From an uncultured Anaerolineaceae bacterium (GTDB lineage Bacteria > Chloroflexota > Anaerolineae > Anaerolineales > Villigracilaceae), in contig CAZASG010000002.1 of the NCBI GenBank assembly GCA_964487745.1, positions 46,360-110,359 on the forward strand: 64,000 bases of DNA, given 5' to 3'. The translations under genes were made by a program, and so were the position numbers. Below the pieces are notes generated by a model, which was not told the origin of the DNA, did not search any database, and was given only the letters and a program-made list of their open reading frames with translations. This document shows positions 1 through 64,000 of this stretch, piece after piece; position 1 is the first letter of the stretch; the number at the start of each line of letters is the position of its first letter.

Positions 1-499
1 TCACCAGCGCGATCTGTGTCCTTGCTTTGGGAACTTTCTCATTAAAGAGTGGCGTAGCAAGCTCTCCCCCTTCAATTGCCCACAGTGAAAATCCCTCCGC
101 ACGCAATTTTTCTGCAGCAAGAAGGGCGTTATTATGATATTCCCAATTCACCATTTTCTCGGCACCAATGGATGTCTTCGCCAGGCGCGGATTTTCCGGC
201 GTGGCCGTCATCCCGCAGAGATGCAGTTTGGCGATCCCCGTCGCTTCGGCCGTACGAAAGATAGAGCCTACATTGTAGAGGCTGCGGATATTATCTAACA
301 GGACGTGGACTTCGAGCGGATGCGGCGCATTCTCGCCTTTCCCAACCCGATGACGCTCATAGGCCTGCCCTATATTACACAGAGACGCGCCACACTTTGG
401 GCAGGCTTCTGTTATGGATTCACCTGCCAGCAGAGGAACACGAAATCGGCAACTCGCGTTCGTGCATTCGTAGGTGTGAAAAGTAGGAGAATCGTTCAT
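1..499 (-). CDS. SpoU/TrmH-family RNA 2'-O-methyltransferase with N-terminal zinc-ribbon; 3' end runs off the window
   Basis: Absent from the ORF track because no stop is reached. Reverse translation from the ATG (complement of 497-499) gives MNDSPTFHTYECTNASCRFRVPLLAGESITEACPKCGASL..., then LDNIRSLYNVGSIFRTAEATGIAKLHLCG, a SpoU-type motif. The frame stays open to nt 2. Confidence 0.7.
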   Translation of the reverse strand, partial: MNDSPTFHTYECTNASCRFRVPLLAGESITEACPKCGASLCNIGQAYERHRVGKGENAPHPLEVHVLLDNIRSLYNVGSIFRTAEATGIAKLHLCGMTATPENPRLAKTSIGAEKMVNWEYHNNALLAAEKLRAEGFSLWAIEGGELATPLFNEKVPKARTQIALV

Positions 500-546
500 T
501 TGCTAAAAAGGTTCTCCCCCCACTCGTGGGGGGAGCTAGAGAAGGG

Positions 547-1593
547 CTATTCCATGATCTTTGCTAAATTCTCATCAAAGGGTGGATAGACCACACCCTT
601 TTCAGTGATGATGGCGGTGATGTATTTGGCTGGGGTCACATCAAAGGCGGGATTGCCGACATCGACACCATCCGGCGTGATCTGGCATTCGCGGAAGTGC
701 GTGATCTCACTCGCCGGGCGTTCTTCGATCTCGATCTCATCGCCGTGTTTGGTCGCCATGTCGATGGTCGTCGTCGGGGCTGCGACGTAGAAGGGCACAC
801 CATTCTCGTGCGCCACGACCGCTAAATTATACGTCCCGATCTTGTTGGCGACATCGCCATTCGCGGCGACACGATCGGTGCCGACGACGCACAAGTCCAC
901 GCCGAGGGTGCGCATGAAGTGGCCGGAAGCCCCGTCCACGATGACTTTAAACGGAACACCTTGCTCTTTGAGTTCATACGCCGACAAACGCCCACCCTGT
1001 AAACGCGGGCGCGTCTCGTCGAGCAGGGCGAGGACATCCCTCCCGTTTTCGTGCGCAGTGCGGATCACGCCCAACGCTGTCCCATAATCCACAGTGGCGA
1101 GGCTGCCGGTATTGCAGTGATGGATGATGGTGGCCTTTTCGGGGATGAGGGGCAGCGCGTTCATGCCGATGGCTTTGTTGATGGCGACATCTTCCTCGGC
1201 GATGGCGTGGGCTTCGGTGAGAGTGGCTTCTTGCATGGCAGCGACGCTATCGAGCTCGGGGTCGGCGATGCGCTTCTTCATACGATCTAATGCCCAAAAG
1301 AGATTGACAGCCGTTGGGCGAGATCGTGCCAAAACGTCGGATGCTTCTGCAAGCTCTGCGCGGAGAGATTCGGCATTAGTAGATTTTGTGTGGTGAGCAG
1401 TGAGCACCATACCGTAAGCCGCCGCTGCGCCGATGGCGGGTGCGCCACGAATGACCATATCGGTGATGGCCTGGGCGACTTCGCTGTGGGTTTTGTAGTC
1501 GTTGTAAACCGTTTCGTGGGGAAGTACGCGCTGGTCTAGCATGCGGACGATGCCTTCTTCGTTCAAAAATTCGATGCTGCGGAATGCGTTCAT
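547..1593 (-). CDS. mtnA: S-methyl-5-thioribose-1-phosphate isomerase (eIF-2B alpha/beta/delta family)
   Basis: 348 aa. Canonical MtnA motifs are present: LDQRVLPHE, VIRGAPAIGAAAAYG, HHCNTGSLATVDYGTALG, DETRPRLQGGRL, VGTDRVAANGDVANKIGTY. AGGAG lies 7 nt upstream of the ATG. Confidence 0.85.
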   Translation of the reverse strand: MNAFRSIEFLNEEGIVRMLDQRVLPHETVYNDYKTHSEVAQAITDMVIRGAPAIGAAAAYGMVLTAHHTKSTNAESLRAELAEASDVLARSRPTAVNLFWALDRMKKRIADPELDSVAAMQEATLTEAHAIAEEDVAINKAIGMNALPLIPEKATIIHHCNTGSLATVDYGTALGVIRTAHENGRDVLALLDETRPRLQGGRLSAYELKEQGVPFKVIVDGASGHFMRTLGVDLCVVGTDRVAANGDVANKIGTYNLAVVAHENGVPFYVAAPTTTIDMATKHGDEIEIEERPASEITHFRECQITPDGVDVGNPAFDVTPAKYITAIITEKGVVYPPFDENLAKIME

Positions 1594-1608
1594 TTTTTGC
1601 TCCTGATT

Positions 1609-2004
1609 TTATTGGTATTCATTTGTTACCTCTTCGTGCGGCAACACGATACTAATATACAATGAATATTCCTGACCATCTTGAATAAATAGTTGACCCA
1701 TTTCAACATTATCAAAAAGCATGTAAATTTCTTTCGCCACTTCTCCTTCAATATAGCCCAGTGTATCTAAACTATCTAGAGACGGTAAATGCTCTCTCCA
1801 AGGAAGTGCAACTTCAGGCAAATTCTCGTCATAAGGACTCCTTCCACTCACTCTCAAGACAAGAATACGATCCGGATAATATGGCTGTATTTCTGTTGGC
1901 TCATATGCATCCAGATATTGCAAAATGTTTTTCATTTCAGGGATTAAAAACTGCATATCCGGCTCATAGGCACAGAGATGTTGTGAAGTATCCAAATTGA
2001 CCAA
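1609..2004 (-). CDS. hypothetical protein; probably the displaced C-terminal part of the upstream lipoprotein gene (homopolymer frameshift)
   Basis: 131-aa ORF whose only start is TTG, with no SD. Its frame is open upstream to a TAG at 2094-2096 and overlaps the end of ORF 2075-2497. AT-rich. Its stop lies 15 nt before the mtnA start. Confidence 0.35.
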   Translation of the reverse strand: MVNLDTSQHLCAYEPDMQFLIPEMKNILQYLDAYEPTEIQPYYPDRILVLRVSGRSPYDENLPEVALPWREHLPSLDSLDTLGYIEGEVAKEIYMLFDNVEMGQLFIQDGQEYSLYISIVLPHEEVTNEYQ

Positions 2005-2074
2005 AACACAATGGAAAAGTCCATCATAGCTCTGTACATAATTATCTCCATAATCATAAAGCTTATCTGTGGAA

Positions 2075-2497
2075 TTATGTTTTTTTATTTGATTCTAGCA
2101 AGAAAAACCCCAATACTTCTAAATTTGAGATGAATTGATCTACTTCTGCTGACGACAGTATTTTTTGACGATAAGTATCACCAGTGATAACCATTTGACC
2201 ATCATCATACAAAATAATTCTTGAATAGGTCCGAAGTGAATCGAGACGAAAGAAAGAATCATAAACTGAGTGGAATCCAACATCATAGTAATCAAAGATT
2301 ACTTGCTTATTAGGATAATGGGGAAGTGGTGTAATTGTTGCAGTAGATAGCAATGCTGAGGGGGTAGCTTTCGTAGGGGAGAAAGTTGAGGTAGTTTCAG
2401 GAAGAGTAGTAGGAAGTGCTACTGGGTCATTACAGGAAACTAACAGGAGAATTAATAAAACAAACACTATTCCCTTAATAATGTTTTTCTTAGGCAT
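2075..2497 (-). CDS. putative lipoprotein of unknown function (possibly truncated by a frameshift)
   Basis: Start moved to the internal ATG (MPKKNIIKGIVFVLLILLLVSCNDP), which gives a lipobox-type signal (LLVSC). The longer ORF-track start would overlap the upstream isomerase gene. Confidence 0.5.
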   Translation of the reverse strand: MPKKNIIKGIVFVLLILLLVSCNDPVALPTTLPETTSTFSPTKATPSALLSTATITPLPHYPNKQVIFDYYDVGFHSVYDSFFRLDSLRTYSRIILYDDGQMVITGDTYRQKILSSAEVDQFISNLEVLGFFLLESNKKT

Positions 2498-2528
2498 AAC
2501 ATCTCCAAAGGTTACAGTCACTTGGCGT

Positions 2529-3629
2529 TTATCGCTTCTCAGGGTACAAGCCAAGCACCCCTTTTTCCGACGCATCACAAATCCCGCGCTCGGTGATGAG
2601 CCCCGTTACAAGCCGAGCGGGCGTGACATCAAAGGCGAAGTTAGCGGCGGGGCTATCTTTGGGAGTGAGCAGAACACTCTTGATCTCGCCCTCGTGCAAG
2701 CCTTGGATATAGCGCACTTCTTCGCCGCCACGTTGTTCGATGGGCACTTCCTTGACGCCATCACGCATGGTCCAATCGAAGGTGGAGAAAGGCAGGGCTG
2801 TATAGAAAGGCACATCATTATCAAACGCCGCCAGAGCTTTTAGGTAAGTACCAATCTTGTTACCCACATCACCGGTATAGGTCGTGCGGTCAGAGCCGGT
2901 GATGACGATATCAACGAGGCCATGCTGCATGAGATGCCCGCCGACGTTATCGGCGATGACGGTATGCGGCACGCCGTGCTGACCGAGTTCCCAGGCCGTG
3001 AGGCGTGCGCCCTGGTTGCGTGGACGGGTTTCGTCCACCCAAACGTGGACTTTGATGCTTTTATCGTGAGCGGCATAAATCGGTGCGGTAGCGGAACCAT
3101 AATCGACAAAAGCGAGCCAGCCAGCGTTGCAATGGGTGAGGATGTTGACCACGTCACCGCCCTTTTTCTGGCTGATCTCTGCGATGAGGGAGACACCATG
3201 CTCCCCAAGCCGACGGCAGAATTCGGCATCTTCGTCGGCGATGAGTTGGGCGGTTTCGCGAGCGACACGGACGGGGTCATCCACATCGGGAGCGGAGATG
3301 GCTTCAAGCTGCCGATCCACTGCCCATGCCAGGTTAACGGCTGTTGGTCGGGTTTCTTTGAGCTGCTTGCCAGCGGTAGCAAGTGCGGAGGAGAATGAAT
3401 CGGCGGGCGCGTGCAGGGCAGCGATATACATCCCAAATCCCGCCGTTGCGCCGATCAATCCCGCTCCACGAACATGCATATCCTTGATGGCACGTGCTAC
3501 GTCAGTTACTGTCTTCAGGTCTTCAATTACGAATTTGTGAGGCAGGTGTCGCTGGTCGATGATCTGAACGAGGTTGGGATCATCCTCCTTTAGCCAAATG
3601 GTGCGGTAATGTTTTCCGTCAATATTCAT
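2529..3629 (-). CDS. divergent MtnA/eIF-2B-family sugar-phosphate isomerase paralogue (substrate uncertain)
   Basis: 366 aa. Family motifs are present but altered: IDQRHLPHK, VRGAGLIGATAGFG, THCNAGWLAFVDYGSA, DETRPRNQGARL, TGSDRTTYTGDVGNKIGTY. The catalytic Cys and Asp positions appear retained. Confidence 0.75.
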   Translation of the reverse strand: MNIDGKHYRTIWLKEDDPNLVQIIDQRHLPHKFVIEDLKTVTDVARAIKDMHVRGAGLIGATAGFGMYIAALHAPADSFSSALATAGKQLKETRPTAVNLAWAVDRQLEAISAPDVDDPVRVARETAQLIADEDAEFCRRLGEHGVSLIAEISQKKGGDVVNILTHCNAGWLAFVDYGSATAPIYAAHDKSIKVHVWVDETRPRNQGARLTAWELGQHGVPHTVIADNVGGHLMQHGLVDIVITGSDRTTYTGDVGNKIGTYLKALAAFDNDVPFYTALPFSTFDWTMRDGVKEVPIEQRGGEEVRYIQGLHEGEIKSVLLTPKDSPAANFAFDVTPARLVTGLITERGICDASEKGVLGLYPEKR

Positions 3630-3816
3630 TTTTTATCCTGTCGTTGTTTTGGTCTTCATTCTACCGAAAAAAAGGCTTTTTGGGCATGAAATTATCATTT
3701 AGCAGGGGGTGAAAAAGTTGTATGACAAGTCACTATTTATTCGTTACAAATTTCACTAATTGATATTGTGAAAGATGTTACAAATAGATTGATTTGACCA
3801 ACCTTATGAGGAAACC

Positions 3817-4305
3817 ATGAACGTCAAAAAAACTCCCAGAGAAATTTTGCAAGAAATCGCCTGGTTCAGCGAACTAAAGCCTGAACACTTCGAGAAGCTG
3901 GCAGAAATTGCCAGTATTCATGAACTCCCGGCTGATTCGGAGGTCTTTCGCGAAGGCGACAGGCAAGACAAGCTTTATATTGTTGTCGAAGGACGTGTAG
4001 CACTTGAGATATTTATCCCCCATCAAGGCAGACTGCGCATTTTGACTGCCGAGGCGATGGATGTAATCGGCTGGTCTGCAGTGACCCCGGGCATGAGAAC
4101 ACGCACCGCTTCTGCCAAAACAGTTATCCCCAGCACATTGATCGGGATCGATTCAGAAGCCCTGCGTGAGATCAGCAAAGAAGACCATGAATTCGGTTAT
4201 ATCGTCATGCGCCGGATTGCCAATATTGTTGCCAGCCGCCTGATGGTCACCCGTCTGCAACTGCTCGATATGTTCGCTGCTCCCAGCGAGGAGAGTGAAG
4301 CATGA
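3817..4305 (+). CDS. stand-alone cyclic-nucleotide-binding (CAP effector-type) domain protein, no DNA-binding domain
   Basis: 162 aa with the cNMP-domain pattern FREGDRQDKLYIVVEGRVALE...IGWSAV...RTASAKT. SD GAGGAA lies upstream. Its TGA overlaps the ATG of the next gene (ATGA at 4302-4305). Confidence 0.7.
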   Translation: MNVKKTPREILQEIAWFSELKPEHFEKLAEIASIHELPADSEVFREGDRQDKLYIVVEGRVALEIFIPHQGRLRILTAEAMDVIGWSAVTPGMRTRTASAKTVIPSTLIGIDSEALREISKEDHEFGYIVMRRIANIVASRLMVTRLQLLDMFAAPSEESEA

Positions 4306-5423
4306 GCGAAGAAAGACTTGAGATCGGCAGCACTTATGTACTGAAGAAAACTGATTTTGATACTCTGCTTGACCGTCTTCATGAGAAGGGTTTTGAAACG
4401 ATTGGCGCAAAAGTCGAGAATGAGACGCTGGTTTATGTCCCCATCTCAAAACTGGACGATTTCCCTCAAGGCTATGTCTCGGAGCAGGAAGCCGGGCACT
4501 TCCGTCTGACACAAACCAATCACGAACGCTATTTCGACTACATCCCCGGTGCCCATTCGTGGAAACAATTTCTCTTCCCCTCCCGCACTGAGCTATTCAC
4601 CCTGCGCAAGAACGGGAATTGGCAGACCGAACTTCCCAGCGAAGATCAGCCTAAATACGCCTTTATTGGCGTGCGTGGCTGCGAGTTGAGCGCCATCCAA
4701 ATTCAAGATGGGATTTTCATGCGTGAAGATTTCACCGATCCCGTTTACGCGAAACGGCGCCAAAATCTTTTCATCCTAACGATCAACTGTCTGCACCCGG
4801 CAAATGCCTGTTTCTGTACATCCATGGAAACGGGACCCAAAGCAGGCGCCGGTTTCGATCTTTCGCTGACCGAGCTCGATGATGTTTTCCTGCTGGAAGT
4901 CGGGTCAGAAATGGGACGCCTGATCTTACAGGGGATGCCCCTCGAGGCAGCCAGTGGCTTCGTCTTGCAGGCGGCACAAAAGGGACTTGAACGTGCTGCC
5001 CGTCAAATGACACGAGAACTCGACACGAGCGATCTGCCCCAACTGATGCTATCGAATCTCGATCATCCCCATTGGCATGAGATCGCCGAACGCTGTCTCT
5101 CCTGCGGGAACTGCACCCAGGTCTGCCCGACCTGCTTCTGCTGGGACACGGTAGACACATCCGATCTGCTTGGCAAAGAAACCAAGCGAGAACGTGTCTG
5201 GGACTCTTGCTTCAATATCGGTTATTCGTATCAGGCTGGCGGAAATACCCGACCCACCATCCACGCCCGCTATCGCCAATGGCTCAGTCACAAATTGGGC
5301 ACATGGAAAGAACAGAACGGCACGTTGGGCTGTGTTGGCTGTGGTCGCTGCATCGTCTGGTGTCCGGCTGGCATTGACCTGACAGAGGAAGTCCCTGCTT
5401 TCCGGGAGGATAAAAAGGCATGA
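4302..5423 (+). CDS. hydB: [NiFe]-hydrogenase group 3b beta subunit (AsrA-like 4Fe-4S protein)
   Basis: 373 aa with two ferredoxin-type clusters, [16 protein letters not shown] and [16 protein letters not shown]. Its position and order match the sulfhydrogenase beta-gamma-delta-alpha operon. Confidence 0.8.
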
Positions 5424-6286
5424 CAACGATAATGACAAAACCTGCTGCTGTACATGAAGAAGCTCCTCTTGCTCCTCATTGGGCTGAAGTAATTGAGATC
5501 ACCCCCGAAGCTGAAGGCATCTCAACTTATTGGTTGAAATTGCAGGATGAAAATCTGGCGAAAACCTACAGCTTTCTGCCTGGGCAGTTCAATATGGTCT
5601 ATATTCCCGGGTATGGCGAGGCTGCCATTTCCATCAGTTCCGACCCCGAAGATCGCACCCGCATTGGGCATACCATCCGCTTCGTCGGTAACGTGACCCG
5701 CGCCGTTAGCCGCCTGAAGGTCGGCGATGTAGTCGGCATCCGCGGACCTTTCGGTACGCCCTGGCCTATGGACGAACTCGAAGGTCTCGATGTAACCATC
5801 GCTGGTGGCGGTATTGGGCTGGCCCCATTACGCCCAGCCATTTATCACATCATGAACCATCGTGAGCGCTATGGCAAAGTGCATATTCTCTACGGTGCTC
5901 GTACTCCTAACGACATGCTTTATCCCGAAGAATATGCAAAATGGGAAGAACACGATATCCAGATTGCTACAACTGTTGACCGCGCCGATGATAGCTGGAC
6001 AGGCTCCGTAGGTGTTGTACCGATGCTCTTTTATCGCTATCGTATGGATGCCCCCAAATCAGTGGTACTGACCTGTGGCCCTGAGATCATGATCCGTTTT
6101 GTGATCTTCGAAGGTCTCGCACGCCGCGTACCTGCCGACCATATCTACGTCTCTCTTGAGCGCAATATGAAATGCGGGCAAGGCTCCTGTGGACATTGTC
6201 AAATGGGGCAATATTTCATCTGCAAAGATGGTCCCGTCTTCCGCTTTGATCAATTGGAAGATTTCTTCAACGTGGAGGAATTCTAA
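5420..6286 (+). CDS. hydG: [NiFe]-hydrogenase group 3b gamma subunit (FNR-like FAD/NAD(P)-binding protein with C-terminal 2Fe-2S)
   Basis: 288 aa. Contains [17 protein letters not shown] and the C-terminal [12 protein letters not shown]...C cluster (PyrK/AsrB-like). ATGA overlap with hydB. Confidence 0.8.
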
Positions 6287-7065
6287 TGGCTAAACCCACC
6301 GTTGCCGTACATAAATTCTCGTCCTGTGATGGATGCCAACTCCAGATATTGAATATGGAAGATGAAATTCTCGATCTGGCAGAAGCCATCGACATCGCTT
6401 ATTTCCTCGAAGCAACCCGAGATTCCCGACCGGGGCCCTACGACATTTCCATTGTCGAAGGGTCGGTTACGACCGAACATGAGATCAAGCGCATCAAGAA
6501 GATCCGCCGTGAATCCGACCTGCTGATCGCCATCGGCACCTGTGCCACAGCCGGCGGTATTCAGGCGCTGCGTAATATCGCCGATGCGGATGAATATGCC
6601 AATATCGTTTATCCCCGCTCTGAATATCTGAGCTATTTGAAGCAGGCTGCGCCCATTTCCGAGTATGTACGCGTGGATATGGAGTTGTGGGGCTGCCCGA
6701 TCAACAAATACCAATTATTGGAAGTGATCGTTGCCCTGCTCCAAAATCGTCGTCCCGTGCTGCCGCAAACCAGTGTTTGTATGGAGTGTAAGCAGGCAGG
6801 CACGATCTGCGTGTTGGTGTCTGAGGGAGCACCCTGTATCGGTCCGGCAACCCAGGCCGGGTGTGGAGCGGTCTGCCCCACCAGCGGCCGAGGGTGTTAC
6901 GGATGTTTCGGTCCGGTCACCCAGGCAAATACCGAATCGCTCTCCGACATCCTGACATCGGTTGAACGCTACCCTGGCGAGACCCGTCAGCTCTTTAGTA
7001 ATATCAGCAACTTTGCGCCTGTCTTCCACGAAGCAGCGAAGAAACTTGAAGAGAAGGAGGCATAG
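6286..7065 (+). CDS. hydD: [NiFe]-hydrogenase group 3b delta (small, NuoB-like) subunit
   Basis: 259 aa. N-terminal SSCDGCQ, GTCATAGG and C-terminal Cys clusters are present. Its start overlaps the hydG stop (TAATG). Confidence 0.85.
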   Translation: MAKPTVAVHKFSSCDGCQLQILNMEDEILDLAEAIDIAYFLEATRDSRPGPYDISIVEGSVTTEHEIKRIKKIRRESDLLIAIGTCATAGGIQALRNIADADEYANIVYPRSEYLSYLKQAAPISEYVRVDMELWGCPINKYQLLEVIVALLQNRRPVLPQTSVCMECKQAGTICVLVSEGAPCIGPATQAGCGAVCPTSGRGCYGCFGPVTQANTESLSDILTSVERYPGETRQLFSNISNFAPVFHEAAKKLEEKEA

Positions 7066-7066
7066 T

Positions 7067-8353
7067 ATGGGCAAGAGAATTTCAGTGCCGGAATTGGCAC
7101 GCGTTGAGGGTGAAGGCGGTCTGCATATCGCCCTGGAAGGCGATAAAATTGAAGAACTGCGACTGGATATTTACGAGCCACCGCGCTTTTTTGAAGGCTT
7201 TTTACAGGGGCGCTATTTGCAGGAAGTGCCCGACATCACCGCCCGCATCTGCGGTATTTGCCCTGTGGCGTATCAGATGAGTTCTGTCTACGCGCTGGAA
7301 AAAGCCGTTGGTGCCGAAATCACGCCCGATATTCGCAAATTACGCCGCCTGCTCTATTGTGGCGAATATATCGAGAGCCACGCCCTGCATATTTATATGC
7401 TTCAGGCTCCCGACCTTCTAGGATATGAGAGTGCGCTCAGTTTGGCAGCCGTTGCGCCTGATGTGGTAAAAACGGCTTTGCGCCTGAAGAAGATCGGCAA
7501 CCAACTGCTGCGCAATATCGGTGGGCGTTCTGTACATCCCGTCAGCGCAATGGTGGGCGGTTTCTATCGCTGGCCCAAAGCCGAGAAACTTAAAGAGATG
7601 CTCCCTGATCTACGCTGGGGACTGGAAGCCTCCAAAGAGACGGTACGCTGGTCTATAACACTGCCCTATCCCGAAATGGACGTGGATTACGAATTCGTTG
7701 CCCTGACTTTACCTGACGAATACGCCATCATCGAAGGCAACGTGCTTTCGAGCAAGACCGGCACGATTCCCATCGAAAAGTTTATTGATATTTACCCTGA
7801 AAAGCACGTCCGCCACTCAAATGCGCTCCACAGCCTGAATGCAAAAGGTGACCCTTATCTGGTCGGTCCGCTGGCACGCTTGAATCTAAACCATGAGAAA
7901 CTGCATCCGGAAGCAAAGGCGATCGTGGATGAGTTGGATCTCGAATTCCCGATCACAAACCCCTACAAGGCGCTGATCGCTCGTGCAGTGGAGTTGGTCG
8001 ATGCATATGCCCTGGCAATTGACCTGATCGAAAATTACGCCCCTGAAGGTCCCAGCCATGTAAAGCTGGATTTGAAAGTTGGCAAAGGCTGTGCCGGGAC
8101 GGAAGCGCCGCGCGGTCTGCTCTATCACGACTACGAAGTGGACGAGAAGGGCTTCGTCCAGAGTGCGCATATCATGCCGCCCACGGCGCAGAACCTGGCA
8201 CGCATTGAAGAAGATTTACGCCAACTAATCCCGCAAGTGATCGACAAGCCCCAAGACGAAGCGACGCTGGATTGCGAGCATTTGATCCGCTCTTATGATC
8301 CGTGCATTTCTTGTGCAACGCATTTCTTGACGTTGAATATCGAAAGAAAATAA
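7067..8353 (+). CDS. hydA: [NiFe]-hydrogenase group 3b alpha (large, Ni-Fe) subunit
   Basis: Start set at the ATG at 7067 (GAAGGAGG 6 nt upstream; 1 nt after the hydD stop), giving 428 aa. N-terminal RICGICPVAY and C-terminal DPCISCATH Ni-binding motifs are present, followed by a short cleavable tail. Confidence 0.9.
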   Translation: MGKRISVPELARVEGEGGLHIALEGDKIEELRLDIYEPPRFFEGFLQGRYLQEVPDITARICGICPVAYQMSSVYALEKAVGAEITPDIRKLRRLLYCGEYIESHALHIYMLQAPDLLGYESALSLAAVAPDVVKTALRLKKIGNQLLRNIGGRSVHPVSAMVGGFYRWPKAEKLKEMLPDLRWGLEASKETVRWSITLPYPEMDVDYEFVALTLPDEYAIIEGNVLSSKTGTIPIEKFIDIYPEKHVRHSNALHSLNAKGDPYLVGPLARLNLNHEKLHPEAKAIVDELDLEFPITNPYKALIARAVELVDAYALAIDLIENYAPEGPSHVKLDLKVGKGCAGTEAPRGLLYHDYEVDEKGFVQSAHIMPPTAQNLARIEEDLRQLIPQVIDKPQDEATLDCEHLIRSYDPCISCATHFLTLNIERK

Positions 8354-8380
8354 CCCTTGCCCCTCTGCCCTATCGGGCAT

Positions 8381-8420
8381 CTCCCCCAAATGCGACAAAA
8401 AGATATCGAATTTGGGGGAG
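8381..8420 (+). promoter_or_regulatory. perfect 11-bp hairpin whose 3' arm contains the putative SD of the protease gene
   Basis: CTCCCCCAAAT (8381-8391) and ATTTGGGGGAG (8410-8420) are exact reverse complements with an 18-nt loop. GGGGGAG is the only SD-like element before the ATG at 8433. Confidence 0.4.
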
Positions 8421-8432
8421 AAAAATAACCCT

Positions 8433-8906
8433 ATGAAAAAAATCATCCTTATCGGCATCGGACAAAAATTACGTGGCGATGATGCTGTTGGTCCCGAGGT
8501 GGTTCAAGCGTGGGAACGACAATATTCTGAAAGCGCAAAGCATGTGCGCGTGGAGATCAGCCAACTCCCCGGCCTAGAGCTATTGGGCTTGTTCGGGGAT
8601 ACGGAAATCGCCATTTTGGTGGATGCCGTTCAAAGTGGGGGCGAAGCGGGTACGGTACACGTCACGGGGCTCGACCAAGTTGTTTCCTTTGGAGCAGGTT
8701 CCGGGTCCGTGCATGGCTTCGGCGTTGCAGAGACGTTGGCGCTCGGTCAACAGGTCGATCCCGACGCCATCCCGGAGAAAGTCATCATTATCGGCATCGA
8801 AGCGGGGAATATGGATTTGGGGAAACCGATCAGCGAAGCGGTACGAGCGAGCATCCCTGATGCGGTGAGGAAGATCGAAGAAATTATCCAGAAAGACAGG
8901 GATTAA
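8433..8906 (+). CDS. hydrogenase maturation endopeptidase (HycI/HoxW family)
   Basis: MKKIILIGIGQKLRGDDAVGPEVV matches the GxGxxxxxDDxxG protease N-terminus. The ORF-track start at 8412 is a TTG; the ATG at 8433 is preferred. Confidence 0.8.
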   Translation: MKKIILIGIGQKLRGDDAVGPEVVQAWERQYSESAKHVRVEISQLPGLELLGLFGDTEIAILVDAVQSGGEAGTVHVTGLDQVVSFGAGSGSVHGFGVAETLALGQQVDPDAIPEKVIIIGIEAGNMDLGKPISEAVRASIPDAVRKIEEIIQKDRD

Positions 8907-8910
8907 AGAC

Positions 8911-8940
8911 AAAATCGGGAGCCAAATGGCTCCCGATTTT
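8911..8940. terminator. bidirectional rho-independent terminator between convergent genes
   Basis: AAAATCGGGAGCC-AAAT-GGCTCCCGATTTT forms a 13-bp perfect stem. A-run and T-run flanks serve both strands. Confidence 0.7.
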
Positions 8941-8951
8941 GTTTAGAGCAA

Positions 8952-11900
8952 TTATTTGTGAATAACGATCGACCCTCCTTTGATGGCAACGCTTGGATCG
9001 GCGTCATCAGGCAAGGTTGGGTGATTATCGTAGACAATCACGCCTGTTGATGTATCCCAGATCTTAATGCGGAAGTAATCATCTCCATCGCCTGAGATCT
9101 TCCCGTCAATGACCGTGACAAAGAAACTGTATCCACTAGCATCATTGACCGTCCCGGTGCCCTGGAATTGTGCTCTTTCGCCAGAGACCACCAACCAATC
9201 GTAGGCTGTACTCTTGAAACGCAGATCGTTGACTTTGAAGTTCGTATTGCCAAAGGGCATCTTGGCGTCCATATGGTATTTAGCGTTGAAGCCAAAATTT
9301 GCTTTATCAGATGTTTCGGGGTCTGTGAACCAACCGCCGCCAGTGACAAAGCCACCTTCAGGATCAAAGACGACGACATATTGATAATATTCAGTCGCAA
9401 CGCCATCGTCATCATCAGTGACTATCAGTGTAAGCGTGTATACACCGGGCACAGCGTATTGATGTGCTCCTGTGAGATAGTAGCCGCTGACCACGCCCGC
9501 AGAGGATGTTCCATCACCCCAATCCCAGAGAGCGGTATGGGTATCTTCAACACCAGGATCAGTAAAGAAAGCATTGACATCAACCACTTCATCAACCTGA
9601 ACAGGGTCAATCGGTGCTGAGATCTCTGTGATCTGCGGCGCAACATTAAGGACTTCGATCTGAACCGTATCCGTATCAGACAGATCACCTGTATCGGTAA
9701 CCTGCAAACCTATGGTGTAAAGTCCGTTTTCGGTGAAGCTCCAGTCAACAGTAAGTCCGACTGCATCATCATACTCACCGTCATTATCCAGATCCCAGTT
9801 GTATGTCAACTCGTCATTGTCGGGATCGGATGAGCCGACTGCGTTCAGCGTAAATATTTCGCCCTCGTTGACAACCTGGTCGGCACCTGCATCGGCAATC
9901 GGTGGTGAATTCGTGAAGAAAGCCAACTCAAAGAGACTCAAACTGCTGATCTCAATGGTCAGCAGATTCGCCACCATATCACAGCTCGGGTTGACGACAC
10001 ATGAGGCAGTCATGATGACGCCGTCCTTAATGAGTAGCAAGTTTGCCTCTTCATAGGTAGTGCCGTCGATGATGCCGTCATCGTCTGCATCGTCCCAGCG
10101 TAGAGTCAGGAGAGCAGGCGGATCAAAGATCGTTCCTTCGGGTTGGATACTGTAACTCTGGATGACGAAAAGCTCGCCTTCAAAGTTGGTTACTTCGTAA
10201 CCTGCACCACTGTCTGTAATGGAGAAACTGATCTCATCAGAAAGCGCATTATCAGGAATATCGAGAGAAGCATTACCATCCAGAGTTTCAACGGTACCAC
10301 CATCTGAGCCAACCACACTTGCTCCTGAAGCGCCAGGATCGCAGGTGTCAGTATCATCATCCGGGCAGGGATCAAGGACATCGGCAACGCCATCGCCATC
10401 TACATCACGCTGATCGGGGTTATAGTCTTCAGGCGCATTATCGTCACCGTCGGCGATATGATCACCATCGGTATCAAAGTAAAGGGAAATGCTGCCGTCT
10501 GGGGCGATCACCTTGATAAAGTTGAACGTCAATGTTGGGGCAACGAAAACCCCATCTCCACGATCAACAAACTCTGCCGCGCCAACAGGAAGCATAGCAA
10601 CCAACTCCTGCCCTGAATCCAGATCAAGGTAAGTCGCGTTAAGGGTAAGATCACTGACCGTCTTATAACGGAATTGGCTGTTCCCCTCCCCAAAGGGATC
10701 CTGGCCAGAGTACCAGCGGTACACCCATTCAGTACCTGCATAGGCATCGATCTCCACATCATTTAGTGGCAGATCGCATTCGGCTTCGCCCTGCGGACAG
10801 GCACCAGCACCGGCATGGTCAACAATATGCACGGTTGTGTAAACATCATGCATAGCCGTAGCGCGCACAATATCGTACTGTAATTCAATATAGGGGTTCC
10901 CATGAGGCTGCGCCAGCGGGTCAAAATCAAAGAAAGTGGCCTCCGGGACACCATCAACATGATCCCAGAACTGAACCATAAGCGGAACACCGTTCTCATC
11001 CAGGAATTCCGCATTGGCACAGCCAATTGCCACCGAGGGGCCCGTAGCGGAGATAAAGCCATCCACAGGTCCCGGGGGCACCTTCTGCACTACAAACTCC
11101 CCATTCAGATCGGTGCAAACATGCCAGCTGTAGCGTTCGCCATTAAAGATCGGTCCATTAACCCAGACTTCAACATCGCTAAGCGGCTGTCCATCCAGAA
11201 GGACCGTGCCGCGAATTTCTCCTATGGGCGAGGCAACATACGTTTTATTCTCGCCGGCAAATTGGGCTACATCCAGAGCTGTGATGACTTCGATATCGAG
11301 GACATCCCATTCAAATTCTTCATCACCGGGGATGGCAAAATCCACCAACCAGTTTCCAGCCCCATCCGCCAGCGTGTGGCGGCGAATACCAAATTGCCAG
11401 GCTTCCACAAAGACATGGCTGCCGGGCGACGCCGTTCCACTGACCTGATCGTTTGCTGCGTCAAGAGTGCCAAGCTCAAGCTCGGTCGCAACGCTCTCTT
11501 TGGTGATCTCTCCATTGGAAACAACTGCGCGATAACCGGGCTGCATCTCGAACGCATCACCATAATAGAAAATCGCATGCGGGAAGTGGAAATCAGTTGC
11601 AAACCAGGCTTGCGCCACAACCTGGGGTTCCGGATTGTAGATGAGATTGTCATTCTGATCATAGATGTGCAGAGTCAACTCATCACCGATGTCCCAGAAG
11701 GGAGCCCAGATCAATTTTTCAGTGTAGGAAATGTTGACGAGTCCGCCCCCGCATTCCTGCCTGCTACCGTTATATCCAAGTGACCAACAACCCGAGTCAG
11801 CCTCTCGCACAGCCGTATCCCGCACAACTGCCGCCAACGCAGCACGATTGATAAGCAATTCACCACCCTGCAAGACCGCCGTTTCTTCGATGCGTTCAAG

Positions 11901-14900
11901 CAGCAAGCGTGCAGCATCATAATAAAGAACGGCAAAGTTGCTCGGCTCAAGTCCAAAGCGGGCGCCAAAGTCGTAATTCCAGGCCTGCACACTCTGCTGT
12001 CCACGTAGTTCATCGAGCCAATAGGCCGAATCATGGTCAAAATCAGAGAAGATCGTGCGATTAAAGACCGTTGGTCCATAAGCAGGCACTGTTTGCATTG
12101 TGGCAGAGCCGGAGAGCATCACAAGCCCGGCTTCTTCGTAGATCGGCGCACCGCCTTTGACGCTGCTCGAGCAAATATGCCCGATCACGCCCACTATGCT
12201 TGGGTCTTGAATAACCTGCAAGGCAGCCTGCTCGCCTGAAGCGAAATCACAGGCGCTGTCAAATTCGGTGAACTGGACATCAAATCCCTCAACGGGGCCG
12301 TGATCTTCAATAGCCATCTGCAAAGCACGGATGGCATCTTCACCGATGAAAGTCACTGGTCCTGTCAGATCGACGGCGGCTGCCAGATTAATGGTTTCGC
12401 CAGGCTGAACGACCACATCGGTCGTTGGCACAAAGCCTGCATCGGGCGAAGTCAAAATTGAGAAATCTACAATGGTCTGGTTACCATCTTCATCACGTTG
12501 TCTGGCGCTCCCCTCGCTGCCAACTTGCAGATCGAAGCCCCAGGCACCAAAATCTGCTTGCCAGGTGCCACCACTATCGGCAACAATGCTAAAGCCCACG
12601 CAATCGGAGAGGTCGTAGTTGTTGCATACATTAAGATCGATCTGTTCGTTCGGGGCAGATGTCCCTGAAACGGTATCAAGCCCAAGGTCCACGTTCGTGA
12701 TCGACAAGTCTGACACCGTGTACGTAGCTTCAGGGACTCCTTCCACGAAGATCGTGAAGCCAGGTTCAATATCCACCCTACCCGCCAACTCAAATCGGGC
12801 AATAGTCCCCACATCCGGATACATCCCTGAGAAGAATTCAGGCAGCGGCACGGATGTTCTGGTTTCAAAATAATCACCAACTTCCGGGGTTGCGGGATCG
12901 TCAATGATAATGCTGACTTCATCTCCAGCCCAGTTATATATCTCGACCACCTCGTTGCTCGGCATCGATTCGTCAGCAGCGTAAACGCCAATGGTCGGTG
13001 GCGCATAGGTCCACAGATCGTAGTAGGGAACCAGACCAAAACTGGACACAAATCTGGGGTTGACGTAATTAACCGTATCGTAGAAGAAGACAGGAATGAC
13101 GGCCACATCATCTTCCACCAATATTCGCTCAGCATCCTGCAAATAGGAGATACGCTGGGCAGTATCGGCTTCGCTGAGGCTAAGATCGATCAAGTTTCTG
13201 TATTGGGCGTTATCCCAACCTGTAAAGCTTCTATCCGAATCCGGGTGGAAGAGATCGTTGAGAATATTATTGGCATCAAAGTAATCGATCCGCCAGCCTA
13301 ACCTATATAGATGGTAGTCACAATTGGATGGGTTATCTTGACAACCATGCAGGTTGTCAAGATAGGCAGACCAATCTTCAAACTCTACCCGTACAGGGAT
13401 ATTGAGTATGGTACGCCACTGTTCAGCGACATATTCCATCGGCCCCTCATGTCCATTATTGGCATAAAGCACGATCTCAGGGAAACCTGCCCCGCCAGGA
13501 TAACCGGCATCGCTCAAATAGGTTTGTGCTTGAGCCGCATCAAAGGGGTGTCCAACGTTGCTGCCCTGATAGCTCGGGAAATCGGGAGAGATCACACCGG
13601 TGGCATCTTCACGCCAGGGCATATCGAGAACATTATCCAATAGATCGCGCCGATCAAATGCCGAAGCCAAAGCCTTTCTAACTAGCGGGTTATCCATCGG
13701 GGCTTTTCCAACATTCACACCGAAGTAATAGATACCCGGAGCAGGCGAGAGCACCCGATCAGAGAGCAAATCAGGGTTATTCTCCGTATTCGGCAGGACA
13801 TCGATGATCCCTTGGTGATAAGCGTCGACTTGAGTGCCAACGTCTCCTATCACAGAAAAACCGATCTGTTCAAAGGTCACATCACCAGCGTTATGGAAAG
13901 TTTGAGAACGTTCCATCAGCAAGTGCCCATCATCATGTTCGAGCAAGATATAGGGGCCATTCCCTACAAAGTTTTCGGGGTTTGTCCAACCATCCCCATA
14001 CTGAACGATCAAATCTTCACGCACAGGAACAATTCCCGGGCTCGCCAAGATCTGCGGGAAATAAGCCGCAGGACTATGGAGTGTGATCTGCAATATATGA
14101 TCACCCTGTGCCAGTAGCCCAACAGAACTCGGATCTGGATTCAAACCATCATAGAAATCCTGTGCCCCTGCGATCGGGAACAACAGGTATGCGTAATCAG
14201 TAGCAGTATCGGGTGCCAACATGCGCAAGAATCCATCCACAAAATGTTGTGCAAGAACTGGTGTGCCGTCATCCCAATAGGCGTCATCACGCAAGGTGAT
14301 GGTGTAAACCAGACCATCAAGTGAAAGTGAATGATCTATTGCGGCAGCATCAAACAGAGTACCGCTGTCGTCTATGCGGAAGAGCGGTTCCCAAAGCAAG
14401 TTGGAGATCGACCAGCTTTCATAGTCAAATCCGAGCCGATTTAGATCAGGGCTGTAGGGGATCGAAACAACCAGCGGCACTTCATCAGGGGCTTCCCAAA
14501 TGGAAGGCCCTTCACCCCAGTATTCCAGAGTGCCATCATCGCTGCCATCCGGATTCAATTGGATGGCACGCCCCCAATCCCCTTCCTGAATATCAGCCAA
14601 TTCCTGCTCAAAATCTTCGTCACCTACTTGTGAGTAATCTGCTACCCATAAACCGGCACCATCTGCCGTGACATAGCGTGCGTTCCCCTCCTGTGACCAA
14701 ATATTTACCGCCACACGTGAACCCGGGTCTGCGATGCCGCTGACCGTATCGTTCTCGTAATTAACTTCGTTTATCGTTAATTGTGAAACCAAGACCGTCT
14801 TGCTCGCAGTATCACCCGACATGGTCACATAATGACCGACTTGTAAGTCGAAGACACCGTTCAGGTCGAAGCAAGGGTTGCCACACCAGGGATCATCGTC

Positions 14901-17900
14901 CACGTTTCTGGTGTCTTCATACAATATGCCGTTGTTTGGATCGGTATCATCGTCAATTATCAGAGTAACATCACTTCCTTCTGGCCAATCGTGTCCATGC
15001 ACTTCGGGATGAGATGGAACAGCATGCAGGGTGTAGTTATATATCGTTATCCCGAACATGGTGCTGTCATTGTCTTCATCCCACTCACTTGAATCAACCC
15101 AGGAACCGGGCTGAATATCAAAAGTTTGATCTTCCCAATTTTGATCACCGGGGACACTGAAATCCGCCATCCAGTCGCCGTTGGAGTCGGCAAGCTCATC
15201 GCGATTGATACAATCAAACTCACCACATACCCAAACGCCGATCCAAGTATCTGGAGTAGCAACGCCATAGACCTGATCCGTATGAACATCGACATCTGTG
15301 ATCGCCATATTGGTCACAAGCAATTCTTTGGTTATATTTCCATCTGTGACCGTAACAAAATCGCCGACCTTGAGATCATAGGCATCCCAAAGTTCAAACT
15401 GGAACCAGGTCTGTTCCGGATTCCAATCGGCATATCCAACGGTTCTCGTGTCTGTATAATCCGGGTTCTCTGGTGTAGCAGGGTCATCGATCTCAAGGGT
15501 AACGACTACACCTTCATCCCAATCCCAACCTTCGATATTGTCATGATTCGCGCGTGCACCTATCGTAGGATTCATGATATGGATACCCGCCATGGTCGAA
15601 TCGCCATCTTCATCGTTTTGTGAAGAATCGATCCAGGTGCCGGGGACAATATCCCGGGTATCCTGCTCGTCATCTTCTATACCGGGATTGGCAAAATCAG
15701 CCGTCCATTGCCCGCCACCATCCGCATAGACGTGGCGATTTGTGCAGCCCTGATCGCCACATATCCAGATATCCACCCGACTGTCAGGATCGGCGGTACC
15801 ACTCACTATATCCGTATCCACATCCGCGTTATCCATCGTCAGACTGGTGACGGTGTGTACTTTCGTCACACTGCCATCGGAAGCCGTGACTACGTCGCCC
15901 GGTTTTATATCGTAGATATCCCATAATTGAAAATCCAAGGTGGTTTGGCTAGGGTCCCAGTGCGCTTCAATAACTTCTCCTGAAGCCGTATGATCGGGGG
16001 CCTCTGGCGTCGCAGGGTCATCAATCTCGATGTCGACAATTGCCCCAAGCTCCCATTCCCAACCTTCAATACGATCTTCTGCAGGTCGAATACCAAGCTG
16101 CGGATTGGCTATCTTCCAAAAGTATTGAGTGTCAGTGTTGTTTTCTCCGTGGATGATCAAGCCACCCTCGCTACCCAATTGAATATCAAAAGGTTGCTCA
16201 CAAAGAGGGTCGGAAACATTTATTGTCCAGTCACCGGTTCCTGAAACAGTTGTGGAACATCTCTCCCCTTGTCCTGTCCAAGTATATGCTTCTACTATTT
16301 CCCCAGGCGTTGCAGTACCTGTGAAAGTATCGGTTTCAGGATTAATATTGGTTACATCCAAATGATATACAACATGTTCTTTTGTTGTATTCCCGTCTGA
16401 GACAGTCACCAAATCGCCAGGCTGAATTTCGTATTGATCTCCCGGAGCAAACAGGGCGAATGTCTCATCACCATTGAGTACTTGATCCACCCAAGCAGAG
16501 GCTGAGTAATCAACTCCTACGCCATTATCCGGATCATCTATCGTAAGGGACAACTCAGCGCCAAAGGGCCAATAACTGCAATGGATTTCCTGATAGTTGA
16601 TAACAACCTGTACTTGAGGGTCTTCTGGAACCCACCAGAAATAGACCGTGCTATCACCGTCTGCATCCATCTGGCCTGCACCTCCACCAACTGAAGGGGC
16701 GAGATCGCAGGGGTTGAAATCAGCAGTCCAGTTTCCATTTTGATCTGCGATGATCTCAGAGTTACAGGAATGCTCTTCATGTAACCAAGCTTGTACTGCG
16801 GTTCCAGCTACCGCTGTCCCGCTGACTGTATTCAAATCCGCATTAATTTCGGTAACATTGAGATCGGTAATGAGCAATTCCTTGGTCGTTGTCGTACCAG
16901 TCACTGTTACAAAATGACCGGGTTGCAAATCGAAACTCCCTAGGCGAAATTCCTTAACGCCAACAGAGGGATTCCAATCTGCGGGGCCTACTTCACCACT
17001 ATCAGAATACAGAACCCCGTTGAGAGGATCAGTATCATCATCGATTGTTAGGTCAACTATTTCTCCAAAAGCCCAATCTCGGACATCAATCCAGTCTTCT
17101 TCAGAATCATTGGGATGTGCCCATACTTCGGGCTGCAATATCTGCCAATATTGTTGCGTGCAATCCCCGTCTTCATCACATTGATTGGCTTCACTACCCA
17201 TTCCTGGAGTTAGATCAAATGTATCCTGTTCGTCATCATCTTCGCCGGGAATGGAAAAATCTGCTTGCCAATCACCATTCACATCAGCAATCTCCCGGCG
17301 GAAGCCATAGCAGCCAGATTCATCACAATGGATGTGGCCGATATTCACTTCGGAACCGGGCTCTGCTGTCCCTGAAACGGTATCAGTTTCCGGATCAGCG
17401 TCTGTTACGATGAGTTGGGTAACGGTATGTATCTTCGTGACTGTCCCATCGGTCATCTCAACAATTTGTCCGGCTTGAAGAGTCCAGCTTTCATTAAATG
17501 AGAAGCGTACAAAAGTCTGGTTGGGATCCCAATCTGCAATCTCGACTGTCTGTATATCGGAGTAAGTGCCATCGATAGTCAAGGTAACCTCTGTACCATC
17601 CGACCACCCATAGCCATGTATTTCGTTTTCCTGTAAGCGCGCTGAGAATGATGGGTCGTATTCAGGGGAGGTATTCCAGTTTTCCAGCGTTAATCCTGCT
17701 GCTGCGACCATCTCACGTGCAAAACCATAATCCGCATCAACTGCTGAAGTTATCCCCTCCCAGCCGTACGAATCACCGCTGCCAACTGAATTCCACCAAT
17801 CACCTGTTTCAGCAAAGGACAATAGGGCAGTTTCGATTTGCGCGCGGCTAACAGATGGAAAATCAGGGCCGAAAGCAATACCATCATGTGGAATTTTCTC

Positions 17901-19481
17901 TGAGATCTCCAAAATACGGATAGCCTGAACTACATCTGGAACATCATTGCGAATAAGAGAACGCCCGTCCATAACGCGCCAATCACCGCAGAGAAGTTCT
18001 GTCCCGTCTGGCGTAGTCTCACAAGAGTCAACGAGTTCAGCGGGAATATCAGGCTCATCGCCGGGCTGCCAGGCAGGGTCGGTGAGCGGAGGGCTAAAAA
18101 ATGTGGTTGCAAAATCAACGTCACCATTATAAAGAGCCATGACAGCCTGAGGATGACTTCCGGCTTCAATGACATCTGCAGGAGTAGCATTAGCATTATT
18201 GAGCATGACCATCGGAGCCATATATCCTGATGCAGACATGTAATCAGGAATCCCCCATACCTTTTCATTCAATTCACTTACGGTTTGAATACCACTATTG
18301 CGCGGAACAAGAATTTCACCCCAGTAACCATCCCATCCAAAGCGAACGGCTTTTAAAGATGCCTGCAAACCACAATGATCACTTCCTAGTACATAACCAA
18401 AGCTCGGCATAAAGCCAATAGAGGTATCAGGATTCTGGCAAACCGCATAGACCGTTTCCGAGAATGAAGCAGGGATAACAACTTCGAAATTCAAACCCGT
18501 CTCTTGATATAAATAATCGGCCATGACCTGGCCGCCATCAAGAAGAACTTGTTCATCTATACTTGGATAAAAATACAGCCGGACAGGATTTTCTGGTGTA
18601 CCCACTTCTTGCGGGGGCATACACCCATCTGCTCGATAAATATTTCCTTCATCGTAGGCAGTAACATATAAACTGTTCTGAGAATCAAATGCTAATCCGC
18701 GAGGCCGACTGATCCCATATAGACACACGGAAATTGCTTGGTCAACAGCATCAATCTTGAGCACTTTATTAGCATCCATCGCTGAGTAATATAAATTTCC
18801 ATCGACGTCCATAGCTAGCCCACCATCAGTCCACGCGCCGGTGGCTGCATAAAGACTCATATCCCAGGTCGTTAGATCAATACTATACACATCGCCATTC
18901 ATATCTGAAACGAAGAATCTATTATTCGCTTCATCCATCACGATCGCTTCGGGGGTATTGAGACCTGTGGCAACATACATCTCCAGCAAAGTGCCTGTCG
19001 AGTCAAATTTTGATACAAAGCCTCCGGCGCTCACTGCATACAAGTTATCCGCGCTATCGAAGGCAATCGCATTAGGATTCTGAAGCCCGATGCTCGTGTC
19101 TACAAATGTAGAGGGAAACCCCAAACCATCCAGTTTAAATACCCGGTTTGTATCATCTGAAACAAAGAGTTCCCACATACTATTAAAAGCTACCCCCGAT
19201 ACGCCATTGTAATATCCAGATGAAAAAGAGCTTACGCTCCCATCTGGAATGATTTTTGCCACCCAGTCGCCTCCTCCACCTGCTCCTTCGTTGGCAACAA
19301 AGAGATTCCCTGAAGGATCAAACGCTAATCCAAATGGACCCGACAGACCAGATGCAAAAAGTTCAGGGCTAACTGACTGCGCCTGAACTTCTGCCAAGGG
19401 GATTGATATGGTATTGAGCAACAATGCAAAAAAAACAACGATCCGCCAAATTGAGTTACCAAAGGTATTAATTTTATTCAT
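8952..19481 (-). CDS. giant exported mosaic protein (3,509 aa): NHL propeller, three solute-binding-protein folds, 8 novel repeat modules, CarboxypepD_reg-like, TSP3-like, 2x PKD, and a C-terminal beta-rich domain
   Basis: One uninterrupted ORF. Start set at MNKINTF... (ATG at 19481) because GGGAGGG lies 6 nt upstream and a signal peptide follows (WRIVVFFALLLNTISIPLAEVQA/QS). See the domain sub-features. Confidence 0.85.
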   Translation of the reverse strand: MNKINTFGNSIWRIVVFFALLLNTISIPLAEVQAQSVSPELFASGLSGPFGLAFDPSGNLFVANEGAGGGGDWVAKIIPDGSVSSFSSGYYNGVSGVAFNSMWELFVSDDTNRVFKLDGLGFPSTFVDTSIGLQNPNAIAFDSADNLYAVSAGGFVSKFDSTGTLLEMYVATGLNTPEAIVMDEANNRFFVSDMNGDVYSIDLTTWDMSLYAATGAWTDGGLAMDVDGNLYYSAMDANKVLKIDAVDQAISVCLYGISRPRGLAFDSQNSLYVTAYDEGNIYRADGCMPPQEVGTPENPVRLYFYPSIDEQVLLDGGQVMADYLYQETGLNFEVVIPASFSETVYAVCQNPDTSIGFMPSFGYVLGSDHCGLQASLKAVRFGWDGYWGEILVPRNSGIQTVSELNEKVWGIPDYMSASGYMAPMVMLNNANATPADVIEAGSHPQAVMALYNGDVDFATTFFSPPLTDPAWQPGDEPDIPAELVDSCETTPDGTELLCGDWRVMDGRSLIRNDVPDVVQAIRILEISEKIPHDGIAFGPDFPSVSRAQIETALLSFAETGDWWNSVGSGDSYGWEGITSAVDADYGFAREMVAAAGLTLENWNTSPEYDPSFSARLQENEIHGYGWSDGTEVTLTIDGTYSDIQTVEIADWDPNQTFVRFSFNESWTLQAGQIVEMTDGTVTKIHTVTQLIVTDADPETDTVSGTAEPGSEVNIGHIHCDESGCYGFRREIADVNGDWQADFSIPGEDDDEQDTFDLTPGMGSEANQCDEDGDCTQQYWQILQPEVWAHPNDSEEDWIDVRDWAFGEIVDLTIDDDTDPLNGVLYSDSGEVGPADWNPSVGVKEFRLGSFDLQPGHFVTVTGTTTTKELLITDLNVTEINADLNTVSGTAVAGTAVQAWLHEEHSCNSEIIADQNGNWTADFNPCDLAPSVGGGAGQMDADGDSTVYFWWVPEDPQVQVVINYQEIHCSYWPFGAELSLTIDDPDNGVGVDYSASAWVDQVLNGDETFALFAPGDQYEIQPGDLVTVSDGNTTKEHVVYHLDVTNINPETDTFTGTATPGEIVEAYTWTGQGERCSTTVSGTGDWTINVSDPLCEQPFDIQLGSEGGLIIHGENNTDTQYFWKIANPQLGIRPAEDRIEGWEWELGAIVDIEIDDPATPEAPDHTASGEVIEAHWDPSQTTLDFQLWDIYDIKPGDVVTASDGSVTKVHTVTSLTMDNADVDTDIVSGTADPDSRVDIWICGDQGCTNRHVYADGGGQWTADFANPGIEDDEQDTRDIVPGTWIDSSQNDEDGDSTMAGIHIMNPTIGARANHDNIEGWDWDEGVVVTLEIDDPATPENPDYTDTRTVGYADWNPEQTWFQFELWDAYDLKVGDFVTVTDGNITKELLVTNMAITDVDVHTDQVYGVATPDTWIGVWVCGEFDCINRDELADSNGDWMADFSVPGDQNWEDQTFDIQPGSWVDSSEWDEDNDSTMFGITIYNYTLHAVPSHPEVHGHDWPEGSDVTLIIDDDTDPNNGILYEDTRNVDDDPWCGNPCFDLNGVFDLQVGHYVTMSGDTASKTVLVSQLTINEVNYENDTVSGIADPGSRVAVNIWSQEGNARYVTADGAGLWVADYSQVGDEDFEQELADIQEGDWGRAIQLNPDGSDDGTLEYWGEGPSIWEAPDEVPLVVSIPYSPDLNRLGFDYESWSISNLLWEPLFRIDDSGTLFDAAAIDHSLSLDGLVYTITLRDDAYWDDGTPVLAQHFVDGFLRMLAPDTATDYAYLLFPIAGAQDFYDGLNPDPSSVGLLAQGDHILQITLHSPAAYFPQILASPGIVPVREDLIVQYGDGWTNPENFVGNGPYILLEHDDGHLLMERSQTFHNAGDVTFEQIGFSVIGDVGTQVDAYHQGIIDVLPNTENNPDLLSDRVLSPAPGIYYFGVNVGKAPMDNPLVRKALASAFDRRDLLDNVLDMPWREDATGVISPDFPSYQGSNVGHPFDAAQAQTYLSDAGYPGGAGFPEIVLYANNGHEGPMEYVAEQWRTILNIPVRVEFEDWSAYLDNLHGCQDNPSNCDYHLYRLGWRIDYFDANNILNDLFHPDSDRSFTGWDNAQYRNLIDLSLSEADTAQRISYLQDAERILVEDDVAVIPVFFYDTVNYVNPRFVSSFGLVPYYDLWTYAPPTIGVYAADESMPSNEVVEIYNWAGDEVSIIIDDPATPEVGDYFETRTSVPLPEFFSGMYPDVGTIARFELAGRVDIEPGFTIFVEGVPEATYTVSDLSITNVDLGLDTVSGTSAPNEQIDLNVCNNYDLSDCVGFSIVADSGGTWQADFGAWGFDLQVGSEGSARQRDEDGNQTIVDFSILTSPDAGFVPTTDVVVQPGETINLAAAVDLTGPVTFIGEDAIRALQMAIEDHGPVEGFDVQFTEFDSACDFASGEQAALQVIQDPSIVGVIGHICSSSVKGGAPIYEEAGLVMLSGSATMQTVPAYGPTVFNRTIFSDFDHDSAYWLDELRGQQSVQAWNYDFGARFGLEPSNFAVLYYDAARLLLERIEETAVLQGGELLINRAALAAVVRDTAVREADSGCWSLGYNGSRQECGGGLVNISYTEKLIWAPFWDIGDELTLHIYDQNDNLIYNPEPQVVAQAWFATDFHFPHAIFYYGDAFEMQPGYRAVVSNGEITKESVATELELGTLDAANDQVSGTASPGSHVFVEAWQFGIRRHTLADGAGNWLVDFAIPGDEEFEWDVLDIEVITALDVAQFAGENKTYVASPIGEIRGTVLLDGQPLSDVEVWVNGPIFNGERYSWHVCTDLNGEFVVQKVPPGPVDGFISATGPSVAIGCANAEFLDENGVPLMVQFWDHVDGVPEATFFDFDPLAQPHGNPYIELQYDIVRATAMHDVYTTVHIVDHAGAGACPQGEAECDLPLNDVEIDAYAGTEWVYRWYSGQDPFGEGNSQFRYKTVSDLTLNATYLDLDSGQELVAMLPVGAAEFVDRGDGVFVAPTLTFNFIKVIAPDGSISLYFDTDGDHIADGDDNAPEDYNPDQRDVDGDGVADVLDPCPDDDTDTCDPGASGASVVGSDGGTVETLDGNASLDIPDNALSDEISFSITDSGAGYEVTNFEGELFVIQSYSIQPEGTIFDPPALLTLRWDDADDDGIIDGTTYEEANLLLIKDGVIMTASCVVNPSCDMVANLLTIEISSLSLFELAFFTNSPPIADAGADQVVNEGEIFTLNAVGSSDPDNDELTYNWDLDNDGEYDDAVGLTVDWSFTENGLYTIGLQVTDTGDLSDTDTVQIEVLNVAPQITEISAPIDPVQVDEVVDVNAFFTDPGVEDTHTALWDWGDGTSSAGVVSGYYLTGAHQYAVPGVYTLTLIVTDDDDGVATEYYQYVVVFDPEGGFVTGGGWFTDPETSDKANFGFNAKYHMDAKMPFGNTNFKVNDLRFKSTAYDWLVVSGERAQFQGTGTVNDASGYSFFVTVIDGKISGDGDDYFRIKIWDTSTGVIVYDNHPTLPDDADPSVAIKGGSIVIHK
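9369..9911 (-). other. two PKD-type Ig-like domains
   Basis: NSPPIADAGADQVVNEGEIFTLNAVGSSDPDNDELTYNWDLDNDGEYDD...YTIGLQVTDTGDLSDTDTVQIEV and ...THTALWDWGDGTSS...GAHQYAVPGVYTLTLIVTDDDDG. Confidence 0.7.
10338..10475 (-). other. thrombospondin type-3-like Ca-binding Asp repeats
   Basis: DTDGDHIADGDDNAPEDYNPDQRDVDGDGVADVLDPCPDDDTDTCD. Confidence 0.6.
11034..11228 (-). other. carboxypeptidase-regulatory-like (CarboxypepD_reg-type) beta-sandwich
   Basis: GEIRGTVLLDGQPLSDVEVWVNG...CTDLNGEFVVQKVPPGPVDGFISA. Confidence 0.45.
11289..11732 (-). repeat. eighth (shorter, divergent) copy of the repeat module
   Basis: LTLHIYDQNDN...EMQPGYRAVVSNGEITKESVATELELGTLDAANDQVSGTASPGSHVFVEAW...LADGAGNWLVDFAIPGDEEFEWD. 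Confidence 0.55.
11754..12428 (-). other. LivK-like (type-1 periplasmic binding, Peripla_BP_6-like) domain, apparently lacking much of one lobe
   Basis: INLAAAVDLTGPVTFIGEDAIRALQMAIEDHGPVEGFDVQFTEFDSACDFASGEQAALQVIQDPSIVGVIGHICSSSVKGGAPIYEEAGLVMLSGSAT. The segment is only about 225 aa, against about 340 aa in free LivK-type SBPs. Confidence 0.5.
12456..12992 (-). repeat. seventh copy of the repeat module
   Basis: IIIDDPATPEVGDY...DIEPGFTIFVEG...TVSDLSITNVDLGLDTVSGTSAPNEQIDLNVC...DCVGFSIVADSGGTWQADF...RQRDEDGNQT. Confidence 0.7.
12999..14486 (-). other. family-5 (peptide/nickel/oligosaccharide type) solute-binding domain of the giant protein
   Basis: NLLWEPLFRIDDSGTLFDAAAIDHSLSLDGLVYTITLRDDAYWDDGTPVLAQHFVDGF...GNGPYILLEHDDG...YFGVNVGKAPMDNPLVRKALASAFDRRDLL...LYRLGWRIDYFDANNIL matches the SBP_bac_5 pattern over about 490 aa. 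Confidence 0.6.
14508..17630 (-). repeat. six tandem copies of a ~165-180-aa coding repeat module (period about 500-540 nt)
   Basis: Recurrent blocks ...IDDP.TP...W.P.QT...PGD.VT.TDG..TK..VT.L..T..D..TD.VSGTA.P.S.V..W.C...GC..R...AD..G.W.ADF..PG..D.EQDT.D..PG.W...Q.DEDGDST. Copies 4 and 5 (15576-16109 and 15039-15575) are the most similar. Confidence 0.8.
17679..18593 (-). other. PhnD-like (phosphonate/type-2 periplasmic binding) domain of the giant protein
   Basis: VRLYFYPS...ADYLYQETGLNFEVVIPASFSETVYAVCQNPDTSIGFMPSFGYVLG...ILVPRNSGIQTVSELNEKVWGIPDYMSASGYMAP...GSHPQAVMALYNGDVDFA follows the PhnD family pattern. Confidence 0.55.
18624..19376 (-). other. six-bladed NHL/SGL-type beta-propeller region of the giant protein
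   Basis: Six recurrences of the blade pattern, e.g. GPFGLAFDPSGNLFVAN, NPNAIAFDSADNLYAVS, GGLAMDVDGNLYYSA, RPRGLAFDSQNSLYVTA. Confidence 0.6.
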
Positions 19482-19504
19482 TTTGTCCCTCCCATGGACA
19501 TTTA

Positions 19505-19534
19505 ATATAAAAACCGACCACAAAGGGCCGGTTT
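19505..19534 (-). terminator. terminator-like hairpin plus U-run inside the leader of the giant gene (possible attenuator)
   Basis: The minus strand reads AAACCGGCC-CTTTGT-GGTCGGTTT followed by TTATATT. This is a 9-bp stem with one G-U pair, ending about 25 nt before the ATG at 19481. Confidence 0.35.
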
Positions 19535-19689
19535 CGCTATTGGCTCCCCGATAGTCATGTAGCGACCAGATAAAACTATCGGATTATCACCTCCCGAATT
19601 TCAGAAGCTTATAGGCTACGAAGAAGGCTGCATTGTTCAATTTGATATTTTTTGCCCCCAATGCCATGTATAAAAACAGAAGCTTATAC

Positions 19690-19718
19690 AGCGTAGCATA
19701 AAGAAAATCGAAAGTCAA
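19690..19718 (-). promoter_or_regulatory. weak candidate sigma70-type promoter for the giant gene (TTGACT-17-TACGCT)
   Basis: Read on the minus strand: -35 TTGACT (19718-19713), 17-nt spacer, -10 TACGCT (19695-19690). It lies downstream of the terminator at 19823-19848. Confidence 0.25.
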
Positions 19719-19822
19719 TTACTTAGAAAGAGGCATCGCTTTCTCTGCTTCCGCCACCCTGGCGTCGATCGCATCAGGCGTTTGAATTCTCAATATTTTG
19801 TCATCTGGTTCCCCAAGAAAAA

Positions 19823-19848
19823 GGAATTGTCGGTTGGACGACAATCCC
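19823..19848 (-). terminator. rho-independent terminator after the small exported-peptide gene
   Basis: The minus strand reads GGGATTGTCG-TCCAAC-CGACAATTCC followed by TTTTTCTT (10-bp stem, one mismatch). Confidence 0.6.
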
Positions 19849-20020
19849 TTTTCTTAGGAACTTTCACTCTAAATGCTATAAAGCGCTAATCGGATTAATG
19901 ATCCATATCCTTGAGAGAGGCCGACGGATCATCTGCCATCTGAAAGGAGTGCAAACCCAGATAGAGCGAAGCCCTTTTTATTGGAATTCAATTCACAGGG
20001 GCATATACCCTGTAGGCTTA

Positions 20021-20245
20021 CTACGGACCATTTGGCCCTTGAGCCGGACCGTCGCTGCCGCCAGCGCCGGGGTTGTTGATTGACCAACCAGGGGGTTCAC
20101 CGTCAATACCTCCGGCTGCCCATCCTGGGGGCTCGCCATCGCCTGTATTATTCCCTGCATCGCCACCGCCATTGAAGGCAAAGACCGGTGCCGCTGTTGC
20201 AAGCAACAAGAACAGGACGACCACTACAATCAGCAATTTCTTCAT
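20021..20245 (-). CDS. small exported Gly/Pro/Asn/Asp-rich protein with duplicated GEPPGW motif
   Basis: 74 aa. It has a clear signal peptide (MKKLLIVVVVLFLLLATAAPVFA/FN). The mature part, GGGDAGNNTGDGEPPGWAAGGIDGEPPGWSINNPGAGGSDGPAQGPNGP, has no Cys. An AGGAAAGGA SD lies upstream and the gene has its own terminator downstream. Confidence 0.5.
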   Translation of the reverse strand: MKKLLIVVVVLFLLLATAAPVFAFNGGGDAGNNTGDGEPPGWAAGGIDGEPPGWSINNPGAGGSDGPAQGPNGP

Positions 20246-20362
20246 TTCAAATCCTTTCCTTTCTTCTTTTTATAAAAGATCCATTCTGTAATCTTTCTTG
20301 AAAGATATTATCAATGGCTGAGCGCCAATGATCTAATCAGCGCCCAGCCTCTGGTCATCTGC

Positions 20363-23300
20363 TTATTGTGAGCCCTGGTTTGCTTTGAATTGATAGGGCA
20401 TGATCCGGCGGAACCAGATATCGCTGCTGCCATTGCCTTCCTGCAACCAGGTTGAATAGAAGCGAGTCCCATCGGGGGTCATGCGCAGTTGCGCTTCACC
20501 CTGCTCTTCATCGCCCTTGGCGAGCGCTGCCCAGCGTGTGACCACTTCACCAGCATAATTCCCATCACTGTCAGGGTTTACTTCCCAAGTGGAAAATTGG
20601 TAGCTATTCCCTCTGTTTTGGGTGAAGGTGTAGTACAGGTCCAATGGAGCCGGCATCTCCGGTACCACTGTGCTGTCACCATGTTCGATTGGTGGATTGG
20701 TCGACGTGCCGTAGCTTACGTAGAAGACATTCTTGTTCTGCTTGTCTTCAGCCCTCCCGGTCCAGACACCATTTACCTTGATTGTTCCAGGAGCTGCAAC
20801 GATACGTGGCTCGATCACGGTTTCCTTGTTATTAGCCAGTTGGGACATATTCCGCATCTGCTCAAATTCTCCCGGCCCGTATTGATTACAGATCTCTGTT
20901 TTCTCTTTTGTGAGCGGATCGGTGAAGGTGTCGCAGGTCTCATAAACTTCATTCGGATCCATGGTCGGATCAGTGGTCCATGTCTGACCTCCATCAAACG
21001 AGCGCCGGATAAAGAGGTCATACTTATCATTGCCATTCCGTGCAGCTGCCCAGTTGGGTGTATAGGTGAAGCCCATCACTATAAAGTCACCGCGGATTTG
21101 GCCGCGATGCGCACGGGAATCATCGTAAGGATTGGCAGACGAGGAATCATTCAGGTTGCCCGGTCCCTGTTGCCACTTCACCACTTTGACAGCACCGTAT
21201 GGATCTTCAGCAATTGGATCGCCCATCGAGGGCGTTACTTCCGTCGGCGTGACTGAGCTCATATTCTGAACACCAGCGACACAAACTTCTTCTCCATTAG
21301 CCGCAGTCTCCCACGCATCGCAGACAAAATTCTCAAAAGCATAGGGGTTACCCTTAGATGAAGCAACAACGCGGCGCAGCATGGTGTCCGCTTGATGTCC
21401 TTTGCCCTCCTGTCCTTCCCTGTAGAGAACTAGCATGACCGTTCTTGAATCCCCTATCGCACCCTTGCCCTGCATAACGAAGCGCGGGCGACGGGCATTT
21501 TCGTAGGCTAGCTGCGGCCGTCCCAGGTAGTCCAGAAGTTGTTCGCCAGTTTCAGGATTTATTATGTAGACCAGATTCCCGTTTTCGTCGCGCTCAGGCA
21601 AGTTCATGATATTGCCTGCACTGACCACTTCAGGATTCTGGAAATCAAAGCTGTGGTAGATGGCGTTCTTGCCCACATCTGGAGATTCATCGTCACCATA
21701 GGGGCCACCATCGGGCACATGGCCTGGGTCACCGAGACCTACGCCCTTGGTTTCTTCGTATGCCATGATCGCCCATGCGCTCTTGGTACCATCTGGCTTG
21801 GTATAAGCTTGCAGGAAGACATTCGGGCGTGATGCGCCGGTGTCCCCGTCGAGCAACCTGCCATCTTCAGTTATACAAACGCGCTTCAAAGCACCTTGAT
21901 TATTGGTGAACTCATAAAAGTTCTCACACAAACCAGGGACTTTATAGGCATAGTTATGTGCGCCTGTGGAATCATCCTCTGTTGCAGGGATATAAGGGTA
22001 GCCTTCATAAGGATAGTAAGCTTCAATTTCATCCTTCCAGATAGCTCCTTTGCTATTGCACTCTGCCACTTTGGCATTTATATCAAGGCCTGGCATAACT
22101 GGAATAACACGGTCACGAGGCACCACATTGTTGTAGTGGCAACTTACACAATCGGCATTTGTAAAGCCTCCCAAGTATTCGGGAATCGTCGCGTCCACCA
22201 CCACAAGCGGTATCGGAGCCCCTTGAGTGGGAGTGTGGATATCATGTGGCTCCAAGCCAAATGGTACATGGCAATTTGTGCAATTCTTCGTTGAAAGATG
22301 GTCAGCTGGCAATGTGGAAGGCAAAGCATGATAGGTAGCAGCTTCTGTGGAATCACGCTCTACAATCGTCTCGCCACCTTCAAACTTAACACAACTTGTC
22401 AGATTCTCAGCTTCGTAAGAGATGGCAGATGTATCAGATGTTGAGCTAACATTATCTGTTGGGATAAACTCACCATTCTCATCCAGAACGGGATAACCAT
22501 CCTCATCCAGCTCTACCTTCATATTATCGGTATTAACCGCAGCATTGTCTGTGATACGCACCGGCATCGCCATCGGCACAAGTGCTTTCGGGCGTCCGGT
22601 AACATCGAGTTCATGTTGAGGATCTCCACCGGAGACAAAGTTCGCATCGATCTTGCTGAAATTCGACATGGTAATGTAGCTATACCAGATATCGGTCTTG
22701 TGATTGGTTGTTGCGCCGCCCCACCCAGGTCCGGGTCCAGCAGCCTCACCGGGGCGCAGCCCCTCCGGGTCTTCTTGCCAGGTAATAGCAAACCCGGCGC
22801 CATCTGCAGCACCTATAAATATCTGATTGGCATCACGCCGTCCGGATGTTAAACGTTCAGGCTTGAACCAGACAATATCGCCAACAACTTTGTCTGCCCA
22901 GTAGCCACCACTATTGATCATCTTATCAGTAACAACAGTGCCGCGCGCCACCCAAACACAGCTGTAGGGGATTTCACCAACTTCAGGGAAACCAATATCG
23001 GTGTAGTCGATAGACCGTTGCGGTCCGCCAACACCCCAGGTGTCACCTTCATAGTAGGCATCATCGTAGGGATAATCATCATCTGGATCGATCGCGTATC
23101 TGGGCTTGCCACCGTTACAGAATTTGCTTGTCCATGCCACCAAAATATTGTTCCCCTTAACCTGGAAGACAGGCTTCTTCGCCTGACCAAAATATTCCAT
23201 ACCATTTTCCAAGGTGAAGGATGTACGGTCTGCTGCACGGGACAAATTCATGCGCTTAAAGGTATACCCATCATCACGTGAAATACCAGCAAAGATATCC

Positions 23301-25621
23301 TCGTATCCTGTTTCTTCCACGCCGTCCGTGTAGACTACGACAATGGGTTTGGCTTCATCAGATGTACGAATAAGTTCCCCATTTTCATCAAAGTATTCGA
23401 TAGTCTGGGCATCACCATTTGCTCGAAGTGCCGGGAACCAGACACCCATGATATTCAATTTGGACTTGGAACTTGTCAGTTCCGGTGTTCTCGAGACACC
23501 CCTGCGGTGCATATTGGCATTTATGGAGCGGTCCAGATTAGCTATGGCGTCGTCTGCTGAGACTGAGACCAGAGGAGCCACACCAGCACACTGATTAATC
23601 GTTCCCTGGATCACTGCCTCGACTTGAGCGTCATTGGCAAAATCAACACCTGACAACCCAAGCAGTGCAACTGTCTGATCTAGGCAACCTGTAATCTCAT
23701 CAGTGATGCTAATGCCATCTTTGGGGCTGGCATCAACATCCAGGCTTTGGAGTAAGCGTGCCATATTGATCACGCGTGGATCATCAAGATCGCCATTCTC
23801 GAAAATATCAAGAGGAGATATCTTCTGCTCTATAAGTGTGGAGCCTAAAAATACAGAACCGATGTTTAGGTCAACCGTTTCTCCGGGGAAGTAATCAAAT
23901 CCGCCGGATTCATCGGTCTTCCCGACATGCGTGGGTGTTTCAAAACTGACGCCCTCAACAGGTGAGTCGATAAAGTGAGCGCGTCGAGGGTGAGCCATTT
24001 CATATTTGATCCACCATGCCCAGCGTGCACCTTCAAAGGTGCCATCGCCATAAGCCCAGGCGCCTTCCTCTTCAATAACTCTGGGCTCTCCGGGGTTGGG
24101 CCCGCGCTCCTGCTCGCTCTCATCCAAAATCACCAGATCGGCATGGACGGCGATATTCTGAACGCGCAAGTACTCATAAGGCTGCCCCCAGCGGAAACCA
24201 AGGTCTTCTTCCATATCTAAAACCAGGAAGTAACGATCAACTGGATCAGGATATTCTTCCTTGATGGGGAAATGTCCCTGAACCGGGTTCCCGCTCTTGG
24301 AAGTTGGCACCGGATCAATACCGTAATAAACCTGGATCGTATTGATCAACCAGGCGCCGTTCAATTCGACCCGAATAAAGAGTTTGTCGCGTGAGTTCCA
24401 AACTGCAACTACGCCAGCGGGATTTTCAAAATCCTGCCCGGCGATCAATGGGGTCACAAAAAGACCCGGTCCCGCAGGCGGGAACCCCGGATCCGTATTA
24501 TTATCCCAAAGGAAGTCCGGTGATTTACTGTTGATCGTGGGTGTAGCGGGCAAGCCATCGGAATTATGGACATCGCCATTCTTTCCTTTAGGAGCGTCAA
24601 CGGTAAAGTTGAACTCGGCATACCAGCTATCAAAGTCATCTTCCCAGGGGCGCACGAACCATGTGTAGGTATCGTTAGATAATGCGACCGCAGGTTCAAA
24701 TGCACAAAGACCATCCAAGCAGATCACATCGCTACCAACAGCATACCAGCCCAAAAGCACGTCATCCCCTTTGCTGTCGACAACGTTAACCTGATACTGG
24801 ACTGCACCAAGGGTTTCTTCCCAATAGAATGCGGGAGTATTACTTGTAAGCAATTCCCCGTTGAGGGGGGAGATGAGTACCGGATCCGCCTCGGGATCGG
24901 TATCTGCTTCTGTTTCAGGAGCAGGTTCCGGGTCCGGAGCGGCTTCGGGTACTATCCATCCCGCCAATGTGCCGTCATTATCTTCATCCCACTGTGTGGC
25001 AACAGCCCAAGAGCCAGCCAGAAAATCGTAGGTAACCTGGCTCTCATCACTGAAATCGGAGAGCCAGTTCCCACCAAGATCGGCTAGCGCCTCGCGACTA
25101 CCATGACAACCATCTTCCCAACACCCCCAAAGCTCCAATGCGCTTTCAGGCGCGGCAACGCCAGAAACCACGTCGGTTTCTAAATCGACGTTTGTAATAG
25201 ACAAGGCAGTAACTACATGTTTTTTTGTGGTAGCACCATCACGGAGGATGATCTCAAAGCCGGGTTGAATATCAAAAACATCAGTGAGATCAAAGACCAG
25301 TTTCGTATACCCTGCATTGTCATCGACAACCATAGCAGATGTGGAATAGTCTTCTTTTTTCTTTGTGTCAGGGTCATCAATGATGAGGGTTACAACTGTT
25401 TCAAGCCCCCAATGATAAGTGTATATCTGGTCATGTGCTGCGTTGACCAAAAAGCCAATTTCTTCAGGAATCGCTTCATCAAAAGGTTGGCCTGGGCCTT
25501 CGACAACCTGTAAGGCTGTATCTGTAACTGCTGTCTGCGCTTGTACAGCCTGTGTCGGAAATGATCCGAACAGCAGTACAAATACTGCCACAATAGACAG
25601 TAATCTATTAATATTTTTCAT
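20363..25621 (-). CDS. large exported multidomain protein (1,752 aa): one repeat module, several beta-sandwich domains, and an Asp-box (BNR-like) core with a di-CXXCH insertion
   Basis: Start set at MKNINRLLSIVAVFVLLFGSFPTQAVQA/QT (ATG at 25621; GAGGAGA 6 nt upstream). Asp-box motifs are SRDDGYTF and SFDGGQTW (20978-21001). The core from about aa 750 to the end aligns by eye with ORF 29879-33850. Confidence 0.85.
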   Translation of the reverse strand: MKNINRLLSIVAVFVLLFGSFPTQAVQAQTAVTDTALQVVEGPGQPFDEAIPEEIGFLVNAAHDQIYTYHWGLETVVTLIIDDPDTKKKEDYSTSAMVVDDNAGYTKLVFDLTDVFDIQPGFEIILRDGATTKKHVVTALSITNVDLETDVVSGVAAPESALELWGCWEDGCHGSREALADLGGNWLSDFSDESQVTYDFLAGSWAVATQWDEDNDGTLAGWIVPEAAPDPEPAPETEADTDPEADPVLISPLNGELLTSNTPAFYWEETLGAVQYQVNVVDSKGDDVLLGWYAVGSDVICLDGLCAFEPAVALSNDTYTWFVRPWEDDFDSWYAEFNFTVDAPKGKNGDVHNSDGLPATPTINSKSPDFLWDNNTDPGFPPAGPGLFVTPLIAGQDFENPAGVVAVWNSRDKLFIRVELNGAWLINTIQVYYGIDPVPTSKSGNPVQGHFPIKEEYPDPVDRYFLVLDMEEDLGFRWGQPYEYLRVQNIAVHADLVILDESEQERGPNPGEPRVIEEEGAWAYGDGTFEGARWAWWIKYEMAHPRRAHFIDSPVEGVSFETPTHVGKTDESGGFDYFPGETVDLNIGSVFLGSTLIEQKISPLDIFENGDLDDPRVINMARLLQSLDVDASPKDGISITDEITGCLDQTVALLGLSGVDFANDAQVEAVIQGTINQCAGVAPLVSVSADDAIANLDRSINANMHRRGVSRTPELTSSKSKLNIMGVWFPALRANGDAQTIEYFDENGELIRTSDEAKPIVVVYTDGVEETGYEDIFAGISRDDGYTFKRMNLSRAADRTSFTLENGMEYFGQAKKPVFQVKGNNILVAWTSKFCNGGKPRYAIDPDDDYPYDDAYYEGDTWGVGGPQRSIDYTDIGFPEVGEIPYSCVWVARGTVVTDKMINSGGYWADKVVGDIVWFKPERLTSGRRDANQIFIGAADGAGFAITWQEDPEGLRPGEAAGPGPGWGGATTNHKTDIWYSYITMSNFSKIDANFVSGGDPQHELDVTGRPKALVPMAMPVRITDNAAVNTDNMKVELDEDGYPVLDENGEFIPTDNVSSTSDTSAISYEAENLTSCVKFEGGETIVERDSTEAATYHALPSTLPADHLSTKNCTNCHVPFGLEPHDIHTPTQGAPIPLVVVDATIPEYLGGFTNADCVSCHYNNVVPRDRVIPVMPGLDINAKVAECNSKGAIWKDEIEAYYPYEGYPYIPATEDDSTGAHNYAYKVPGLCENFYEFTNNQGALKRVCITEDGRLLDGDTGASRPNVFLQAYTKPDGTKSAWAIMAYEETKGVGLGDPGHVPDGGPYGDDESPDVGKNAIYHSFDFQNPEVVSAGNIMNLPERDENGNLVYIINPETGEQLLDYLGRPQLAYENARRPRFVMQGKGAIGDSRTVMLVLYREGQEGKGHQADTMLRRVVASSKGNPYAFENFVCDAWETAANGEEVCVAGVQNMSSVTPTEVTPSMGDPIAEDPYGAVKVVKWQQGPGNLNDSSSANPYDDSRAHRGQIRGDFIVMGFTYTPNWAAARNGNDKYDLFIRRSFDGGQTWTTDPTMDPNEVYETCDTFTDPLTKEKTEICNQYGPGEFEQMRNMSQLANNKETVIEPRIVAAPGTIKVNGVWTGRAEDKQNKNVFYVSYGTSTNPPIEHGDSTVVPEMPAPLDLYYTFTQNRGNSYQFSTWEVNPDSDGNYAGEVVTRWAALAKGDEEQGEAQLRMTPDGTRFYSTWLQEGNGSSDIWFRRIMPYQFKANQGSQ
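22136..22282 (-). other. two CXXCH (haem-c attachment) motifs 44 residues apart
   Basis: CTNCH is encoded by the complement of 22268-22282 and CVSCH by the complement of 22136-22150. Context: STKNCTNCHVPFGLEPHDIH...FTNADCVSCHYNN. Confidence 0.55.
24953..25438 (-). repeat. ninth copy of the repeat module, located in the neighbouring protein
   Basis: WGLETVVTLIIDDPDTKKKEDY...DIQPGFEIILRDGATTKKHVVTALSITNVDLETDVVSGVAAPESALELWGCWEDGCHGSREALADLGGNWLSDF...TQWDEDNDGT. Confidence 0.7.
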
Positions 25622-25736
25622 TGCATTCTCCTCTCGTTCAAACATGGGCCTGTTTAAAGTCGGTAAATAATTATGAAAAGACTGCCTCCTCTCATTTGAA
25701 AAAAAATTCAATCTTTGTTCATTTTTTATATATATT

Positions 25737-26120
25737 TCATTCGATCAGACTATTTTCGATCTCCTTCTTTACTTGATTTTTGAAAGCAATTTCGTCGCTA
25801 ACAAAATCGCATAATTCTTGCATTGAGCCGCTGGGCTCACATTTGCAGTGGTACAAAAAGACCAGTTTATTTGCCAAGTCAATCGCTAAATGCGATACTT
25901 CCGCTTGCTCGCTGATAATCGTAAAAATAGGAGCGGTACCGTTCCGGCTCAATTCATAAATAATCAAATCAGGTTTGATGGATAATAGATATTCATCCAC
26001 GTCATAGATATTTGCGTTGACTCGTGTCACAATAGATTTTCTATGTGCTAAAAGACTCTCCGCCACACCATCCATAAATACCGAGTTTCCTAACAGAAGC
26101 ACGTGTGGATCAACTGACAT
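25737..26120 (-). CDS. hypothetical 127-aa protein with weak receiver-domain-like pattern
   Basis: AGGAGA SD lies upstream. HVLLLGNSVFMDGVAESLL...KPDLIIYELSRNG...IFTIISEQ resembles the beta1-alpha1...beta3 layout of CheY-like receivers but lacks the acidic pocket and the phospho-Asp. AT-rich. Confidence 0.45.
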   Translation of the reverse strand: MSVDPHVLLLGNSVFMDGVAESLLAHRKSIVTRVNANIYDVDEYLLSIKPDLIIYELSRNGTAPIFTIISEQAEVSHLAIDLANKLVFLYHCKCEPSGSMQELCDFVSDEIAFKNQVKKEIENSLIE

Positions 26121-26338
26121 ACCACTCTCCTGTCTACAAGCTTTTATTAATTACTTCTAATATAAGTATAGAGAGCAGCGAGAGGCTTTTCTATTACCCC
26201 ACCCCTCATTTAGGCATGATAAAAGAGCCATCTTTACACTCTTTTAGGATTAGTCCCTCTTAGAGGAGGGACTACCCCCAAAAAAGAAAAAAACCCAATA
26301 AGGGCTTTTGGATTTCAAATTTAGAAACGAGCCTTAGC

Positions 26339-26992
26339 TTAAATAAGCCCTTCCTTTTTGGCGTATAAAACCGCTTCCTGACGTTTTTCAAGGTGAAGCT
26401 TTGTTAAAATTTTTCGCATGTGGCTTTTTACAGTATGGATACTCAAATTAAGGGTCTGTGCGATTTCCTTGTTGGTCTGCCCCGCTGCAACATGCTCCAA
26501 GACTTCTTGCTCGCGTGCCGTCAAGGTGGCGGGGTTGGTAATGGACGTATCTATTGCATGCTTGCTGATCCGTCGGAACTCTGCCAACATGCGCCCCCCC
26601 AATGTTCGCGTAATGGCTGCTTCATCACGCATTGCCCCTCGCAAAGAGGCAAGCAACTCACGCGAGCTGACATTCTTAAGCAGGTAGCCTTGCGCTCCAT
26701 TTCGGATCGCTTCAAAAACATTTTCGTTTTCATCGTTGACTGTGAGCATGACGATGGTAACATCCGGTAATTCTTTTTTTATACGCTGGGTTGCTTCCAA
26801 GCCATCACAAACCGGCATTGTGACATCCATTAAAATCAGGTCCGGAGATAATTCTTCAGCTTTAACAATGGCCTCCAAGCCATCCGCTGCTTCTCCCACT
26901 ACTTCAAAATCAGGTTGCCCTGCCAAAATATTCACCAGCCCTTCACGAAAAAGCAGGTGATCATCGACGAGTAATACACGTGTTTTAGACAT
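26339..26992 (-). CDS. NarL/FixJ-family response regulator (receiver + LuxR-type HTH)
   Basis: MSKTRVLLVDDHLLFREGL...PDLILMDVTMPVCDG..., with a C-terminal LTAREQEVLEHVAAGQTNKEIAQTLNLSIHTVKSHMRKIL. The start overlaps the kinase stop by 8 nt. The upstream extension in the ORF track is rejected. Confidence 0.85.
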   Translation of the reverse strand: MSKTRVLLVDDHLLFREGLVNILAGQPDFEVVGEAADGLEAIVKAEELSPDLILMDVTMPVCDGLEATQRIKKELPDVTIVMLTVNDENENVFEAIRNGAQGYLLKNVSSRELLASLRGAMRDEAAITRTLGGRMLAEFRRISKHAIDTSITNPATLTAREQEVLEHVAAGQTNKEIAQTLNLSIHTVKSHMRKILTKLHLEKRQEAVLYAKKEGLI

Positions 26993-29489
26993 AATCATCC
27001 CCTTCCATAAAAATCTCCGGCATATAAACAAATCCATCCAAAGCAAGATAATCTGGGTCCTCATCCAACATCCACGATAATTGGACTCTTGTTCCAAGAC
27101 CGGGTTCTGAGGCAAATTCCAGATGGGCACCCAAGCGTGTAGCACGCGCGTTCATGAGCTTTATCCCAAAATGGTTTCCATTTTGGGCATGTACATGGGT
27201 CGTATCAAACCCAATCCCGTTATCTTCCACTTTAATAATCACTTTTTCATCGAGTTGCTCCCCTGAAATATGTACTTTTGTCGCTTGGGCGTGTTTGCGA
27301 ATATTTACGATCGCTTCTTGTACAATAGGTGTTAGTTGTGCTACTTGAGCAGGGGGCAATACCAAAGGTGCTGTGAAAGAGAAACTTGTATCAAAAAGAA
27401 TTGAATTTTCTTCAGAAGCTTCCTCCGCCAAGGCAGCAAGCAACTCCTGGAGTGTTTTTCGGGGTTCCGGTATTTTCTGCAAGCTGGCAATGGATTTACG
27501 CACATCCAGAGATGCTATGTCGACGGTTTTCCGAATTTCTTCCAAGGCTTCAATTCCACCCCCGTTTTTATCGGAAGGAAATAGTTGTGTAACCTGATCA
27601 ATCTTTAACCCGAGCAAGCTTATCGTCTGCGCCAAGCCATCGTGCATATTTGCAGCGATCCGCTGACGTTCTTCCAACGCTGCCGCCCATTCCAATTGCT
27701 TATGGAGATAAGCGTTTTCCAAAGCAACAGATGTATGAGAGACAAAACTCTCGACAAGTTCAATATCTTTTGAGCGCCAAGGCTTTCCATCTGATCCATC
27801 CAAAACAAAAAGATTAATGATCTTCTTGCCACGCTTCCAGACCCGTGTGCAGAGGAGAGAACGGTTGCCTAACCCCTCTTGCCAATGACGCGGTATGCAT
27901 TTGTCTTGGGCAATATTTTCAATCACTATAGAAGCTTTCGTGCGACATAACGCATCAAATAAATGGCCATCATTAGGGCTTATTGCCATGGCCGCCTTCA
28001 TGTCCAGATCAAAACCTTCACTGGCGATCCAGGACAAAACTCCCTTTTTCTTATTCCATGATAGGAGACAGGCAGCTTCCCTTCCGGTTAGTTTAATTGA
28101 CTGAGCGATAATTTCTCTAGTGATCTGATCCACATCAAGCGTGGAACCAAGTTTGATACCTGCCTGATGCAAAGTGCTCAATTCCTCAGCCCATGCTTCA
28201 GCTTCTTGATAGAGATAGGCATTTTCGACGGCCATCCCGACCTGATTACACATACCAGCCAGCAGGTCCAAAGTCGTTTGCTCCAAAGGTTCCGCCTGTT
28301 GTGAGCCAAGTGCAATTGCCCCAACGATCTGATCCTTTGCGATCAGAGGCGCTCCCATCAAGGTACAAATGATTTCTTTCTCAAGATGGATGCTTCCATG
28401 TGCTGCTTTATCATCGAGGGGCTCACTGATAACCTGCCTGCTATCAACCGCTTGTTGCGCAATGAATCTATATGGGCATTTATCCGCTGCGCATAAATCC
28501 AGATCATCTTGTGACAAGCTTCCTCGATAAGCCCCCAATAACAAATTCTGACTCTTTTGATTGATTAGAAAGATCACGCCTACATCCATCGAAAGCACAG
28601 GGAGCATTTTGTCCAAAGCAAGGTCTAATACTGTTTTCAGGTCAAGAGATTGGCTGAGCGAATCCGCAATCTCATTTTGGGCAACCAACATAGCTGTTCG
28701 TTCATCAACCAAATCTTCAAGGTGATCGCGATACTCATCCAACTCTTCTTCCGTTTTTTTCTTTTCAATGGACATCTCTTTCAAGTACACAAAACCGAAG
28801 ATGGGTATTGCCAAGATATGGAAAGTGTTGCTTATTGGACAGAGGAAATAATTGTATGCTTGATTCGTTGTATAGCTTGCCAAGCGTATAATTTCGCTGA
28901 TTAAAAAGAAACCCAATGCGACGCTGACGAGAGATCGCAACCAATCGCGTTTCCTGGCCAAGACAAAGATCGCAGCCGCGATCAGGACAAAAGAAAGGAT
29001 ATGAAAAGCCCGGGCTTCCCATGTTTCACTGAATTTAGCACCGGGGTTGAGATTAGAGAATTTAGGCCAGGTGATATAAGTTATTAGAAAAACCGTAACT
29101 ATTATTGATAATCCAACCTGTAGATAGCGGCGGGATATGCCTTCGTCGTCCAATGCATATCGCAGGAAAGCTCCCGCAACAACGATCAGCGCAGCCACCT
29201 CCAGACCGTGTTCCAAAGGATGATAATAAATATCTTCGCCTCCCCCTGTTATTTGCCAAACGGTCAATCCGAACATCATTAATTCGCGCGTCAATGCCAA
29301 ACCAAATCCCCAGATGAGTAATTTTTCACGCGGCAAATGCTGGCTTTTCTGACGTGTCCAGGCAATAGCCAGCAGCACCAACCAAAAGGCTGATGCTAAA
29401 CCAAAACGCACCAAATTATTCTCGGCAGGACCCGGTCCACCGGAAAATTGTTTAATCGCTAAGATAAAAAAATCCCCAAAGGTTTCCAT
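26985..29489 (-). CDS. sensor histidine kinase: about 7-8 TM segments, GAF domains, HisKA_3 and HATPase_c
   Basis: 834 aa with a hydrophobic N-terminal third and GAF-like central repeats. The NarX-type H-box is ERQRIAANMHDGLAQTIS. The ATPase motifs are EAIVNIRKHA, VEDNGIGF and GIKLMNARA. Confidence 0.85.
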   Translation of the reverse strand: METFGDFFILAIKQFSGGPGPAENNLVRFGLASAFWLVLLAIAWTRQKSQHLPREKLLIWGFGLALTRELMMFGLTVWQITGGGEDIYYHPLEHGLEVAALIVVAGAFLRYALDDEGISRRYLQVGLSIIVTVFLITYITWPKFSNLNPGAKFSETWEARAFHILSFVLIAAAIFVLARKRDWLRSLVSVALGFFLISEIIRLASYTTNQAYNYFLCPISNTFHILAIPIFGFVYLKEMSIEKKKTEEELDEYRDHLEDLVDERTAMLVAQNEIADSLSQSLDLKTVLDLALDKMLPVLSMDVGVIFLINQKSQNLLLGAYRGSLSQDDLDLCAADKCPYRFIAQQAVDSRQVISEPLDDKAAHGSIHLEKEIICTLMGAPLIAKDQIVGAIALGSQQAEPLEQTTLDLLAGMCNQVGMAVENAYLYQEAEAWAEELSTLHQAGIKLGSTLDVDQITREIIAQSIKLTGREAACLLSWNKKKGVLSWIASEGFDLDMKAAMAISPNDGHLFDALCRTKASIVIENIAQDKCIPRHWQEGLGNRSLLCTRVWKRGKKIINLFVLDGSDGKPWRSKDIELVESFVSHTSVALENAYLHKQLEWAAALEERQRIAANMHDGLAQTISLLGLKIDQVTQLFPSDKNGGGIEALEEIRKTVDIASLDVRKSIASLQKIPEPRKTLQELLAALAEEASEENSILFDTSFSFTAPLVLPPAQVAQLTPIVQEAIVNIRKHAQATKVHISGEQLDEKVIIKVEDNGIGFDTTHVHAQNGNHFGIKLMNARATRLGAHLEFASEPGLGTRVQLSWMLDEDPDYLALDGFVYMPEIFMEGDDYV

Positions 29490-29514
29490 TCGTTACCTCA
29501 TCCCCTTCTTGACG

Positions 29515-29539
29515 TAAAAAACCTGTCTTTCCAAGACAG
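29515..29539 (-). terminator. terminator-like hairpin in the kinase leader (candidate attenuator)
   Basis: The minus strand reads CTGTCTT-GGA-AAGACAG followed by GTTTTTTAC, about 25 nt before the kinase ATG. An upstream AGACAG (29571-29566) could pair alternatively with CTGTCT. Confidence 0.35.
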
Positions 29540-29580
29540 CTAACACGCATTCTTGCGTATAGCTTCTGTCTATACAAATC

Positions 29581-29609
29581 ATTGTAGCAAAATATATTAC
29601 AAACTTCAA
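29581..29609 (-). promoter_or_regulatory. candidate sigma70-type promoter of the kinase/regulator operon (TTGAAG-17-TACAAT)
   Basis: Read on the minus strand: -35 TTGAAG (29609-29604), 17-nt spacer, -10 TACAAT (29586-29581). Confidence 0.4.
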
Positions 29610-29699
29610 TTACTACACAGCACTCAGGACTAATCCTCTTGACAATATTTGGGTATAAAAAATCGCTCTTTTATCATCCCCAGATGACACTTAGGGATG

Positions 29700-29728
29700 T
29701 TGAAGCCGATGCTTGGACTCTCTATAAT
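29700..29728 (+). promoter_or_regulatory. candidate sigma70-type promoter of the divergent Asp-box protein gene (TTGAAG-17-TATAAT)
   Basis: -35 TTGAAG (29700-29705), 17-nt spacer, consensus -10 TATAAT (29723-29728). This leaves a leader of about 145 nt before the GTG at 29879. Confidence 0.45.
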
Positions 29729-29878
29729 TTTAATTGTATTTTAAGGTTTCATCGTTCTTTAGCAATTACAGGGACAAGATACCCTATACCAACAACGAAC
29801 ACACAACATCAAAAGGGGTGACTCTCTCGCTACGATCCCTGTTTTCAAATAGCCCTCTTCCGAGAAAGGAGATGCAAA

Positions 29879-32800
29879 GTGAAAAGACAAATCTATAAAA
29901 CAATTGGTGTGGTATTGCTCTTGTTTATTCTGGTCACTACAGTTTTTGCCGATGATGGAACTATTTTCAGGAGAAATGTCTCTGGTACTCCGCACGAGGA
30001 AACAGAGCATGCGTCGATTAAAATGCTGCCGGTCTACGTTCCTGCTCAAGCTTCAGATGGAACACTATTGACCGAAGGTATAGATATCATAGATGCAGAT
30101 GGAGCACTAGTCGAGACCCGTTTTGATGTCCAGCCGCTGATCGTACACTACAATGATGGACACGTAGAAACCATTGATGTAGACGGCTACGGTGGCTTCC
30201 CGGGACACGGAGAGCGCGATGCATTTGCCGGGGTCAGCCTGGACGGCGGTGCAACATGGAAGACCACTAACCTATCCAACTCTGCCGACCGGTCTTCCTT
30301 TAAAATCAAGCTGGGCGGGAGAAAAAAATTCCCCTATCCAGGTGATGTTGGACGTTCCTTCATGGCCTCGGACGGCAATCAGGTACTTATCGTCTGGGTA
30401 AGCCGATTTGCTGGTGGAGGTAATCCGAACTATGCAATGAGCGATGAAGAGCGAAGCCTGGTCGCAGATTATCTGGCAGGAACAGGCGCGATCCCAGATG
30501 CTTCAGCATGCACCGACGGTGACCTTATCGGAACTCCCTGCATCTACCTGGAGGATCATTTCAGCGTGGCTGGTTCGCAGGGTTCATCAGATCTCGCCGA
30601 CGAAGGCTACCCGCTGATCGGTGAGCTGCCTTACGCTGCCCTCTGGGTGGCTCGCGGTGTGATCATGCCGCCTGCAGCAGAAGGCGAGGCCAGCACGTTC
30701 GTCTGGTTCAAGGCCGAACGCTTGAGCTCAGCTGTACGTGATGCCAACCGACCGGAAGCATCCTGCGTCAAGGGCGCCGGATGTGTCGTCACCTGGCAAG
30801 AAGATCCTGATGGGATTCGCCCTGGCTCAGGTGATGGGCCTGGCGAGGGCTGGAGCGGGGCTATTGCCCACCACCAGACCGACACCTGGTACTCTTATAT
30901 CGACTGGAACGACTTCAACCTGGTCAGCTTGGACGGGACCTATGGTTCTCTCCTCAATGATACCGGTGATCTTGCTGAATGGATTGCTGCCAATGATTCA
31001 GGCAGCCCTTCTGCCGCGATCCCTATGTCAATCCCGGTACGCCTTACAGATAACTCGATGTGTGTTGCTGCAGATGACAAGCCCTACTGTTATGCCGACT
31101 TTGACAATAGCGGAACCCCCGACTTCTGTGCCGATTCAACAATAGTCAGCATTGAGGTACCAGATGAAGGTGGAGAAGCGGTAGCACATGATGTCGATAT
31201 GTGTATCACCGAGGACGGACGCTTGATGCGTGGTAATACCGCCTCGACACGTGCACGGCTTGGTCTGAATGGTTACTCTTCTTTGGGCGACTATAGGGTT
31301 GATCCAGCAGCCTACCCGATCGACAGTGCCTGGTTTACCGTATCTTATGAGGAAAACAAGGGTCTTGGTGATGAAGGTGAGGATGAGGTTGTACCCGAAG
31401 ACCTTATTGAAAAAGTCGATATGGGCAAGAACGTCTGGTATCACACCTTCGATATGTTCAATCCCGAACTTGTCTCACAGGGCCTGATGCTTAACCAACC
31501 TGCTGTCTACCCGGAAGACTTTTCAAATCCCGAGGGCTTTTTAACTCAGGAAGCAAGCCTGGGCTATAACTTCTACACCATTGATCCCGATCCAATCTAT
31601 GAAGATCAGGCTAATCTCGATACTACACTTTACCAAACTGAGATATCCCGACGACCAAGCAAAATCACTCAGGACTGGTACGATGCTGGCGCCTCTGGCA
31701 CAGTAGCTTTCCAACTGTGGAAGCAAGGTATCATCCGGCGCGGCGGCCCCGCTGACATCATGGGACGGCGTTTTGTGATCCCGGATGAATTCGATGCGAC
31801 CACGGATAACCCTTATGACTACAACAACATGGTCTGTAACACATGGGCCTACACCGACGGATTGAACCCACGCTACGTCAAGGGTTTCTGTGCCGACCCG
31901 GCGATTAACCTTTCTGGCAACACTATCCTAACAAGTGAAAATTGTGGTGATGCTACTAGCTGTCTGGATGTTTACCCCTTCAATGACTACTACGATGATC
32001 TCGATATGACTGATCAAACTGATGGAGTCTCCAAGATATATACCTGGGAGATGGTCGGTCCTGGATATGGAGAGACGATAACGGATACAACTCTAACCAA
32101 TCTTGACGATCTCTCCTGGGAAAATCCCTATGATATGGCAAAGGGACACCGCGGCTTCCTGGCTGGTGACATGTTGATGGTGATGTACGGCTGGACGCCA
32201 AACTGGAACGACCTCCAGAACGGCCATTCCATCGTAAACCTGTATGTCCGGCGGTCGTTTGACGGCGGGCAGACCTGGAGTACCACACCAGGCAGTTTCA
32301 CCCACACCAACGGTATTACCTACAGCGGTGACGGGACAACCACCTGTGAGTGGATGGGACCAATTTCTGAACAGTACCCTGAGTGCGTGGATTATGGGGC
32401 AGGCGATTTCGAGCAAGCTCGCAACGTCTCCCAACTCGGTGGTTCTCAAGTGACAGTCCTCGACCCAAGATACTCACCGACGACAAGAAGCATCACTGAA
32501 GCATCGGTCAGCTCCGAATCGCTGCCTACAGGGTTTACCGCCCCGCTCTATCCCGATGATACCCGTGACCCCTCACGCTTCTTCATGGTCTATGAAACCG
32601 GTGAGACAAGCGCATATGACGCTGGCGAAGCCACCCCGCTTGACCTGTTCTACAGCAGGGCTATCGAGTGGGGCGACGAATACCTGGTATGGCAGGACGA
32701 AGCTACAGCAGATTGCTTGCCTGCAGCAGATACTGAAGATGAATTTGATTTGTCGGGTTTCTGCAACGAGTTTGATGCTCTCGAAGGAAGTCAGTTCGAC

Positions 32801-33850
32801 GAATCCGGTGAAGCCTCCGTAACCACCAACCCAGGCGGCACATTCTTCTATACAACCTGGAACCAAATTGACTTTGATCATGACGGTCACGAAATTCTCT
32901 CCGATGCTATATTCCGCCGTGTGCTGTTCATTGATGATTACATCCCTGGAGAAACAGAACCAAATGGAACGCCAAGCGTTTCGATCAATAGCCCGGCAAA
33001 TGGAGCAACCTTCGACTCAGGAACGACAATTACATTCAGTGCCACAGCTTCGGATCCGGAAGATGGTGACCTGAGCAACGAGATCGCGTGGGCTTCCAGT
33101 ATTGACGGCGCAATGGGCACAGGTGCAAGCCTTAGCGCAATGCTGAGCGATGGATCACACACCATCACGGCTACCGTGACAGACAGCGGAATGATCACCG
33201 AAATCGCTGAAGTCAGCATCACAGTTGAAGAAGAAGCACCTATAAATGAACCGCCAACCGTCTCGGTCAACAGCCCGGCAGATGGTGCGATATTCGCATC
33301 AGGCACGGAAATCACCTTCAATGGCACAGCCATTGATCTAGAAGATGGCGACCTGAGCGGCGCAATCGTGTGGGAAGACAACGGAGCCTATTTGAGTACT
33401 GGCGCAAGCTTTAGCGCAGTGCTGGGTGATGGTCCACACACGATCACTCTCACGGTGACTGATAGCGGTATGAATACCGCGAATGCTGAGATCAACATCA
33501 CAGTTGAAGATGCTGTCTCCACTGCCGCCATGCACGTTGCTACTCTGGAGGGCACGTCCATCTCAGTTAATTCTCAGATTTGGAAGGCCAGCATCAATAT
33601 TCAGGTTCTGGATGCCAACGGTGAAGCTGTTGCCAACACCCTGGTGAGCGGCTTATGGAGCAACGGCTATGTCGGTTCCACAAGCTGCACCACCGACGCA
33701 ATGGGTTGGTGTACCGTTCTAACCAAGGGAATCAAGGTTCGCACAACCCAGGAGGTAACATTCACAGTTACCGACTTGGCTGCAGCGGGCTACACCTATG
33801 ATGCAGCGGCGAACGTGGCTTCTGGAACAATCACAGTTGCCGCGCCGTAA
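29879..33850 (+). CDS. large exported Asp-box (BNR-like) protein (1,323 aa), paralogue of the 20363-25621 core, with 2 Ig-like repeats and a C-terminal beta domain
   Basis: GTG start with AAGGAG 7 nt upstream and the signal peptide MKRQIYKTIGVVLLLFILVTTVFA/DD. Asp boxes are SLDGGATW and SFDGGQTW (32255-32278). Shared blocks with the paralogue: WVARG, WFKAERLSS..RDAN, TWQEDPDGIRPG, TDTWYSYI, CITEDGRL, RRSFDGGQTW. Confidence 0.85.
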   Translation: MKRQIYKTIGVVLLLFILVTTVFADDGTIFRRNVSGTPHEETEHASIKMLPVYVPAQASDGTLLTEGIDIIDADGALVETRFDVQPLIVHYNDGHVETIDVDGYGGFPGHGERDAFAGVSLDGGATWKTTNLSNSADRSSFKIKLGGRKKFPYPGDVGRSFMASDGNQVLIVWVSRFAGGGNPNYAMSDEERSLVADYLAGTGAIPDASACTDGDLIGTPCIYLEDHFSVAGSQGSSDLADEGYPLIGELPYAALWVARGVIMPPAAEGEASTFVWFKAERLSSAVRDANRPEASCVKGAGCVVTWQEDPDGIRPGSGDGPGEGWSGAIAHHQTDTWYSYIDWNDFNLVSLDGTYGSLLNDTGDLAEWIAANDSGSPSAAIPMSIPVRLTDNSMCVAADDKPYCYADFDNSGTPDFCADSTIVSIEVPDEGGEAVAHDVDMCITEDGRLMRGNTASTRARLGLNGYSSLGDYRVDPAAYPIDSAWFTVSYEENKGLGDEGEDEVVPEDLIEKVDMGKNVWYHTFDMFNPELVSQGLMLNQPAVYPEDFSNPEGFLTQEASLGYNFYTIDPDPIYEDQANLDTTLYQTEISRRPSKITQDWYDAGASGTVAFQLWKQGIIRRGGPADIMGRRFVIPDEFDATTDNPYDYNNMVCNTWAYTDGLNPRYVKGFCADPAINLSGNTILTSENCGDATSCLDVYPFNDYYDDLDMTDQTDGVSKIYTWEMVGPGYGETITDTTLTNLDDLSWENPYDMAKGHRGFLAGDMLMVMYGWTPNWNDLQNGHSIVNLYVRRSFDGGQTWSTTPGSFTHTNGITYSGDGTTTCEWMGPISEQYPECVDYGAGDFEQARNVSQLGGSQVTVLDPRYSPTTRSITEASVSSESLPTGFTAPLYPDDTRDPSRFFMVYETGETSAYDAGEATPLDLFYSRAIEWGDEYLVWQDEATADCLPAADTEDEFDLSGFCNEFDALEGSQFDESGEASVTTNPGGTFFYTTWNQIDFDHDGHEILSDAIFRRVLFIDDYIPGETEPNGTPSVSINSPANGATFDSGTTITFSATASDPEDGDLSNEIAWASSIDGAMGTGASLSAMLSDGSHTITATVTDSGMITEIAEVSITVEEEAPINEPPTVSVNSPADGAIFASGTEITFNGTAIDLEDGDLSGAIVWEDNGAYLSTGASFSAVLGDGPHTITLTVTDSGMNTANAEINITVEDAVSTAAMHVATLEGTSISVNSQIWKASINIQVLDANGEAVANTLVSGLWSNGYVGSTSCTTDAMGWCTVLTKGIKVRTTQEVTFTVTDLAAAGYTYDAAANVASGTITVAAP
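32972..33535 (+). repeat. 2 x 282-bp tandem coding repeat (94-aa Ig-like units)
   Basis: PSVSINSPANGATFDSGTTITFSATASDPEDGDLSNEIAW...HTITATVTDSGM... versus PTVSVNSPADGAIFASGTEITFNGTAIDLEDGDLSGAIVW...HTITLTVTDSGM... DNA identity by eye is roughly 70-75%. Confidence 0.7.
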
Positions 33851-33870
33851 TCTCTTCAAGCTCTAACAAA

Positions 33871-33902
33871 AGAGACCGCTTTTCAAAAAGCGGTCTCTTT
33901 TT
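33871..33902 (+). terminator. rho-independent terminator
   Basis: AGAGACCGCTTT-TCAA-AAAGCGGTCTCT (12-bp perfect stem) followed by TTTT, 20 nt after the stop. Confidence 0.75.
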
Positions 33903-34034
33903 ATATGTTTTGCTCTAAACCCAAAACTGTAGTATGGGCAACCCATAGCCTATACGCACCCTTGAGGGGATATAGCGCAGGGGTTTGGATAACGACTTTT
34001 GAAATCCTATAAGTTGACTTAAACACGAGAACCT

Positions 34035-34068
34035 AAAAAGCCAGCTCGAGTTTTCGAGCTAGCTTTTT
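34035..34068 (-). terminator. terminator at the end of the minus-strand ABC/CoA-ligase cluster
   Basis: AAAAAGCCAGCTCGAG-TTTT-CGAGCTAGCTTTTT is a long stem with one mismatch. A/T runs lie on both sides, 24 nt downstream of the permease stop. Confidence 0.6.
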
Positions 34069-34091
34069 AGTACCCAGTAAAATTACAAAAC

Positions 34092-35174
34092 TTAATCTGA
34101 CTTCTTGTCAGCTTTGATTTTGTCTGATCGACTAAAAAACTCCATCAGCCGCTCACGACCTTTTTGAATTTCCAGAGATTTTAGCCGCCATGTCCCGACG
34201 ATGCCGTAGGGCAGGAAAAGCACGATCAGGATGTAGATCGCGCCATTGATGAAGCTAGCGCTTTCACCAATATAACGTCGCAGGCCAAAATCGAGAATGC
34301 GGTAAACGGCTGCACCTATGAGCGCACCGCTCAACGTCCCCACACCGCCGATCAGGATGATTAGCAGGGCAACGACCGTATATCCCAGCCCGGCCACGCT
34401 TGGACTGACGATCGGCTGATAAAGAGTATGCAACAAGCCAGCGATCGCGGCAGTGATGGAGGAGATAACGAGAGCGATCAATTTGAAATGGAAAGTGTTG
34501 TACCCCAACATTTGAGCGCGTCCTTCGTTCTCACGGATAGCAGTGCAAACCCGCCCAGTTGGGGAATTGACGAAACGCTGATAGATCATATAGATCACGA
34601 CAACCGTCGCGAGTGTCACAAAATACAACGTTAAACGGTGGGTGGCGGGACTGATCCAATCGGGCACCATAACGCCCTGCAAGCCAACGTCAGAACCGGT
34701 ATATTCGACCAACTCACTCGACAATACCAAAACATGGAAAACGGCAGCCATGCCCAAGGTCACGAGCGCAAAGGTGATCCCCTGTACACGCGGCAGGATC
34801 ATCCCAAAGAGAAAAGCCTGCAAAACACCCGCGACAACAATCCATCCGAAAGTCGCTCCCAACGAAAGTCCAAAATTCTTGATCAGGATGCCTGAAAGAT
34901 ATGCTCCTACTGCAAAGAACATCGCGTGACCAAAAGACAGCAAACCGGTGAAGCCAAAGATCAGATCATAGCTGAGAGCATAAAGGGCGAGAATGAATAT
35001 CTCAAGTGCCAAACCTTGGATGAATTTCGATTGGCCGCTCTCATCCATGAGAACTTCTGCGGGAGAGTTTCCATTCAGTAAGCCAACGATAAAGGGTAAC
35101 AGGATCAAGCCTAACAAAGTCCACAAGGCGCCCTGATTCTTTTTGAAGAAGATGTTGAAATTCTGTGTTGTCAT
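34092..35174 (-). CDS. Liv-type (HAAT family) ABC transporter permease, LivM-like
   Basis: 360 aa and multi-TM, with the typical LivM blocks GLLSFGHAMFFAVGAY and RVCTAIRENEGRAQMLGYN. Confidence 0.85.
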   Translation of the reverse strand: MTTQNFNIFFKKNQGALWTLLGLILLPFIVGLLNGNSPAEVLMDESGQSKFIQGLALEIFILALYALSYDLIFGFTGLLSFGHAMFFAVGAYLSGILIKNFGLSLGATFGWIVVAGVLQAFLFGMILPRVQGITFALVTLGMAAVFHVLVLSSELVEYTGSDVGLQGVMVPDWISPATHRLTLYFVTLATVVVIYMIYQRFVNSPTGRVCTAIRENEGRAQMLGYNTFHFKLIALVISSITAAIAGLLHTLYQPIVSPSVAGLGYTVVALLIILIGGVGTLSGALIGAAVYRILDFGLRRYIGESASFINGAIYILIVLFLPYGIVGTWRLKSLEIQKGRERLMEFFSRSDKIKADKKSD

Positions 35175-35177
35175 ATG

Positions 35178-36728
35178 CTACTCCTTTTTCCCCAGCAAAC
35201 CGTTCGGCAGGATGAGCAGAATGATGACCATCAATAAAATAGTCGAGGCGGGGACGATGGGCGGACTGGGTTTGAAGACAGCATCCGTAAAGGGGAGCGG
35301 GATGCCGATCTGCCCATATTTAATAATGAATTGCTGCAAAAGCCCGACTAAAAGCGATCCAAATGCTGCGCCAGGATAACTGGTCAGACCACCAATGGCG
35401 AGAGCAATCAGGGCATTGAGGAAGAAACTTTCTCCCATTGTGTTGGAAAGTCCTACAGAGGGCGCTGCCAAAATACCACCTAAAGTTGCCAAACCGACAC
35501 CGAGAGCAAAGACCTGTGTGAAGACACGGCGCACGTTGATACCGAGGGCTTCAACCATTTCGCGATCCTGCACGCCAGCACGGATAACCATGCCCAGGCG
35601 GGAACGTTGCAAAAGCACCCACACACCGATCAGGACGACCAAACCGATGATCGGGATCAATATTTCATTGTAGATTCGAATTCTTCCATCGAGAATTAGC
35701 ATGGTCGAGCAATGGTGATTCCACCAATCGGCGAAGGTCGTTGCCGGGCAGTGTTCGCCACCTGCTGTGGCAAAAAGTTCAGGGCGTGGCATGGTGAACT
35801 CGGGACGACCCCAGATCGCGCGTACCATCTCGATGCCGATGGCGCTCAGTCCGAGCGTCAGCATAAGTTGATAAATCGGGCGAATATAGAGCGGGCGGAT
35901 GAGGGTCGTTTCCATTACAGCGCCGAGGGTCACGCCGCTGGTCACCGCGACGATCACAGCGATGAGGAAGAGCCAGTTCTGGTTGATCGTCGTCAGCCAG
36001 GTCGTCAGGGCATCGCTAAAGACGAAGAAGACAATCCCCGCTACAACAACGATCACAAAACCAACAAAGCTGCGCCAGCTAATACGCGGTGTAAGCGTTT
36101 TCTCTCCACCAAGCATCGATAAACTGAAAGTCGCCAACAAGCTGCCCACAATCAAACCAACGAAGGCTAGCCACGGAGAGATTTCCTCGAAGGCAACAGA
36201 TGGCGGGAGAATATTCAGTCCAACGCTGGTGTTATAAGCCAGCGCAACCGGGCTTTGAGCATAAACGTCAAGACTCCAGAAGGAGATGGGATAGCGCGAG
36301 AGAACGCTGACAAAGATGAGGATAGCGGCAACGAGACCAACCCAGGGGATGTATCGCTTCGCTCGTGCATTGAACAGGTTTCGGGTTGAGAGCGCCGTCC
36401 ACACATCCCCAAGCATGAATCCGCTAAAGACCAACGCAAGCGGCGTGAGCAAATCTATAAAAGTATCGGGGCGCACCAGCACAGTCCAGCCAATATAGGC
36501 GCCGATCATGAAGAGGGTGCCGTGCGCCAGATTCAGGACATCCAATAAGCCGAAGATCAGCGAGAAGCCGGATGCGACCAAAAAGGTGAGGAAACCGACC
36601 GAGAGACCGCGCAAGAGGGTGATGATGAAATCCTGGGTCTCCATGCCGTTGGCGGCGGCGATAAAAAGAGCAGCCAGCGCAGCCAAAACGATGAGAAAGA
36701 GGTAATTTTTGCGGAAATAAGTTTTCAT
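35178..36728 (-). CDS. Liv-type ABC transporter permease, LivH-like, with a ~160-aa extra multi-TM insertion
   Basis: 516 aa, against about 300 aa for typical LivH. LivH blocks: LNLAHGTLFMIGAY ... RLGMVIRAGVQDREMVEALGINV ... GGLTSYPGAAFGSLLVG. The insertion encodes about 4 additional hydrophobic helices. Confidence 0.8.
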   Translation of the reverse strand: MKTYFRKNYLFLIVLAALAALFIAAANGMETQDFIITLLRGLSVGFLTFLVASGFSLIFGLLDVLNLAHGTLFMIGAYIGWTVLVRPDTFIDLLTPLALVFSGFMLGDVWTALSTRNLFNARAKRYIPWVGLVAAILIFVSVLSRYPISFWSLDVYAQSPVALAYNTSVGLNILPPSVAFEEISPWLAFVGLIVGSLLATFSLSMLGGEKTLTPRISWRSFVGFVIVVVAGIVFFVFSDALTTWLTTINQNWLFLIAVIVAVTSGVTLGAVMETTLIRPLYIRPIYQLMLTLGLSAIGIEMVRAIWGRPEFTMPRPELFATAGGEHCPATTFADWWNHHCSTMLILDGRIRIYNEILIPIIGLVVLIGVWVLLQRSRLGMVIRAGVQDREMVEALGINVRRVFTQVFALGVGLATLGGILAAPSVGLSNTMGESFFLNALIALAIGGLTSYPGAAFGSLLVGLLQQFIIKYGQIGIPLPFTDAVFKPSPPIVPASTILLMVIILLILPNGLLGKKE

Positions 36729-36737
36729 GGCTGCTCC

Positions 36738-37460
36738 TTATGCCGCACCGAGATAGCGGTGAATAGTCTCTTTGTCGTTGATGAGGTCTGCCATTTTGCC
36801 TTCCTTGGCGGAGTGCCCCTCTTCAATGATGGCGTAGTTCTCCGCCAATTTGCTGGCGACGAGAAAGTTCTGCTCAACAAGGATAATGGTGCTTTCTTCA
36901 GAGAGTTGGAGAATAGCTTCCATCATCTGTTCGATCAGCACGGGAGCCAATCCTTCGCTGGGCTCGTCGATCAGCAGGAGACTGTTATCTGGCACGAGAG
37001 CACGCGCGATAGCGAGCATTTGCTGCTGCCCGCCGGAGAGATTTGTGCCTGAAAGGTGAATGAGACGTTTGAGATCGGGGAAGAGACTGAAGATAAATTC
37101 TTCTTTGCGCTCATAGTCGCCTTTTTCGCGTTCGGCGATCTTGAGATTTTCTTCCACGCTCAAGTCACGGAAGATGGCGCGATGCTCAGGGATGTAGCCA
37201 ATGCCGAGGGCGGCGATGTCGAAGGAGCGCATACCGTGAATTTCACGCCCGTCGAAGATCACTTTGCCTTCGCGCGGCGGGGTCAGTCCCAAAATGGATT
37301 TGAGCGTGGTGGTTTTGCCTGCGCCGTTACGTCCCAGCAGCGCCGTGATGCTGCCTTTGGGCACGCGCAGGTTCACGCCCTGCAAAATATGATATTGCTC
37401 GATAAAAGTGTGAATATCTTGTACGTCTAACATATAGTCCATGATGTCTGCCTCACACAT
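36738..37460 (-). CDS. Liv-type ABC transporter ATP-binding protein, LivF-like
   Basis: Walker A GRNGAGKTT, signature LSGGQQQML, Walker B LLLIDEPSEGL. Alternative starts at 37442 or 37433 (MLDVQDIH...) are possible. The 37460 start overlaps the upstream stop by 8 nt. Confidence 0.85.
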   Translation of the reverse strand: MCEADIMDYMLDVQDIHTFIEQYHILQGVNLRVPKGSITALLGRNGAGKTTTLKSILGLTPPREGKVIFDGREIHGMRSFDIAALGIGYIPEHRAIFRDLSVEENLKIAEREKGDYERKEEFIFSLFPDLKRLIHLSGTNLSGGQQQMLAIARALVPDNSLLLIDEPSEGLAPVLIEQMMEAILQLSEESTIILVEQNFLVASKLAENYAIIEEGHSAKEGKMADLINDKETIHRYLGAA

Positions 37461-38223
37461 TCAATTCGTATAAACCGCCGAGATATGCGGTTTGCACATC
37501 TTCGTTGGCAGCGATCTCGGAGGGAGTTCCCTCCGCCAATACGCGCCCCTGGTGCATAACAGTGATCGTGTCGGAAACGCTCATCACCACATTCATATTG
37601 TGTTCGACCAACATAACGGTTTTATTGCCTTTTTGCTGGACATCCTGAATGAGTGCGATCAACTCCGGAACTTGCTCGGCAGCCATCCCAGCGGTAGGTT
37701 CATCGAGCAGCAAGACTTCTGAATCCGGGGCAAGGATCATGCCCAACTCGAGTTTGCGCTGGTCGCCATGCGGCAGGGTTTTGGCAAGGGTTTGAGCGCG
37801 GTCTTTCAAACCAACGGTCTCGATCACTTCCCAAGCACGTTCCTCGTATTCCTTGAAATGGGATGAGGCCCACCAGAACTTAAAATTATCTCGTCCCAGA
37901 GCCTGGGCAGCCAACCGAATATTTTCGAAGACGGTCAGACTGGGGAAGATATTTGTGATCTGGAAGGAGCGCCCGATCCCGAAGTGGATGGTGCGATGCA
38001 TCGGTTGGCGGGTAATATCTTTCCCCTTGAAAATCACTTTCCCACTCGTGGGCTCGATATTGCCACTCAGCAGATTGAAGAAGGTGGTTTTCCCTGCTCC
38101 ATTAGGGCCAATAATGGCGTGAAGGGAATTCTCGTGCACTTTGATGCTGACATCGTCAACAGCAACCAGTGCGCCAAATTCCCGGCGTAAGTCGTGCGTT
38201 TCGAAGATGATATTTGATTCCAT
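37453..38223 (-). CDS. Liv-type ABC transporter ATP-binding protein, LivG-like
   Basis: Walker A GPNGAGKTT, signature LPHGDQRKLEL, Walker B VLLLDEPTAGM. Start set at MESNIIFETHDL... (38223), because the recurring GTAGGGGCG element at 38241-38249 sits just upstream, as it does before two other genes. The ORF-track start at 38256 remains possible. Confidence 0.8.
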   Translation of the reverse strand: MESNIIFETHDLRREFGALVAVDDVSIKVHENSLHAIIGPNGAGKTTFFNLLSGNIEPTSGKVIFKGKDITRQPMHRTIHFGIGRSFQITNIFPSLTVFENIRLAAQALGRDNFKFWWASSHFKEYEERAWEVIETVGLKDRAQTLAKTLPHGDQRKLELGMILAPDSEVLLLDEPTAGMAAEQVPELIALIQDVQQKGNKTVMLVEHNMNVVMSVSDTITVMHQGRVLAEGTPSEIAANEDVQTAYLGGLYELNV

Positions 38224-38401
38224 ATAGTTATCCATTATTTGTAGGGGCGACTTCAAGCGTCTTTTTATTTCTTTCTTGTTGCAATGCTCTGCGTTGCAAT
38301 TTGTGATAGCACCCCAACGCAGAGCGTTGGAGCAAGGGGTAAAAAAAATGTGTAAGCCTGATTCAAAGTACGGCTGAAGTCGCTTCTACAACGATGCACC
38401 A

Positions 38402-38435
38402 AACTCCCTGAGGGTAAATTTACCCTCAGGGAGTT
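38402..38435 (-). terminator. strong intercistronic hairpin after the SBP gene (partial terminator or mRNA stabiliser)
   Basis: AACTCCCTGAGGGTAAA/TTTACCCTCAGGGAGTT is a perfect 17-bp palindrome. On the minus strand it is followed only by TTTGG, so termination is probably partial. Confidence 0.45.
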
Positions 38436-38457
38436 TTATTTTACGCTAAATTAGCGT

Positions 38458-39813
38458 CTACTCGCCACTCAAGGAGCCGTAAGGGAGATCTCCACAGCGA
38501 TCTTTCATGTCTTCGGGCAGCAAGCAGGGCGGTTCGGGGCGAACCGTAGTAATGTGATTGAAGAACATTGCTTCAGGGTCATCAACATTGAGCAGTTCCA
38601 TAACATACATATCCTGAATCGCTACGTGATCTTCAGGGCGGATGTAGACGGTGCCCTTGGGGCCTTCGAAGCTCATGCCTTCCCAGGCAGTCATCAGAGC
38701 TTCAGCGCTGGCATCACCACCAGTAGCTTTCAAGCCTTCGACCAACATGATCGCAGCATTAGCGCCGTCACCGTCAAAGAGGTCAGGGTAAACGCCATAG
38801 CGGGCTTTGGTTTCATCGATTAGCCAATCATTGATGGTGTTATCGGGAGCGGAATAATGATAAAGGATCGAGCCGGTTGCGCCAATGGAGTTACCGAAGA
38901 AGGCGGGCAAAGCAACGTTATCCACGAAGGAGGAAGCCATATCCATATTATCAACAACGCCAAGATCTACAGCGGACTGCATGATGGCGATAAAACCGCC
39001 GCCAGCCCAGGTCGGGATCCAAGCTTCTGCGCCAGAGTCGAGGATCTGTTCCATGTAGGGAGTGAAGTCAGTGGTGTCAGCAGGCGCAAAGATGTCATCA
39101 ATGGGGAAAGTACCGCCGTATAGGGTGCAGGCATCACGATAAGCTGCTGCGCCACCCCAGCCGAAGCTGTAGTCTGGAGCGATCTGAGCGAAGGTATCGT
39201 ATTCTTTAGTGGCATATTCACACAACGCCATAGCATCCTGATAGTTCTCACGGCTGGTGCGGAAAGTGTATTCGTTGAAACCAATGCCGGTAATGTCGTT
39301 GGCGGCTGCCGGAGCAACGATCAACGGGATCTGGTTCTCGGCAGCGATCTGCTGCAGGGAAGCGGTATTACCGGAGCTAACGGTACCAACCAAAACGTCA
39401 ACTTCGTTCACGTCAACAAATTCGCGGGCAACAGATGTCGTTAGTTCGGGGTTAGTTTGGTCGTCGCCGAGGTAAACGATAATTTCACAGCCATCCAGCA
39501 TGAAGGTGTTTTCGCCATCTTCGATGGCAAAGACATCACCAACGCTACCGGGCGCACCAGTTGCATATTCCATGCCGAGCATGAAGCTGCGCCAAATGTG
39601 AACACCGTAGATCGCCAATGCGCCAGTGGCATCGGAGATCAAGCCGACTTTGACAGTGCAAGCTTCAGCCGCTTCTTCCATGGGCTCTTCTGCGGTTTCT
39701 TCAGCGGCGGGCTCTTCAGCCATCGGTTCTTCGGGGGCAGCTGCGGGCGTACAAGCAGCTAGCAACATGGTAAGCGCTAAAAAGCCAATAAAGAGAGTTC
39801 GCATTTTTTTCAT
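38458..39813 (-). CDS. Liv-type (Peripla_BP_6-like) ABC substrate-binding lipoprotein
   Basis: Lipobox MKKMRTLFIGFLALTMLLAAC, then an acidic Pro/Glu/Ala linker, then VKVGLISDATGALAIYG...VLVGTVSSGNTASL. GGAGGAGG SD upstream. Confidence 0.85.
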   Translation of the reverse strand: MKKMRTLFIGFLALTMLLAACTPAAAPEEPMAEEPAAEETAEEPMEEAAEACTVKVGLISDATGALAIYGVHIWRSFMLGMEYATGAPGSVGDVFAIEDGENTFMLDGCEIIVYLGDDQTNPELTTSVAREFVDVNEVDVLVGTVSSGNTASLQQIAAENQIPLIVAPAAANDITGIGFNEYTFRTSRENYQDAMALCEYATKEYDTFAQIAPDYSFGWGGAAAYRDACTLYGGTFPIDDIFAPADTTDFTPYMEQILDSGAEAWIPTWAGGGFIAIMQSAVDLGVVDNMDMASSFVDNVALPAFFGNSIGATGSILYHYSAPDNTINDWLIDETKARYGVYPDLFDGDGANAAIMLVEGLKATGGDASAEALMTAWEGMSFEGPKGTVYIRPEDHVAIQDMYVMELLNVDDPEAMFFNHITTVRPEPPCLLPEDMKDRCGDLPYGSLSGE

Positions 39814-39931
39814 TTCTTCCTCCTCCTTAAGGAGATCTAAGAGAATAAGTTGGTAAGTGGTTCAAAAGGTGTTTTCTAAAGATTGACATAGGTGGACGGC
39901 TGCACCACCTCCTTTCAATGGAAGATTGTTT

Positions 39932-40987
39932 TTATGCAATATGTGTATGAAAAGCTTGGTTGAATTCTTCCGGCTTTTCGATAAAAGGCAGATGTCCGGC
40001 ATCTGCGATCACAACTTCTTCATAGCTGCCACCAGCAACTACATATTTTTCCAATACGGCACGGGTCTGGCCGATCATCGGCTGGGGAGGGAAAACTTCT
40101 TCACCGGGCCATCCAGGGATCAAGCCAGCCCTGCCAAGAAAACCGGGATCAGATGCAGCGCTCTCGGAAACGACCATGTCGTCTGCCCCACGTATCCATA
40201 GAACCTTATGCTTGGATTCTGCTGCAATGATCTTTTCGATATCCACAGCATATTTCGGTGAGGTCGCATTCGTTGCGCCCCATTTGCCGGGGGCCATGAA
40301 AGGCCAATTCTCGGTTTGGACGGCATCGCCCGGCACATCCTGCTCGCCGATATGGGTGCTGTTCAACGAAGCAACCAGTTCATCTTCACGCACTGGGATG
40401 AAAGGCGGTTTCACCAGCAAGGTACGGATCGCCGCACGGGGAGAGAATTGGCTTTCCATACTCATGTCGTTATCTTTGATGCGCTGGATCAATTCGGGGT
40501 TTGAAAGCCCGCCGCCGGAACCGGCGAAATCATCGTAGCAGGGCGTGCCGTCCACATCTTTGGTACCACTAAATCCATAGGGAGAACCGGTATCAACCAA
40601 TGTAACGCTCAGGAAGCGATCGGGGTAATCGGCCATCATCCACCAAACAACCATACCGCCTAACGAGTTGCCAACGATATGTGCCTTTTCAATGCCAAGA
40701 TAATCGAGCAAGGCAACTGCATCATCAGCCAGATCGCCCATACCGTTGGTGGCATCGATCTTCTTTTCAAGTTCGGCATCCCCAAAACCACGCTGATCGG
40801 GCGCGATACCGCGATAACCGGCAGGCAAAGCGACCATCGTCTCTTCCCACCAGGTAGCGGAGGAAACATTGCCATGAAGGAAAAGCACTGGCACACCGTC
40901 ATCTGCACCACTGAAGAGAACGCGGGTGGTGATGCGCCCAGTTGTGATCGTTTTGGCAGTAATACCGTCCATGGTTGGGATACTCAT
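39932..40987 (-). CDS. alpha/beta-fold hydrolase
   Basis: 351 aa with VLFLHGN and the nucleophile elbow GNSLGG. Confidence 0.75.
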   Translation of the reverse strand: MSIPTMDGITAKTITTGRITTRVLFSGADDGVPVLFLHGNVSSATWWEETMVALPAGYRGIAPDQRGFGDAELEKKIDATNGMGDLADDAVALLDYLGIEKAHIVGNSLGGMVVWWMMADYPDRFLSVTLVDTGSPYGFSGTKDVDGTPCYDDFAGSGGGLSNPELIQRIKDNDMSMESQFSPRAAIRTLLVKPPFIPVREDELVASLNSTHIGEQDVPGDAVQTENWPFMAPGKWGATNATSPKYAVDIEKIIAAESKHKVLWIRGADDMVVSESAASDPGFLGRAGLIPGWPGEEVFPPQPMIGQTRAVLEKYVVAGGSYEEVVIADAGHLPFIEKPEEFNQAFHTHIA

Positions 40988-40996
40988 CGGAACCTC

Positions 40997-42526
40997 CTAA
41001 CCTAAATATTTCTCTTTCAATTTGATCTTCTCAACTTTGCCATACGCGGAATAAGGCAATTCGTCTGTAAAAACAAATTCTTTCGGGATTTTGAATTTCG
41101 CGATCTTATTGCGACAAAACTCTTTCAATTCATCTTCTGAAACTTGCTCATTATCTTCGACCAGAGTGATCATCAAACCAACTTCACCCCATTTTGTATC
41201 AGGCTTACCGATCAGGGCAGCATCTTGAACCGCCGGATGATCGCGCACGACCGCTTCAACCTCGGCAGCGTAGATATTCTCGCCGCCGCTCTTGATCATG
41301 TCCTTGTAACGTCCGTCGATATAGAAGAAACCGTCTTCGTCCATATGCGCCATATCACCGGTGTGGAACCAACCATCTACAATGGCTTTGGCAGTGGCTT
41401 CGGGATTACGCCAGTAGCCGGAACAAACGTGGGGACCAGCGATCAGCAACTCGCCCGCCTCACCAACTTCCACGTCCACGCCTGTTTCGGGGTTGGCGAC
41501 CCGCATTTTACTGTGGAAGATGGGTTTCCCCACCGACCCCGTTTTTGGCACGGAATCTTCATCCGTCATGCTGAAGCAGTTCGCGCCCACTTCCGTGAGG
41601 CCATAGCCCTGACGGAAAATGATGCCTTTTTTCTCGCGCCACTCGTTCATCAAGGGCGGCGGACAGGGCGCACCGCCGCTGATAAAGAAATGCACGTGGC
41701 TGAAATCGGCTTCTTTGAAATAATCTAAATCCATCCACATTTGGAAAAGCGTCGGCACACCCAATATAACTGTGCAGCGCTCTTCCATGATCCAACGCAT
41801 CGAGTCGGCGGGGTCGAAATCGCGCGCCAAAATAATACGCCCGCCAATATACAAGATCGGCGTTAGGAAGGCAAACAGCCCGCCCGCGTGAAAAAGCGGC
41901 GTATAAACCGGGGAGATGTCTTTCTCCGTCAGCCCCCAACTGACAACGGAATTGATCGCATTGAAAAGAATCTGTCGATGCGGGAGGATTGCGCCTTTGG
42001 GATTGCCGGTCGTGCCCGATGTGTAGAGGATACAGTAGGGAGATTCAAGATCGAGCGACGGACGGATCGGCTCGTGGATTTGGGCTTGCTCCAGACCAAG
42101 TTCGTAGGATTTCGCCCCATCCATCTCGGCCCCACGCAGCCCCACAAAATATTCGACTTGGATATCAGCACGCATCTCATCTACGACCGGAACAAACTCT
42201 GGTTCAACGATCAGCACCTTCGGTTCAAGGTCGTTCACCATATAGGCCAGTTCGCGCGCTGTCAAACGCCAGTTAAAGGGTGCAAAAATCGCCCCGATCT
42301 TCGGCAATCCGTAGAATAGATCGATATAGACAATACTATTTTTGGCAAGAATGGAGACACGATCTCCAGGCCGGACGCCCAACTCGTCACGCATGAAGTT
42401 CGCCAGACGATTGGCGCGTTCGTTCAGTTCAGCATAGGTAAACCGCTTTCCCGTTTCCATCTCAACAATTGCGATACGTTCAGGGGTTAATTCGGCTCGT
42501 TTACTTAACAGATCGGCAGCGTGCAT
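40997..42526 (-). CDS. AMP-dependent acyl-CoA synthetase/ligase
   Basis: 509 aa with LYTSGTTGNPKGA, GYGLTE, WFHTGD and the GRYKDMIKSGGENI motifs. Confidence 0.85.
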   Translation of the reverse strand: MHAADLLSKRAELTPERIAIVEMETGKRFTYAELNERANRLANFMRDELGVRPGDRVSILAKNSIVYIDLFYGLPKIGAIFAPFNWRLTARELAYMVNDLEPKVLIVEPEFVPVVDEMRADIQVEYFVGLRGAEMDGAKSYELGLEQAQIHEPIRPSLDLESPYCILYTSGTTGNPKGAILPHRQILFNAINSVVSWGLTEKDISPVYTPLFHAGGLFAFLTPILYIGGRIILARDFDPADSMRWIMEERCTVILGVPTLFQMWMDLDYFKEADFSHVHFFISGGAPCPPPLMNEWREKKGIIFRQGYGLTEVGANCFSMTDEDSVPKTGSVGKPIFHSKMRVANPETGVDVEVGEAGELLIAGPHVCSGYWRNPEATAKAIVDGWFHTGDMAHMDEDGFFYIDGRYKDMIKSGGENIYAAEVEAVVRDHPAVQDAALIGKPDTKWGEVGLMITLVEDNEQVSEDELKEFCRNKIAKFKIPKEFVFTDELPYSAYGKVEKIKLKEKYLG

Positions 42527-42588
42527 AACTCTCCTTATAAGATGTCCCAGCTTAACAAAAAACAGTTTCGCAGCGGTTACAAAATGGT

Positions 42589-42687
42589 GTCACTACGAGG
42601 AAAGCGACAGCTTGACGTGGCAGTCTTCTTAACCAAAGAGGAGATTGCTTACCCCTTCGGGGCACAGGTCGCTCCGCTCGCAATGAC
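42589..42687. repeat. about 99-nt palindromic intergenic repeat (copy A; GTCACTACGAGG...GAGATTGCTT...CTCGCAATGAC)
   Basis: The terminal arms are inverted copies of each other (9 of 12). Shares GGCAGTCT, G(A/G)GATTGCTT and CTCGCAATGAC blocks with copy B at 46901-46988 in the opposite orientation. Confidence 0.45.
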
Positions 42688-42690
42688 CAT

Positions 42691-43488
42691 CTAGCTCTGC
42701 TTTGCCAGGAAGTCCAGAACGATCTGGTTAAACTCTGTCGGTTTTTCCCAACAGGATGCGTGCCCTGCATCCCTGATCAGATGGTGTTCTGCATGCGGGA
42801 TGCCCTTTTTTAGTATCTCGGCATAGCGCGGACCTTTGATTAGATCCAACTCACCGACCATGATGCAGGTTGGGACTTTTATTTCATTTAATCGTTCGGT
42901 GAAATTCACATCGAAAAAGGCTTCGCATAAACGGATCACAGCCGGAAAATCGAGGGCTTTATAGCGCTCTTTGGCATCTTCCAAGATGGCGGTGTTGGCG
43001 GCAACCCAATCGGGGGTGAAATTCCAAGGCACAGAAGCATGGAAGAAAGCCAGCGGATCTGCTCGAAGAAGAGCATCCACCCAGCTTTGGATCACCATGC
43101 GCAATTCAGGGCCTACCTCACTGACGGTATCCATCAGGATCAGGCTGCGCACCTTTCCAGGATATTTCAACACAAAGGCTTGTGCCACTTCCCCGCCGTA
43201 GGAGATACCTGCAATATGAGCCGTCTCAATATCGAGAGTATCCAGCAGCGAAGCGAGATCATCCGCGTGAAGCTCCATCGAGTATGGGCTTTCGGGATGA
43301 TCCGATTGTCCCTGGCCTCGACAGTCATATTGCAAGGTACGGTAGTGTTCCGAGAGTGCCTTGGTCTGGAAGACCCAACTCGTGGCAGCATTCATGAGGA
43401 TGCCATTGTTAAGTACTAGAACAGGGGCATCTTTGGGTCCGTGTAGTTCGTAATAAAGGTTTAAATTATTGACGTAAATTTGCGGCAT
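42691..43488 (-). CDS. alpha/beta-fold hydrolase
   Basis: Start set at MPQIYVNNLNLYYELHG (ATG at 43488). Nucleophile elbow GISYGG and C-terminal DAGH are present. The longer GTG start at 43533 would place two hairpins inside the CDS. Confidence 0.7.
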   Translation of the reverse strand: MPQIYVNNLNLYYELHGPKDAPVLVLNNGILMNAATSWVFQTKALSEHYRTLQYDCRGQGQSDHPESPYSMELHADDLASLLDTLDIETAHIAGISYGGEVAQAFVLKYPGKVRSLILMDTVSEVGPELRMVIQSWVDALLRADPLAFFHASVPWNFTPDWVAANTAILEDAKERYKALDFPAVIRLCEAFFDVNFTERLNEIKVPTCIMVGELDLIKGPRYAEILKKGIPHAEHHLIRDAGHASCWEKPTEFNQIVLDFLAKQS

Positions 43489-43577
43489 TTTTAAATCAGG
43501 GACAGGGATAGCTTTTTTTATCCCTGCCCCCACCTAGCCTCCCCCGCGAGTGGGGAGGGACTGTTTGTTATGAATTC

Positions 43578-44006
43578 CTATTCCGCTTCAAATGCCAGGA
43601 AGGTTTGTTTTTCATCTTCCTCGCCGCGCTCCAAAAAAGCGACCTTGAGCGGCGTCCCGATCTTGACTTCTTCGGGTTTGCTGGCATCCAAGCCCAGAAT
43701 TTGCGCACTCATCTTGACACCCTCATCTAATTCGACAATGCCTGCCATGTAGGGGTTATCACGTCCGTAGCCCGCTTTGATCATCGCTGTTGGCGCAATA
43801 GCTATGGATGTGAAAGCTGCCAAAGTCGCCTTGCCGCTGAATTCGACCCAATCCAGTTGATCACTATAGCAATTTGAGCAGAGCGCACGCGGCGGCAGGA
43901 ATTTTTCTTCACAAGCCGAGCAATGGGTTCCCATCAATTTCTTTTCATTCAAGAACTCAGCAAAAGATGCCTCGGTGAAAGGTTTTTTCTCAACGTTCGT
44001 CGTCAT
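43578..44006 (-). CDS. DUF35-type Zn-ribbon/OB-fold protein (thiolase partner)
   Basis: 142 aa with CSAC...CSNC, then an OB-fold region. It starts 1 nt after the thiolase stop. Confidence 0.8.
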   Translation of the reverse strand: MTTNVEKKPFTEASFAEFLNEKKLMGTHCSACEEKFLPPRALCSNCYSDQLDWVEFSGKATLAAFTSIAIAPTAMIKAGYGRDNPYMAGIVELDEGVKMSAQILGLDASKPEEVKIGTPLKVAFLERGEEDEKQTFLAFEAE

Positions 44007-44007
44007 C

Positions 44008-45273
44008 TTAGTCTCTCCTTTCGTAGACGTGCACTACGCAGGTGCCACCGGTGCCACCAACATTATGAGTCAAGCCAAGCGGAATATCGCCCGCAACCTG
44101 GCGGTCGCCAGCTAATCCACGCATCTGTTTGAAGATCTCAACAGCCTGTCCCGCGCCAGAAGCACCGACGGGATGCCCTTTTGATTTCAAACCGCCAGAT
44201 GTATTGATCGGTTTGGCACCATCTCGTGCAGTGACTCCGTCTTCAGCGGCTTTATAACCTTCGCCGGGAGCGAAGAAGCCGAGATCTTCGGTAGCGATCA
44301 CTTCAGCGACAGTGAAACAATCGTGTACTTCGGCAACGCGAATATCTTCAGCTGTAACGCCTGCCATTGTGTAGGCTTCTTGAGATGCACGGCGTGCGGC
44401 GTTGATAGTGGTCAGGTCAGCACGATCATGCAGGGCCATATCGGAAGATTGCCCTGAGCCGGTGATGTAGAGAGGATGATCGGTGAATTGCTTTGCTATT
44501 TCATCGGAAACAAGTAGAAGGGCGGTCGCACCGTCCGTGATGGGTGAGCAATCGAAAAGTCGCAGCGGCCAGGCGATCATCGGGTTGGCACGGTCGTCAT
44601 GCATGAAATCCATCACGTTCCCCCATGTGGGAATGAGTTTACCCTTCTTCTCCGCAGACTTTTTGCGTCCATCCATCCAATCGGGAATGGTGACACCAAA
44701 TTGAGCATTGGGGTTGAGAGCACCGTTCTCGTGATTTTTGATGGCGACATTCATCAGATGCTCCGGCGTCATACCATATTTGTGCATATAGGCAGATGCC
44801 ATTGCCGCGTAGAAGCCAGGGAAGGTGAAGCCAGCCGGAATTTCAAAGAGCGTATCGGCTGCTGCTGCAAGAGTGTCGGTCACTTCAGCGGTCGGGAGAT
44901 TGGTCATCTTTTCGATACCGCCCACCAGCGCTACATCATAAAGACCGGAGGCGATGGCTAAAATGCCCTGACGCAGGGCAACACCGCTGCTGGCACAGGC
45001 ATCTTCAATGCGCGTTGCAGGGCGATCTGCCAAGCCGACCATATCGGCCATGATCGGGGCGGTATGGCTTTGTGCCTCGAAGAGGTCGCTGGAGAAGTTG
45101 CCGATGTAGATGGTTTCGATATCGGCAGGGTCAAGCTCTTTGTCCACCGATTGACGCATGGACTGAAAGGCTTCCACGAAGAGGTCACGGCTGCTTTTCT
45201 CACGGAATGCGCCGAATTTGCTCATCCCTGCGCCAACGAGGGCAACACCACGTCCAAGTTTTTTATTGCTCAT
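44008..45273 (-). CDS. thiolase-fold protein (SCP-x/lipid-transfer-protein type)
   Basis: 421 aa with the active-site region EDACASSG and C-terminal HNVGGTGGTCVVH. Pairing with a DUF35 protein is typical of this thiolase subgroup. Confidence 0.85.
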   Translation of the reverse strand: MSNKKLGRGVALVGAGMSKFGAFREKSSRDLFVEAFQSMRQSVDKELDPADIETIYIGNFSSDLFEAQSHTAPIMADMVGLADRPATRIEDACASSGVALRQGILAIASGLYDVALVGGIEKMTNLPTAEVTDTLAAAADTLFEIPAGFTFPGFYAAMASAYMHKYGMTPEHLMNVAIKNHENGALNPNAQFGVTIPDWMDGRKKSAEKKGKLIPTWGNVMDFMHDDRANPMIAWPLRLFDCSPITDGATALLLVSDEIAKQFTDHPLYITGSGQSSDMALHDRADLTTINAARRASQEAYTMAGVTAEDIRVAEVHDCFTVAEVIATEDLGFFAPGEGYKAAEDGVTARDGAKPINTSGGLKSKGHPVGASGAGQAVEIFKQMRGLAGDRQVAGDIPLGLTHNVGGTGGTCVVHVYERRD

Positions 45274-45321
45274 GCTGTACTCCTGTTTTTGAGAGTAGGG
45301 GCGGGTTTATCCCACCTTGAT

Positions 45322-46884
45322 TTATTTCACAAATTTCTCGCGAAGTTCGCGTTTCAGGATCTTACCCATTGAAGAGAGCGGTAAGGCATCCATAATTTCG
45401 ACACTCTTGGGTACTTTGTATTTCGCCAGATGATCTTGCATATGTGCCATCAATTCTTCAGCGGTGGCAGATTGATCTGGTTTGAAAACGACACAGGCTT
45501 TGCCAACTTCCCCCCATTTTTCATCCGGGACACCGATGACAGCGCACATATGAATCGCGAGATGCTTATAGAGTACGCTCTCGATCTCAACCGGGTACAC
45601 GTTTTCAGCACCGGAGATGAACATATCTTTTTTGCGATCCCGAACGAAGAAATACCATTCGTCATCGTATTCAACAATATCGCCCGTATGGAACCAGCCA
45701 TCCTCGTCGAGGACCTCGGCAGAAGCTTCGGGATTATTCCAGTAACCAGAGCTGCCCGAAGGCCCTTTGAGTAGCATTTCGCCGGGCTGGTTGGGACCGA
45801 GCGGATTTTTATTTTCGTCGACCACGCGCACGTCAATGAAGAAGTTCGGGCGGCCGATACTGCCAGCTTTGCGAATCGCATCTTCAGGTGCGAGGGCAAA
45901 AAGCCCGGGACCATATTCCGTCATCCCAAAGCCCTGTTTAAAGCGGATGCCCTTCTTCTCGGTATAAAACTCAACCAAGGGGACGGGGAGCGGCGCGCCA
46001 CCTGACGTGCAGAAGCGCAGGGTGCTTAAGTTGGCAGATTCAAAATTGGACGCTTGAGTCAGCATCTGGTACATAGTCGGAACTGCGGCAAATACCGTTA
46101 CCTTTTCACGTTCGATCAACTCGAGCACTTGCTCCGGGTCAAATTGCTTGGTCAGGATGGTCGTGTTACCGAAAACGATCTGCGACGAGAGATAGGCAAA
46201 TAAACCACCCGCATGGAAGAGCGGGAATACGCATAAGTAGATGTCATCATGGTTCAAGTCGTGGATAACGGTATTGAGTACATTCCAGTTGATCTGGCGG
46301 TGGCTGATCTGCGCCCCTTTGGGCAATCCGGTCGTGCCACCCGTGAAGAGAAGACAGGCGATATCTTCCTTGTCCAGATCTTCATAGGTAACGGGCGTGT
46401 CTGGCGATACCTGCACAGTGCTTTCGTAAAGCAGTGATCCATCAATCCCACCGCCTTCAATATGCAGATAATGACCAACAGCGTGATCGGTGCCGCGTGT
46501 ATTCTCTTCAATGTTGGTTACTAATTCTTTGAAGACATCAGAATAAATGATCGCTTTGGGTTGGGTATCTTCGATGATGGAGACCAATTCCCGCCAATGC
46601 AGGCGCCAATTCAAGGCAGTATGGATCGCGCCTAATTTTCCACAAGCGTAAAAAAGATCGAGATGTTCGATGCCATCCTGCGCCAAGATCGCCACGCGGT
46701 CACGATAACCCACGCCAACTTCATCGCGAAGCCAATTCGCAAGGCGGTTAACGCGCTGATTCCATTCTCTGTAGGTCAGGCGCATTTCCGGAGACTTGCC
46801 CGCGTCAATGATGGCTAAGGTCTCGGGAGAATAAATCTCACGTCTTCCGAGGTAGTTGCCGATATACATTTCAATCTCCTTCAA
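45322..46884 (-). CDS. AMP-dependent acyl-CoA synthetase/ligase
   Basis: 520 aa with LFTGGTTGLPKGA, GFGMTE, WFHTGD and DRKKDMFISGAENVYP. Confidence 0.85.
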   Translation of the reverse strand: MKEIEMYIGNYLGRREIYSPETLAIIDAGKSPEMRLTYREWNQRVNRLANWLRDEVGVGYRDRVAILAQDGIEHLDLFYACGKLGAIHTALNWRLHWRELVSIIEDTQPKAIIYSDVFKELVTNIEENTRGTDHAVGHYLHIEGGGIDGSLLYESTVQVSPDTPVTYEDLDKEDIACLLFTGGTTGLPKGAQISHRQINWNVLNTVIHDLNHDDIYLCVFPLFHAGGLFAYLSSQIVFGNTTILTKQFDPEQVLELIEREKVTVFAAVPTMYQMLTQASNFESANLSTLRFCTSGGAPLPVPLVEFYTEKKGIRFKQGFGMTEYGPGLFALAPEDAIRKAGSIGRPNFFIDVRVVDENKNPLGPNQPGEMLLKGPSGSSGYWNNPEASAEVLDEDGWFHTGDIVEYDDEWYFFVRDRKKDMFISGAENVYPVEIESVLYKHLAIHMCAVIGVPDEKWGEVGKACVVFKPDQSATAEELMAHMQDHLAKYKVPKSVEIMDALPLSSMGKILKRELREKFVK

Positions 46885-46900
46885 AAATCATTTAAACAAT

Positions 46901-46988
46901 GTCATTGCGAGGAGAGCTTTACCCGACGAAGCAATCCCCAAGATCGTCTTGGAGACTGCCGCGCCGAAAAGCATCGCCTCGCAGTGAC
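46901..46988. repeat. 88-nt palindromic intergenic repeat (copy B; GTCATTGCGAGG...GAAGCAATCC...CCTCGCAGTGAC)
   Basis: The terminal 12-nt arms are inverted copies (11 of 12). Same family as copy A. It generates the spurious ORF start MSLRGELYPTKQSPR. Confidence 0.5.
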
Positions 46989-46994
46989 ATGCGA

Positions 46995-47873
46995 TTATTC
47001 AAAATCCACAGACTTGGCTGCCAAAAACTTGCGCAGCGTGGGCCAGAAAATATCCGGGCGTTCCATGTAGGTCATGTGCCCGCACTCCGGCACCATCATA
47101 TAACGGCTATTTGGCAAAATATCTGCCATTTTGGTCTGCTGCCAGGGCGGGATCGCGCGATCCTGTTCGCCGATCAAGATCAGGGTCGGCGTTTGGGCGT
47201 TACGGTAGGCATCCGGGTCGTTGTCGATATTCTCGAAAAAGGGATCCTGCGCCAAGGTCAGGCGCACGAGCGAATATTTCTGGTCCTTATAGCGGTCATA
47301 GAATCGGAGACGTCCGGCTTCCATCGCTTCGCCATAGATCTTGCGCGAGATATTCTCACCAAAAGTCTTCTCATAAAGGTATTGGGTGTAAATATCAAAG
47401 ACTTCGTCCGTCGAGGCATAGAAACGTAGCGAAATATCCTGATACATCTGGAAGAGCATTTCACGCTTCAGCAGGATGCCCGAAAGTGTGAGCGTGTGCA
47501 GGCGATCCTGATGCAGACGCCCCAGCTCTGCGCCGATGAATCCGCCATAGGAAACGCCGATGGGATGAACCTTGTCCACGCCTACAGCATCCATCACCTC
47601 GATGAGATAGTCAGCGAATTTGTTGATGAAGTACGGTTCGTCCTCCGCCGAAGATTGCCCTTGTCCGAAATAATCGTACAGGAGAATGTCATAGTCCGGA
47701 TGAAGGAAGGGAAGAGTGCGATACCACGACTTGGTCAACATCGCCAACCCGTTCAGGAAAACCACTACTTCCTTTTTGCCTTCGCCAAAATATTCCCAGT
47801 AGATCTTACGAGCGCCGTTTTCGACCTGGACAAAGCCTGTTTTGGATGGAGTGTATGATTTTTTTTCTGTCAT
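46995..47873 (-). CDS. alpha/beta-fold hydrolase
   Basis: Start set at MTEKKSYTPS... (ATG at 47873). VVFLNG, the nucleophile elbow GVSYGG and the C-terminal ECGH are present. The upstream extension would run through a 26-nt hairpin. Confidence 0.75.
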   Translation of the reverse strand: MTEKKSYTPSKTGFVQVENGARKIYWEYFGEGKKEVVVFLNGLAMLTKSWYRTLPFLHPDYDILLYDYFGQGQSSAEDEPYFINKFADYLIEVMDAVGVDKVHPIGVSYGGFIGAELGRLHQDRLHTLTLSGILLKREMLFQMYQDISLRFYASTDEVFDIYTQYLYEKTFGENISRKIYGEAMEAGRLRFYDRYKDQKYSLVRLTLAQDPFFENIDNDPDAYRNAQTPTLILIGEQDRAIPPWQQTKMADILPNSRYMMVPECGHMTYMERPDIFWPTLRKFLAAKSVDFE

Positions 47874-47913
47874 ATTCTTATCAGTAGGGGCGGGTGACCC
47901 CGCCCTTACGAGA

Positions 47914-48903
47914 TTAACCAGCCGTCCATTTCCAGACAGATGCAGCCATTGAAATACCGCCACCACTGGCACAGAAGAGGATCGTTTCGCCGGGCTTAGG
48001 CGCTTTGCCTTGAGTAATAGCATCATCCAAGGCCATCACCACACAAGGAGAGCCTGTGTAGCCCCATTTATGCATGATCCAATGCGTTTTCTCGATGGGC
48101 TGTTTGAGCAGATCCATCATAAATTCGATCGTGCGCAGATTGAGCTGGGTGAAAAAGTAATGATCGACATCGTCAAAGGTCATGTCAGCTTTATCCAGCG
48201 CGCCTTGCATTAGTTTGGGCCAATACTCGGTATTGAAGGTCTTGGGGAATTTTTTGACGAATTCAACTTTTGGAAAACCTGTTTCCGGTGTGCATGGGCG
48301 GGAGGTACCGCCGGTGTAGATGCCCAACGCATCATGAAACTCACCAACTGCAAGCATATTGCCTGCTAAAAAGCCCGCTTCTTCACCAACGCCCAAAACA
48401 ACGGCACCAGCACCATCTGCGAAGAGATTGGCGGTTTTCTTGTCCTTGATGTCGATGTAGCGACTCATCCCATATCCGCCCGCAACGAGGACATATTTCA
48501 TCGTCGGTTCGGTCATCAGGTATTTTGCACCCTGATCAACAGCAGTGACCCAGCCCGCGCAGGCGGAATTGACATCGTAGCAACCTGCTTTGGATGCGCC
48601 AAGCTTTGATTGCACGACAACCGATGTTGACGGGGAAAGGTAATCGGGTGTGTCGGTGGAGACAATGATCAGGTCGAGGTCTGACGGTGAAAGTCCGGCA
48701 CGAACCAATGCTTTTTTGGCGGCAGCAACTATCAGGTCCGAGGTCGTTTGCTCTGCTGACATCCAGCGGCGCTCGCGAATCCCCACATTCGCAAGCAGCC
48801 ATTCGCTGGTCGATTCGCCCATCAATTCGTCAATTTCAGCATTGGTGACCACCCGCTCAGGAACGTAGCTGCCGGTGGCAAGGATCTGTGGATGACGTGC
48901 CAT
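47914..48903 (-). CDS. 3-oxoacyl synthase III (FabH/KAS-III-like) condensing enzyme
   Basis: Start set at MARHPQILATGSYVPERVVTNAEIDE (ATG at 48903, 1 nt after the SDR stop). Active-site region NSACAGW is present, with C-terminal HKWGYTGSPC and GGGISM. Confidence 0.8.
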   Translation of the reverse strand: MARHPQILATGSYVPERVVTNAEIDELMGESTSEWLLANVGIRERRWMSAEQTTSDLIVAAAKKALVRAGLSPSDLDLIIVSTDTPDYLSPSTSVVVQSKLGASKAGCYDVNSACAGWVTAVDQGAKYLMTEPTMKYVLVAGGYGMSRYIDIKDKKTANLFADGAGAVVLGVGEEAGFLAGNMLAVGEFHDALGIYTGGTSRPCTPETGFPKVEFVKKFPKTFNTEYWPKLMQGALDKADMTFDDVDHYFFTQLNLRTIEFMMDLLKQPIEKTHWIMHKWGYTGSPCVVMALDDAITQGKAPKPGETILFCASGGGISMAASVWKWTAG

Positions 48904-48904
48904 C

Positions 48905-49669
48905 TTAGGTGCCCACCACGATTCCGCCGTCGACGCGCAGGGTCTCGCCGGTGATGAAGGCAGCTTCGTCGGATGCAAGGAAGAGGTAGGCATTGGCGAT
49001 ATCGCGTGGCTCGCCAAGACGTTTGAGCGGGGTGCGGGCTTTCATGCCGTCGATGATCTTTTCGGGCATGGTGACGAGGATCTCCGTGGCGGTGAAGCCA
49101 GGAGCAACAGCGTTGACGCGCACACCAAATTTACCCAACTCGCGCGCCCAAACTTTGGTCATGCCGATGACGCCAGATTTGGTGGCAACGTAGTTAGTTT
49201 GCCCGAAGTTGCCATCAAGCCCCACAACAGAAGTGGCGTTCAGGATCACGCCGCCGCCTTGTTTTGCCATATAAGGGGCAACTGCCTGGGCACAATTGAA
49301 AACGCCTTTGAGATTGACCGAGATAACGAGATCAAAATTCTCTTCAGACATCTGTCCGACAAGTTCGCCATTTTTGACTTTGACGAGTTGTCCATCACGC
49401 AGGATGCCAGCGTTGCTGACCATCACATCGACGCTGCCATATTTCTTGACAACATCATCGACCCATTTCTGGACTTCGGCACGGTCGGCTACGTTGACTT
49501 TGTAGAAGGCAGCACCATCGCCCAGTTCTTTCAGGGTGGCGTTTCCGGCTTCTTCGTTGACATCACAAATGACGACTTTGGCGCCTTCTTCAGCAAAACG
49601 CAGAGCGGTGGCTTTACCGATCCCTGCTCCGCCGCCGGTGACGAGGACAACTTTATCTTTCATGCGCAT
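48905..49669 (-). CDS. short-chain dehydrogenase/reductase, FabG-like 3-oxoacyl reductase
   Basis: TGGGAGIGKA cofactor motif, NAG, and the catalytic YVATKSG (YxxxK). AGGAGA SD upstream. Confidence 0.85.
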   Translation of the reverse strand: MRMKDKVVLVTGGGAGIGKATALRFAEEGAKVVICDVNEEAGNATLKELGDGAAFYKVNVADRAEVQKWVDDVVKKYGSVDVMVSNAGILRDGQLVKVKNGELVGQMSEENFDLVISVNLKGVFNCAQAVAPYMAKQGGGVILNATSVVGLDGNFGQTNYVATKSGVIGMTKVWARELGKFGVRVNAVAPGFTATEILVTMPEKIIDGMKARTPLKRLGEPRDIANAYLFLASDEAAFITGETLRVDGGIVVGT

Positions 49670-49707
49670 TTTCTTCTCCTATTTCAAATTTTGTATAAGT
49701 CAAAACG

Positions 49708-49914
49708 CTATGTCTCGCTTTTGATCTCAAGCGGCACATAGCGTTGTAAAAACTCGACGACATCTTCCCACGTTTGAAAGGCGATCTCTTCATCACTCTG
49801 GATGTGGCGCACCTCGCCACGATAGCTCGGCTGTTTATTCTCAGCCAGCGTTCGTTCATCCAGCACGAAGCGGATGATGAAGGATTCGATGGTGGGAAAG
49901 GTGTTGGCTTCCAT
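49708..49914 (-). CDS. small hypothetical protein (68 aa)
   Basis: No clear SD. FIIRFVLDE...SYRGEVRHIQSDEEIAFQTWEDVVEFLQRYV resembles, from memory, a class of small conserved proteins (hydrophobic strand, then R-G-x-hydrophobic-x-H, S-x-E, and a C-terminal helix). It is the first ORF of the co-directional cluster. Confidence 0.35.
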   Translation of the reverse strand: MEANTFPTIESFIIRFVLDERTLAENKQPSYRGEVRHIQSDEEIAFQTWEDVVEFLQRYVPLEIKSET

Positions 49915-49997
49915 TTGTTGAAAGGATAGCAGAGGGGGGTAACGGGGAGGTTACAAATGCTTTTGCAGTATAATGTTCAATACATAAGAGAAGGGTA

Positions 49998-50627
49998 ATG
50001 CAAATGGAGGATACAAACTTATCACTTGAAGAATTTTATGAGCTTTGTAGTAATGAACTGCATTTTCTCGTAGAAGAATACGGTTTTCAAGAAATCAGAG
50101 CTGATACATTAGAAGGAAAATACATTAATCCTTATAAACTTATATTTGTTCGAGATGGTTTACGCATAGAGATGGAGGGTATTAATTGGGGGCAACATGC
50201 AATGCTTTCCATTACACGTAATAATCGAATTATGGGTATACGTTCACTTTGTCCTAGTGTAATATCTGCTCCTAAAAAGCCCAAAAATTATATTTCACGA
50301 GCAGCTAGCCAAACAGATGACATAAAAAGACACAGCTATGAACTGCGAGAATATGGCAAAGATTTACTCAACGGTGATTTTTCATTTTTCGATAAAGTCT
50401 CTTTTCAAAAGCAAGTAAATAGTGCAGAAAGCCGTAAAATAAGTGCCATATCAAAAGCATTAGCAGCTTACCGAACAGAGGAATGGCAAACTATTGTGGA
50501 CTTATTAGAGTCGGATGAAGCAGAATTGCCAGAGGGTATGCTCAAAATATTGAATATCGCACGTGATAAAGTACAGCAAACAACTGGTGTAAGAAAGTTT
50601 TTATCTTCACTTTTTGGTAAACGATGA
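49998..50627 (+). CDS. hypothetical protein (209 aa), AT-rich gene
   Basis: Long ORF ending at a strong terminator, with no recognisable motifs. An alternative ATG exists at 50004. Confidence 0.5.
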   Translation: MQMEDTNLSLEEFYELCSNELHFLVEEYGFQEIRADTLEGKYINPYKLIFVRDGLRIEMEGINWGQHAMLSITRNNRIMGIRSLCPSVISAPKKPKNYISRAASQTDDIKRHSYELREYGKDLLNGDFSFFDKVSFQKQVNSAESRKISAISKALAAYRTEEWQTIVDLLESDEAELPEGMLKILNIARDKVQQTTGVRKFLSSLFGKR

Positions 50628-50631
50628 AATG

Positions 50632-50663
50632 AAAAACAGCCCATCAAATGATGGGCTGTTTTT
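50632..50663 (+). terminator. rho-independent terminator
   Basis: ACAGCCCATC-AAAT-GATGGGCTGT (10-bp perfect stem), flanked by AAAA and TTTT. Confidence 0.7.
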
Positions 50664-50745
50664 CATTCAGTCAACCTTTTATACAACGCTTCCGTCTCAG
50701 GTGCGGGGCTGACATCCAGTTCATCCTGCACCAAACCCTTTGTGT
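50663..50745 (-). pseudogene. relic 3' end (about 26 codons plus stop) of a SARP/BTAD-type regulator, paralogous to the end of gene 51880-55110
   Basis: Minus-strand translation is TKGLVQDELDVSPAPETEALYKRLTE*, against the intact gene's CVQTLRDELDVSPAPETEELYKKLTE*. DNA identity is about 73% over 70 nt, counted by hand. Confidence 0.55.
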
Positions 50746-50800
50746 ATAATATTCAAAGCGTGTGATTATGAAAATCAAACTCCGCAAACAGGAGAATCTT

Positions 50801-51829
50801 ATGACAGATAAAAACACAAAAAATCAGCTTCCCGGAATATTACGTTTCTTAATCAAGTTTTTTCAAATCATCCTGTATATCCTAATTCAAATTATCTTCA
50901 TTCCTTTTGCAATTATTGGAATAATCATTGCAGTTTACAAGGAAATGGGAAACAGCAAGAAACTTGGCATCTCCTTCTCAGCAGTTAAAGCACTTCAATA
51001 TCGGTGGATGATGCATTATTTTAACACCCGGACGGATCGCCTTTCGGTTGCTTTCATAAAAAAGTTTCCCTGTGAGTCACATTTTGGAATGTGGTCGGTT
51101 CTGGGCGCTCTTATCATTTCCCTGCGGCTATTTGGCTTCCCCGACAAGCTTGGAAAACTCGTTGAACCTGGTGAAGAAACCGGAGATACCACTGCGGGTA
51201 TTCGGGTGCTCACATTTGACAAGATAATGGAAAAATACGTTGATGAAATGGAACAGATCGTCCTTCCCGGCGCTGGCTTTGACCTTATAGCTTTGCACTT
51301 TACAAAAGGGAAAAAAGTAAAGGTTTTTGAACTCGATCAGGTTAATTCACTCAATCTGAAAGTTGAAACATTGAAAAAAGCAGGGATAAGGCATGATTGG
51401 ATCACCTATATCCCGGTCGATTACGCCAACGAATCCTGGGTTGATAAATTATTGGAAGCTGGTTTTGACAAGACAAAAAAGACACTCTTTCTTTGGCAAA
51501 GCGTTTCTTTGTATTTAGAAGCTGATCTTGTCAAAGAAGCACTTCAGGATATGGCTGATTTATGTGTAGATGGAAGTGTCATCGCGCAGGACTTTTATTC
51601 CAAAGCATTCGCAGCAGGTGAATATTCAAAAGAATCCAAGAATTTTTTGAGCATCATAGAAAAAATGGGAGAGCCGGCAAAATTCGGTATAGATATGTCA
51701 GGTGATCCTAAAGTGGCTGTAGAATCATTCTTAGAGGAATGTGGGTTAAAAATGACAGAATATATTCAATTTGGTGAAAAACTGGATATTGAGCCCTTCT
51801 ACTGTGTTGTTGAAGCTGAAAAACTATAA
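50801..51829 (+). CDS. membrane-anchored class I SAM-dependent methyltransferase (leucine-carboxyl-methyltransferase/LCM-like family)
   Basis: Start set at the ATG at 50801 (AGGAGA 5 nt upstream). An N-terminal hydrophobic stretch (ILRFLIKFFQIILYILIQIIFIPFAIIGIIIAVY) is followed by IVLPGAGFDLIALHF and FLWQSVSLYLEADLV, which fit the LCM-type pattern. Confidence 0.65.
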   Translation: MTDKNTKNQLPGILRFLIKFFQIILYILIQIIFIPFAIIGIIIAVYKEMGNSKKLGISFSAVKALQYRWMMHYFNTRTDRLSVAFIKKFPCESHFGMWSVLGALIISLRLFGFPDKLGKLVEPGEETGDTTAGIRVLTFDKIMEKYVDEMEQIVLPGAGFDLIALHFTKGKKVKVFELDQVNSLNLKVETLKKAGIRHDWITYIPVDYANESWVDKLLEAGFDKTKKTLFLWQSVSLYLEADLVKEALQDMADLCVDGSVIAQDFYSKAFAAGEYSKESKNFLSIIEKMGEPAKFGIDMSGDPKVAVESFLEECGLKMTEYIQFGEKLDIEPFYCVVEAEKL

Positions 51830-51850
51830 ATCTTGCAACAGATAAAAAAG

Positions 51851-51875
51851 AGAGGCCATCTTTTCGATGGCCTCT
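51851..51875. terminator. bidirectional terminator between convergent genes
   Basis: AGAGGCCATC-TTTTC-GATGGCCTCT (10-bp stem), preceded by AAAAAAG and followed by TTGCTT. Confidence 0.65.
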
Positions 51876-51879
51876 TTGC

Positions 51880-54800
51880 TTATTCAGTCAGTTTTTTATA
51901 TAGTTCTTCTGTCTCGGGAGCGGGGCTGACATCCAACTCGTCGCGCAAGGTTTGGACACAACGCTGGTAGGTGCGCCCGATCTGTCCGTGGTCACCGAGG
52001 GCGTTGTAGGCCAGCATTTGGTGGCGGTAGGCGCGTTCCCAGCAGTTGTCCTGGGCGAGGATACGCTGGCTGAGTTCTATCGCATCGGTATAGCGCTTTT
52101 GCGTAATCAATTCTTCGGTGAGGGTATCGGCGCTTTCGAGAAAGGTGGCGGCAAGGCGTTCACGCTCTTCAGCTGCCCATGTCTCGTAGAGAGTATCCGG
52201 TAGATATTCACCCCGGTATAACGCAATGGCATCCTGAAGCAGGTTGGGGGCCGCGAGCGAAGCGCTTTGCACTATCTCCTGAAATTCTTCGGCATCCAAC
52301 CAGAGGTCCGCATCCGGGCGTAAGCGGTAGCGAGTCCCTTCCCGCAAAATAAATGCGGAGGGACTGCCGGGCTCCCGCTCCGGTTCAAGCACCTGATAGA
52401 GGGTATTGAGAGCGATCTTGAAGTTTCTCTGGGCTGTGGCAGGATCGACATCGTGCCAGAGATGCTCGCAGATCTGGTCTCGATCAAGAGGGGTATTCCG
52501 ATACGTAAGCAGTAATTGGAAAAGTTGTTTGGCTTTTTCACGACGCCAACCACGTGCGGGGATACGTTCGTTGCCAAGCCAGACCTGAAAGGTGCTCAAG
52601 GTGTGTACGTGCAGACGATAGCCCGGATGATGCTGAATGCCGGATAATCCCAGCTTTTCGAGCAATTGCGCGATATAGGCATGTTCCCAATCTTTTTCGC
52701 GCGCATAGAGGAGGAGGGGAACGAAAATCCGCTCATCGGGCGCACCGAGTATCGACGGACCTGTAAAGAGAAAATCATAGCGTTCTGTACGACACTTCGT
52801 CAACATTTCAGGCAAAATATTGGCGAGATGGCCAAAACGTTTCTCCTTCAGCAGCCCGTAACTCAACCAAAGACGTGTGGCGGTTAGGCCAAAAATATCG
52901 CTGCATTCCTGAAAGCCAAGCAGTGCGCGGCTGAGCCATTCTTCGGCAGCTTCGTAGCGCTCAGCCAGCATCAGGCTTGCACCCATCGTGACCCGCACCA
53001 TCGAAGCAACCCACTCGTCCCCTGCGCGCCCAGCGATCTCGATAGCTTCCTGGGCATAGGATTGAGCAGCGATCAGATCACCCTGGTATCCACTCGCGCG
53101 GCAGAGTCCCCAATTTGCTTCGACGGCTAAACGGGGCACTTCGAGATTACGGCTGAGTTCAATACTCTTTTCAAATTTCTCGCGGGATGCGGAATAATTC
53201 TCAAAGAGATCGGTTTCTCCACCCTCAAGCATAAGTGCGTGTCCCTGGCGCATATAGCCCACCGCCGTCACATACGGGGACTTGAGCTGGTCTCCGCGTA
53301 AAGTCCCTTGCAGGGCTGTTTCGTAGGCTTTTTCTTTGACGCCGCTAAAAGAATAGACCAACGAAAGCAAAAGCAAAGTTTCCCGATGTGCACGTGGTGT
53401 TTGCACAGGCGTTTCTTCTTCAGAAACCGCGCTTTTTTCCAGTGCATTTCTGGCTTCTCCCAGCCGCCCTGTTCGCACAAGAACGCGGAACCAAAGTTGC
53501 GCATTCGAAGGACCCTCAAGTCGCAGGCTCTCCGCGCGTTGACGTAAGCGTTCGGCTTCTTCAACGCGCCCAGCATTCAACTTGTTTTCAGCGAGTAATT
53601 CAAAAAGGCGCACCTGCGATTCGCGATCTTCAAAACCATCGCTAAGCAGGATCGCTTCTTCGAGCAATTCTTCTGCTTTAGTGGGGTTGACTGTATCAAG
53701 ATAAACACGCGCCTGCCCACGCAGGGAGCGGGCAACACCATCTTTCAGTCCGCGCAAGCGCCAGATGGTTTCGGCTTGTTTGTACCACCCGAGGGCCTCA
53801 TCAAAGCGACTGTGCAAACGCGCCAATTCTCCGAGCATAAAGACCAAAACAGGATGTTCATGCAGAGTTTCGGGTGGCAATAGGCCCAGATAGGTTGCCA
53901 AGGTATCTAGAAGGCCAGCCTTCAATAAAGTCGTAGCATAATCATCCAGAAGTTTTGCTACATCATTCCAGGCTTTGGCCTCAAGCAGATGATAGATCGC
54001 GGCTTCCGGGTTCTTGTTGATCTCACAATAATTCGCTGCGGCAAGATTCCAGGTATTTCGCTGTGCCTGCGAAGCTCGCTGACGCAGAAAACGATGGAAA
54101 ATATTGTGGTAGCGGAAAATCCCACCTGCCGTCTCAACCACGAAAAGATCCTGCCGCCGTAAATATGCCAACATGGATGCGGAGTCTGTCACCGCTGAAC
54201 CAACGGTCATGCGTAAGGCATCGCAAGCTTCGGGGCGCAGATCACGCAGCGTGGATGTGATCAGCAAAAACTCACGCACATCTTCCGGCTGCCTCTCAAA
54301 AACTTCTTCTGCAAGCATATCAAAAAGCGCATCCAGAGATTCAGACCCGCGGCGTAGAGGAAATTCCAGAGTGGCAGAGGCTTGCCCACGAATATTTTGC
54401 CAGATCAATTGCAAGGCAATTGCCCACCCCTCTGTATACGCATTCACAGAAGCTACTTCTTCCTTACTCAATTCAAGGCCATAATGATCGCTAAAAAGAG
54501 ACGATATCTCTTCAGAAGAGAAAGTGAGCAGCGTCTGTTCCAGATTCAAAACTTCCCCTTGCACACGCAAACGTGACAGGGTGGGCAAACTGATCTCCGG
54601 GCGACCGGAAAGTAAAACATGCAAATTTGCAGGCGCCAAAGCGATCAAACGATCGAGAATGTGGACAACCTCCCCCATATCCATTACCAGATGGGTATCA
54701 TCAAGGATCAACAAAAGCGGGGTAGAAAGCTGTACGCTGAGGGCATTGATCATCTGGTCCAAAACACCACGCCAGGGTAAGGGGCCTTGCGTACCATCCC

Positions 54801-55110
54801 ATGCTTCGAGAACATGAAAAGGAAGATCAGAAAGCGCAGGATCAGCTCTGAAGAAGGAATGGCATAAATACATCAGGAAGACCAGTGGATCGTTGTCCTC
54901 TTCATGAACCTGATACCAGGCAAGAACATCAACCTGATCTACTAATGCTGCGAGAGCCGTACTTTTCCCATAGCCTGCTTCCGCCTGTAAAATGGATAGG
55001 CGATAATCGAGGGAATGCTGCAACTCCCGTGTGATCCGTGGACGAGGCAAAGTACGCGCACTGCGCGGTGGTGGTGTGATCTTGGTGTGTAGAATGCTTT
55101 GAATCATCAA
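51880..55110 (-). CDS. large transcriptional regulator: MalT-like STAND ATPase N-terminus, TPR-rich middle, C-terminal OmpR-type wHTH + BTAD (SARP) module
   Basis: 1,076 aa. N-terminus: ILHTKITPPPRS...LSILQAEAGYGKSTAL (MalT-type P-loop). C-terminus: VHTLSTFQVWLGNERIP...WRREKAKQLFQLLL...ALYRGEYLPD...WAAEERERL...AYRHQMLAYNALGD...Y..C...L.DELDVSPAPET (BTAD pattern). Confidence 0.8.
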   Translation of the reverse strand: MMIQSILHTKITPPPRSARTLPRPRITRELQHSLDYRLSILQAEAGYGKSTALAALVDQVDVLAWYQVHEEDNDPLVFLMYLCHSFFRADPALSDLPFHVLEAWDGTQGPLPWRGVLDQMINALSVQLSTPLLLILDDTHLVMDMGEVVHILDRLIALAPANLHVLLSGRPEISLPTLSRLRVQGEVLNLEQTLLTFSSEEISSLFSDHYGLELSKEEVASVNAYTEGWAIALQLIWQNIRGQASATLEFPLRRGSESLDALFDMLAEEVFERQPEDVREFLLITSTLRDLRPEACDALRMTVGSAVTDSASMLAYLRRQDLFVVETAGGIFRYHNIFHRFLRQRASQAQRNTWNLAAANYCEINKNPEAAIYHLLEAKAWNDVAKLLDDYATTLLKAGLLDTLATYLGLLPPETLHEHPVLVFMLGELARLHSRFDEALGWYKQAETIWRLRGLKDGVARSLRGQARVYLDTVNPTKAEELLEEAILLSDGFEDRESQVRLFELLAENKLNAGRVEEAERLRQRAESLRLEGPSNAQLWFRVLVRTGRLGEARNALEKSAVSEEETPVQTPRAHRETLLLLSLVYSFSGVKEKAYETALQGTLRGDQLKSPYVTAVGYMRQGHALMLEGGETDLFENYSASREKFEKSIELSRNLEVPRLAVEANWGLCRASGYQGDLIAAQSYAQEAIEIAGRAGDEWVASMVRVTMGASLMLAERYEAAEEWLSRALLGFQECSDIFGLTATRLWLSYGLLKEKRFGHLANILPEMLTKCRTERYDFLFTGPSILGAPDERIFVPLLLYAREKDWEHAYIAQLLEKLGLSGIQHHPGYRLHVHTLSTFQVWLGNERIPARGWRREKAKQLFQLLLTYRNTPLDRDQICEHLWHDVDPATAQRNFKIALNTLYQVLEPEREPGSPSAFILREGTRYRLRPDADLWLDAEEFQEIVQSASLAAPNLLQDAIALYRGEYLPDTLYETWAAEERERLAATFLESADTLTEELITQKRYTDAIELSQRILAQDNCWERAYRHQMLAYNALGDHGQIGRTYQRCVQTLRDELDVSPAPETEELYKKLTE

Positions 55111-55219
55111 AATCTATTTTATCTGATAATCTCCCCATTGTTCAGATGACCATTATCCCCTTAAATCAGCAGTTTCTAACAGATGCGCAGGTGAATTTCG
55201 ACTGGCACCGAAACGAAGG

Positions 55220-56104
55220 CTACTTAGGCCATCCTCTGAAAACTGCCAAAGCCATCTCCTCCGCGCTGATCGGTGGAATGCGTTCAAGCCAGGCAAATTC
55301 CGATAAAGGCTGAGAACTGCTGCCATAGGAACAAATACGTATCTCGCGTTGCTGCGCTTCTAGGCGCAAACCCTCGAGCACAGTGTCAAAAATAACGCCA
55401 CCAAAGGGATTGAAAAAAAAGAAAACAGTAGCATCTGAAAGACTGGCATGGCGAGCATCAGCATTTAGGTAGCTTACGCCTTTCAAATTCAACCTGTCTG
55501 CCTGTTGGCGAGCATATGCGCAAAAATCAGGTTGATATTCCACCCCCACACAGCGCACCCCCGTGAGCAGATGCACCAGCATTGTTACTTTTCCCAACCC
55601 CGAGCCAAGATCGCAAAAAAGATCATCGGCAGTAAAAGAGATTCTCTCCGTCAGCTCAAGGATCACGCTGGCTGGTGTAGGCTCATAACGCACCATGCCA
55701 TATTCTCGCGGCTGGCTGGCTAGCGGATATGGCTGGGGCAGAAAGACTTCATCCAGAAGAAAGTCAAGACTCTCGTATCCATGATGGGGCTTTCCCCAAG
55801 CTTTTGATACATATTCAGTATAAGGACCAAGCCATGCTCGAAAACCTTGGGGAGCAGTCCAATTCCCATTCAAACGCTCTAAAAAATCTTCCCCCAACAC
55901 CTTGTTGAAAGCCCTTAATTCTTCACCTAATTCTTGAGCCTGTGCCTGCAAGTCGATCAAATCCTGATTATCTTCAGGGCGAAATTTGGTGATGATCTCA
56001 ACAAGGTCCAGCGCTTCCTTCCGCACTCGAAAATCGTGCGGATCAAAAAGCGCTGGCTTATCCTGAAGTTCATCGAATTCGCGTTGAAGTATGCTGATAT
56101 TCAT
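55220..56104 (-). CDS. class I SAM-dependent methyltransferase (last gene of the sugar operon)
   Basis: 294 aa with motif I (FCDLGSGLGKV) and VGVEYQ (acidic end of beta2). It starts 9 nt after the phosphorylase stop. Confidence 0.7.
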   Translation of the reverse strand: MNISILQREFDELQDKPALFDPHDFRVRKEALDLVEIITKFRPEDNQDLIDLQAQAQELGEELRAFNKVLGEDFLERLNGNWTAPQGFRAWLGPYTEYVSKAWGKPHHGYESLDFLLDEVFLPQPYPLASQPREYGMVRYEPTPASVILELTERISFTADDLFCDLGSGLGKVTMLVHLLTGVRCVGVEYQPDFCAYARQQADRLNLKGVSYLNADARHASLSDATVFFFFNPFGGVIFDTVLEGLRLEAQQREIRICSYGSSSQPLSEFAWLERIPPISAEEMALAVFRGWPK

Positions 56105-56113
56105 TTGGAGAGA

Positions 56114-57580
56114 TTAAACCACATACTCCTTCTCACCATTATCATCCAAATAACGAATCGCAGATCTCATATTCTGCAAATCTACATGCAAGGTGCATTT
56201 TTGTTTCCCTTTTTCCCATTGCAGGTGGACAGCAGCGGCATTAGATTCGAGAACAGAAAACTCTCCATCAAAGGCAGGATACTCGTTCCTGAACCGGATC
56301 AGCTTAACGAGCCGCTGCACGACATCACGCGTGATATTTTGCTTGATCTCGTTTAACGAATAATTATGCCGGTTGATATCTCGCCCCTCCCCACCCTGCT
56401 CGAGAATGGCGAGATCGTTCTCCCCGGCCAGCAAGCCGACATAGTAAACCTGCGGCACGCCCGGCGCAAAAAACTGGATAGCACGCGCGGCGATATAAGC
56501 ATCATCATCTTTGTCGAGCATAGAGTAGTAGGTGCCACGGATCTGGTGAACGTCGAATCCATCCGGGTCGTGGTGCTCGGGGGCGTAGAGCAAGCTGAGA
56601 TTTGACCCACGTTCGAGACAAGTATCCACCAATTTTCTGGCGCGCGTCCCGTCGTAGAGATCATCCAGATCGGGTTTGATCGGCACGCCATCGTGACAAT
56701 CCAGCATGGTGAATTGTTTATGGGGGCGATCCTTAAGATAAGCGACCAGATCAGTGCTATTTCGTTCGAAGAGGGCTTCGAGTACGCGATAGGGCAGGAT
56801 GAAGTCATAGATCCAGTGTCCGTTTTCTGCGAGTTTGTTCTGGATGGTGTAATGGGCGTGGACTTCGGGAAGTAGCTCAATGCCGAGAGAATGAGCGAGT
56901 TCGGTGATCCAATCGAGGAATTCGTAGATTTCCGGCTCGACGAAGAAGAAGCTGGTGCCGGGCTTTTTGGTGATATAACCGACCGCATCCAGGCGCACGA
57001 TCTTGACGCCATTCTTTGAGAAATTTTCAAAGAAATCAGTCAGGAGTTGGCGGGTGGCTTGAGAGTTGACGTCGAGATCGATCTGCTCAGAGGGGGTTAC
57101 TTTGCCAAAAGTCGTCCAAACCCGTTCAGTTTCCCCTGTCGCGGCAATGGTGAAATCGGAGTAAGGCTCGGTGCGGCGCAGGAATATTTTCTTGAAATCA
57201 TCCCCGGGGATTTCGCCATCTGCCCAGATCTTGTCTACGGTTAAAAACAGATCAGCATATTTCGATTTTCGTCCATGTCGCAAAAAATCTTTAAAGAACT
57301 CAGACTTGGCAGAGATATGATTGACCATCAGGTCGAGCAGAATATCGTGCTTTTTGCCGAGACGTTGAACATCTTCCCAATCGCCAAAATTTGGCTCGAT
57401 CTCAAGATAGGTCAGCGGCGCAAAGCCACGATCGCCCGATGAAGGAAAAGGCGGCAGAATGTGGATTCCGCCTTGAAAGACATCAGGGAAATGGGTTTCT
57501 ACAACGTCATGCAGCGTCTTAAGATCGCCGCCGAGAGAATCAGGGTAGGTGATGAGTTGAACTTTGTTTTTGACAGGCAT
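56114..57580 (-). CDS. GH13_18 sucrose-phosphorylase-family glycoside phosphorylase (acceptor specificity unknown)
   Basis: 488 aa. N-terminus: KVQLITYPDSLGGDLK...GGIHILPPFPSSGDRGFAPLTY. Also LDLMVNHIS, VRLDAVGY and FFFVEPE (catalytic regions). Confidence 0.8.
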   Translation of the reverse strand: MPVKNKVQLITYPDSLGGDLKTLHDVVETHFPDVFQGGIHILPPFPSSGDRGFAPLTYLEIEPNFGDWEDVQRLGKKHDILLDLMVNHISAKSEFFKDFLRHGRKSKYADLFLTVDKIWADGEIPGDDFKKIFLRRTEPYSDFTIAATGETERVWTTFGKVTPSEQIDLDVNSQATRQLLTDFFENFSKNGVKIVRLDAVGYITKKPGTSFFFVEPEIYEFLDWITELAHSLGIELLPEVHAHYTIQNKLAENGHWIYDFILPYRVLEALFERNSTDLVAYLKDRPHKQFTMLDCHDGVPIKPDLDDLYDGTRARKLVDTCLERGSNLSLLYAPEHHDPDGFDVHQIRGTYYSMLDKDDDAYIAARAIQFFAPGVPQVYYVGLLAGENDLAILEQGGEGRDINRHNYSLNEIKQNITRDVVQRLVKLIRFRNEYPAFDGEFSVLESNAAAVHLQWEKGKQKCTLHVDLQNMRSAIRYLDDNGEKEYVV

Positions 57581-57630
57581 GGGGCTTTCCTTTAGCTAAG
57601 CATGGAGTTTTTCAGAAACCTCTATGCTTA

Positions 57631-58284
57631 TTATTCCACGATGATAACTTCGTACTTCTTGGTGATCACAAAATCTGCCAATTGTTGATGCCCGGCGATG
57701 ATCTTGTGCTCGATCTTCAAGACGTTCTCGATAAAGGGATCACCCACTTCGTTGCCACGATTGCGTTTTTTGCGATGCTCCAATGTATCGAGCCGATTAC
57801 GGGCGATGAAGACACGCGTATCCACGTTCCTAAGCAGGGATGTATAGGTGCCTTCGGCAACAACGACCTTCACGCCGGTGAGATCAACGGATTCTTCTTC
57901 AACGGAATTAGCGTTATAGTCGATCAGAGGTTTGACGATCTCATCTTTCCCCGCAATGGCATCTTTTAGATTGCCTTCATAGACATCAAAGCGGATTTCA
58001 TTGTGCGGGCCTAACCAGGCGGGGTCTTCGCGTCGTTTGGCATCATTTGATTTTGGCGGGAGAACGTAATAGTCGTCCTGCCCCAGGAGCACGCCTTTAA
58101 TATCTTCCTTAGCCAATTCATCTACGATCGCTTTGCCAGTTTCCGACTTTCCACTGCCTGATTCACCCGCAACGGTAATTATATAACGTGTCTCTTTCGC
58201 CCGAATTTTCTCCAATATCTCCGGGACGATCTGCTGTGCTGCAGCAATATGATGTTCTTCTAAAACAATAATGTCGCCCTTCAT
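57631..58284 (-). CDS. uridine-kinase/PRK-family P-loop kinase-like protein (paralogue 2)
   Basis: 217 aa with Walker A VAGESGSGKSETG, QDDYY, VVVAEGTY and a downstream RKKRNRG region. The order of motifs matches Udk/PRK-type kinases. Confidence 0.6.
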   Translation of the reverse strand: MKGDIIVLEEHHIAAAQQIVPEILEKIRAKETRYIITVAGESGSGKSETGKAIVDELAKEDIKGVLLGQDDYYVLPPKSNDAKRREDPAWLGPHNEIRFDVYEGNLKDAIAGKDEIVKPLIDYNANSVEEESVDLTGVKVVVAEGTYTSLLRNVDTRVFIARNRLDTLEHRKKRNRGNEVGDPFIENVLKIEHKIIAGHQQLADFVITKKYEVIIVE

Positions 58285-58299
58285 AAGGCCACTTTCTCC

Positions 58300-58935
58300 T
58301 TACTTTACTTTAACTACGTCAAATTCTGTGGTCACGATCAAGTTTGCTTTGGGACGCAGGGAGCGCACAACCTGATGCTCCCTTTCAAGCACTTCTAAAC
58401 GCCATTCGTCCAAATTCTCCTTACCGCGTAGAAGTTGGGCTTTACGAGTTTGGTGATAGGTCAACTCAAGGAAGACATTCAAATCAGCTTCGGCCTGAAC
58501 AGCATACAACCCCTCGATAAGTATGTAGCGTAATCCTTTAAAGCTGGTTTTGAGTTCATCTTCCTGGTCTGTAAGCAGGTCAACGCAGGGCATGGTCACA
58601 TCATCGGCATCAGCTTGGAATTCCGTCAGGTTGCGATGAATGGCTTCCCAGTCGTACTCGCTATAACCAACGCTTTCAACGCCATGTTTTTTTCGCCAGT
58701 CTGAACGCTCTCGTGGCGATGTTTTATAGTAACTGTCTATATGCATTACTTTTGCGGGCGTGCCTTCCATTTTCAATAGCTGGGCAACTTCATGGGCAAC
58801 ACCCGATTTTCCGGAGCCTGACTCTCCGCTAATGGATATGACGATCTTTTCGCCAGTAAGCTCTTTTATATATTTCAAAATTGCTCTGGCTGCTTTTTTA
58901 TGTTGAGGGGTTATGAAGAGAGCTTCACCGAGCAT
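58300..58935 (-). CDS. uridine-kinase/PRK-family P-loop kinase-like protein (paralogue 1)
   Basis: 211 aa with Walker A ISGESGSGKSGVA, HIDSYY and ILIEGLY. It starts 6 nt after the GH65 stop. Confidence 0.6.
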   Translation of the reverse strand: MLGEALFITPQHKKAARAILKYIKELTGEKIVISISGESGSGKSGVAHEVAQLLKMEGTPAKVMHIDSYYKTSPRERSDWRKKHGVESVGYSEYDWEAIHRNLTEFQADADDVTMPCVDLLTDQEDELKTSFKGLRYILIEGLYAVQAEADLNVFLELTYHQTRKAQLLRGKENLDEWRLEVLEREHQVVRSLRPKANLIVTTEFDVVKVK

Positions 58936-58941
58936 AGTCCC

Positions 58942-61900
58942 TTATCCTTTTTTATCGTTTTCTATCTCTGCAGGCGTAATTGAAAAATAATCACGCCTAC
59001 CTTTAAACCCACTATTGAAGTTTATTTCTCGCCAATGCGCGGGCAGATCGGGATTTGTAGAAAGCACTTCATTGCTGGTGTCCAATCCGGCAAAGGCACG
59101 CAGAACGAAGAAGGCTGTCCCCGTCATTACCCCGGCGTGGATACCTTCCTTTGTCGTGCCGCCCTGAATATCGACATAGTCGCTTTGCAGGGCTTGGGTG
59201 TAGAGTTGCCAGCTCAACTGCTTATCGCCGAGCAGGTGTGCCAGATAAGCGTGAACAAGCCGACTTAAGGTCGATCCGTGCGATGTTCGTTGAAGGTAGT
59301 AATCGAAATTTTTCCGCAAAAAATCTTCGGGCAGTGTAATGCCCAAATCCATCAGCACTTTTTTGACCTGTTCCTCGCCGAGAACGTAGAAGATCATCAG
59401 GGCATCGGCTTGTTTCGCGACCTTGTAATCGTCAGCTGATTTACCCTCGGCTTTCAGGATGCGATCCATACGATGGATATTGCCATACGTCTCGTGGTAA
59501 TGCGCCCAATCGAGTTCCTTCAGATCGAAATAGCCTTCAAATTGTTCGAGAATACCCTCTTCACTGATCGGGACGGCAAGACGCTGCGAAATGTTGCGCC
59601 ACCGCGTCAGTTCATCATTTGAGAGCTGCAATTTCTCAAGCAACGTAGTTTTTGCCTTTTCACTCATTTTTGTGAGCAGATTAAAAGCGCGTTGCAACGA
59701 CCACGCTACAAGGATATTTGTATAGCTATTATTTTTTAGCCCACCCTCGCTGGCGCCTGGGTATTTCTCATGGAACTCGTCCGGGCCCATCACGCCGTGA
59801 ATGTCATAACGCGCGCTTTCTTCATTGAATAGAGTCTTGTCCGCCCAAAAACGACAGACTTCCAAAAAGACTTCCGCGCCGTGATCTTCCAGAAAATCCT
59901 GGTCTTCATTCACCCACAGATAATCCCAGATATTGTAGGCGACCGCCAAATTTACATGCCGTTGCAGCGTGCTAAAATCCGCGCCCCATTTTCCCGAAAG
60001 CGGGTTTAGATGCAAGGTCTGCGTTTCCTCGCCTCCGCTGCTCCCACTCTGCCAAGGGTACATTGCCCCTGTAAACCCATGCGCATTGGCATAGGCTCGC
60101 GCCGCATCCAGACGGCGGCAACGATACATAAGAATGGAGCGTGCCGTCTCAGGCAAATGTAAATTCAAGAAAGGCAGAATATACAACTCGTCCCAAAAAA
60201 CATGTCCTCGGTAGGCTTCTCCGCTCAAACCACGCGCGGGAATACCGGCATCCAGCCCCGCGTTATGGGGCGACGCCGTCAACATAGTGTGATAAAGATG
60301 CAGACGAATCAGTTTCTGCGAGATGCGGTCGCCCTCGATCCGGATGTCGATCTTCTCCCAGATCTTTTCCCAGGCAGATGCGCTAGTTTTGCAAAGCTCA
60401 TCAAAACTCTTCATTTTGGATAGCACATTCTGCGCCGCATCAAGCGGACGATCAACCTGCTCCTGGTTGGATGCATAGATCGCCACCAATTTATCTACTG
60501 ATAAAGGGACGCCTTTTTTGGCATCTACCGTAAAAGTCGTCGTCGCCCGCGCCTTCGTATGGACTTGCTCAAAAGTAGGCGTAATCTCTGTTCCACCAAG
60601 AGATACTTCCAAATGTGCTGCCTCGCCGATCAAAATTTCCGATTGATTGGTCTTCACAAGCAACACGCTCTGCGCTCCGTCTCCCTCGACCTTTACCCCT
60701 TCGAGATGCCTGGAACTCAAATCCCTGTAACGCGCCACTCCCGAATTAATGATCTCCCCGTCCAGCATCGAACGGATGGTGATCTTCCCTTCATAATTCA
60801 GCGGCGTGATCTCATAACGCAACCCGGCCAAATGCGGGTCGTCCATACTCGCCAAACGCTGCGAGATGATTTTTGTCTGATGTCCTTCGGCGTCTTCAAT
60901 GACCATTTCGCGTCGTACTATCCCCGTGCGGAAATCGAGACAGCGGGTAATCTCCAAGATACTCCAACCGCCGCCCTCGGCGGCGGGGACGAACCATTCT
61001 CCATCTCCAACTTTGAAGGTAATCGGCAACCAATTCGGCACATTTACAAAATCTTCATTGCTAACCGTGCGCCCGCTGACTTCCGATTCAAGACGATTGT
61101 AAAGTCCAGCGATATAAGTGCCGGGATAATTATGCTCGTCAGCAAAACTCTCTTCAAGCGCGCCGCGTGTGCCAAAATAACCATTCCCCACGCTCAAAAG
61201 CGTTTCTCTTGTTCCTTCGAGTTCAGGTGCATAATCGTCATAGTGGATCGACCATTTTTCATCTTCCAGCCCCTTAGTAAACCATTGGTCAATTTTTTCT
61301 ATATCAATTTCGGAAAGGTCTTCCACAACAATATCCGCGCCATTAATGCGGAGTGCCTGCATATTATCTTCACGCGCCACACCAAGTACCAATCCAAATC
61401 CCCCATTGCATCCCGCCTGCACCCCGGAGATGGCATCCTCCACGACGACGGCACGATCATAGGCAACGCCCAAATTATCACAAGCAGTCGTGAAAATATC
61501 TGTCTGGGGCTTACCCTGTAAACCTAACTCCGCCGAGACAACACCGTCCACGCGGGTTTCGATCATTCCCAACAAGCCAACTGTTTCCAGTACGACTTTC
61601 GCATTCTTGCTGGACGATGCCACTCCGATACGGATGTCTGCATCCCGCAGGGCGTGCATCAGGTCAACGGTGCCCTGATAGACATTTACATTCCCGGCTT
61701 TGATAATCTTATTGAAGAGTTCATTCTTGCGATTGCCGAGCCCACAAACACTCTCTTGGACTGGTGTATCGGTGGGGTCGCCAAAAGGCAATTCAATGCC
61801 ACGCGATTTAAGAAAAGATGCCACGCCCTGATAACGGGGCTTGCCATCTACATAGGAAAGATAATCTTCCTCGTGTGTAAACTCACGGAAGGGAGTATTA

Positions 61901-62028
61901 GTTTTCTCAGCGTGAGAACGCAGAAATTCATCGAACATCTGCTTCCAGGCAACGCTATGTGTGGCAGCGGTGTCTGTGATAACCCCGTCGAGGTCGAAGA
62001 TGACGGCATCAAAATGATGTTTGGTCAT
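58942..62028 (-). CDS. fusion protein: N-terminal HAD-type beta-phosphoglucomutase + GH65 (maltose/trehalose/kojibiose-type) glycoside phosphorylase
   Basis: 1,028 aa. The N-terminus is FDAVIFDLDGVITDT...VASSSKNA...VVEDAISGVQAG (beta-PGM motifs I-III). About 800 aa of the GH65 pattern follow (YFGTRGA..., GEAYRGHVFWD, HINGVMGPDE-like HGVMGPDEF). Confidence 0.8.
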   Translation of the reverse strand: MTKHHFDAVIFDLDGVITDTAATHSVAWKQMFDEFLRSHAEKTNTPFREFTHEEDYLSYVDGKPRYQGVASFLKSRGIELPFGDPTDTPVQESVCGLGNRKNELFNKIIKAGNVNVYQGTVDLMHALRDADIRIGVASSSKNAKVVLETVGLLGMIETRVDGVVSAELGLQGKPQTDIFTTACDNLGVAYDRAVVVEDAISGVQAGCNGGFGLVLGVAREDNMQALRINGADIVVEDLSEIDIEKIDQWFTKGLEDEKWSIHYDDYAPELEGTRETLLSVGNGYFGTRGALEESFADEHNYPGTYIAGLYNRLESEVSGRTVSNEDFVNVPNWLPITFKVGDGEWFVPAAEGGGWSILEITRCLDFRTGIVRREMVIEDAEGHQTKIISQRLASMDDPHLAGLRYEITPLNYEGKITIRSMLDGEIINSGVARYRDLSSRHLEGVKVEGDGAQSVLLVKTNQSEILIGEAAHLEVSLGGTEITPTFEQVHTKARATTTFTVDAKKGVPLSVDKLVAIYASNQEQVDRPLDAAQNVLSKMKSFDELCKTSASAWEKIWEKIDIRIEGDRISQKLIRLHLYHTMLTASPHNAGLDAGIPARGLSGEAYRGHVFWDELYILPFLNLHLPETARSILMYRCRRLDAARAYANAHGFTGAMYPWQSGSSGGEETQTLHLNPLSGKWGADFSTLQRHVNLAVAYNIWDYLWVNEDQDFLEDHGAEVFLEVCRFWADKTLFNEESARYDIHGVMGPDEFHEKYPGASEGGLKNNSYTNILVAWSLQRAFNLLTKMSEKAKTTLLEKLQLSNDELTRWRNISQRLAVPISEEGILEQFEGYFDLKELDWAHYHETYGNIHRMDRILKAEGKSADDYKVAKQADALMIFYVLGEEQVKKVLMDLGITLPEDFLRKNFDYYLQRTSHGSTLSRLVHAYLAHLLGDKQLSWQLYTQALQSDYVDIQGGTTKEGIHAGVMTGTAFFVLRAFAGLDTSNEVLSTNPDLPAHWREINFNSGFKGRRDYFSITPAEIENDKKG

Positions 62029-62043
62029 GGTAATAATATTTCT

Positions 62044-63396
62044 CTATTCAATCTCTATTGCGTTCTTCTCAATCACATCCCTGAACCAATAGGCACTCTG
62101 CTTGGGAATGCGTTCCAGGGTTTCATAATTAACCCGCACTAAACCAAAGCGATTGCTATAACCGCGCTCCCATTCAAAATTATCGAAAATGCTCCAAACA
62201 AAATAGCCTTTCAGGTTCACACCAAGCTTGATCGCTTCGTGCAACTCCTTCAAGTGCGCCTTGATATAGCGGATGCGGTCCCAATCTGCCACAAACTCAT
62301 TTTCATCAGGAGCATCGGGCATCGCGCATCCGTTCTCAGTAATATACAAGTCGGGGTTCCCATAATTCTCTTTGATATTCAAAACTTCCCCTTTGATACC
62401 TGCCGGATAGATGCCCCAATTCATCTCCGTTTTCCCCCAGCCGGGAGAAGAGTAAGGCGTAATACGTGCTTTATTCAAGCCGCCAAAAATATCAAAGGAG
62501 ACGAGGTCTGTGTTGTAATAATTCAATCCCAGAAAATCGATCGGCTGCTGGATGAGCTGTAGGTCACCTTCCCGGATTTGGGGTTGATGCGCGCCAATAT
62601 AATCAAAATGCCGCTGTGGATATTCCCCGTTAAATACCGGGTCGAGGAAGAGGGCATGTGTCTCATCGTGGACACGTTGGGTAGCGGCTATATCTTCTTC
62701 GCGCTCACTGGCAGGCATCAAGCCGTTCAGGTTCAGAATTAAGCCAATCTCTCCGTTATAACCACCTTCCCGGAATATCTGCACAGCCTTGCCGTGCGAC
62801 ATAAGCATGTGGTGAGCGGTTTGATAAGCCTTTGTATAATCGCAAATACCCGGAGCATGAAAGCCACTGGCGTAGCCCAAAAAGGATGCCACCCAGGGCT
62901 CATTATGCGTTGCCCAAAAATCAACTCGATCGGCAAGTTTATCGAAAAGGATCTTGGCATAATCGCCAAACCACTCCACAGAATCCCGGTTCACCCATCC
63001 ACCCAAGTCCTGGAGTAGTTGGGGAAAGTCCCAATGGTAGAGAGTGGCTTTCGGACGGATTCCAGCCTCCAGGAGAGCGTCTACGAGGCGATCATAGAAA
63101 TCCAATCCTTCGGGGTTGATCCGCCCACGTCCTTCTGGCAGAACACGCGTCCACGCAATGGTAAAGCTATAGCAGGGAATACCAAGTTCCTTAAAGAGGG
63201 CAACATCCTGCGGCATCCTGTGATAGTGGTCGCAGGCTACATCTCCGGTATCGCCGTTGAGGACATGTGCATCCCAGCGGACAAAGCGATCCCAGATGCT
63301 TTCGCCTTTACCGTCTTGATTGTATGCGCCTTCGATCTGGTATGCAGAGGCCGCTGTGCCCCATTGAAAGTTTTCAGGGAATTTGAGAGTTGTCAT
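62044..63396 (-). CDS. GH1 beta-glucosidase
   Basis: 450 aa with FPENFQWGTAASAYQIEG, TLYHWDFPQ, the acid/base THNEPW, the nucleophile ITENGCA, and WSIFDNFEW. Confidence 0.9.
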   Translation of the reverse strand: MTTLKFPENFQWGTAASAYQIEGAYNQDGKGESIWDRFVRWDAHVLNGDTGDVACDHYHRMPQDVALFKELGIPCYSFTIAWTRVLPEGRGRINPEGLDFYDRLVDALLEAGIRPKATLYHWDFPQLLQDLGGWVNRDSVEWFGDYAKILFDKLADRVDFWATHNEPWVASFLGYASGFHAPGICDYTKAYQTAHHMLMSHGKAVQIFREGGYNGEIGLILNLNGLMPASEREEDIAATQRVHDETHALFLDPVFNGEYPQRHFDYIGAHQPQIREGDLQLIQQPIDFLGLNYYNTDLVSFDIFGGLNKARITPYSSPGWGKTEMNWGIYPAGIKGEVLNIKENYGNPDLYITENGCAMPDAPDENEFVADWDRIRYIKAHLKELHEAIKLGVNLKGYFVWSIFDNFEWERGYSNRFGLVRVNYETLERIPKQSAYWFRDVIEKNAIEIE

Positions 63397-63405
63397 ATTT
63401 TTAAT

Positions 63406-64000
63406 TTAGAGGGTGCGTGCTCCATATTTTTGCATGAAGCGATAAGGATAGCCTTTTTCGAGCGCACTAACTTCGTTGAGTTTCTCTATTTCATCATTAC
63501 TCAGATCGAGATTAGCTGCACCAAGATTATCTTCAAGTTGTTTTGGCGTGCGTGCGCCAACGATGACAGAGGCGACTGCTTTTTGCCTGAGTAGCCACGC
63601 CAGTGCGATCTGTGAAATGGTTGCGCCTGCATGGGCAGCGGCGATCTCTTCCATCACGCCAAGCACGTTCCAATTCCGGGCGATATTACGACGCACCCAG
63701 GCTTCTTCAGTATCATCGGGCATTACAGCAATACGCCCTTCAGTTTTTGCATCAGTGGGACGTTGGTCTTCTTTGTACTTGCCTGTCAGGAAGCCACCGC
63801 CTAGTGGTCCCCAAGGCGTAATGCCGACGCCTTCGCTTTCGCAAAGGTCTGAGAATTCATCTTCGATATCGCGGTTGATAAGGCTGTACTGATATTGGGC
63901 GGCAACAAAACGTGCCCACCTGTTTGCATCGCTAAGTCCGAGAGATTTCATCAACTGCCAGGCTTTGAAATTGGAAACACCTATATAGCGAACTTTCCCC
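63406..64000 (-). CDS. aldo/keto reductase (5' end off the window)
   Basis: The frame is open to the window edge: GKVRYIGVSNFKAWQLMKSLG...GVGITPWGPLGGGFLTGKY...IALAWLL...VIVGARTPKQLEDNLGA. The M at 63954 in the ORF track is an internal TTG. Confidence 0.8.
   Translation of the reverse strand, partial: GKVRYIGVSNFKAWQLMKSLGLSDANRWARFVAAQYQYSLINRDIEDEFSDLCESEGVGITPWGPLGGGFLTGKYKEDQRPTDAKTEGRIAVMPDDTEEAWVRRNIARNWNVLGVMEEIAAAHAGATISQIALAWLLRQKAVASVIVGARTPKQLEDNLGAANLDLSNDEIEKLNEVSALEKGYPYRFMQKYGARTL

Follow-up and report, generated by a model that had tools for sequence, protein, structure and literature searches.

Solute-binding proteins (SBPs) are the textbook single-domain partners of ABC importers. 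In GlnPQ, two SBDs are fused to the permease, and BvgS carries two VFT domains. The adhesins Bap (Staphylococcus), SiiE (Salmonella) and MpIBP (Marinomonas), together with the large adhesion protein whose extender is 6xi3, are very large proteins that combine a tandem Ig-like stalk and acidic inter-domain motifs with ligand-binding domains inserted along the chain or placed at its ends. In front of its adhesins and pili, C. difficile has class II c-di-GMP riboswitches that act as transcriptional ON switches (PMC11477304). Here, we describe a giant gene from Chloroflexota whose product, predicted to be exported, carries three SBP-type units on an adhesin-like stalk and whose leader belongs to the c-di-GMP-II riboswitch clan.

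The gene lies in a 64,000-nucleotide stretch (the window) of contig CAZASG010000002.1 from an uncultured Anaerolineaceae bacterium, a member of a filamentous group that is widespread but little understood and occurs in sediments and anaerobic digesters. The ORF list and translation give a single intact 10.5-kb frame on the minus strand (Table 1). Its longest possible reading begins at a TTG at 19523; the preferred start is the ATG at 19481, which is preceded by a GGGAGGG Shine–Dalgarno sequence. Read by eye, the N terminus combines a K/R n-region with a hydrophobic core of 16 residues and a predicted VQA/Q cleavage site, so that the uninterrupted ORF with Shine–Dalgarno sequence and signal peptide described in the original prediction stands. 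The protein is strongly acidic (D 11.1%, K 1.1%) and ends in ...AIKGGSIVIHK, with neither LPXTG nor a hydrophobic tail, again as first described. No C-terminal transmembrane segment, RTX/T1SS signal or S-layer homology domain is present in the protein, and the HemolysinCabind/RTX profile does not match it; sequence and profile searches found no transmembrane or signalling domain in it, and the window holds no T1SS genes. An exact-sequence look-up returned no identical entry on record for the window protein.

Table 1 Features of the giant gene, its leader and its upstream neighbours. P numbers denote related proteins and L numbers related loci.
Feature	Position	Strand	Evidence
Conserved upstream neighbours, five genes	20021..29489	-	same order in L001-L003
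GAF histidine kinase	26985-29489	-	
NarL/LuxR-type response regulator	26339-26992	-	
127-aa ORF	within 20021..29489	-	
Choice-of-anchor O protein, 1,756 aa	20363-25633	-	
Gly/Pro-rich secreted peptide, 74 aa	20021-20245	-	
Terminator-like hairpin flanked by T-runs on both strands, between the upstream genes and the leader of the giant gene	19826..19845	both strands	scan lists + strand; minus reading from sequence
c-di-GMP-II-clan riboswitch leader, aptamer and overlapping 3′ hairpin	19509..19610	-	RF03169, RF01786, model R1
Terminator-like hairpin GAAACCGGCC/GGUCGGUUUU with U-rich tail; putative expression platform (ON switch)	19510..19535	-	-13.3 kcal/mol, z -3.6
Small conserved hairpin GUCC...GGAC holding the GGGAGGG Shine–Dalgarno, just before the ATG	19482..19502	-	read from sequence
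Giant ORF, 3,509 aa	8952..19481	-	uninterrupted frame; intact in relatives P0001, P0002
Sec-type signal peptide, aa 1-35	19377..19481	-	predicted VQA/Q cleavage, read from translation
Six-bladed NHL beta-propeller head, aa ~36-296	18594..19376	-	PDB PknD 1rwi, Pizza6 designs
PhnD/HtxB-like class-II SBP, aa 297-612, both lobes	17646..18593	-	Phosphonate-bd profile
Six tandem ~175-aa stalk modules, aa 612-1668	14478..17648	-	AF2 pLDDT 95.6, Foldseek
Complete OppA-type family-5 SBP, aa 1668-2172	12966..14480	-	SBP_bac_5, OppA model, 4gl8
Stalk module 7, aa 2170-2352	12426..12974	-	
One-lobe mini-LivJ, aa 2352-2580: lobe I and C-terminal helices, lobe II core absent	11742..12428	-	Pfam, AF2, Foldseek
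Stalk module 8, aa 2580-2745	11247..11744	-	
Weak CarboxypepD_reg-like stretch and ~170 aa, aa 2745-3000	10482..11249	-	conserved in P0001, P0002
TSP3-like Asp-rich calcium loops, aa ~3000-3060, and ~130-aa domain	9912..10484	-	Thrombospondin-2 E 0.0017
Two PKD domains, aa 3190-3375	9357..9914	-	PKD_4, two stretches, 92 bits
Post-COAP-1 beta domain, aa 3375-3509	8955..9359	-	NF041523

The domains proposed from the translation were largely recovered by profile and structure searches. In a PDB search, the N-terminal region (residues ~40-300) matches the PknD sensor propeller 1rwi (E 1.4e-15) and the Pizza6 designs (E ~1e-21), as expected of the six-bladed NHL propeller first proposed. The PhnD-like domain that follows is covered by a near-complete Phosphonate-bd profile (residues 304-585, profile 3-242/242, 104 bits; Pfam). 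It also matches HtxB and ArrX, its SASG loop lines up with TSG, the anion loop of HtxB, and it holds a ~45-aa Cys-containing insertion that is kept in relatives. The family-5 SBP is full, as had been claimed: SBP_bac_5 spans residues 1717-2081 (193.5 bits, profile 10-364/368; Pfam), the NCBIfam OppA model is matched over positions 65-520/543 by residues 1692-2143, and OppAIV (PDB 4gl8) scores 203 bits. Its GWRIDYFD stretch aligns with the GWxxDYxDP motif of OppA homologues, and GWxxDYxD is conserved in 18 SBP5 copies of the family at 42-62% identity; in OppA, the Asp of this motif holds the amino terminus of the peptide. Signature ligand-site motifs are thus retained in both the PhnD-like and the OppA-like unit, from which ligand binding is predicted, and the bilobal Venus-flytrap fold is complete in these two of the three SBP units.

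The third SBP-type unit is the exception. Peripla_BP_6 matches residues 2363-2473 but spans merely profile positions 1-112/343 (Pfam), and LivJ (1z15) aligns over residues 2-140 only. The AF2 model (pTM 0.79) is a single beta-sheet lobe with no second sheet; against LivJ and LivK, Foldseek gives a TMq of ~0.6, with a TMt of ~0.4 against full LivJ, and the match to 1usg covers lobe I at 32% identity over 112 alignment columns. Two Rossmann-like lobes with a three-strand hinge were not found in the 229 aa between the flanking modules. The likeness to LivK seen in the original prediction is therefore real, but a shortened bilobal SBP it is not: the unit is lobe I alone of a class-I binding protein and a family of its own, here called mini-LivJ. 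Having one lobe only, it cannot close on a ligand as a Venus flytrap. The ~230-aa one-lobe form recurs in relatives, and free-standing homologues (P0179-P0201) are secreted proteins of ~265 aa; because the form is conserved and also occurs free, it appears to be under selection for some function of its own.

The heads are carried by eight ~175-aa modules in the 6+1+1 arrangement originally read, with six before the family-5 SBP and one on each side of the mini-LivJ. The modules are 31-50% identical to each other, and each pairs two Ig-like sandwiches in which the acidic motifs DDP and DEDGD are conserved. The best PDB matches of the module model (pLDDT 95.6) are the Bap C region, the large adhesion protein extender, MpIBP and SiiE, with 5irb, 2yn3, 6xi3 and 7dm0 among the Foldseek hits, which identifies the module as a tandem Ig-like extender; S-layer proteins rank far below. 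Structure prediction with Foldseek had been suggested at the outset, and it returned adhesin extenders for the module and LivJ/LivK lobe I for the mini-LivJ.

C-terminal to module 8, CarboxypepD_reg scores 18.5 bits against a Pfam cut-off of 32.3; the likeness noted earlier is weak, and the domain identity is unproven because the score falls below the cut-off. A PDB sequence search of residues 2745-3200 gave a weak TSP3 match, at the proposed TSP3-like loops, and nothing else; Omp28_seleno gives a partial match in the segment that holds these loops (9912..10484). Both proposed PKD domains are detected by PKD_4, and the C-terminal beta domain can now be named post-COAP-1 (NF041523, residues 3378-3476, 43.8 bits, cut-off 40). 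This model carries no function, and we found no mention of it in the literature. A role as a C-terminal sorting signal was considered and rejected; post-COAP-1 is a domain, since in P0006 and P0007 it lies inside the chain.

No ABC permease or ATPase is encoded within ~10 kb, in the window or at the related loci L001-L008, in line with the earlier statement that none is adjacent, and the neighbours of family members are other giant adhesin-type proteins. The Liv-type cluster at 34-40 kb, ~15 kb away, includes a full-length SBP of its own, whose N terminus begins like a lipoprotein signal (LLAAC); in this cluster, profile searches covered the SBP, and ORF sizes and N-termini served to recognise the permease and ATPase genes. 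We rejected a link between the mini-LivJ and this importer, whose SBP it does not detectably resemble; the original prediction had likewise seen no evident link.

The leader directly upstream of the giant ORF contains an aptamer of the c-di-GMP-II clan. In a whole-window scan it scores 40.7 bits on RF03169 (the GAG variant, GA 40), close to the leaders of L001 (42.0 bits) and L003 (40.4 bits), and in a 1-kb search it reaches 49.0 bits (E 1.6e-9) on the canonical c-di-GMP-II model RF01786, below the GA of 53.5. The purpose-built model R1 gives 106.7 bits for the window aptamer. From its sequence, the aptamer is a divergent c-di-GMP-II-type subclass in Chloroflexota (clan CL00127), with c-di-GMP as its predicted ligand. 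The riboswitch, which was absent from the original prediction, is the most informative feature of the locus.

The position of the aptamer is conserved. It lies directly 5′ of the window ORF and of seven of the eight related giant genes; the giant ORFs of P0001, P0002, P0004, P0005, L007 and L008 are preceded by it, as is a 1,347-aa beta-helix/PKD gene adjoining P0005. None was found upstream of the family member P0007 (L006), nor is there a second aptamer before the 1,756-aa upstream gene. Across 79 distinct sequences, 10/10 helix 2 pairs changed on both sides, and paired cells amount to 93.6%, where shuffles give 81% and slid controls 25-53%, in an alignment (A7) that was fitted to the model. 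The pseudoknot GGUCGCU/AGCGA(AA)CC shows one compensatory change (U>A / A>U, in L009b), and the GUCC:GGAC stem at the Shine–Dalgarno sequence becomes GUUCC:GGAAC in the L009 leaders.

In the leader, a terminator-like hairpin overlaps, with its 5′ strand, the aptamer pseudoknot and the P1 3′ strand. This hairpin occurs in 8/8 family leaders and is longer, with a clear U-tract, in L005; in several loci the U-tract is weak. The leader hairpin was not flagged in a terminator scan, and a promoter scan listed no sigma-70-like promoter for the leader. Once ligand is bound, the pseudoknot and P1 would sequester the 5′ strand of the hairpin and permit read-through. As the ligand-bound aptamer would block the terminator-like hairpin, the protein would be made at high c-di-GMP, in a sessile, aggregating or biofilm state. 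This riboswitch subclass occurs at >120 metagenomic loci, and the secreted proteins encoded downstream form a recognisable set, which includes nucleotide pyrophosphatase/phosphodiesterases (4), one 5′-nucleotidase, and M6 and S8 peptidases. Our literature searches on c-di-GMP riboswitches in Chloroflexi, the GAG variant and multi-SBP giant proteins found no description of this family and no ligand data for the GAG variant.

The gene is not unique. Its product belongs to a large, metagenomic and uncharacterised family of module-stalk proteins: the module profile matches 3,667 representative proteins, and every named source is Chloroflexota/Anaerolineales. A genome scan with a single peptide pattern found at least four loci, a lower bound on the spread. 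SBP domains (PhnD, SBP5, LivJ, Bmp) are present in 38 of 158 scanned proteins, namely the best 150 of the 3,667 matches plus relatives already collected, and the cargo is shuffled among them (Bmp+SBP5, Bmp+PhnD, LivJ+PhnD, and three SBP5 domains in P0033). The architecture and synteny are conserved in close relatives: P0001 (96% identity) and P0002 (74% identity, 14 contigs from several sources) have the same domain order and identical flanking genes, and P0032 shares the domain order. Within this framework, the NHL head is swapped for LamG/Laminin_G_3 in a 96%-identical relative, SBP5 is 61% identical between flanks at 92-96% identity, and P0002 has seven modules before SBP5 where the window protein has six. 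Exposed surface proteins typically show such exchange of cassettes between close relatives. The earlier remark that no characterised protein has this layout agrees with our searches of Pfam, NCBIfam, the PDB and the literature.

We consider it somewhat probable that the protein is an adhesin-like scaffold made at high c-di-GMP, with SBP folds as ligand-binding heads. It would be a giant protein of the cell surface or matrix that leaves by the Sec route and has the build of a repetitive bacterial adhesin, with a stalk of eight double-Ig modules probably stiffened by calcium. The NHL propeller, the PhnD-like and OppA-like SBPs, the one-lobe LivJ-like domain and the PKD domains would serve as interchangeable heads. 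The SBP folds would have been recruited as binding modules, not as servants of an adjacent ABC importer, and may hold small or oligomeric ligands outside the cell, such as peptide ends and phosphoryl/phosphonate or amino-acid-like groups. The giant gene would form its own transcription unit under the c-di-GMP-II-type riboswitch. The original prediction had named both a ligand-capture or sensing scaffold and a sheath/S-layer component; the riboswitch and the adhesin-extender fold favour a ligand-capture scaffold of the sessile or biofilm state and weigh against a constitutive S-layer/sheath protein or a link to the Liv importer. The adhesin-like reading leaves surface retention without explanation, as no anchor was found.

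The SBP classes present all bind nutrients, and nutrient capture fits at least as well as adhesion. It is possible, if unlikely, that the protein acts as a nutrient-harvesting 'fishing line' in the biofilm state, on which the SBPs would retain their ancestral task of high-affinity capture of peptides, phosph(on)ates and amino acids (and, through Bmp in relatives, nucleosides), would enrich these near the filament and may pass them to importers encoded elsewhere, alongside secreted hydrolases. Each of the four SBP classes seen in the family binds nutrients, binding-site motifs are conserved in the OppA-like and PhnD-like units, and the secreted hydrolases found downstream of this riboswitch subclass yield products that correspond to the SBP ligand classes. 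However, no permease lies near any member examined, and permease docking would be hard for SBPs held mid-chain on a stalk estimated at tens of nanometres (assuming ~4 nm per Ig domain). The LivJ-like unit, moreover, is unable to close on a ligand, and the Liv SBP of the window is an unrelated protein beside its own transporter genes. Another reading is a structural component of a sheath, S-layer or matrix, its SBP folds kept as inert spacers or for oligomerisation and no longer binding ligands; the lost lobe of the LivJ-like unit speaks for it. The very acidic composition also fits, as do the TSP3 and acidic motifs, which are typical of calcium-crosslinked matrix proteins, and the neighbouring genes for surface proteins (choice-of-anchor O). 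We nevertheless judge this improbable: in the two complete SBPs, both lobes and the signature motifs persist across 42-62% identity, the one-lobe form is likewise conserved and occurs as a free secreted protein, control by a riboswitch speaks against a constitutive wall layer, and S-layer proteins come far behind the adhesin extenders among the Foldseek matches.

SBP folds recur widely as sensor domains, and the three closest loci all keep the histidine kinase–response regulator pair upstream. An extracellular scaffold whose SBPs signal, BvgS-like, to this GAF kinase and its NarL-type regulator is nonetheless very improbable, given that neither a transmembrane nor a signalling domain was found in the giant protein, that the synteny is confined to close relatives (the pair is absent near P0004, P0005, P0007, L007 and L008), and that a terminator-like hairpin lies between the units. 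Least credible of all is an assembly artefact or a decaying pseudogene stitched from repeats. Eight similar modules could mislead short-read assemblers, and the module count before SBP5 does vary (6 against 7 in P0002), but the frame is unbroken over 10.5 kb, the domain order is repeated in P0001, P0002 and P0032, and modules that share only 31-50% identity are not collapsible repeats. A chimera, raised at the outset as a way in which the reading could fail, is therefore unlikely, and no frameshift was seen.

A broader proposal, which we put forward tentatively and with some doubt, is that Anaerolineales-type Chloroflexota switch on an extracellular nutrient-harvesting apparatus in the c-di-GMP-high sessile state, one riboswitch subclass co-regulating secreted hydrolases (nucleotide pyrophosphatases, 5′-nucleotidase, peptidases) and giant SBP-headed stalk proteins. 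If so, OppA-, PhnD-, Bmp- and LivJ-type heads would hold the freed peptides, phosph(on)ates, nucleosides and amino acids by the filament or pass them to importers. ABC-type binding proteins would then have a new use as covalently arrayed, transporter-independent capture modules, and the mini-LivJ would be a new minimal binding-protein family. Up to three SBP classes within a single secreted giant, under second-messenger control and with no transporter encoded close by, recur in dozens of related proteins; heads that still bind ligands would give the SBP fold a new extracellular role, in adhesion or in nutrient retention in biofilms. Each SBP unit is a compact domain that could be expressed alone for ligand screening, and the double-Ig stalk module, a confidently folded unit so far without a model, is a further testable lead, as are the divergent riboswitch subclass and the mini-LivJ.

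Compared with the known systems, the giant protein shares with Bap, SiiE, MpIBP and 6xi3 the stalk, the acidic motifs, the placement of binding domains and the size set out above. Unlike Bap and the RTX-type adhesins, it has a Sec signal peptide and is without RTX, a T1SS signal, an N-terminal retention module or LPXTG. Its host is a member of the Chloroflexota, and its cargo consists of ABC-type SBP folds, which we did not find described for Bap, SiiE or MpIBP. Like C. difficile CD2831 and CD3246, it is a putative secreted adhesive protein with a class II-type aptamer in its 5′ UTR. The hairpin overlapping the aptamer 3′ strand would imply the same logic as the transcriptional ON switches of C. 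difficile (PMC11477304). The aptamer here is of a divergent subclass (49 bits against a GA of 53.5 on RF01786, with RF03169 passed) and its ligand is predicted; the regulated proteins are unrelated in sequence to CD2831 and CD3246 and are not sortase substrates.

Among importer SBPs, OppA and PhnD/HtxB are matched over both lobes, with their signature motifs kept, and LivJ over lobe I only. Whereas those SBPs are free in the periplasm or lipid-anchored, the units here lie mid-chain in 3,509 aa and are flanked by Ig modules; three classes share one polypeptide, one of them has kept only one lobe, and no cognate permease or ATPase is encoded nearby. GlnPQ and BvgS also place more than one SBP-fold domain in a polypeptide outside the classical free-SBP setting, but their domains are of one class and belong to a membrane transporter or kinase, whereas here mixed classes are borne on a soluble, adhesin-like stalk.

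The giant gene is a single open frame on the minus strand whose longest reading starts at TTG 19523. The ATG at 19481, preceded by GGGAGGG, yields the uninterrupted 3,509-aa protein of the original prediction, with an N terminus (MNKINTFGNSIWR-IVVFFALLLNTISIPL-AEVQA|Q) that reads as a Sec signal peptide and a strongly acidic composition (D 11.1%, K 1.1%). Profile and structure-database searches recovered nearly all of the predicted domains. Over its full length the NHL propeller (residues ~40–300) matches the PknD sensor propeller, which has six blades (1rwi, E 1.4e-15), as well as Pizza6 designs, and the PhnD-like SBP covers the entire Phosphonate-bd profile (residues 304–585, 104 bits). The family-5 SBP (SBP_bac_5 at 1717–2081, 193.5 bits) matches positions 65–520 of 543 in the NCBIfam OppA model, with Borrelia OppAIV as its top solved relative (203 bits). 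At the C-terminal end, a post-COAP-1 domain follows two PKD domains; the proposed TSP3-like loops are weakly recovered, and the CarboxypepD_reg match falls below threshold. Self-comparison reproduced the proposed repeat layout, with eight ~175-aa modules arranged 6+1+1.

An alignment of the modules gave a highly confident predicted model of two successive beta-sandwiches (pLDDT 95.6, pTM 0.87), for which the top PDB matches are the Bap C region, a large adhesion protein tetra-tandem extender, the ice-binding adhesin MpIBP and SiiE. Near-invariant aspartates (DDP, DEDGD) suggest putative inter-domain calcium sites, judging from residue conservation. Pfam sees only weak Big_6 matches, and the module therefore has no Pfam model of its own.

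Of the three SBPs originally proposed, the PhnD-like and family-5 units stand, and the shortened LivK-like SBP is reduced to a single lobe. This mini-LivJ unit, lying in a space of 229 residues between its flanking modules, matches only positions 1–112 of 343 in the Peripla_BP_6 profile and aligns only with LivJ residues 2–140. An AlphaFold model built from homologues (pLDDT 77.9, pTM 0.79) places a single beta-alpha-beta lobe before a set of helices, with TM-scores to LivJ/LivK-type proteins of ~0.6 (query-normalised) and ~0.4 (target-normalised). The ~230-aa form recurs in the related proteins P0001, P0002, P0032 and P0048 and in the giant ORFs of two relatives' loci, L007 and L008; in P0007 and P0131 the LivJ-like unit is full-length instead. 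By its predicted fold, mini-LivJ is a conserved one-lobe derivative of LivJ/LivK-type proteins and, having one lobe, would be unable to grip a ligand as a pair of lobes does. Searched against a database, this piece matched 25 proteins, mostly of ~245–290 aa with hydrophobic, signal-like N termini, whose alignments span 71–97% of the domain. Free-standing homologues of this size and N terminus (P0179–P0201) share invariant Cys, Trp and SGS-T positions with mini-LivJ, and this family, apparently undescribed, looks like a minimal form derived from class-I binding proteins.

P0001 (96% identity) and P0002 (74%; present on 14 contigs, whose sources include JGI and NCBI) keep the domain order of the window protein, answering the question of conservation raised originally. 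The flanking genes are also identical in order: a GAF histidine kinase, a NarL/LuxR-type regulator, a 127-aa ORF, a ~1,750-aa protein, a small peptide and the giant gene, with a convergent [NiFe]-hydrogenase cluster downstream in all three loci. Sequence comparison thus indicates that the giant ORF is neither an artefact nor a one-off. In more distant relatives (36–41% identity across the parts in common), these modules and the NHL head accompany different SBP sets: Bmp and SBP_bac_5 (P0004, P0005), Bmp and PhnD (P0006), full LivJ and PhnD (P0007), PhnD and mini-LivJ (P0003), or Bmp and mini-LivJ (L007 and L008 giant ORFs). A module profile search matched 3,667 representative proteins among 1.84 billion at E <= 0.001, and 1,031 at E <= 1e-30. 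When the best 150 of these 3,667 and the relatives already known (158 proteins) were scanned with narrow local HMMs, SBP units occurred in 38 of the 158 and belonged to two or more classes in 14, fractions that are lower bounds because many scanned proteins are fragments; one, P0033, has three SBP5 units. Every named source of family members is Chloroflexota or Anaerolineales. We found no characterised relative of the giant protein and no paper describing its family, in agreement with the earlier view that no characterised protein has this layout; database names such as 'PhnD/SsuA/transferrin family' or 'BMP family' SBP are automatic labels.

The window protein and P0001 are 89–100% identical in all segments except the head, where P0001 has Laminin_G_3 in place of the NHL propeller, joined cleanly where the PhnD unit begins. 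Compared with P0002, identity is 96% in the PhnD unit, 61% in SBP5 between flanks of 92–96%, and 43–66% in modules 1, 3 and 5. On these identities, SBP5 and modules 1, 3 and 5 differ in history from their flanks in P0002, and they and the head look like products of recent cassette recombination. Cassette exchange is usual in exposed surface proteins. In one NCBI assembly, GCA_046766155.1, the whole locus occurs both in its 96% and in its 74% version, on separate contigs (L002, L003); this bin is probably a mixture of two related strains or species.

An Rfam scan of the window returned one RNA, a c-di-GMP-II-GAG aptamer ending 36 nt before the giant-gene ATG. The canonical c-di-GMP-II model scores the region at 49.0 bits (E 1.6e-9, 1-kb search), below its GA of 53.5. 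This leader is absent from the original prediction. Equivalent aptamers occupy the equivalent position before P0001 and P0002, and in L007, L008 and L009 the giant ORF is preceded, at 20–45 nt, by a sub-threshold c-di-GMP-II match; L009 has a further such match before a 1,353-aa gene upstream. Our own covariance model, built from eight leader sequences of the window and relatives, found an aptamer before P0004 in L005 (50.7 bits, outside the training set) and two in L004. In total, upstream DNA was readable for eight distinct giant genes that encode SBP units, and an aptamer precedes seven of them; the covariance model found none before P0007.

The main helix of the aptamer shows compensatory changes at 8 pairs among 8 sequences. 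Its loop GGUCGCU can pair with a downstream AGCGA(AA)CC, resembling the class II c-di-GMP pseudoknot, and in one leader (L009b) U>A in the loop accompanies A>U in the tail. A metagenome scan that used the 22 invariant 3′ bases of the aptamer as its sole query found at least 120 loci containing them, and all 80 loci tested matched the aptamer (76 over the whole model, 4 cut off by contig ends). In an alignment of 79 distinct sequences, pairing holds for 93.6% of cells, compared with 81% in shuffles and 25–53% in slid controls, and double changes occur at 10 of 10 main-helix pairs; because the alignment was fitted to the aptamer model and the third helix set by the search pattern, only helices 1 and 2 provide covariation evidence. 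At one locus (L010, 4167–4284), only a 16-codon ORF follows a full aptamer and usual SD; it is a leader peptide or else the remains of a decayed target gene. Six others (L017, L025, L042, L109, L111, L127) have two aptamers ~1.1–1.2 kb apart, each before a ~250–320-aa protein with a hydrophobic N-terminal segment.

Immediately past the aptamer lies a hairpin (AACCGGCC / GGYCGGUU, -13.3 kcal/mol, z -3.6) followed by a U-rich tail; L005 has a longer stem (AGCGAAACCGGCC / GGUGGUUUCGCU), followed by AUUUUUGUUU. The 5′ strand of the hairpin also forms the pseudoknot and closes P1, so the ligand-bound aptamer should prevent the hairpin from forming. Provided that the hairpin terminates transcription, the aptamer would be an ON switch, like the class II c-di-GMP riboswitches of C. 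difficile, which are ON switches before adhesins and pili (PMC11477304). A small conserved hairpin contains the SD and shows a GUCC:GGAC to GUUCC:GGAAC change. A further hairpin parts the leader from the upstream genes, and the giant gene is therefore its own unit.

We collected 102 non-redundant ORFs downstream of aptamers from loci among those listed. Most have signal-peptide-like N termini, and they include module giants in L050 (2,594 aa; LamG-PKD-TSP3 and nine modules) and L123. Pfam, run on 73, left many without a match and identified OmpR-type regulators (8), Type I phosphodiesterase/nucleotide pyrophosphatase (4), multicopper oxidase (4), Glu/Leu dehydrogenase (3), TSP3 proteins (3), NusG-like proteins (2) and one each of M6 peptidase, S8 peptidase, 5′-nucleotidase and UDP-glucose dehydrogenase. 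The set resembles c-di-GMP riboswitch regulons, which are heterogeneous and rich in secreted products. Some of the encoded enzymes make products matching SBP ligand classes.

Neighbours of the giant gene include further genes for large surface proteins, whose domains are cadherin-like, Big_9, beta-helix, PKD or choice-of-anchor O. As predicted, genes for a permease or an ATPase are absent from its vicinity in the window, and from that of every relative with DNA or gene calls. The Liv-type cluster encodes an SBP of its own, a full-length Peripla_BP_6 protein whose N terminus is of lipoprotein type; this SBP has no detectable similarity to mini-LivJ, which upholds the remark that no link to this importer is evident. 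The two choice-of-anchor O proteins are large secreted paralogues that have zero or few Pfam matches and flank the HK-RR pair; the longer is syntenic with the giant gene in L001–L003, and no riboswitch precedes it. Between it and the giant gene, the 74-aa ORF matched no family; L002 and L003 have a gene call at the equivalent place and strand, and L001 an 89-aa call on the opposite strand. The hydrogenase cluster (cNMP-binding protein, 4Fe-4S protein, FAD/NAD-binding subunit, [NiFe] small subunit (Oxidored_q6), large subunit (NiFeSe_Hases) and HycI-type maturation protease) looks like the soluble bidirectional type by composition. Between the IF-2B-family paralogues, the ORFs vary (464 aa in L001, 192 aa in L003, two short ORFs in the window). 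The low-GC segment, which may be horizontally acquired, encodes a 209-aa ORF without Pfam match and a 355-aa LCM-type methyltransferase, adjoining a 1,076-aa AAA/TPR/BTAD regulator.

Features of the giant-gene locus and its surroundings (window positions)
Feature	Position	Strand	Remark
Two paralogous genes, 1 kb apart	547–1593, 2529–3629	minus	IF-2B family (eIF-2B/MtnA-like) by synteny with L001, L003 gene calls
Hydrogenase cluster converging on giant gene	3817–8906	plus	
Giant ORF	8952–19481	minus	3,509 aa
Mini-LivJ unit	11742–12428		
N-terminal head	18594–19376		wholly different from residues 1–268 of P0001/P0002
c-di-GMP-II-clan riboswitch leader	19509–19610	minus	directly 5′ of giant ORF
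c-di-GMP-II-GAG aptamer	19517–19603	minus	40.7 bits (GA 40)
Hairpin, T-runs on both strands	19826–19845		between leader and upstream genes
74-aa ORF	20021–20245	minus	signal peptide; Gly/Pro/Asn-rich tail (repeated GEPPGW)
Choice-of-anchor O protein, 1,756 aa	20363–25633	minus	NCBIfam 599 bits
Choice-of-anchor O protein, 1,323 aa	29879–33850	plus	NCBIfam 671 bits
Liv-type cluster	34–40 kb		
Low-GC segment	50001–52000		GC 0.39 vs ~0.50 elsewhere

With moderate confidence, we read the giant protein as a secreted adhesin-like scaffold, produced at high c-di-GMP, in which SBP folds have been recruited as putative ligand-binding heads. These heads may serve in adhesion or matrix cross-linking, or in nutrient retention, both being compatible with the evidence. 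Nutrient retention by the SBP heads is the main rival; it suits the nutrient-type SBP classes and the co-regulated hydrolases, but permeases are lacking, the SBP units sit mid-chain on a long stalk and one has a single lobe, and we regard it as rather doubtful. Less likely than either are an inert structural role, which we consider improbable, a sensor role with the upstream kinase, for which we see little chance, and an artefactual ORF, which the conserved architecture in relatives makes most implausible of all.

As a scaffold, the giant protein stands apart from several known systems. Having neither RTX nor a T1SS, it falls outside the RTX adhesins and, lacking LPXTG as originally noted, outside the sortase-anchored Bap-type proteins; its SBP units differ from those of ABC importers in their context. 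Known here by sequence and models, it is best likened to a repeat-built giant adhesin whose expression a class II c-di-GMP riboswitch controls.

What the first reader, a model, noticed from the sequence alone, without database searches (positions are those of the whole stretch)
21878..22543. About 220-aa insertion with two CXXCH haem-c motifs inside one Asp-box paralogue only
Between the conserved blocks PVRITDN and CITEDGRL, the 1,752-aa protein has about 220 residues. Its paralogue has about 58. The extra segment contains CTNCH (comp. 22268-22282) and CVSCH (comp. 22136-22150), 44 residues apart, with nearby His residues (EPHDIH) that could act as distal ligands. A dihaem cytochrome-c unit embedded in a secreted beta-propeller-type protein would imply extracellular redox chemistry or electron transfer. 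That would be notable next to a giant surface protein.
Basis: seen in the sequence. Interest (0 to 1): 0.65.

Follow-up and report, generated by a model that had tools for sequence, protein, structure and literature searches.

The report
Two-haem cytochrome module inside surface propeller
A secreted sialidase-shaped protein of an Anaerolineales-like bacterium carries a conserved, undescribed insert of about 160 residues with two haem-c attachment motifs, which most likely makes it an extracytoplasmic redox protein.

Summary
The 1,752-aa protein (window 20363-25621, minus strand) has 222 residues between PVRITDN and CITEDGRL. Its paralogue (29879-33850, +) has 49, not 58. CTNCH and CVSCH sit exactly where stated. 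Shuffles of the insert give two such motifs with P = 4e-5.

Both proteins belong to NCBIfam 'choice-of-anchor O' (COAO), a sialidase-type Asp-box propeller of unknown function. Against close orthologues without it, the true insert is a discrete cassette of about 160 aa.

Of the 120 best family members, 50 carry the cassette, all with both CXXCH. The other 70 lack it cleanly. In a more distant COAO branch the two half-units occur in reverse order in a different loop, next to rubredoxin-like inserts. Desulfoluna limicola has a stand-alone secreted copy.

In four Desulfobacterota genomes the cassette lies within 10 kb of a conserved heptahaem membrane cytochrome.

Invariant residues are six Cys, three His and one Lys. 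H1108 and K1079 are the ligand candidates.

No curated cytochrome family or solved fold matches. Haem attachment and the genome's maturation system remain untested.

Verdict: probable new dihaem c module, a new variant of a known kind, of moderate to high interest.

The parts
20363..25621 (-). Gene for the 1,752-aa secreted choice-of-anchor O (COAO) protein that carries the module
   Evidence: ORF. NCBIfam NF040591 scores 599.5 bits against a cut-off of 125, split into two stretches by the insert. Orthologues of 94%, 70% and 68% identity start at the same Met.
25535..25621 (-). Sec-type signal peptide (MKNINRLLSIVAVFVLLFGSFPTQAVQA|Q), with no twin-arginine
   Evidence: Read directly from the sequence and conserved in orthologues. 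No signal-peptide predictor was run.
24782..25489 (-). N-terminal domain (aa 45-280), homologous to a repeat found at least 8 times in the neighbouring giant protein
   Evidence: BLASTP 31-37% identity, E from 1e-11 to 2e-31.
22544..23524 (-). First part of the sialidase-like Asp-box propeller (aa about 700-1026), ending in strand PVRITDN
   Evidence: AlphaFold model with pLDDT 79.9 and pTM 0.80. Foldseek hits to sialidases, GH93 and PL24 propellers at E about 1e-5, probability 0.97-1.0. Asp-box SRDDGYTF at aa 781.
21878..22543 (-).
21962..22459 (-). Core module (about aa 1055-1220) that is cleanly absent from module-less orthologues
   Evidence: Alignment A1. All-or-none distribution, 50 with and 70 without.
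22256..22414 (-). Alpha unit: C1077-V-K1079-F beta-strands, invariant H1108, CTNCH (C1114, C1117, H1118; nt 22268-22282)
   Evidence: Invariant columns in 52-62 sequences.
21986..22225 (-). Beta unit: PLVVVD, YLGGFTN1155, CVSCH (C1158, C1161, H1162; nt 22136-22150), VPRDR, C1188, W1195, AYYPYEGYP
   Evidence: Invariant columns.
20366..21877 (-). Second part of the propeller (aa 1249-1752), starting at CITEDGRL
   Evidence: Asp-box SFDGGQTW at aa 1541.
26339..26992 (-). LuxR-type response regulator (Response_reg + GerE)
   Evidence: Start at MSKTRV. The same kinase and regulator pair lies next to the orthologue in L012.
26985..29489 (-). GAF-HisKA_3 histidine kinase
   Evidence: A histidine kinase and regulator pair flanks COAO genes in every locus examined.
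29879..33850 (+). Module-less COAO paralogue (1,323 aa) with C-terminal Ig/PKD domains
   Evidence: NF040591, 671 bits.

Best explanation
The insert is an autonomous module of about 160 residues made of two half-units. Each half-unit carries one CXXCH.

Proposed steps, all inferred:
- After Sec export, a cytochrome c maturation system covalently attaches two c-type haems. One is at C1114/C1117 with H1118 as proximal ligand. The other is at C1158/C1161 with H1162.
- The only other invariant potential ligands, H1108 and K1079, supply one or both distal ligands.
- C1077 and C1188 form a disulfide that staples the two units.

The module sits in a loop of a sialidase-type Asp-box propeller (choice-of-anchor O family). 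It acts as a short electron relay between an external or membrane redox partner and whatever the propeller binds.

Shown: the sequence anatomy, the conservation, the all-or-none distribution, the alternative architectures and the gene neighbourhoods. Inferred: haem attachment, ligand identity, the disulfide, and the direction and purpose of electron flow.
For: - Two CXXCH occur at P = 4e-5 by shuffling.
- Both motifs are present in all 50 module-bearing proteins among the 120 best family hits. They are absent, together with the whole module, from the other 70.
- An exhaustive phmmer search of 1.84 billion representatives with the insert found 20 hits at E up to 0.001. Fourteen span the motif region: thirteen have two CXXCH, and the fourteenth, fragment P0001, ends at the start of the second motif. 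The other six match only the flanks or short parts of the module (P0028, P0029) and have no CXXCH. All seven tested (P0020-25, P0027) are COAO proteins.
- Across 62 modules in two architectures, the invariants are exactly six Cys, three His, one Lys, plus N, P and W.
- A second architecture has beta-alpha order in another propeller loop, and there is a stand-alone secreted copy in Desulfoluna limicola. Both show the module is an independent unit.
- Scanned one by one, 20 of 22 modules hit Cytochrom_c3_2, 20 hit Cytochrome_C7, 19 hit Paired_CXXCH_1 and 16 hit the MtrC/MtrF domain, with best E from 3e-5 to 4e-4. Zinc-ribbon models hit only 2-3. The weak PDB hits are mostly NrfA haem sites.
- In the models, the first CXXCH lies in a short helical turn in both. 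The second lies in a helix only in the module-only model.
- The protein has a Sec signal peptide and no Tat motif.
- The stand-alone copy is 0.9 kb from a heptahaem, multi-transmembrane cytochrome. Its 46%-identical orthologue sits beside COAO-dihaem genes in other Desulfobacterota, together with a split-Soret-like cytochrome.
- Of 80 genomes with that heptahaem gene, 4 have the module within 10 kb. These are among the 8 loci most similar to the query (plain tblastn).
- Sister COAO proteins carry rubredoxin-like inserts scoring up to 90 bits. This points to redox function in the family.
- Anaerolineales genomes rich in multihaem cytochromes have been reported (PMC7399161).
Against: - No curated cytochrome family reaches its gathering score.
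- There is no significant sequence or fold match to any solved cytochrome.
- AlphaFold confidence over the module is low: mean 62 when modelled alone, and about 44-58 over most of it in context.
- There is only one invariant extra His for two haems.
- The 64-kb window has no other c-type cytochrome and no Ccm/Ccs gene. The rest of the genome could not be examined.
- Orthologues at about 73-75% propeller identity do without the module, so the propeller's basic function does not need it.
- The cytochrome neighbourhood is seen only in Desulfobacterota, not in the Anaerolineales loci.
Confidence: 0.65

Rival explanations
1. The two CXXCH motifs do not bind haem. They form a structural or redox-active metal site, such as a Cys4 or Cys/His Zn or Fe knuckle pair like a rubredoxin or zinc ribbon, or they form disulfides that stabilise a large surface loop.
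For: CXXC...CXXC is also the signature of zinc ribbons and rubredoxins. Sister COAO proteins do carry true rubredoxin-like inserts nearby. A few modules give weak zinc-ribbon hits (Zn_ribbon_Thio2 3 of 22, DnaJ_CXXCXGXG 2 of 22). No cytochrome family passes threshold, and the module models poorly.
Against: His directly follows the second Cys in both motifs in every one of more than 60 sequences, whereas rubredoxin and zinc knuckles typically have Gly there (general knowledge). Cytochrome models are hit by 16-20 of 22 members against 2-3 for zinc ribbons. The first CXXCH is modelled in a helical turn, not a beta-hairpin knuckle, in both models; the second only in the module-only model. The module clusters with c-type cytochromes.
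Confidence: 0.17
2. The module binds two haems, but at least one is catalytic rather than a relay. That haem would be five-coordinate or Lys-ligated, as in NrfA-type or peroxidase-type sites. The protein would then be an extracytoplasmic haem enzyme whose propeller only positions the substrate.
For: Only one invariant spare His (H1108) and one invariant Lys (K1079) are available for two haems. The weak PDB hits are mostly NrfA nitrite reductases.
Against: The matches to NrfA are at motif level only, with E from 0.6 to 3.4. They align canonical CXXCH sites, not the CXXCK site. No substrate channel can be assessed without coordinates.
Confidence: 0.15
3. The motifs are a chance or lineage-specific feature of a variable loop and have no function.
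For: The loop is highly variable in length across the family, and close orthologues lack the segment.
Against: Shuffling gives P = 4e-5. The motifs and ten further residues are invariant across several phyla and across two architectures. The segment also exists as a stand-alone gene.
Confidence: 0.02

Closest known systems
Quinohaemoprotein dehydrogenases and cytochrome cd1 nitrite reductase (beta-propeller enzymes with a covalently fused cytochrome c domain)
   Same: A beta-propeller and a c-type haem domain share one exported polypeptide. The proposed logic is intramolecular electron transfer between the haem and a site on the propeller. This comparison rests on general knowledge.
   Different: Those have 8-bladed PQQ or d1-haem propellers with a class I monohaem domain at a terminus. 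Here the propeller is a sialidase-type Asp-box fold. The haem unit is a dihaem module with no detectable similarity to class I cytochromes, and it is inserted inside a propeller loop. No propeller cofactor is known.
Small multihaem cytochrome modules (Pfam Cytochrom_c3_2, Cytochrome_C7, Paired_CXXCH_1, MtrC/MtrF domains II/IV)
   Same: Closely spaced CXXCH motifs in a segment poor in regular secondary structure. These families are recurrent weak hits for 16-20 of 22 modules.
   Different: Every hit is below the gathering score and centred on the motif itself. The module has a beta-sheet core (CVKF, TIVE, YHAL strands). It has only one spare invariant His, and it is found only inside or next to COAO proteins.
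NCBIfam NF040591 choice-of-anchor O proteins and sialidase-like Asp-box propellers (GH33, GH93, PL24/25)
   Same: The host protein is a clear member of NF040591. It has Asp-boxes, and its model matches sialidase-type propellers.
   Different: The family model does not include the module, so the match is split in two. No source annotation or precomputed Pfam hit in the hit tables flags a haem or cytochrome feature. No paper on haem in this family or in Asp-box propellers was found. Structural similarity to characterised glycosidases is weak (TM 0.1-0.15 on the query), and catalytic residues were not examined.

Membership tests
c-type cytochrome (covalent haem via CXXCH) | CXXCH motif(s) present | tested here: met
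   CTNCH at aa 1114 and CVSCH at aa 1158.
c-type cytochrome (covalent haem via CXXCH) | Motifs conserved in homologues | tested here: met
   50 of 50 module-bearing proteins in the top 120 family hits, plus 8 proteins with the permuted order, keep both motifs.
c-type cytochrome (covalent haem via CXXCH) | Export by Sec so that the apoprotein meets the maturation system | tested here: met
   N-terminal signal peptide without a twin-arginine motif, read directly from the sequence and conserved in orthologues. No predictor was run.
c-type cytochrome (covalent haem via CXXCH) | Cytochrome c maturation system (Ccm or CcsBA/ResBC) in the same genome | not testable with these tools
   None is encoded in the 64-kb window. 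Other Anaerolineales carry many multihaem cytochromes (PMC7399161).
c-type cytochrome (covalent haem via CXXCH) | Covalently bound haem demonstrated | not testable with these tools
   Needs haem staining, spectroscopy or mass spectrometry.
Curated cytochrome c families (Pfam Cytochrom_C, c3_2, C7, Paired_CXXCH_1, CCP_MauG, NapB and others) | Score at or above the family's gathering threshold | tested here: not met
   For the window's insert the best E is 0.02-0.1 and the bits are below the cut-offs. Among 22 homologues the best E is 3e-5, still a motif-level match.
Solved dihaem or multihaem folds | Significant sequence-profile or fold match to a PDB cytochrome | tested here: not met
   The profile search gives a best E of 0.17, with NrfA at 0.6-3.4. 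Foldseek on the module model gives no hit at E up to 0.001. The model is of low confidence, so the fold test is weak.
NCBIfam NF040591 choice-of-anchor O | Whole-protein score above the curated cut-off (125 bits) | tested here: met
   599.5 bits for the window protein and 671.3 bits for the paralogue.
Sialidase-type Asp-box beta-propeller | Asp-box motifs (S-x-D-x-G-x-T-W) | tested here: met
   SRDDGYTF at aa 781 and SFDGGQTW at aa 1541. Pfam BNR gives a weak hit in the paralogue.
Sialidase-type Asp-box beta-propeller | Six-bladed propeller fold | tested here: inconclusive
   Foldseek probability is 0.97-1.0 and E about 1e-5 to sialidases, GH93 and PL24. However, TM is only 0.10-0.15 and rmsd is large because of the big inserts. 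Blades could not be counted without coordinates.
Sialidase-type Asp-box beta-propeller | Glycosidase catalytic residues (Arg triad, Tyr/Glu, Asp) | not tested
   Sequence identity of 7-14% to solved sialidases is too low for a reliable residue mapping without coordinates.

The most novel reading that the evidence does not exclude
Choice-of-anchor O proteins are an unrecognised class of extracytoplasmic oxidoreductases built on a sialidase-type propeller. They acquire interchangeable cofactor cassettes in surface loops: this dihaem c module in either unit order, and rubredoxin-like domains. They are wired to membrane multihaem cytochromes and switched on by a dedicated two-component system. That would link respiratory electron flow to a substrate held by a carbohydrate-enzyme-like fold.
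Probability: 0.3. Interest if true: 0.8.

Novelty: new variant of a known kind. Interest (0 to 1): 0.6.

Why it matters
If haem binding is confirmed, this defines a new dihaem cytochrome c domain family. It would also be the first redox-cofactor-bearing members of the sialidase-type Asp-box propeller superfamily, which is otherwise known for glycosidases, lyases and binding proteins.

The module occurs in bacteria labelled Anaerolineae/Chloroflexota, Desulfobacterota, Verrucomicrobia, Gemmatimonadales and Krumholzibacteriia. Most are metagenome-assembled genomes. In Desulfobacterota it clusters with membrane multihaem cytochromes. It may therefore mark an unrecognised extracytoplasmic electron-transfer reaction in these bacteria.

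It also gives a first functional handle on a large family (more than 1,000 detected homologues) currently annotated only as 'choice-of-anchor O' or hypothetical. Three cultured carriers make it directly testable: Desulfosarcina alkanivorans, Desulfoluna limicola and Desulfoprunum benzoelyticum.

Tried and rejected
- EPHDIH histidines as distal ligands: rejected. They are replaced in P0011, P0001 and many others.
- Met at position -2 of the first motif as ligand: rejected. It is Lys in the window protein and Gln in P0037.
- Simple in-place circular permutation: rejected. The beta-alpha version sits in a different propeller loop, after AYEETKG rather than after PVRITDN.
- Functional link to the neighbouring giant protein: not supported. 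The 70% orthologue's locus has purine genes there instead.
- Fold identification of the module: Foldseek against the PDB gave nothing at E up to 0.001. The profile search against PDB sequences gave only motif-level NrfA hits.
- Pfam on the insert gave only sub-threshold hits.
- Looking for Ccm/Ccs genes: none in the window. No tool lets me scan the rest of the source genome or a named assembly.
- The look-up of encoding contigs for P0002 returned 'not on record'. I recovered the locus through genome contigs instead.
- Literature searches for haem-bearing Asp-box or sialidase propellers, or for choice-of-anchor O function, found nothing relevant.
- The preprint on modular evolution of multihaem cytochromes does not mention propellers, sialidase or rubredoxin.
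- Model coordinates are not exposed, so haem-pocket geometry, ligand distances and the face of the propeller carrying the module could not be measured.
Full report
**Observation.** The finding lies in a minus-strand gene, window 20363-25621. It encodes 1,752 aa starting MKNINRLL, with a typical Sec signal peptide. PVRITDN begins at aa 1020 and CITEDGRL at aa 1249, leaving 222 residues between them. The divergently placed paralogue (29879-33850, +, 1,323 aa) has 49 residues between PVRLTDN and CITEDGRL, not about 58. Two CXXCH arise in 4e-5 of shuffles of the insert and in none of 20,000 shuffles of the whole protein. No credible ORF elsewhere in the 64-kb window has the motif.

**The host protein.** Both paralogues are strong members of NCBIfam NF040591, 'choice-of-anchor O' (COAO), at 599 and 671 bits against a cut-off of 125. 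In the 1,752-aa protein the match is split in two by the insert. Pfam sees nothing in it. The two paralogues align at 31-34% identity on both sides of the insert.

An AlphaFold model of aa 700-1752, built from a 74-sequence alignment, has mean pLDDT 79.9 and pTM 0.80. Foldseek places it with sialidase-type propellers (trans-sialidases, KDNase, GH93, PL24 lyases) at E about 1e-5 and probability 0.97-1.0. TM-scores are low because of large inserts. Asp-boxes are present. The N-terminal 45-280 aa are homologous to a domain repeated at least eight times in the adjacent 3,523-aa protein.

**The insert is a discrete, optional cassette.** Orthologues of 94%, 70% and 68% identity keep both motifs. Other orthologues of 48-68% identity lack the segment cleanly, and this defines a cassette of about 160 aa, about aa 1055-1220.

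A profile search of the family returned 1,051 hits. Among the best 120, 50 carry the cassette, every one with both CXXCH 43-56 residues apart. The other 70 have neither cassette nor motif. Carriers are annotated as Anaerolineae/Chloroflexota, Desulfobacterales, Desulfobulbaceae, Verrucomicrobia, Krumholzibacteriia and Gemmatimonadales. The nearest genome-collection hits suggest the window is from an Anaerolineales-like Chloroflexota organism.

A quick neighbour-joining tree on propeller-only columns interleaves carriers and non-carriers in the Chloroflexota-like clade. This implies repeated loss or gain. The tree has no support values, so the count of events is uncertain.

**Anatomy and invariants.** The module has two halves.
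- Alpha unit: NLTxC1077-V-K1079-F, two or three short strands, L-P-x-x-H1108, then C1114xxC1117H1118-V-P.
- Beta unit: P-L-V-V-V-D, YLGGFxN1155xDC1158xSC1161H1162, VPRDR, C1188, W1195, AYYPYxGYP.

Across 62 modules the invariant side chains that could bind a cofactor are six Cys, three His and one Lys. Nor is the Met at position -2 of the first motif, which is Lys in the window protein. My reading, by inference, is two haem c groups on the two CXXCH, H1108 and/or K1079 as distal ligands, and a C1077-C1188 disulfide.

**Other architectures.** An exhaustive phmmer scan of 1.84 billion representative proteins with the insert found only 20 hits. Fourteen span the motif region: thirteen have two CXXCH, and the fragment P0001 ends at the start of the second motif. 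Eight of the thirteen have the units in beta-alpha order, 100-140 residues apart. The seven tested (P0020-25, P0027) are also COAO proteins. In the four whose intervening sequence I read (P0020, P0023, P0024, P0025), the module lies in a different loop, after AYEETKG and before GKNxYYH. Their PVRxTDN strand is flanked instead by one or two rubredoxin-like inserts. These score up to 90 bits on NCBIfam RubredRD and are also detected by Pfam Rubredoxin in L005.

Desulfoluna limicola ASN36 encodes a stand-alone 327-aa version: signal peptide, low-complexity linker, then the beta-alpha module. No propeller similarity was detected in the 16.6-kb locus fetched. The module is therefore an autonomous unit that has been placed at least three ways, always keeping both CXXCH.

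**Is it a cytochrome?** No curated family passes threshold for the window's insert. Scanned individually, however, 20 of 22 modules hit Cytochrom_c3_2, 20 hit Cytochrome_C7, 19 hit Paired_CXXCH_1, 18 hit Magnetochrome and 16 hit MtrC/MtrF domains, with best E from 3e-5 to 4e-4. Zinc-ribbon models are hit by 2-3. Seven of the eight weak PDB profile hits are NrfA haem sites, at E from 0.6 to 3.4.

The module-only AlphaFold model is mediocre, at pLDDT 62. Its best-predicted parts are the CVKF sheet and the region after the second motif. It puts both CXXCH in helical turns. The full-domain model confirms this only for the first motif. Foldseek finds no PDB fold for the module. In the full-domain model most of the module is below pLDDT 60, about 44-58.

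**Genomic context.**
- In the window, the gene is followed upstream by a LuxR-type regulator and a GAF histidine kinase, then the divergent paralogue. The same arrangement occurs in the 70% orthologue's contig.
- A kinase and regulator pair also adjoins COAO genes in Desulfosarcina alkanivorans, in a Desulfobacteraceae MAG and in a module-less Anaerolineae orthologue.
- The giant neighbour is not conserved.
- In Desulfoluna limicola the stand-alone module gene lies 0.9 kb from a 666-aa protein with a multihaem cytochrome domain and a hydrophobic C-terminal region read as multi-transmembrane. It is 46% identical over its full length to the 688-aa protein with seven CXXCH that sits beside COAO-dihaem genes in two Desulfobacterales MAGs. 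A split-Soret-like cytochrome lies there as well.
- I scanned the species-representative genomes with this heptahaem protein and then searched the 80 loci with tblastn. The module lies within 10 kb in four: Desulfoluna limicola, Desulfoprunum benzoelyticum DSM 28570, and two MAGs. In those two MAGs an alpha-beta COAO and a beta-alpha COAO flank the cytochrome gene. All four are among the eight loci most similar to the query.
- The Anaerolineales loci and the window show no such cytochrome.
- No Ccm/Ccs gene is in the window. The rest of the genome could not be searched.
- Published Anaerolineales genomes can be rich in multihaem cytochromes (PMC7399161).

**Interpretation.** The best-supported reading is a previously undescribed dihaem c-type cytochrome module inserted in a surface loop of a Sec-exported, sialidase-fold COAO protein, acting as a short electron relay (confidence 0.65).
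- The main rival is a non-haem Cys/His metal or disulfide site. It is disfavoured by the invariant His after both CXXC, by the cytochrome-only pattern of weak profile hits, and by the cytochrome neighbourhoods.
- A variant reading is that one haem is catalytic, because only one spare His and one Lys are invariant.
- Close orthologues lack the cassette, so it is an accessory to the propeller's basic function rather than a requirement.

**Novelty.** I found no literature on haem in Asp-box propellers or on COAO function. No database annotation in the hit tables flags the module. I rate it a new variant of a known kind: a c-type cytochrome module in a new fold context, with its own unrecognised domain family. 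The more novel possibility is that COAO proteins are a modular class of extracytoplasmic oxidoreductases. The rubredoxin-bearing relatives and the multihaem neighbours are consistent with this.

Noticed in passing
Proteins P0020, P0023-P0025 and P0027; locus L005 380-5107 (+): Distant COAO proteins with Sec signal peptides carry one or two rubredoxin-like inserts (NCBIfam RubredRD up to 90 bits; Pfam Rubredoxin 33 bits) flanking the PVRxTDN strand. They also carry the dihaem module in reversed unit order in the next loop, followed by a TKDLDxDxxxDRxDxC motif. An exported rubredoxin-like domain is unusual.
   Followed up: partly
L014 7653-8636 (+), Desulfoluna limicola ASN36 NZ_AP024488: A stand-alone secreted 327-aa protein consists of signal peptide, linker and the dihaem module. 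The name NCBI supplies covers only a 211-aa product starting at an internal Met, so the signal peptide is missed. A heptahaem, multi-transmembrane cytochrome gene lies 0.9 kb downstream (L014 9572-11572).
   Followed up: yes
L018 and L021 (Desulfobacterales MAGs), +/-10 kb around the heptahaem gene: One alpha-beta (A-type) and one beta-alpha (B-type) COAO-dihaem gene flank the same heptahaem-transmembrane cytochrome gene. A split-Soret-like cytochrome (L010 7015-7899) lies between.
   Followed up: partly
window 8952-19523 (-): The 3,523-aa secreted giant protein is a fusion of several ABC-type solute-binding domains (Phosphonate-bd, SBP_bac_5, Peripla_BP_6) with Ig/PKD domains and a post-COAP-1 domain. 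It contains at least 8 copies of a domain of about 190 aa also found at the N-terminus (aa 45-280) of the dihaem COAO protein.
   Followed up: partly
Proteins P0007-P0009 and P0011, aligned to window protein aa about 845-850 (window about 23072-23089): Several orthologues have a different mini-insert of about 30 aa with four Cys, including a CX3CH (CRITCH or CRVTCH), in an earlier propeller loop. The window protein lacks it. Its significance is unknown.
   Followed up: no
window 26339-29489 (-), and loci L008, L010, L012, L013: A histidine kinase and response regulator pair lies immediately next to COAO genes in every locus examined. The types differ: GAF-HisKA_3 with LuxR in two Anaerolineales-type loci, PAS/GAF-HisKA with an OmpR-type (Trans_reg_C) regulator beside the module-less Anaerolineae orthologue (L013), and PAS-HisKA with a sigma-54 activator in Desulfobacterota. 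This suggests dedicated regulation.
   Followed up: partly
window 4302-8353 (+): A four-gene cluster looks like a cytoplasmic NiFe hydrogenase (Fer4 dicluster, NAD-binding/DHODB Fe-S, Oxidored_q6 small subunit, NiFeSe large subunit).
   Followed up: no
window 21878-22543: The insert has lower G+C (0.455; core module 0.464) than the gene (0.501) and the window (0.497).
   Followed up: no
window 39932-49669 (-): A run of lipid or acyl-CoA-type genes: two AMP-binding ligases, three alpha/beta hydrolases, a thiolase, a KAS III-like enzyme and a short-chain dehydrogenase. It lies downstream of a branched-chain amino-acid ABC transporter (34092-39813).
   Followed up: no
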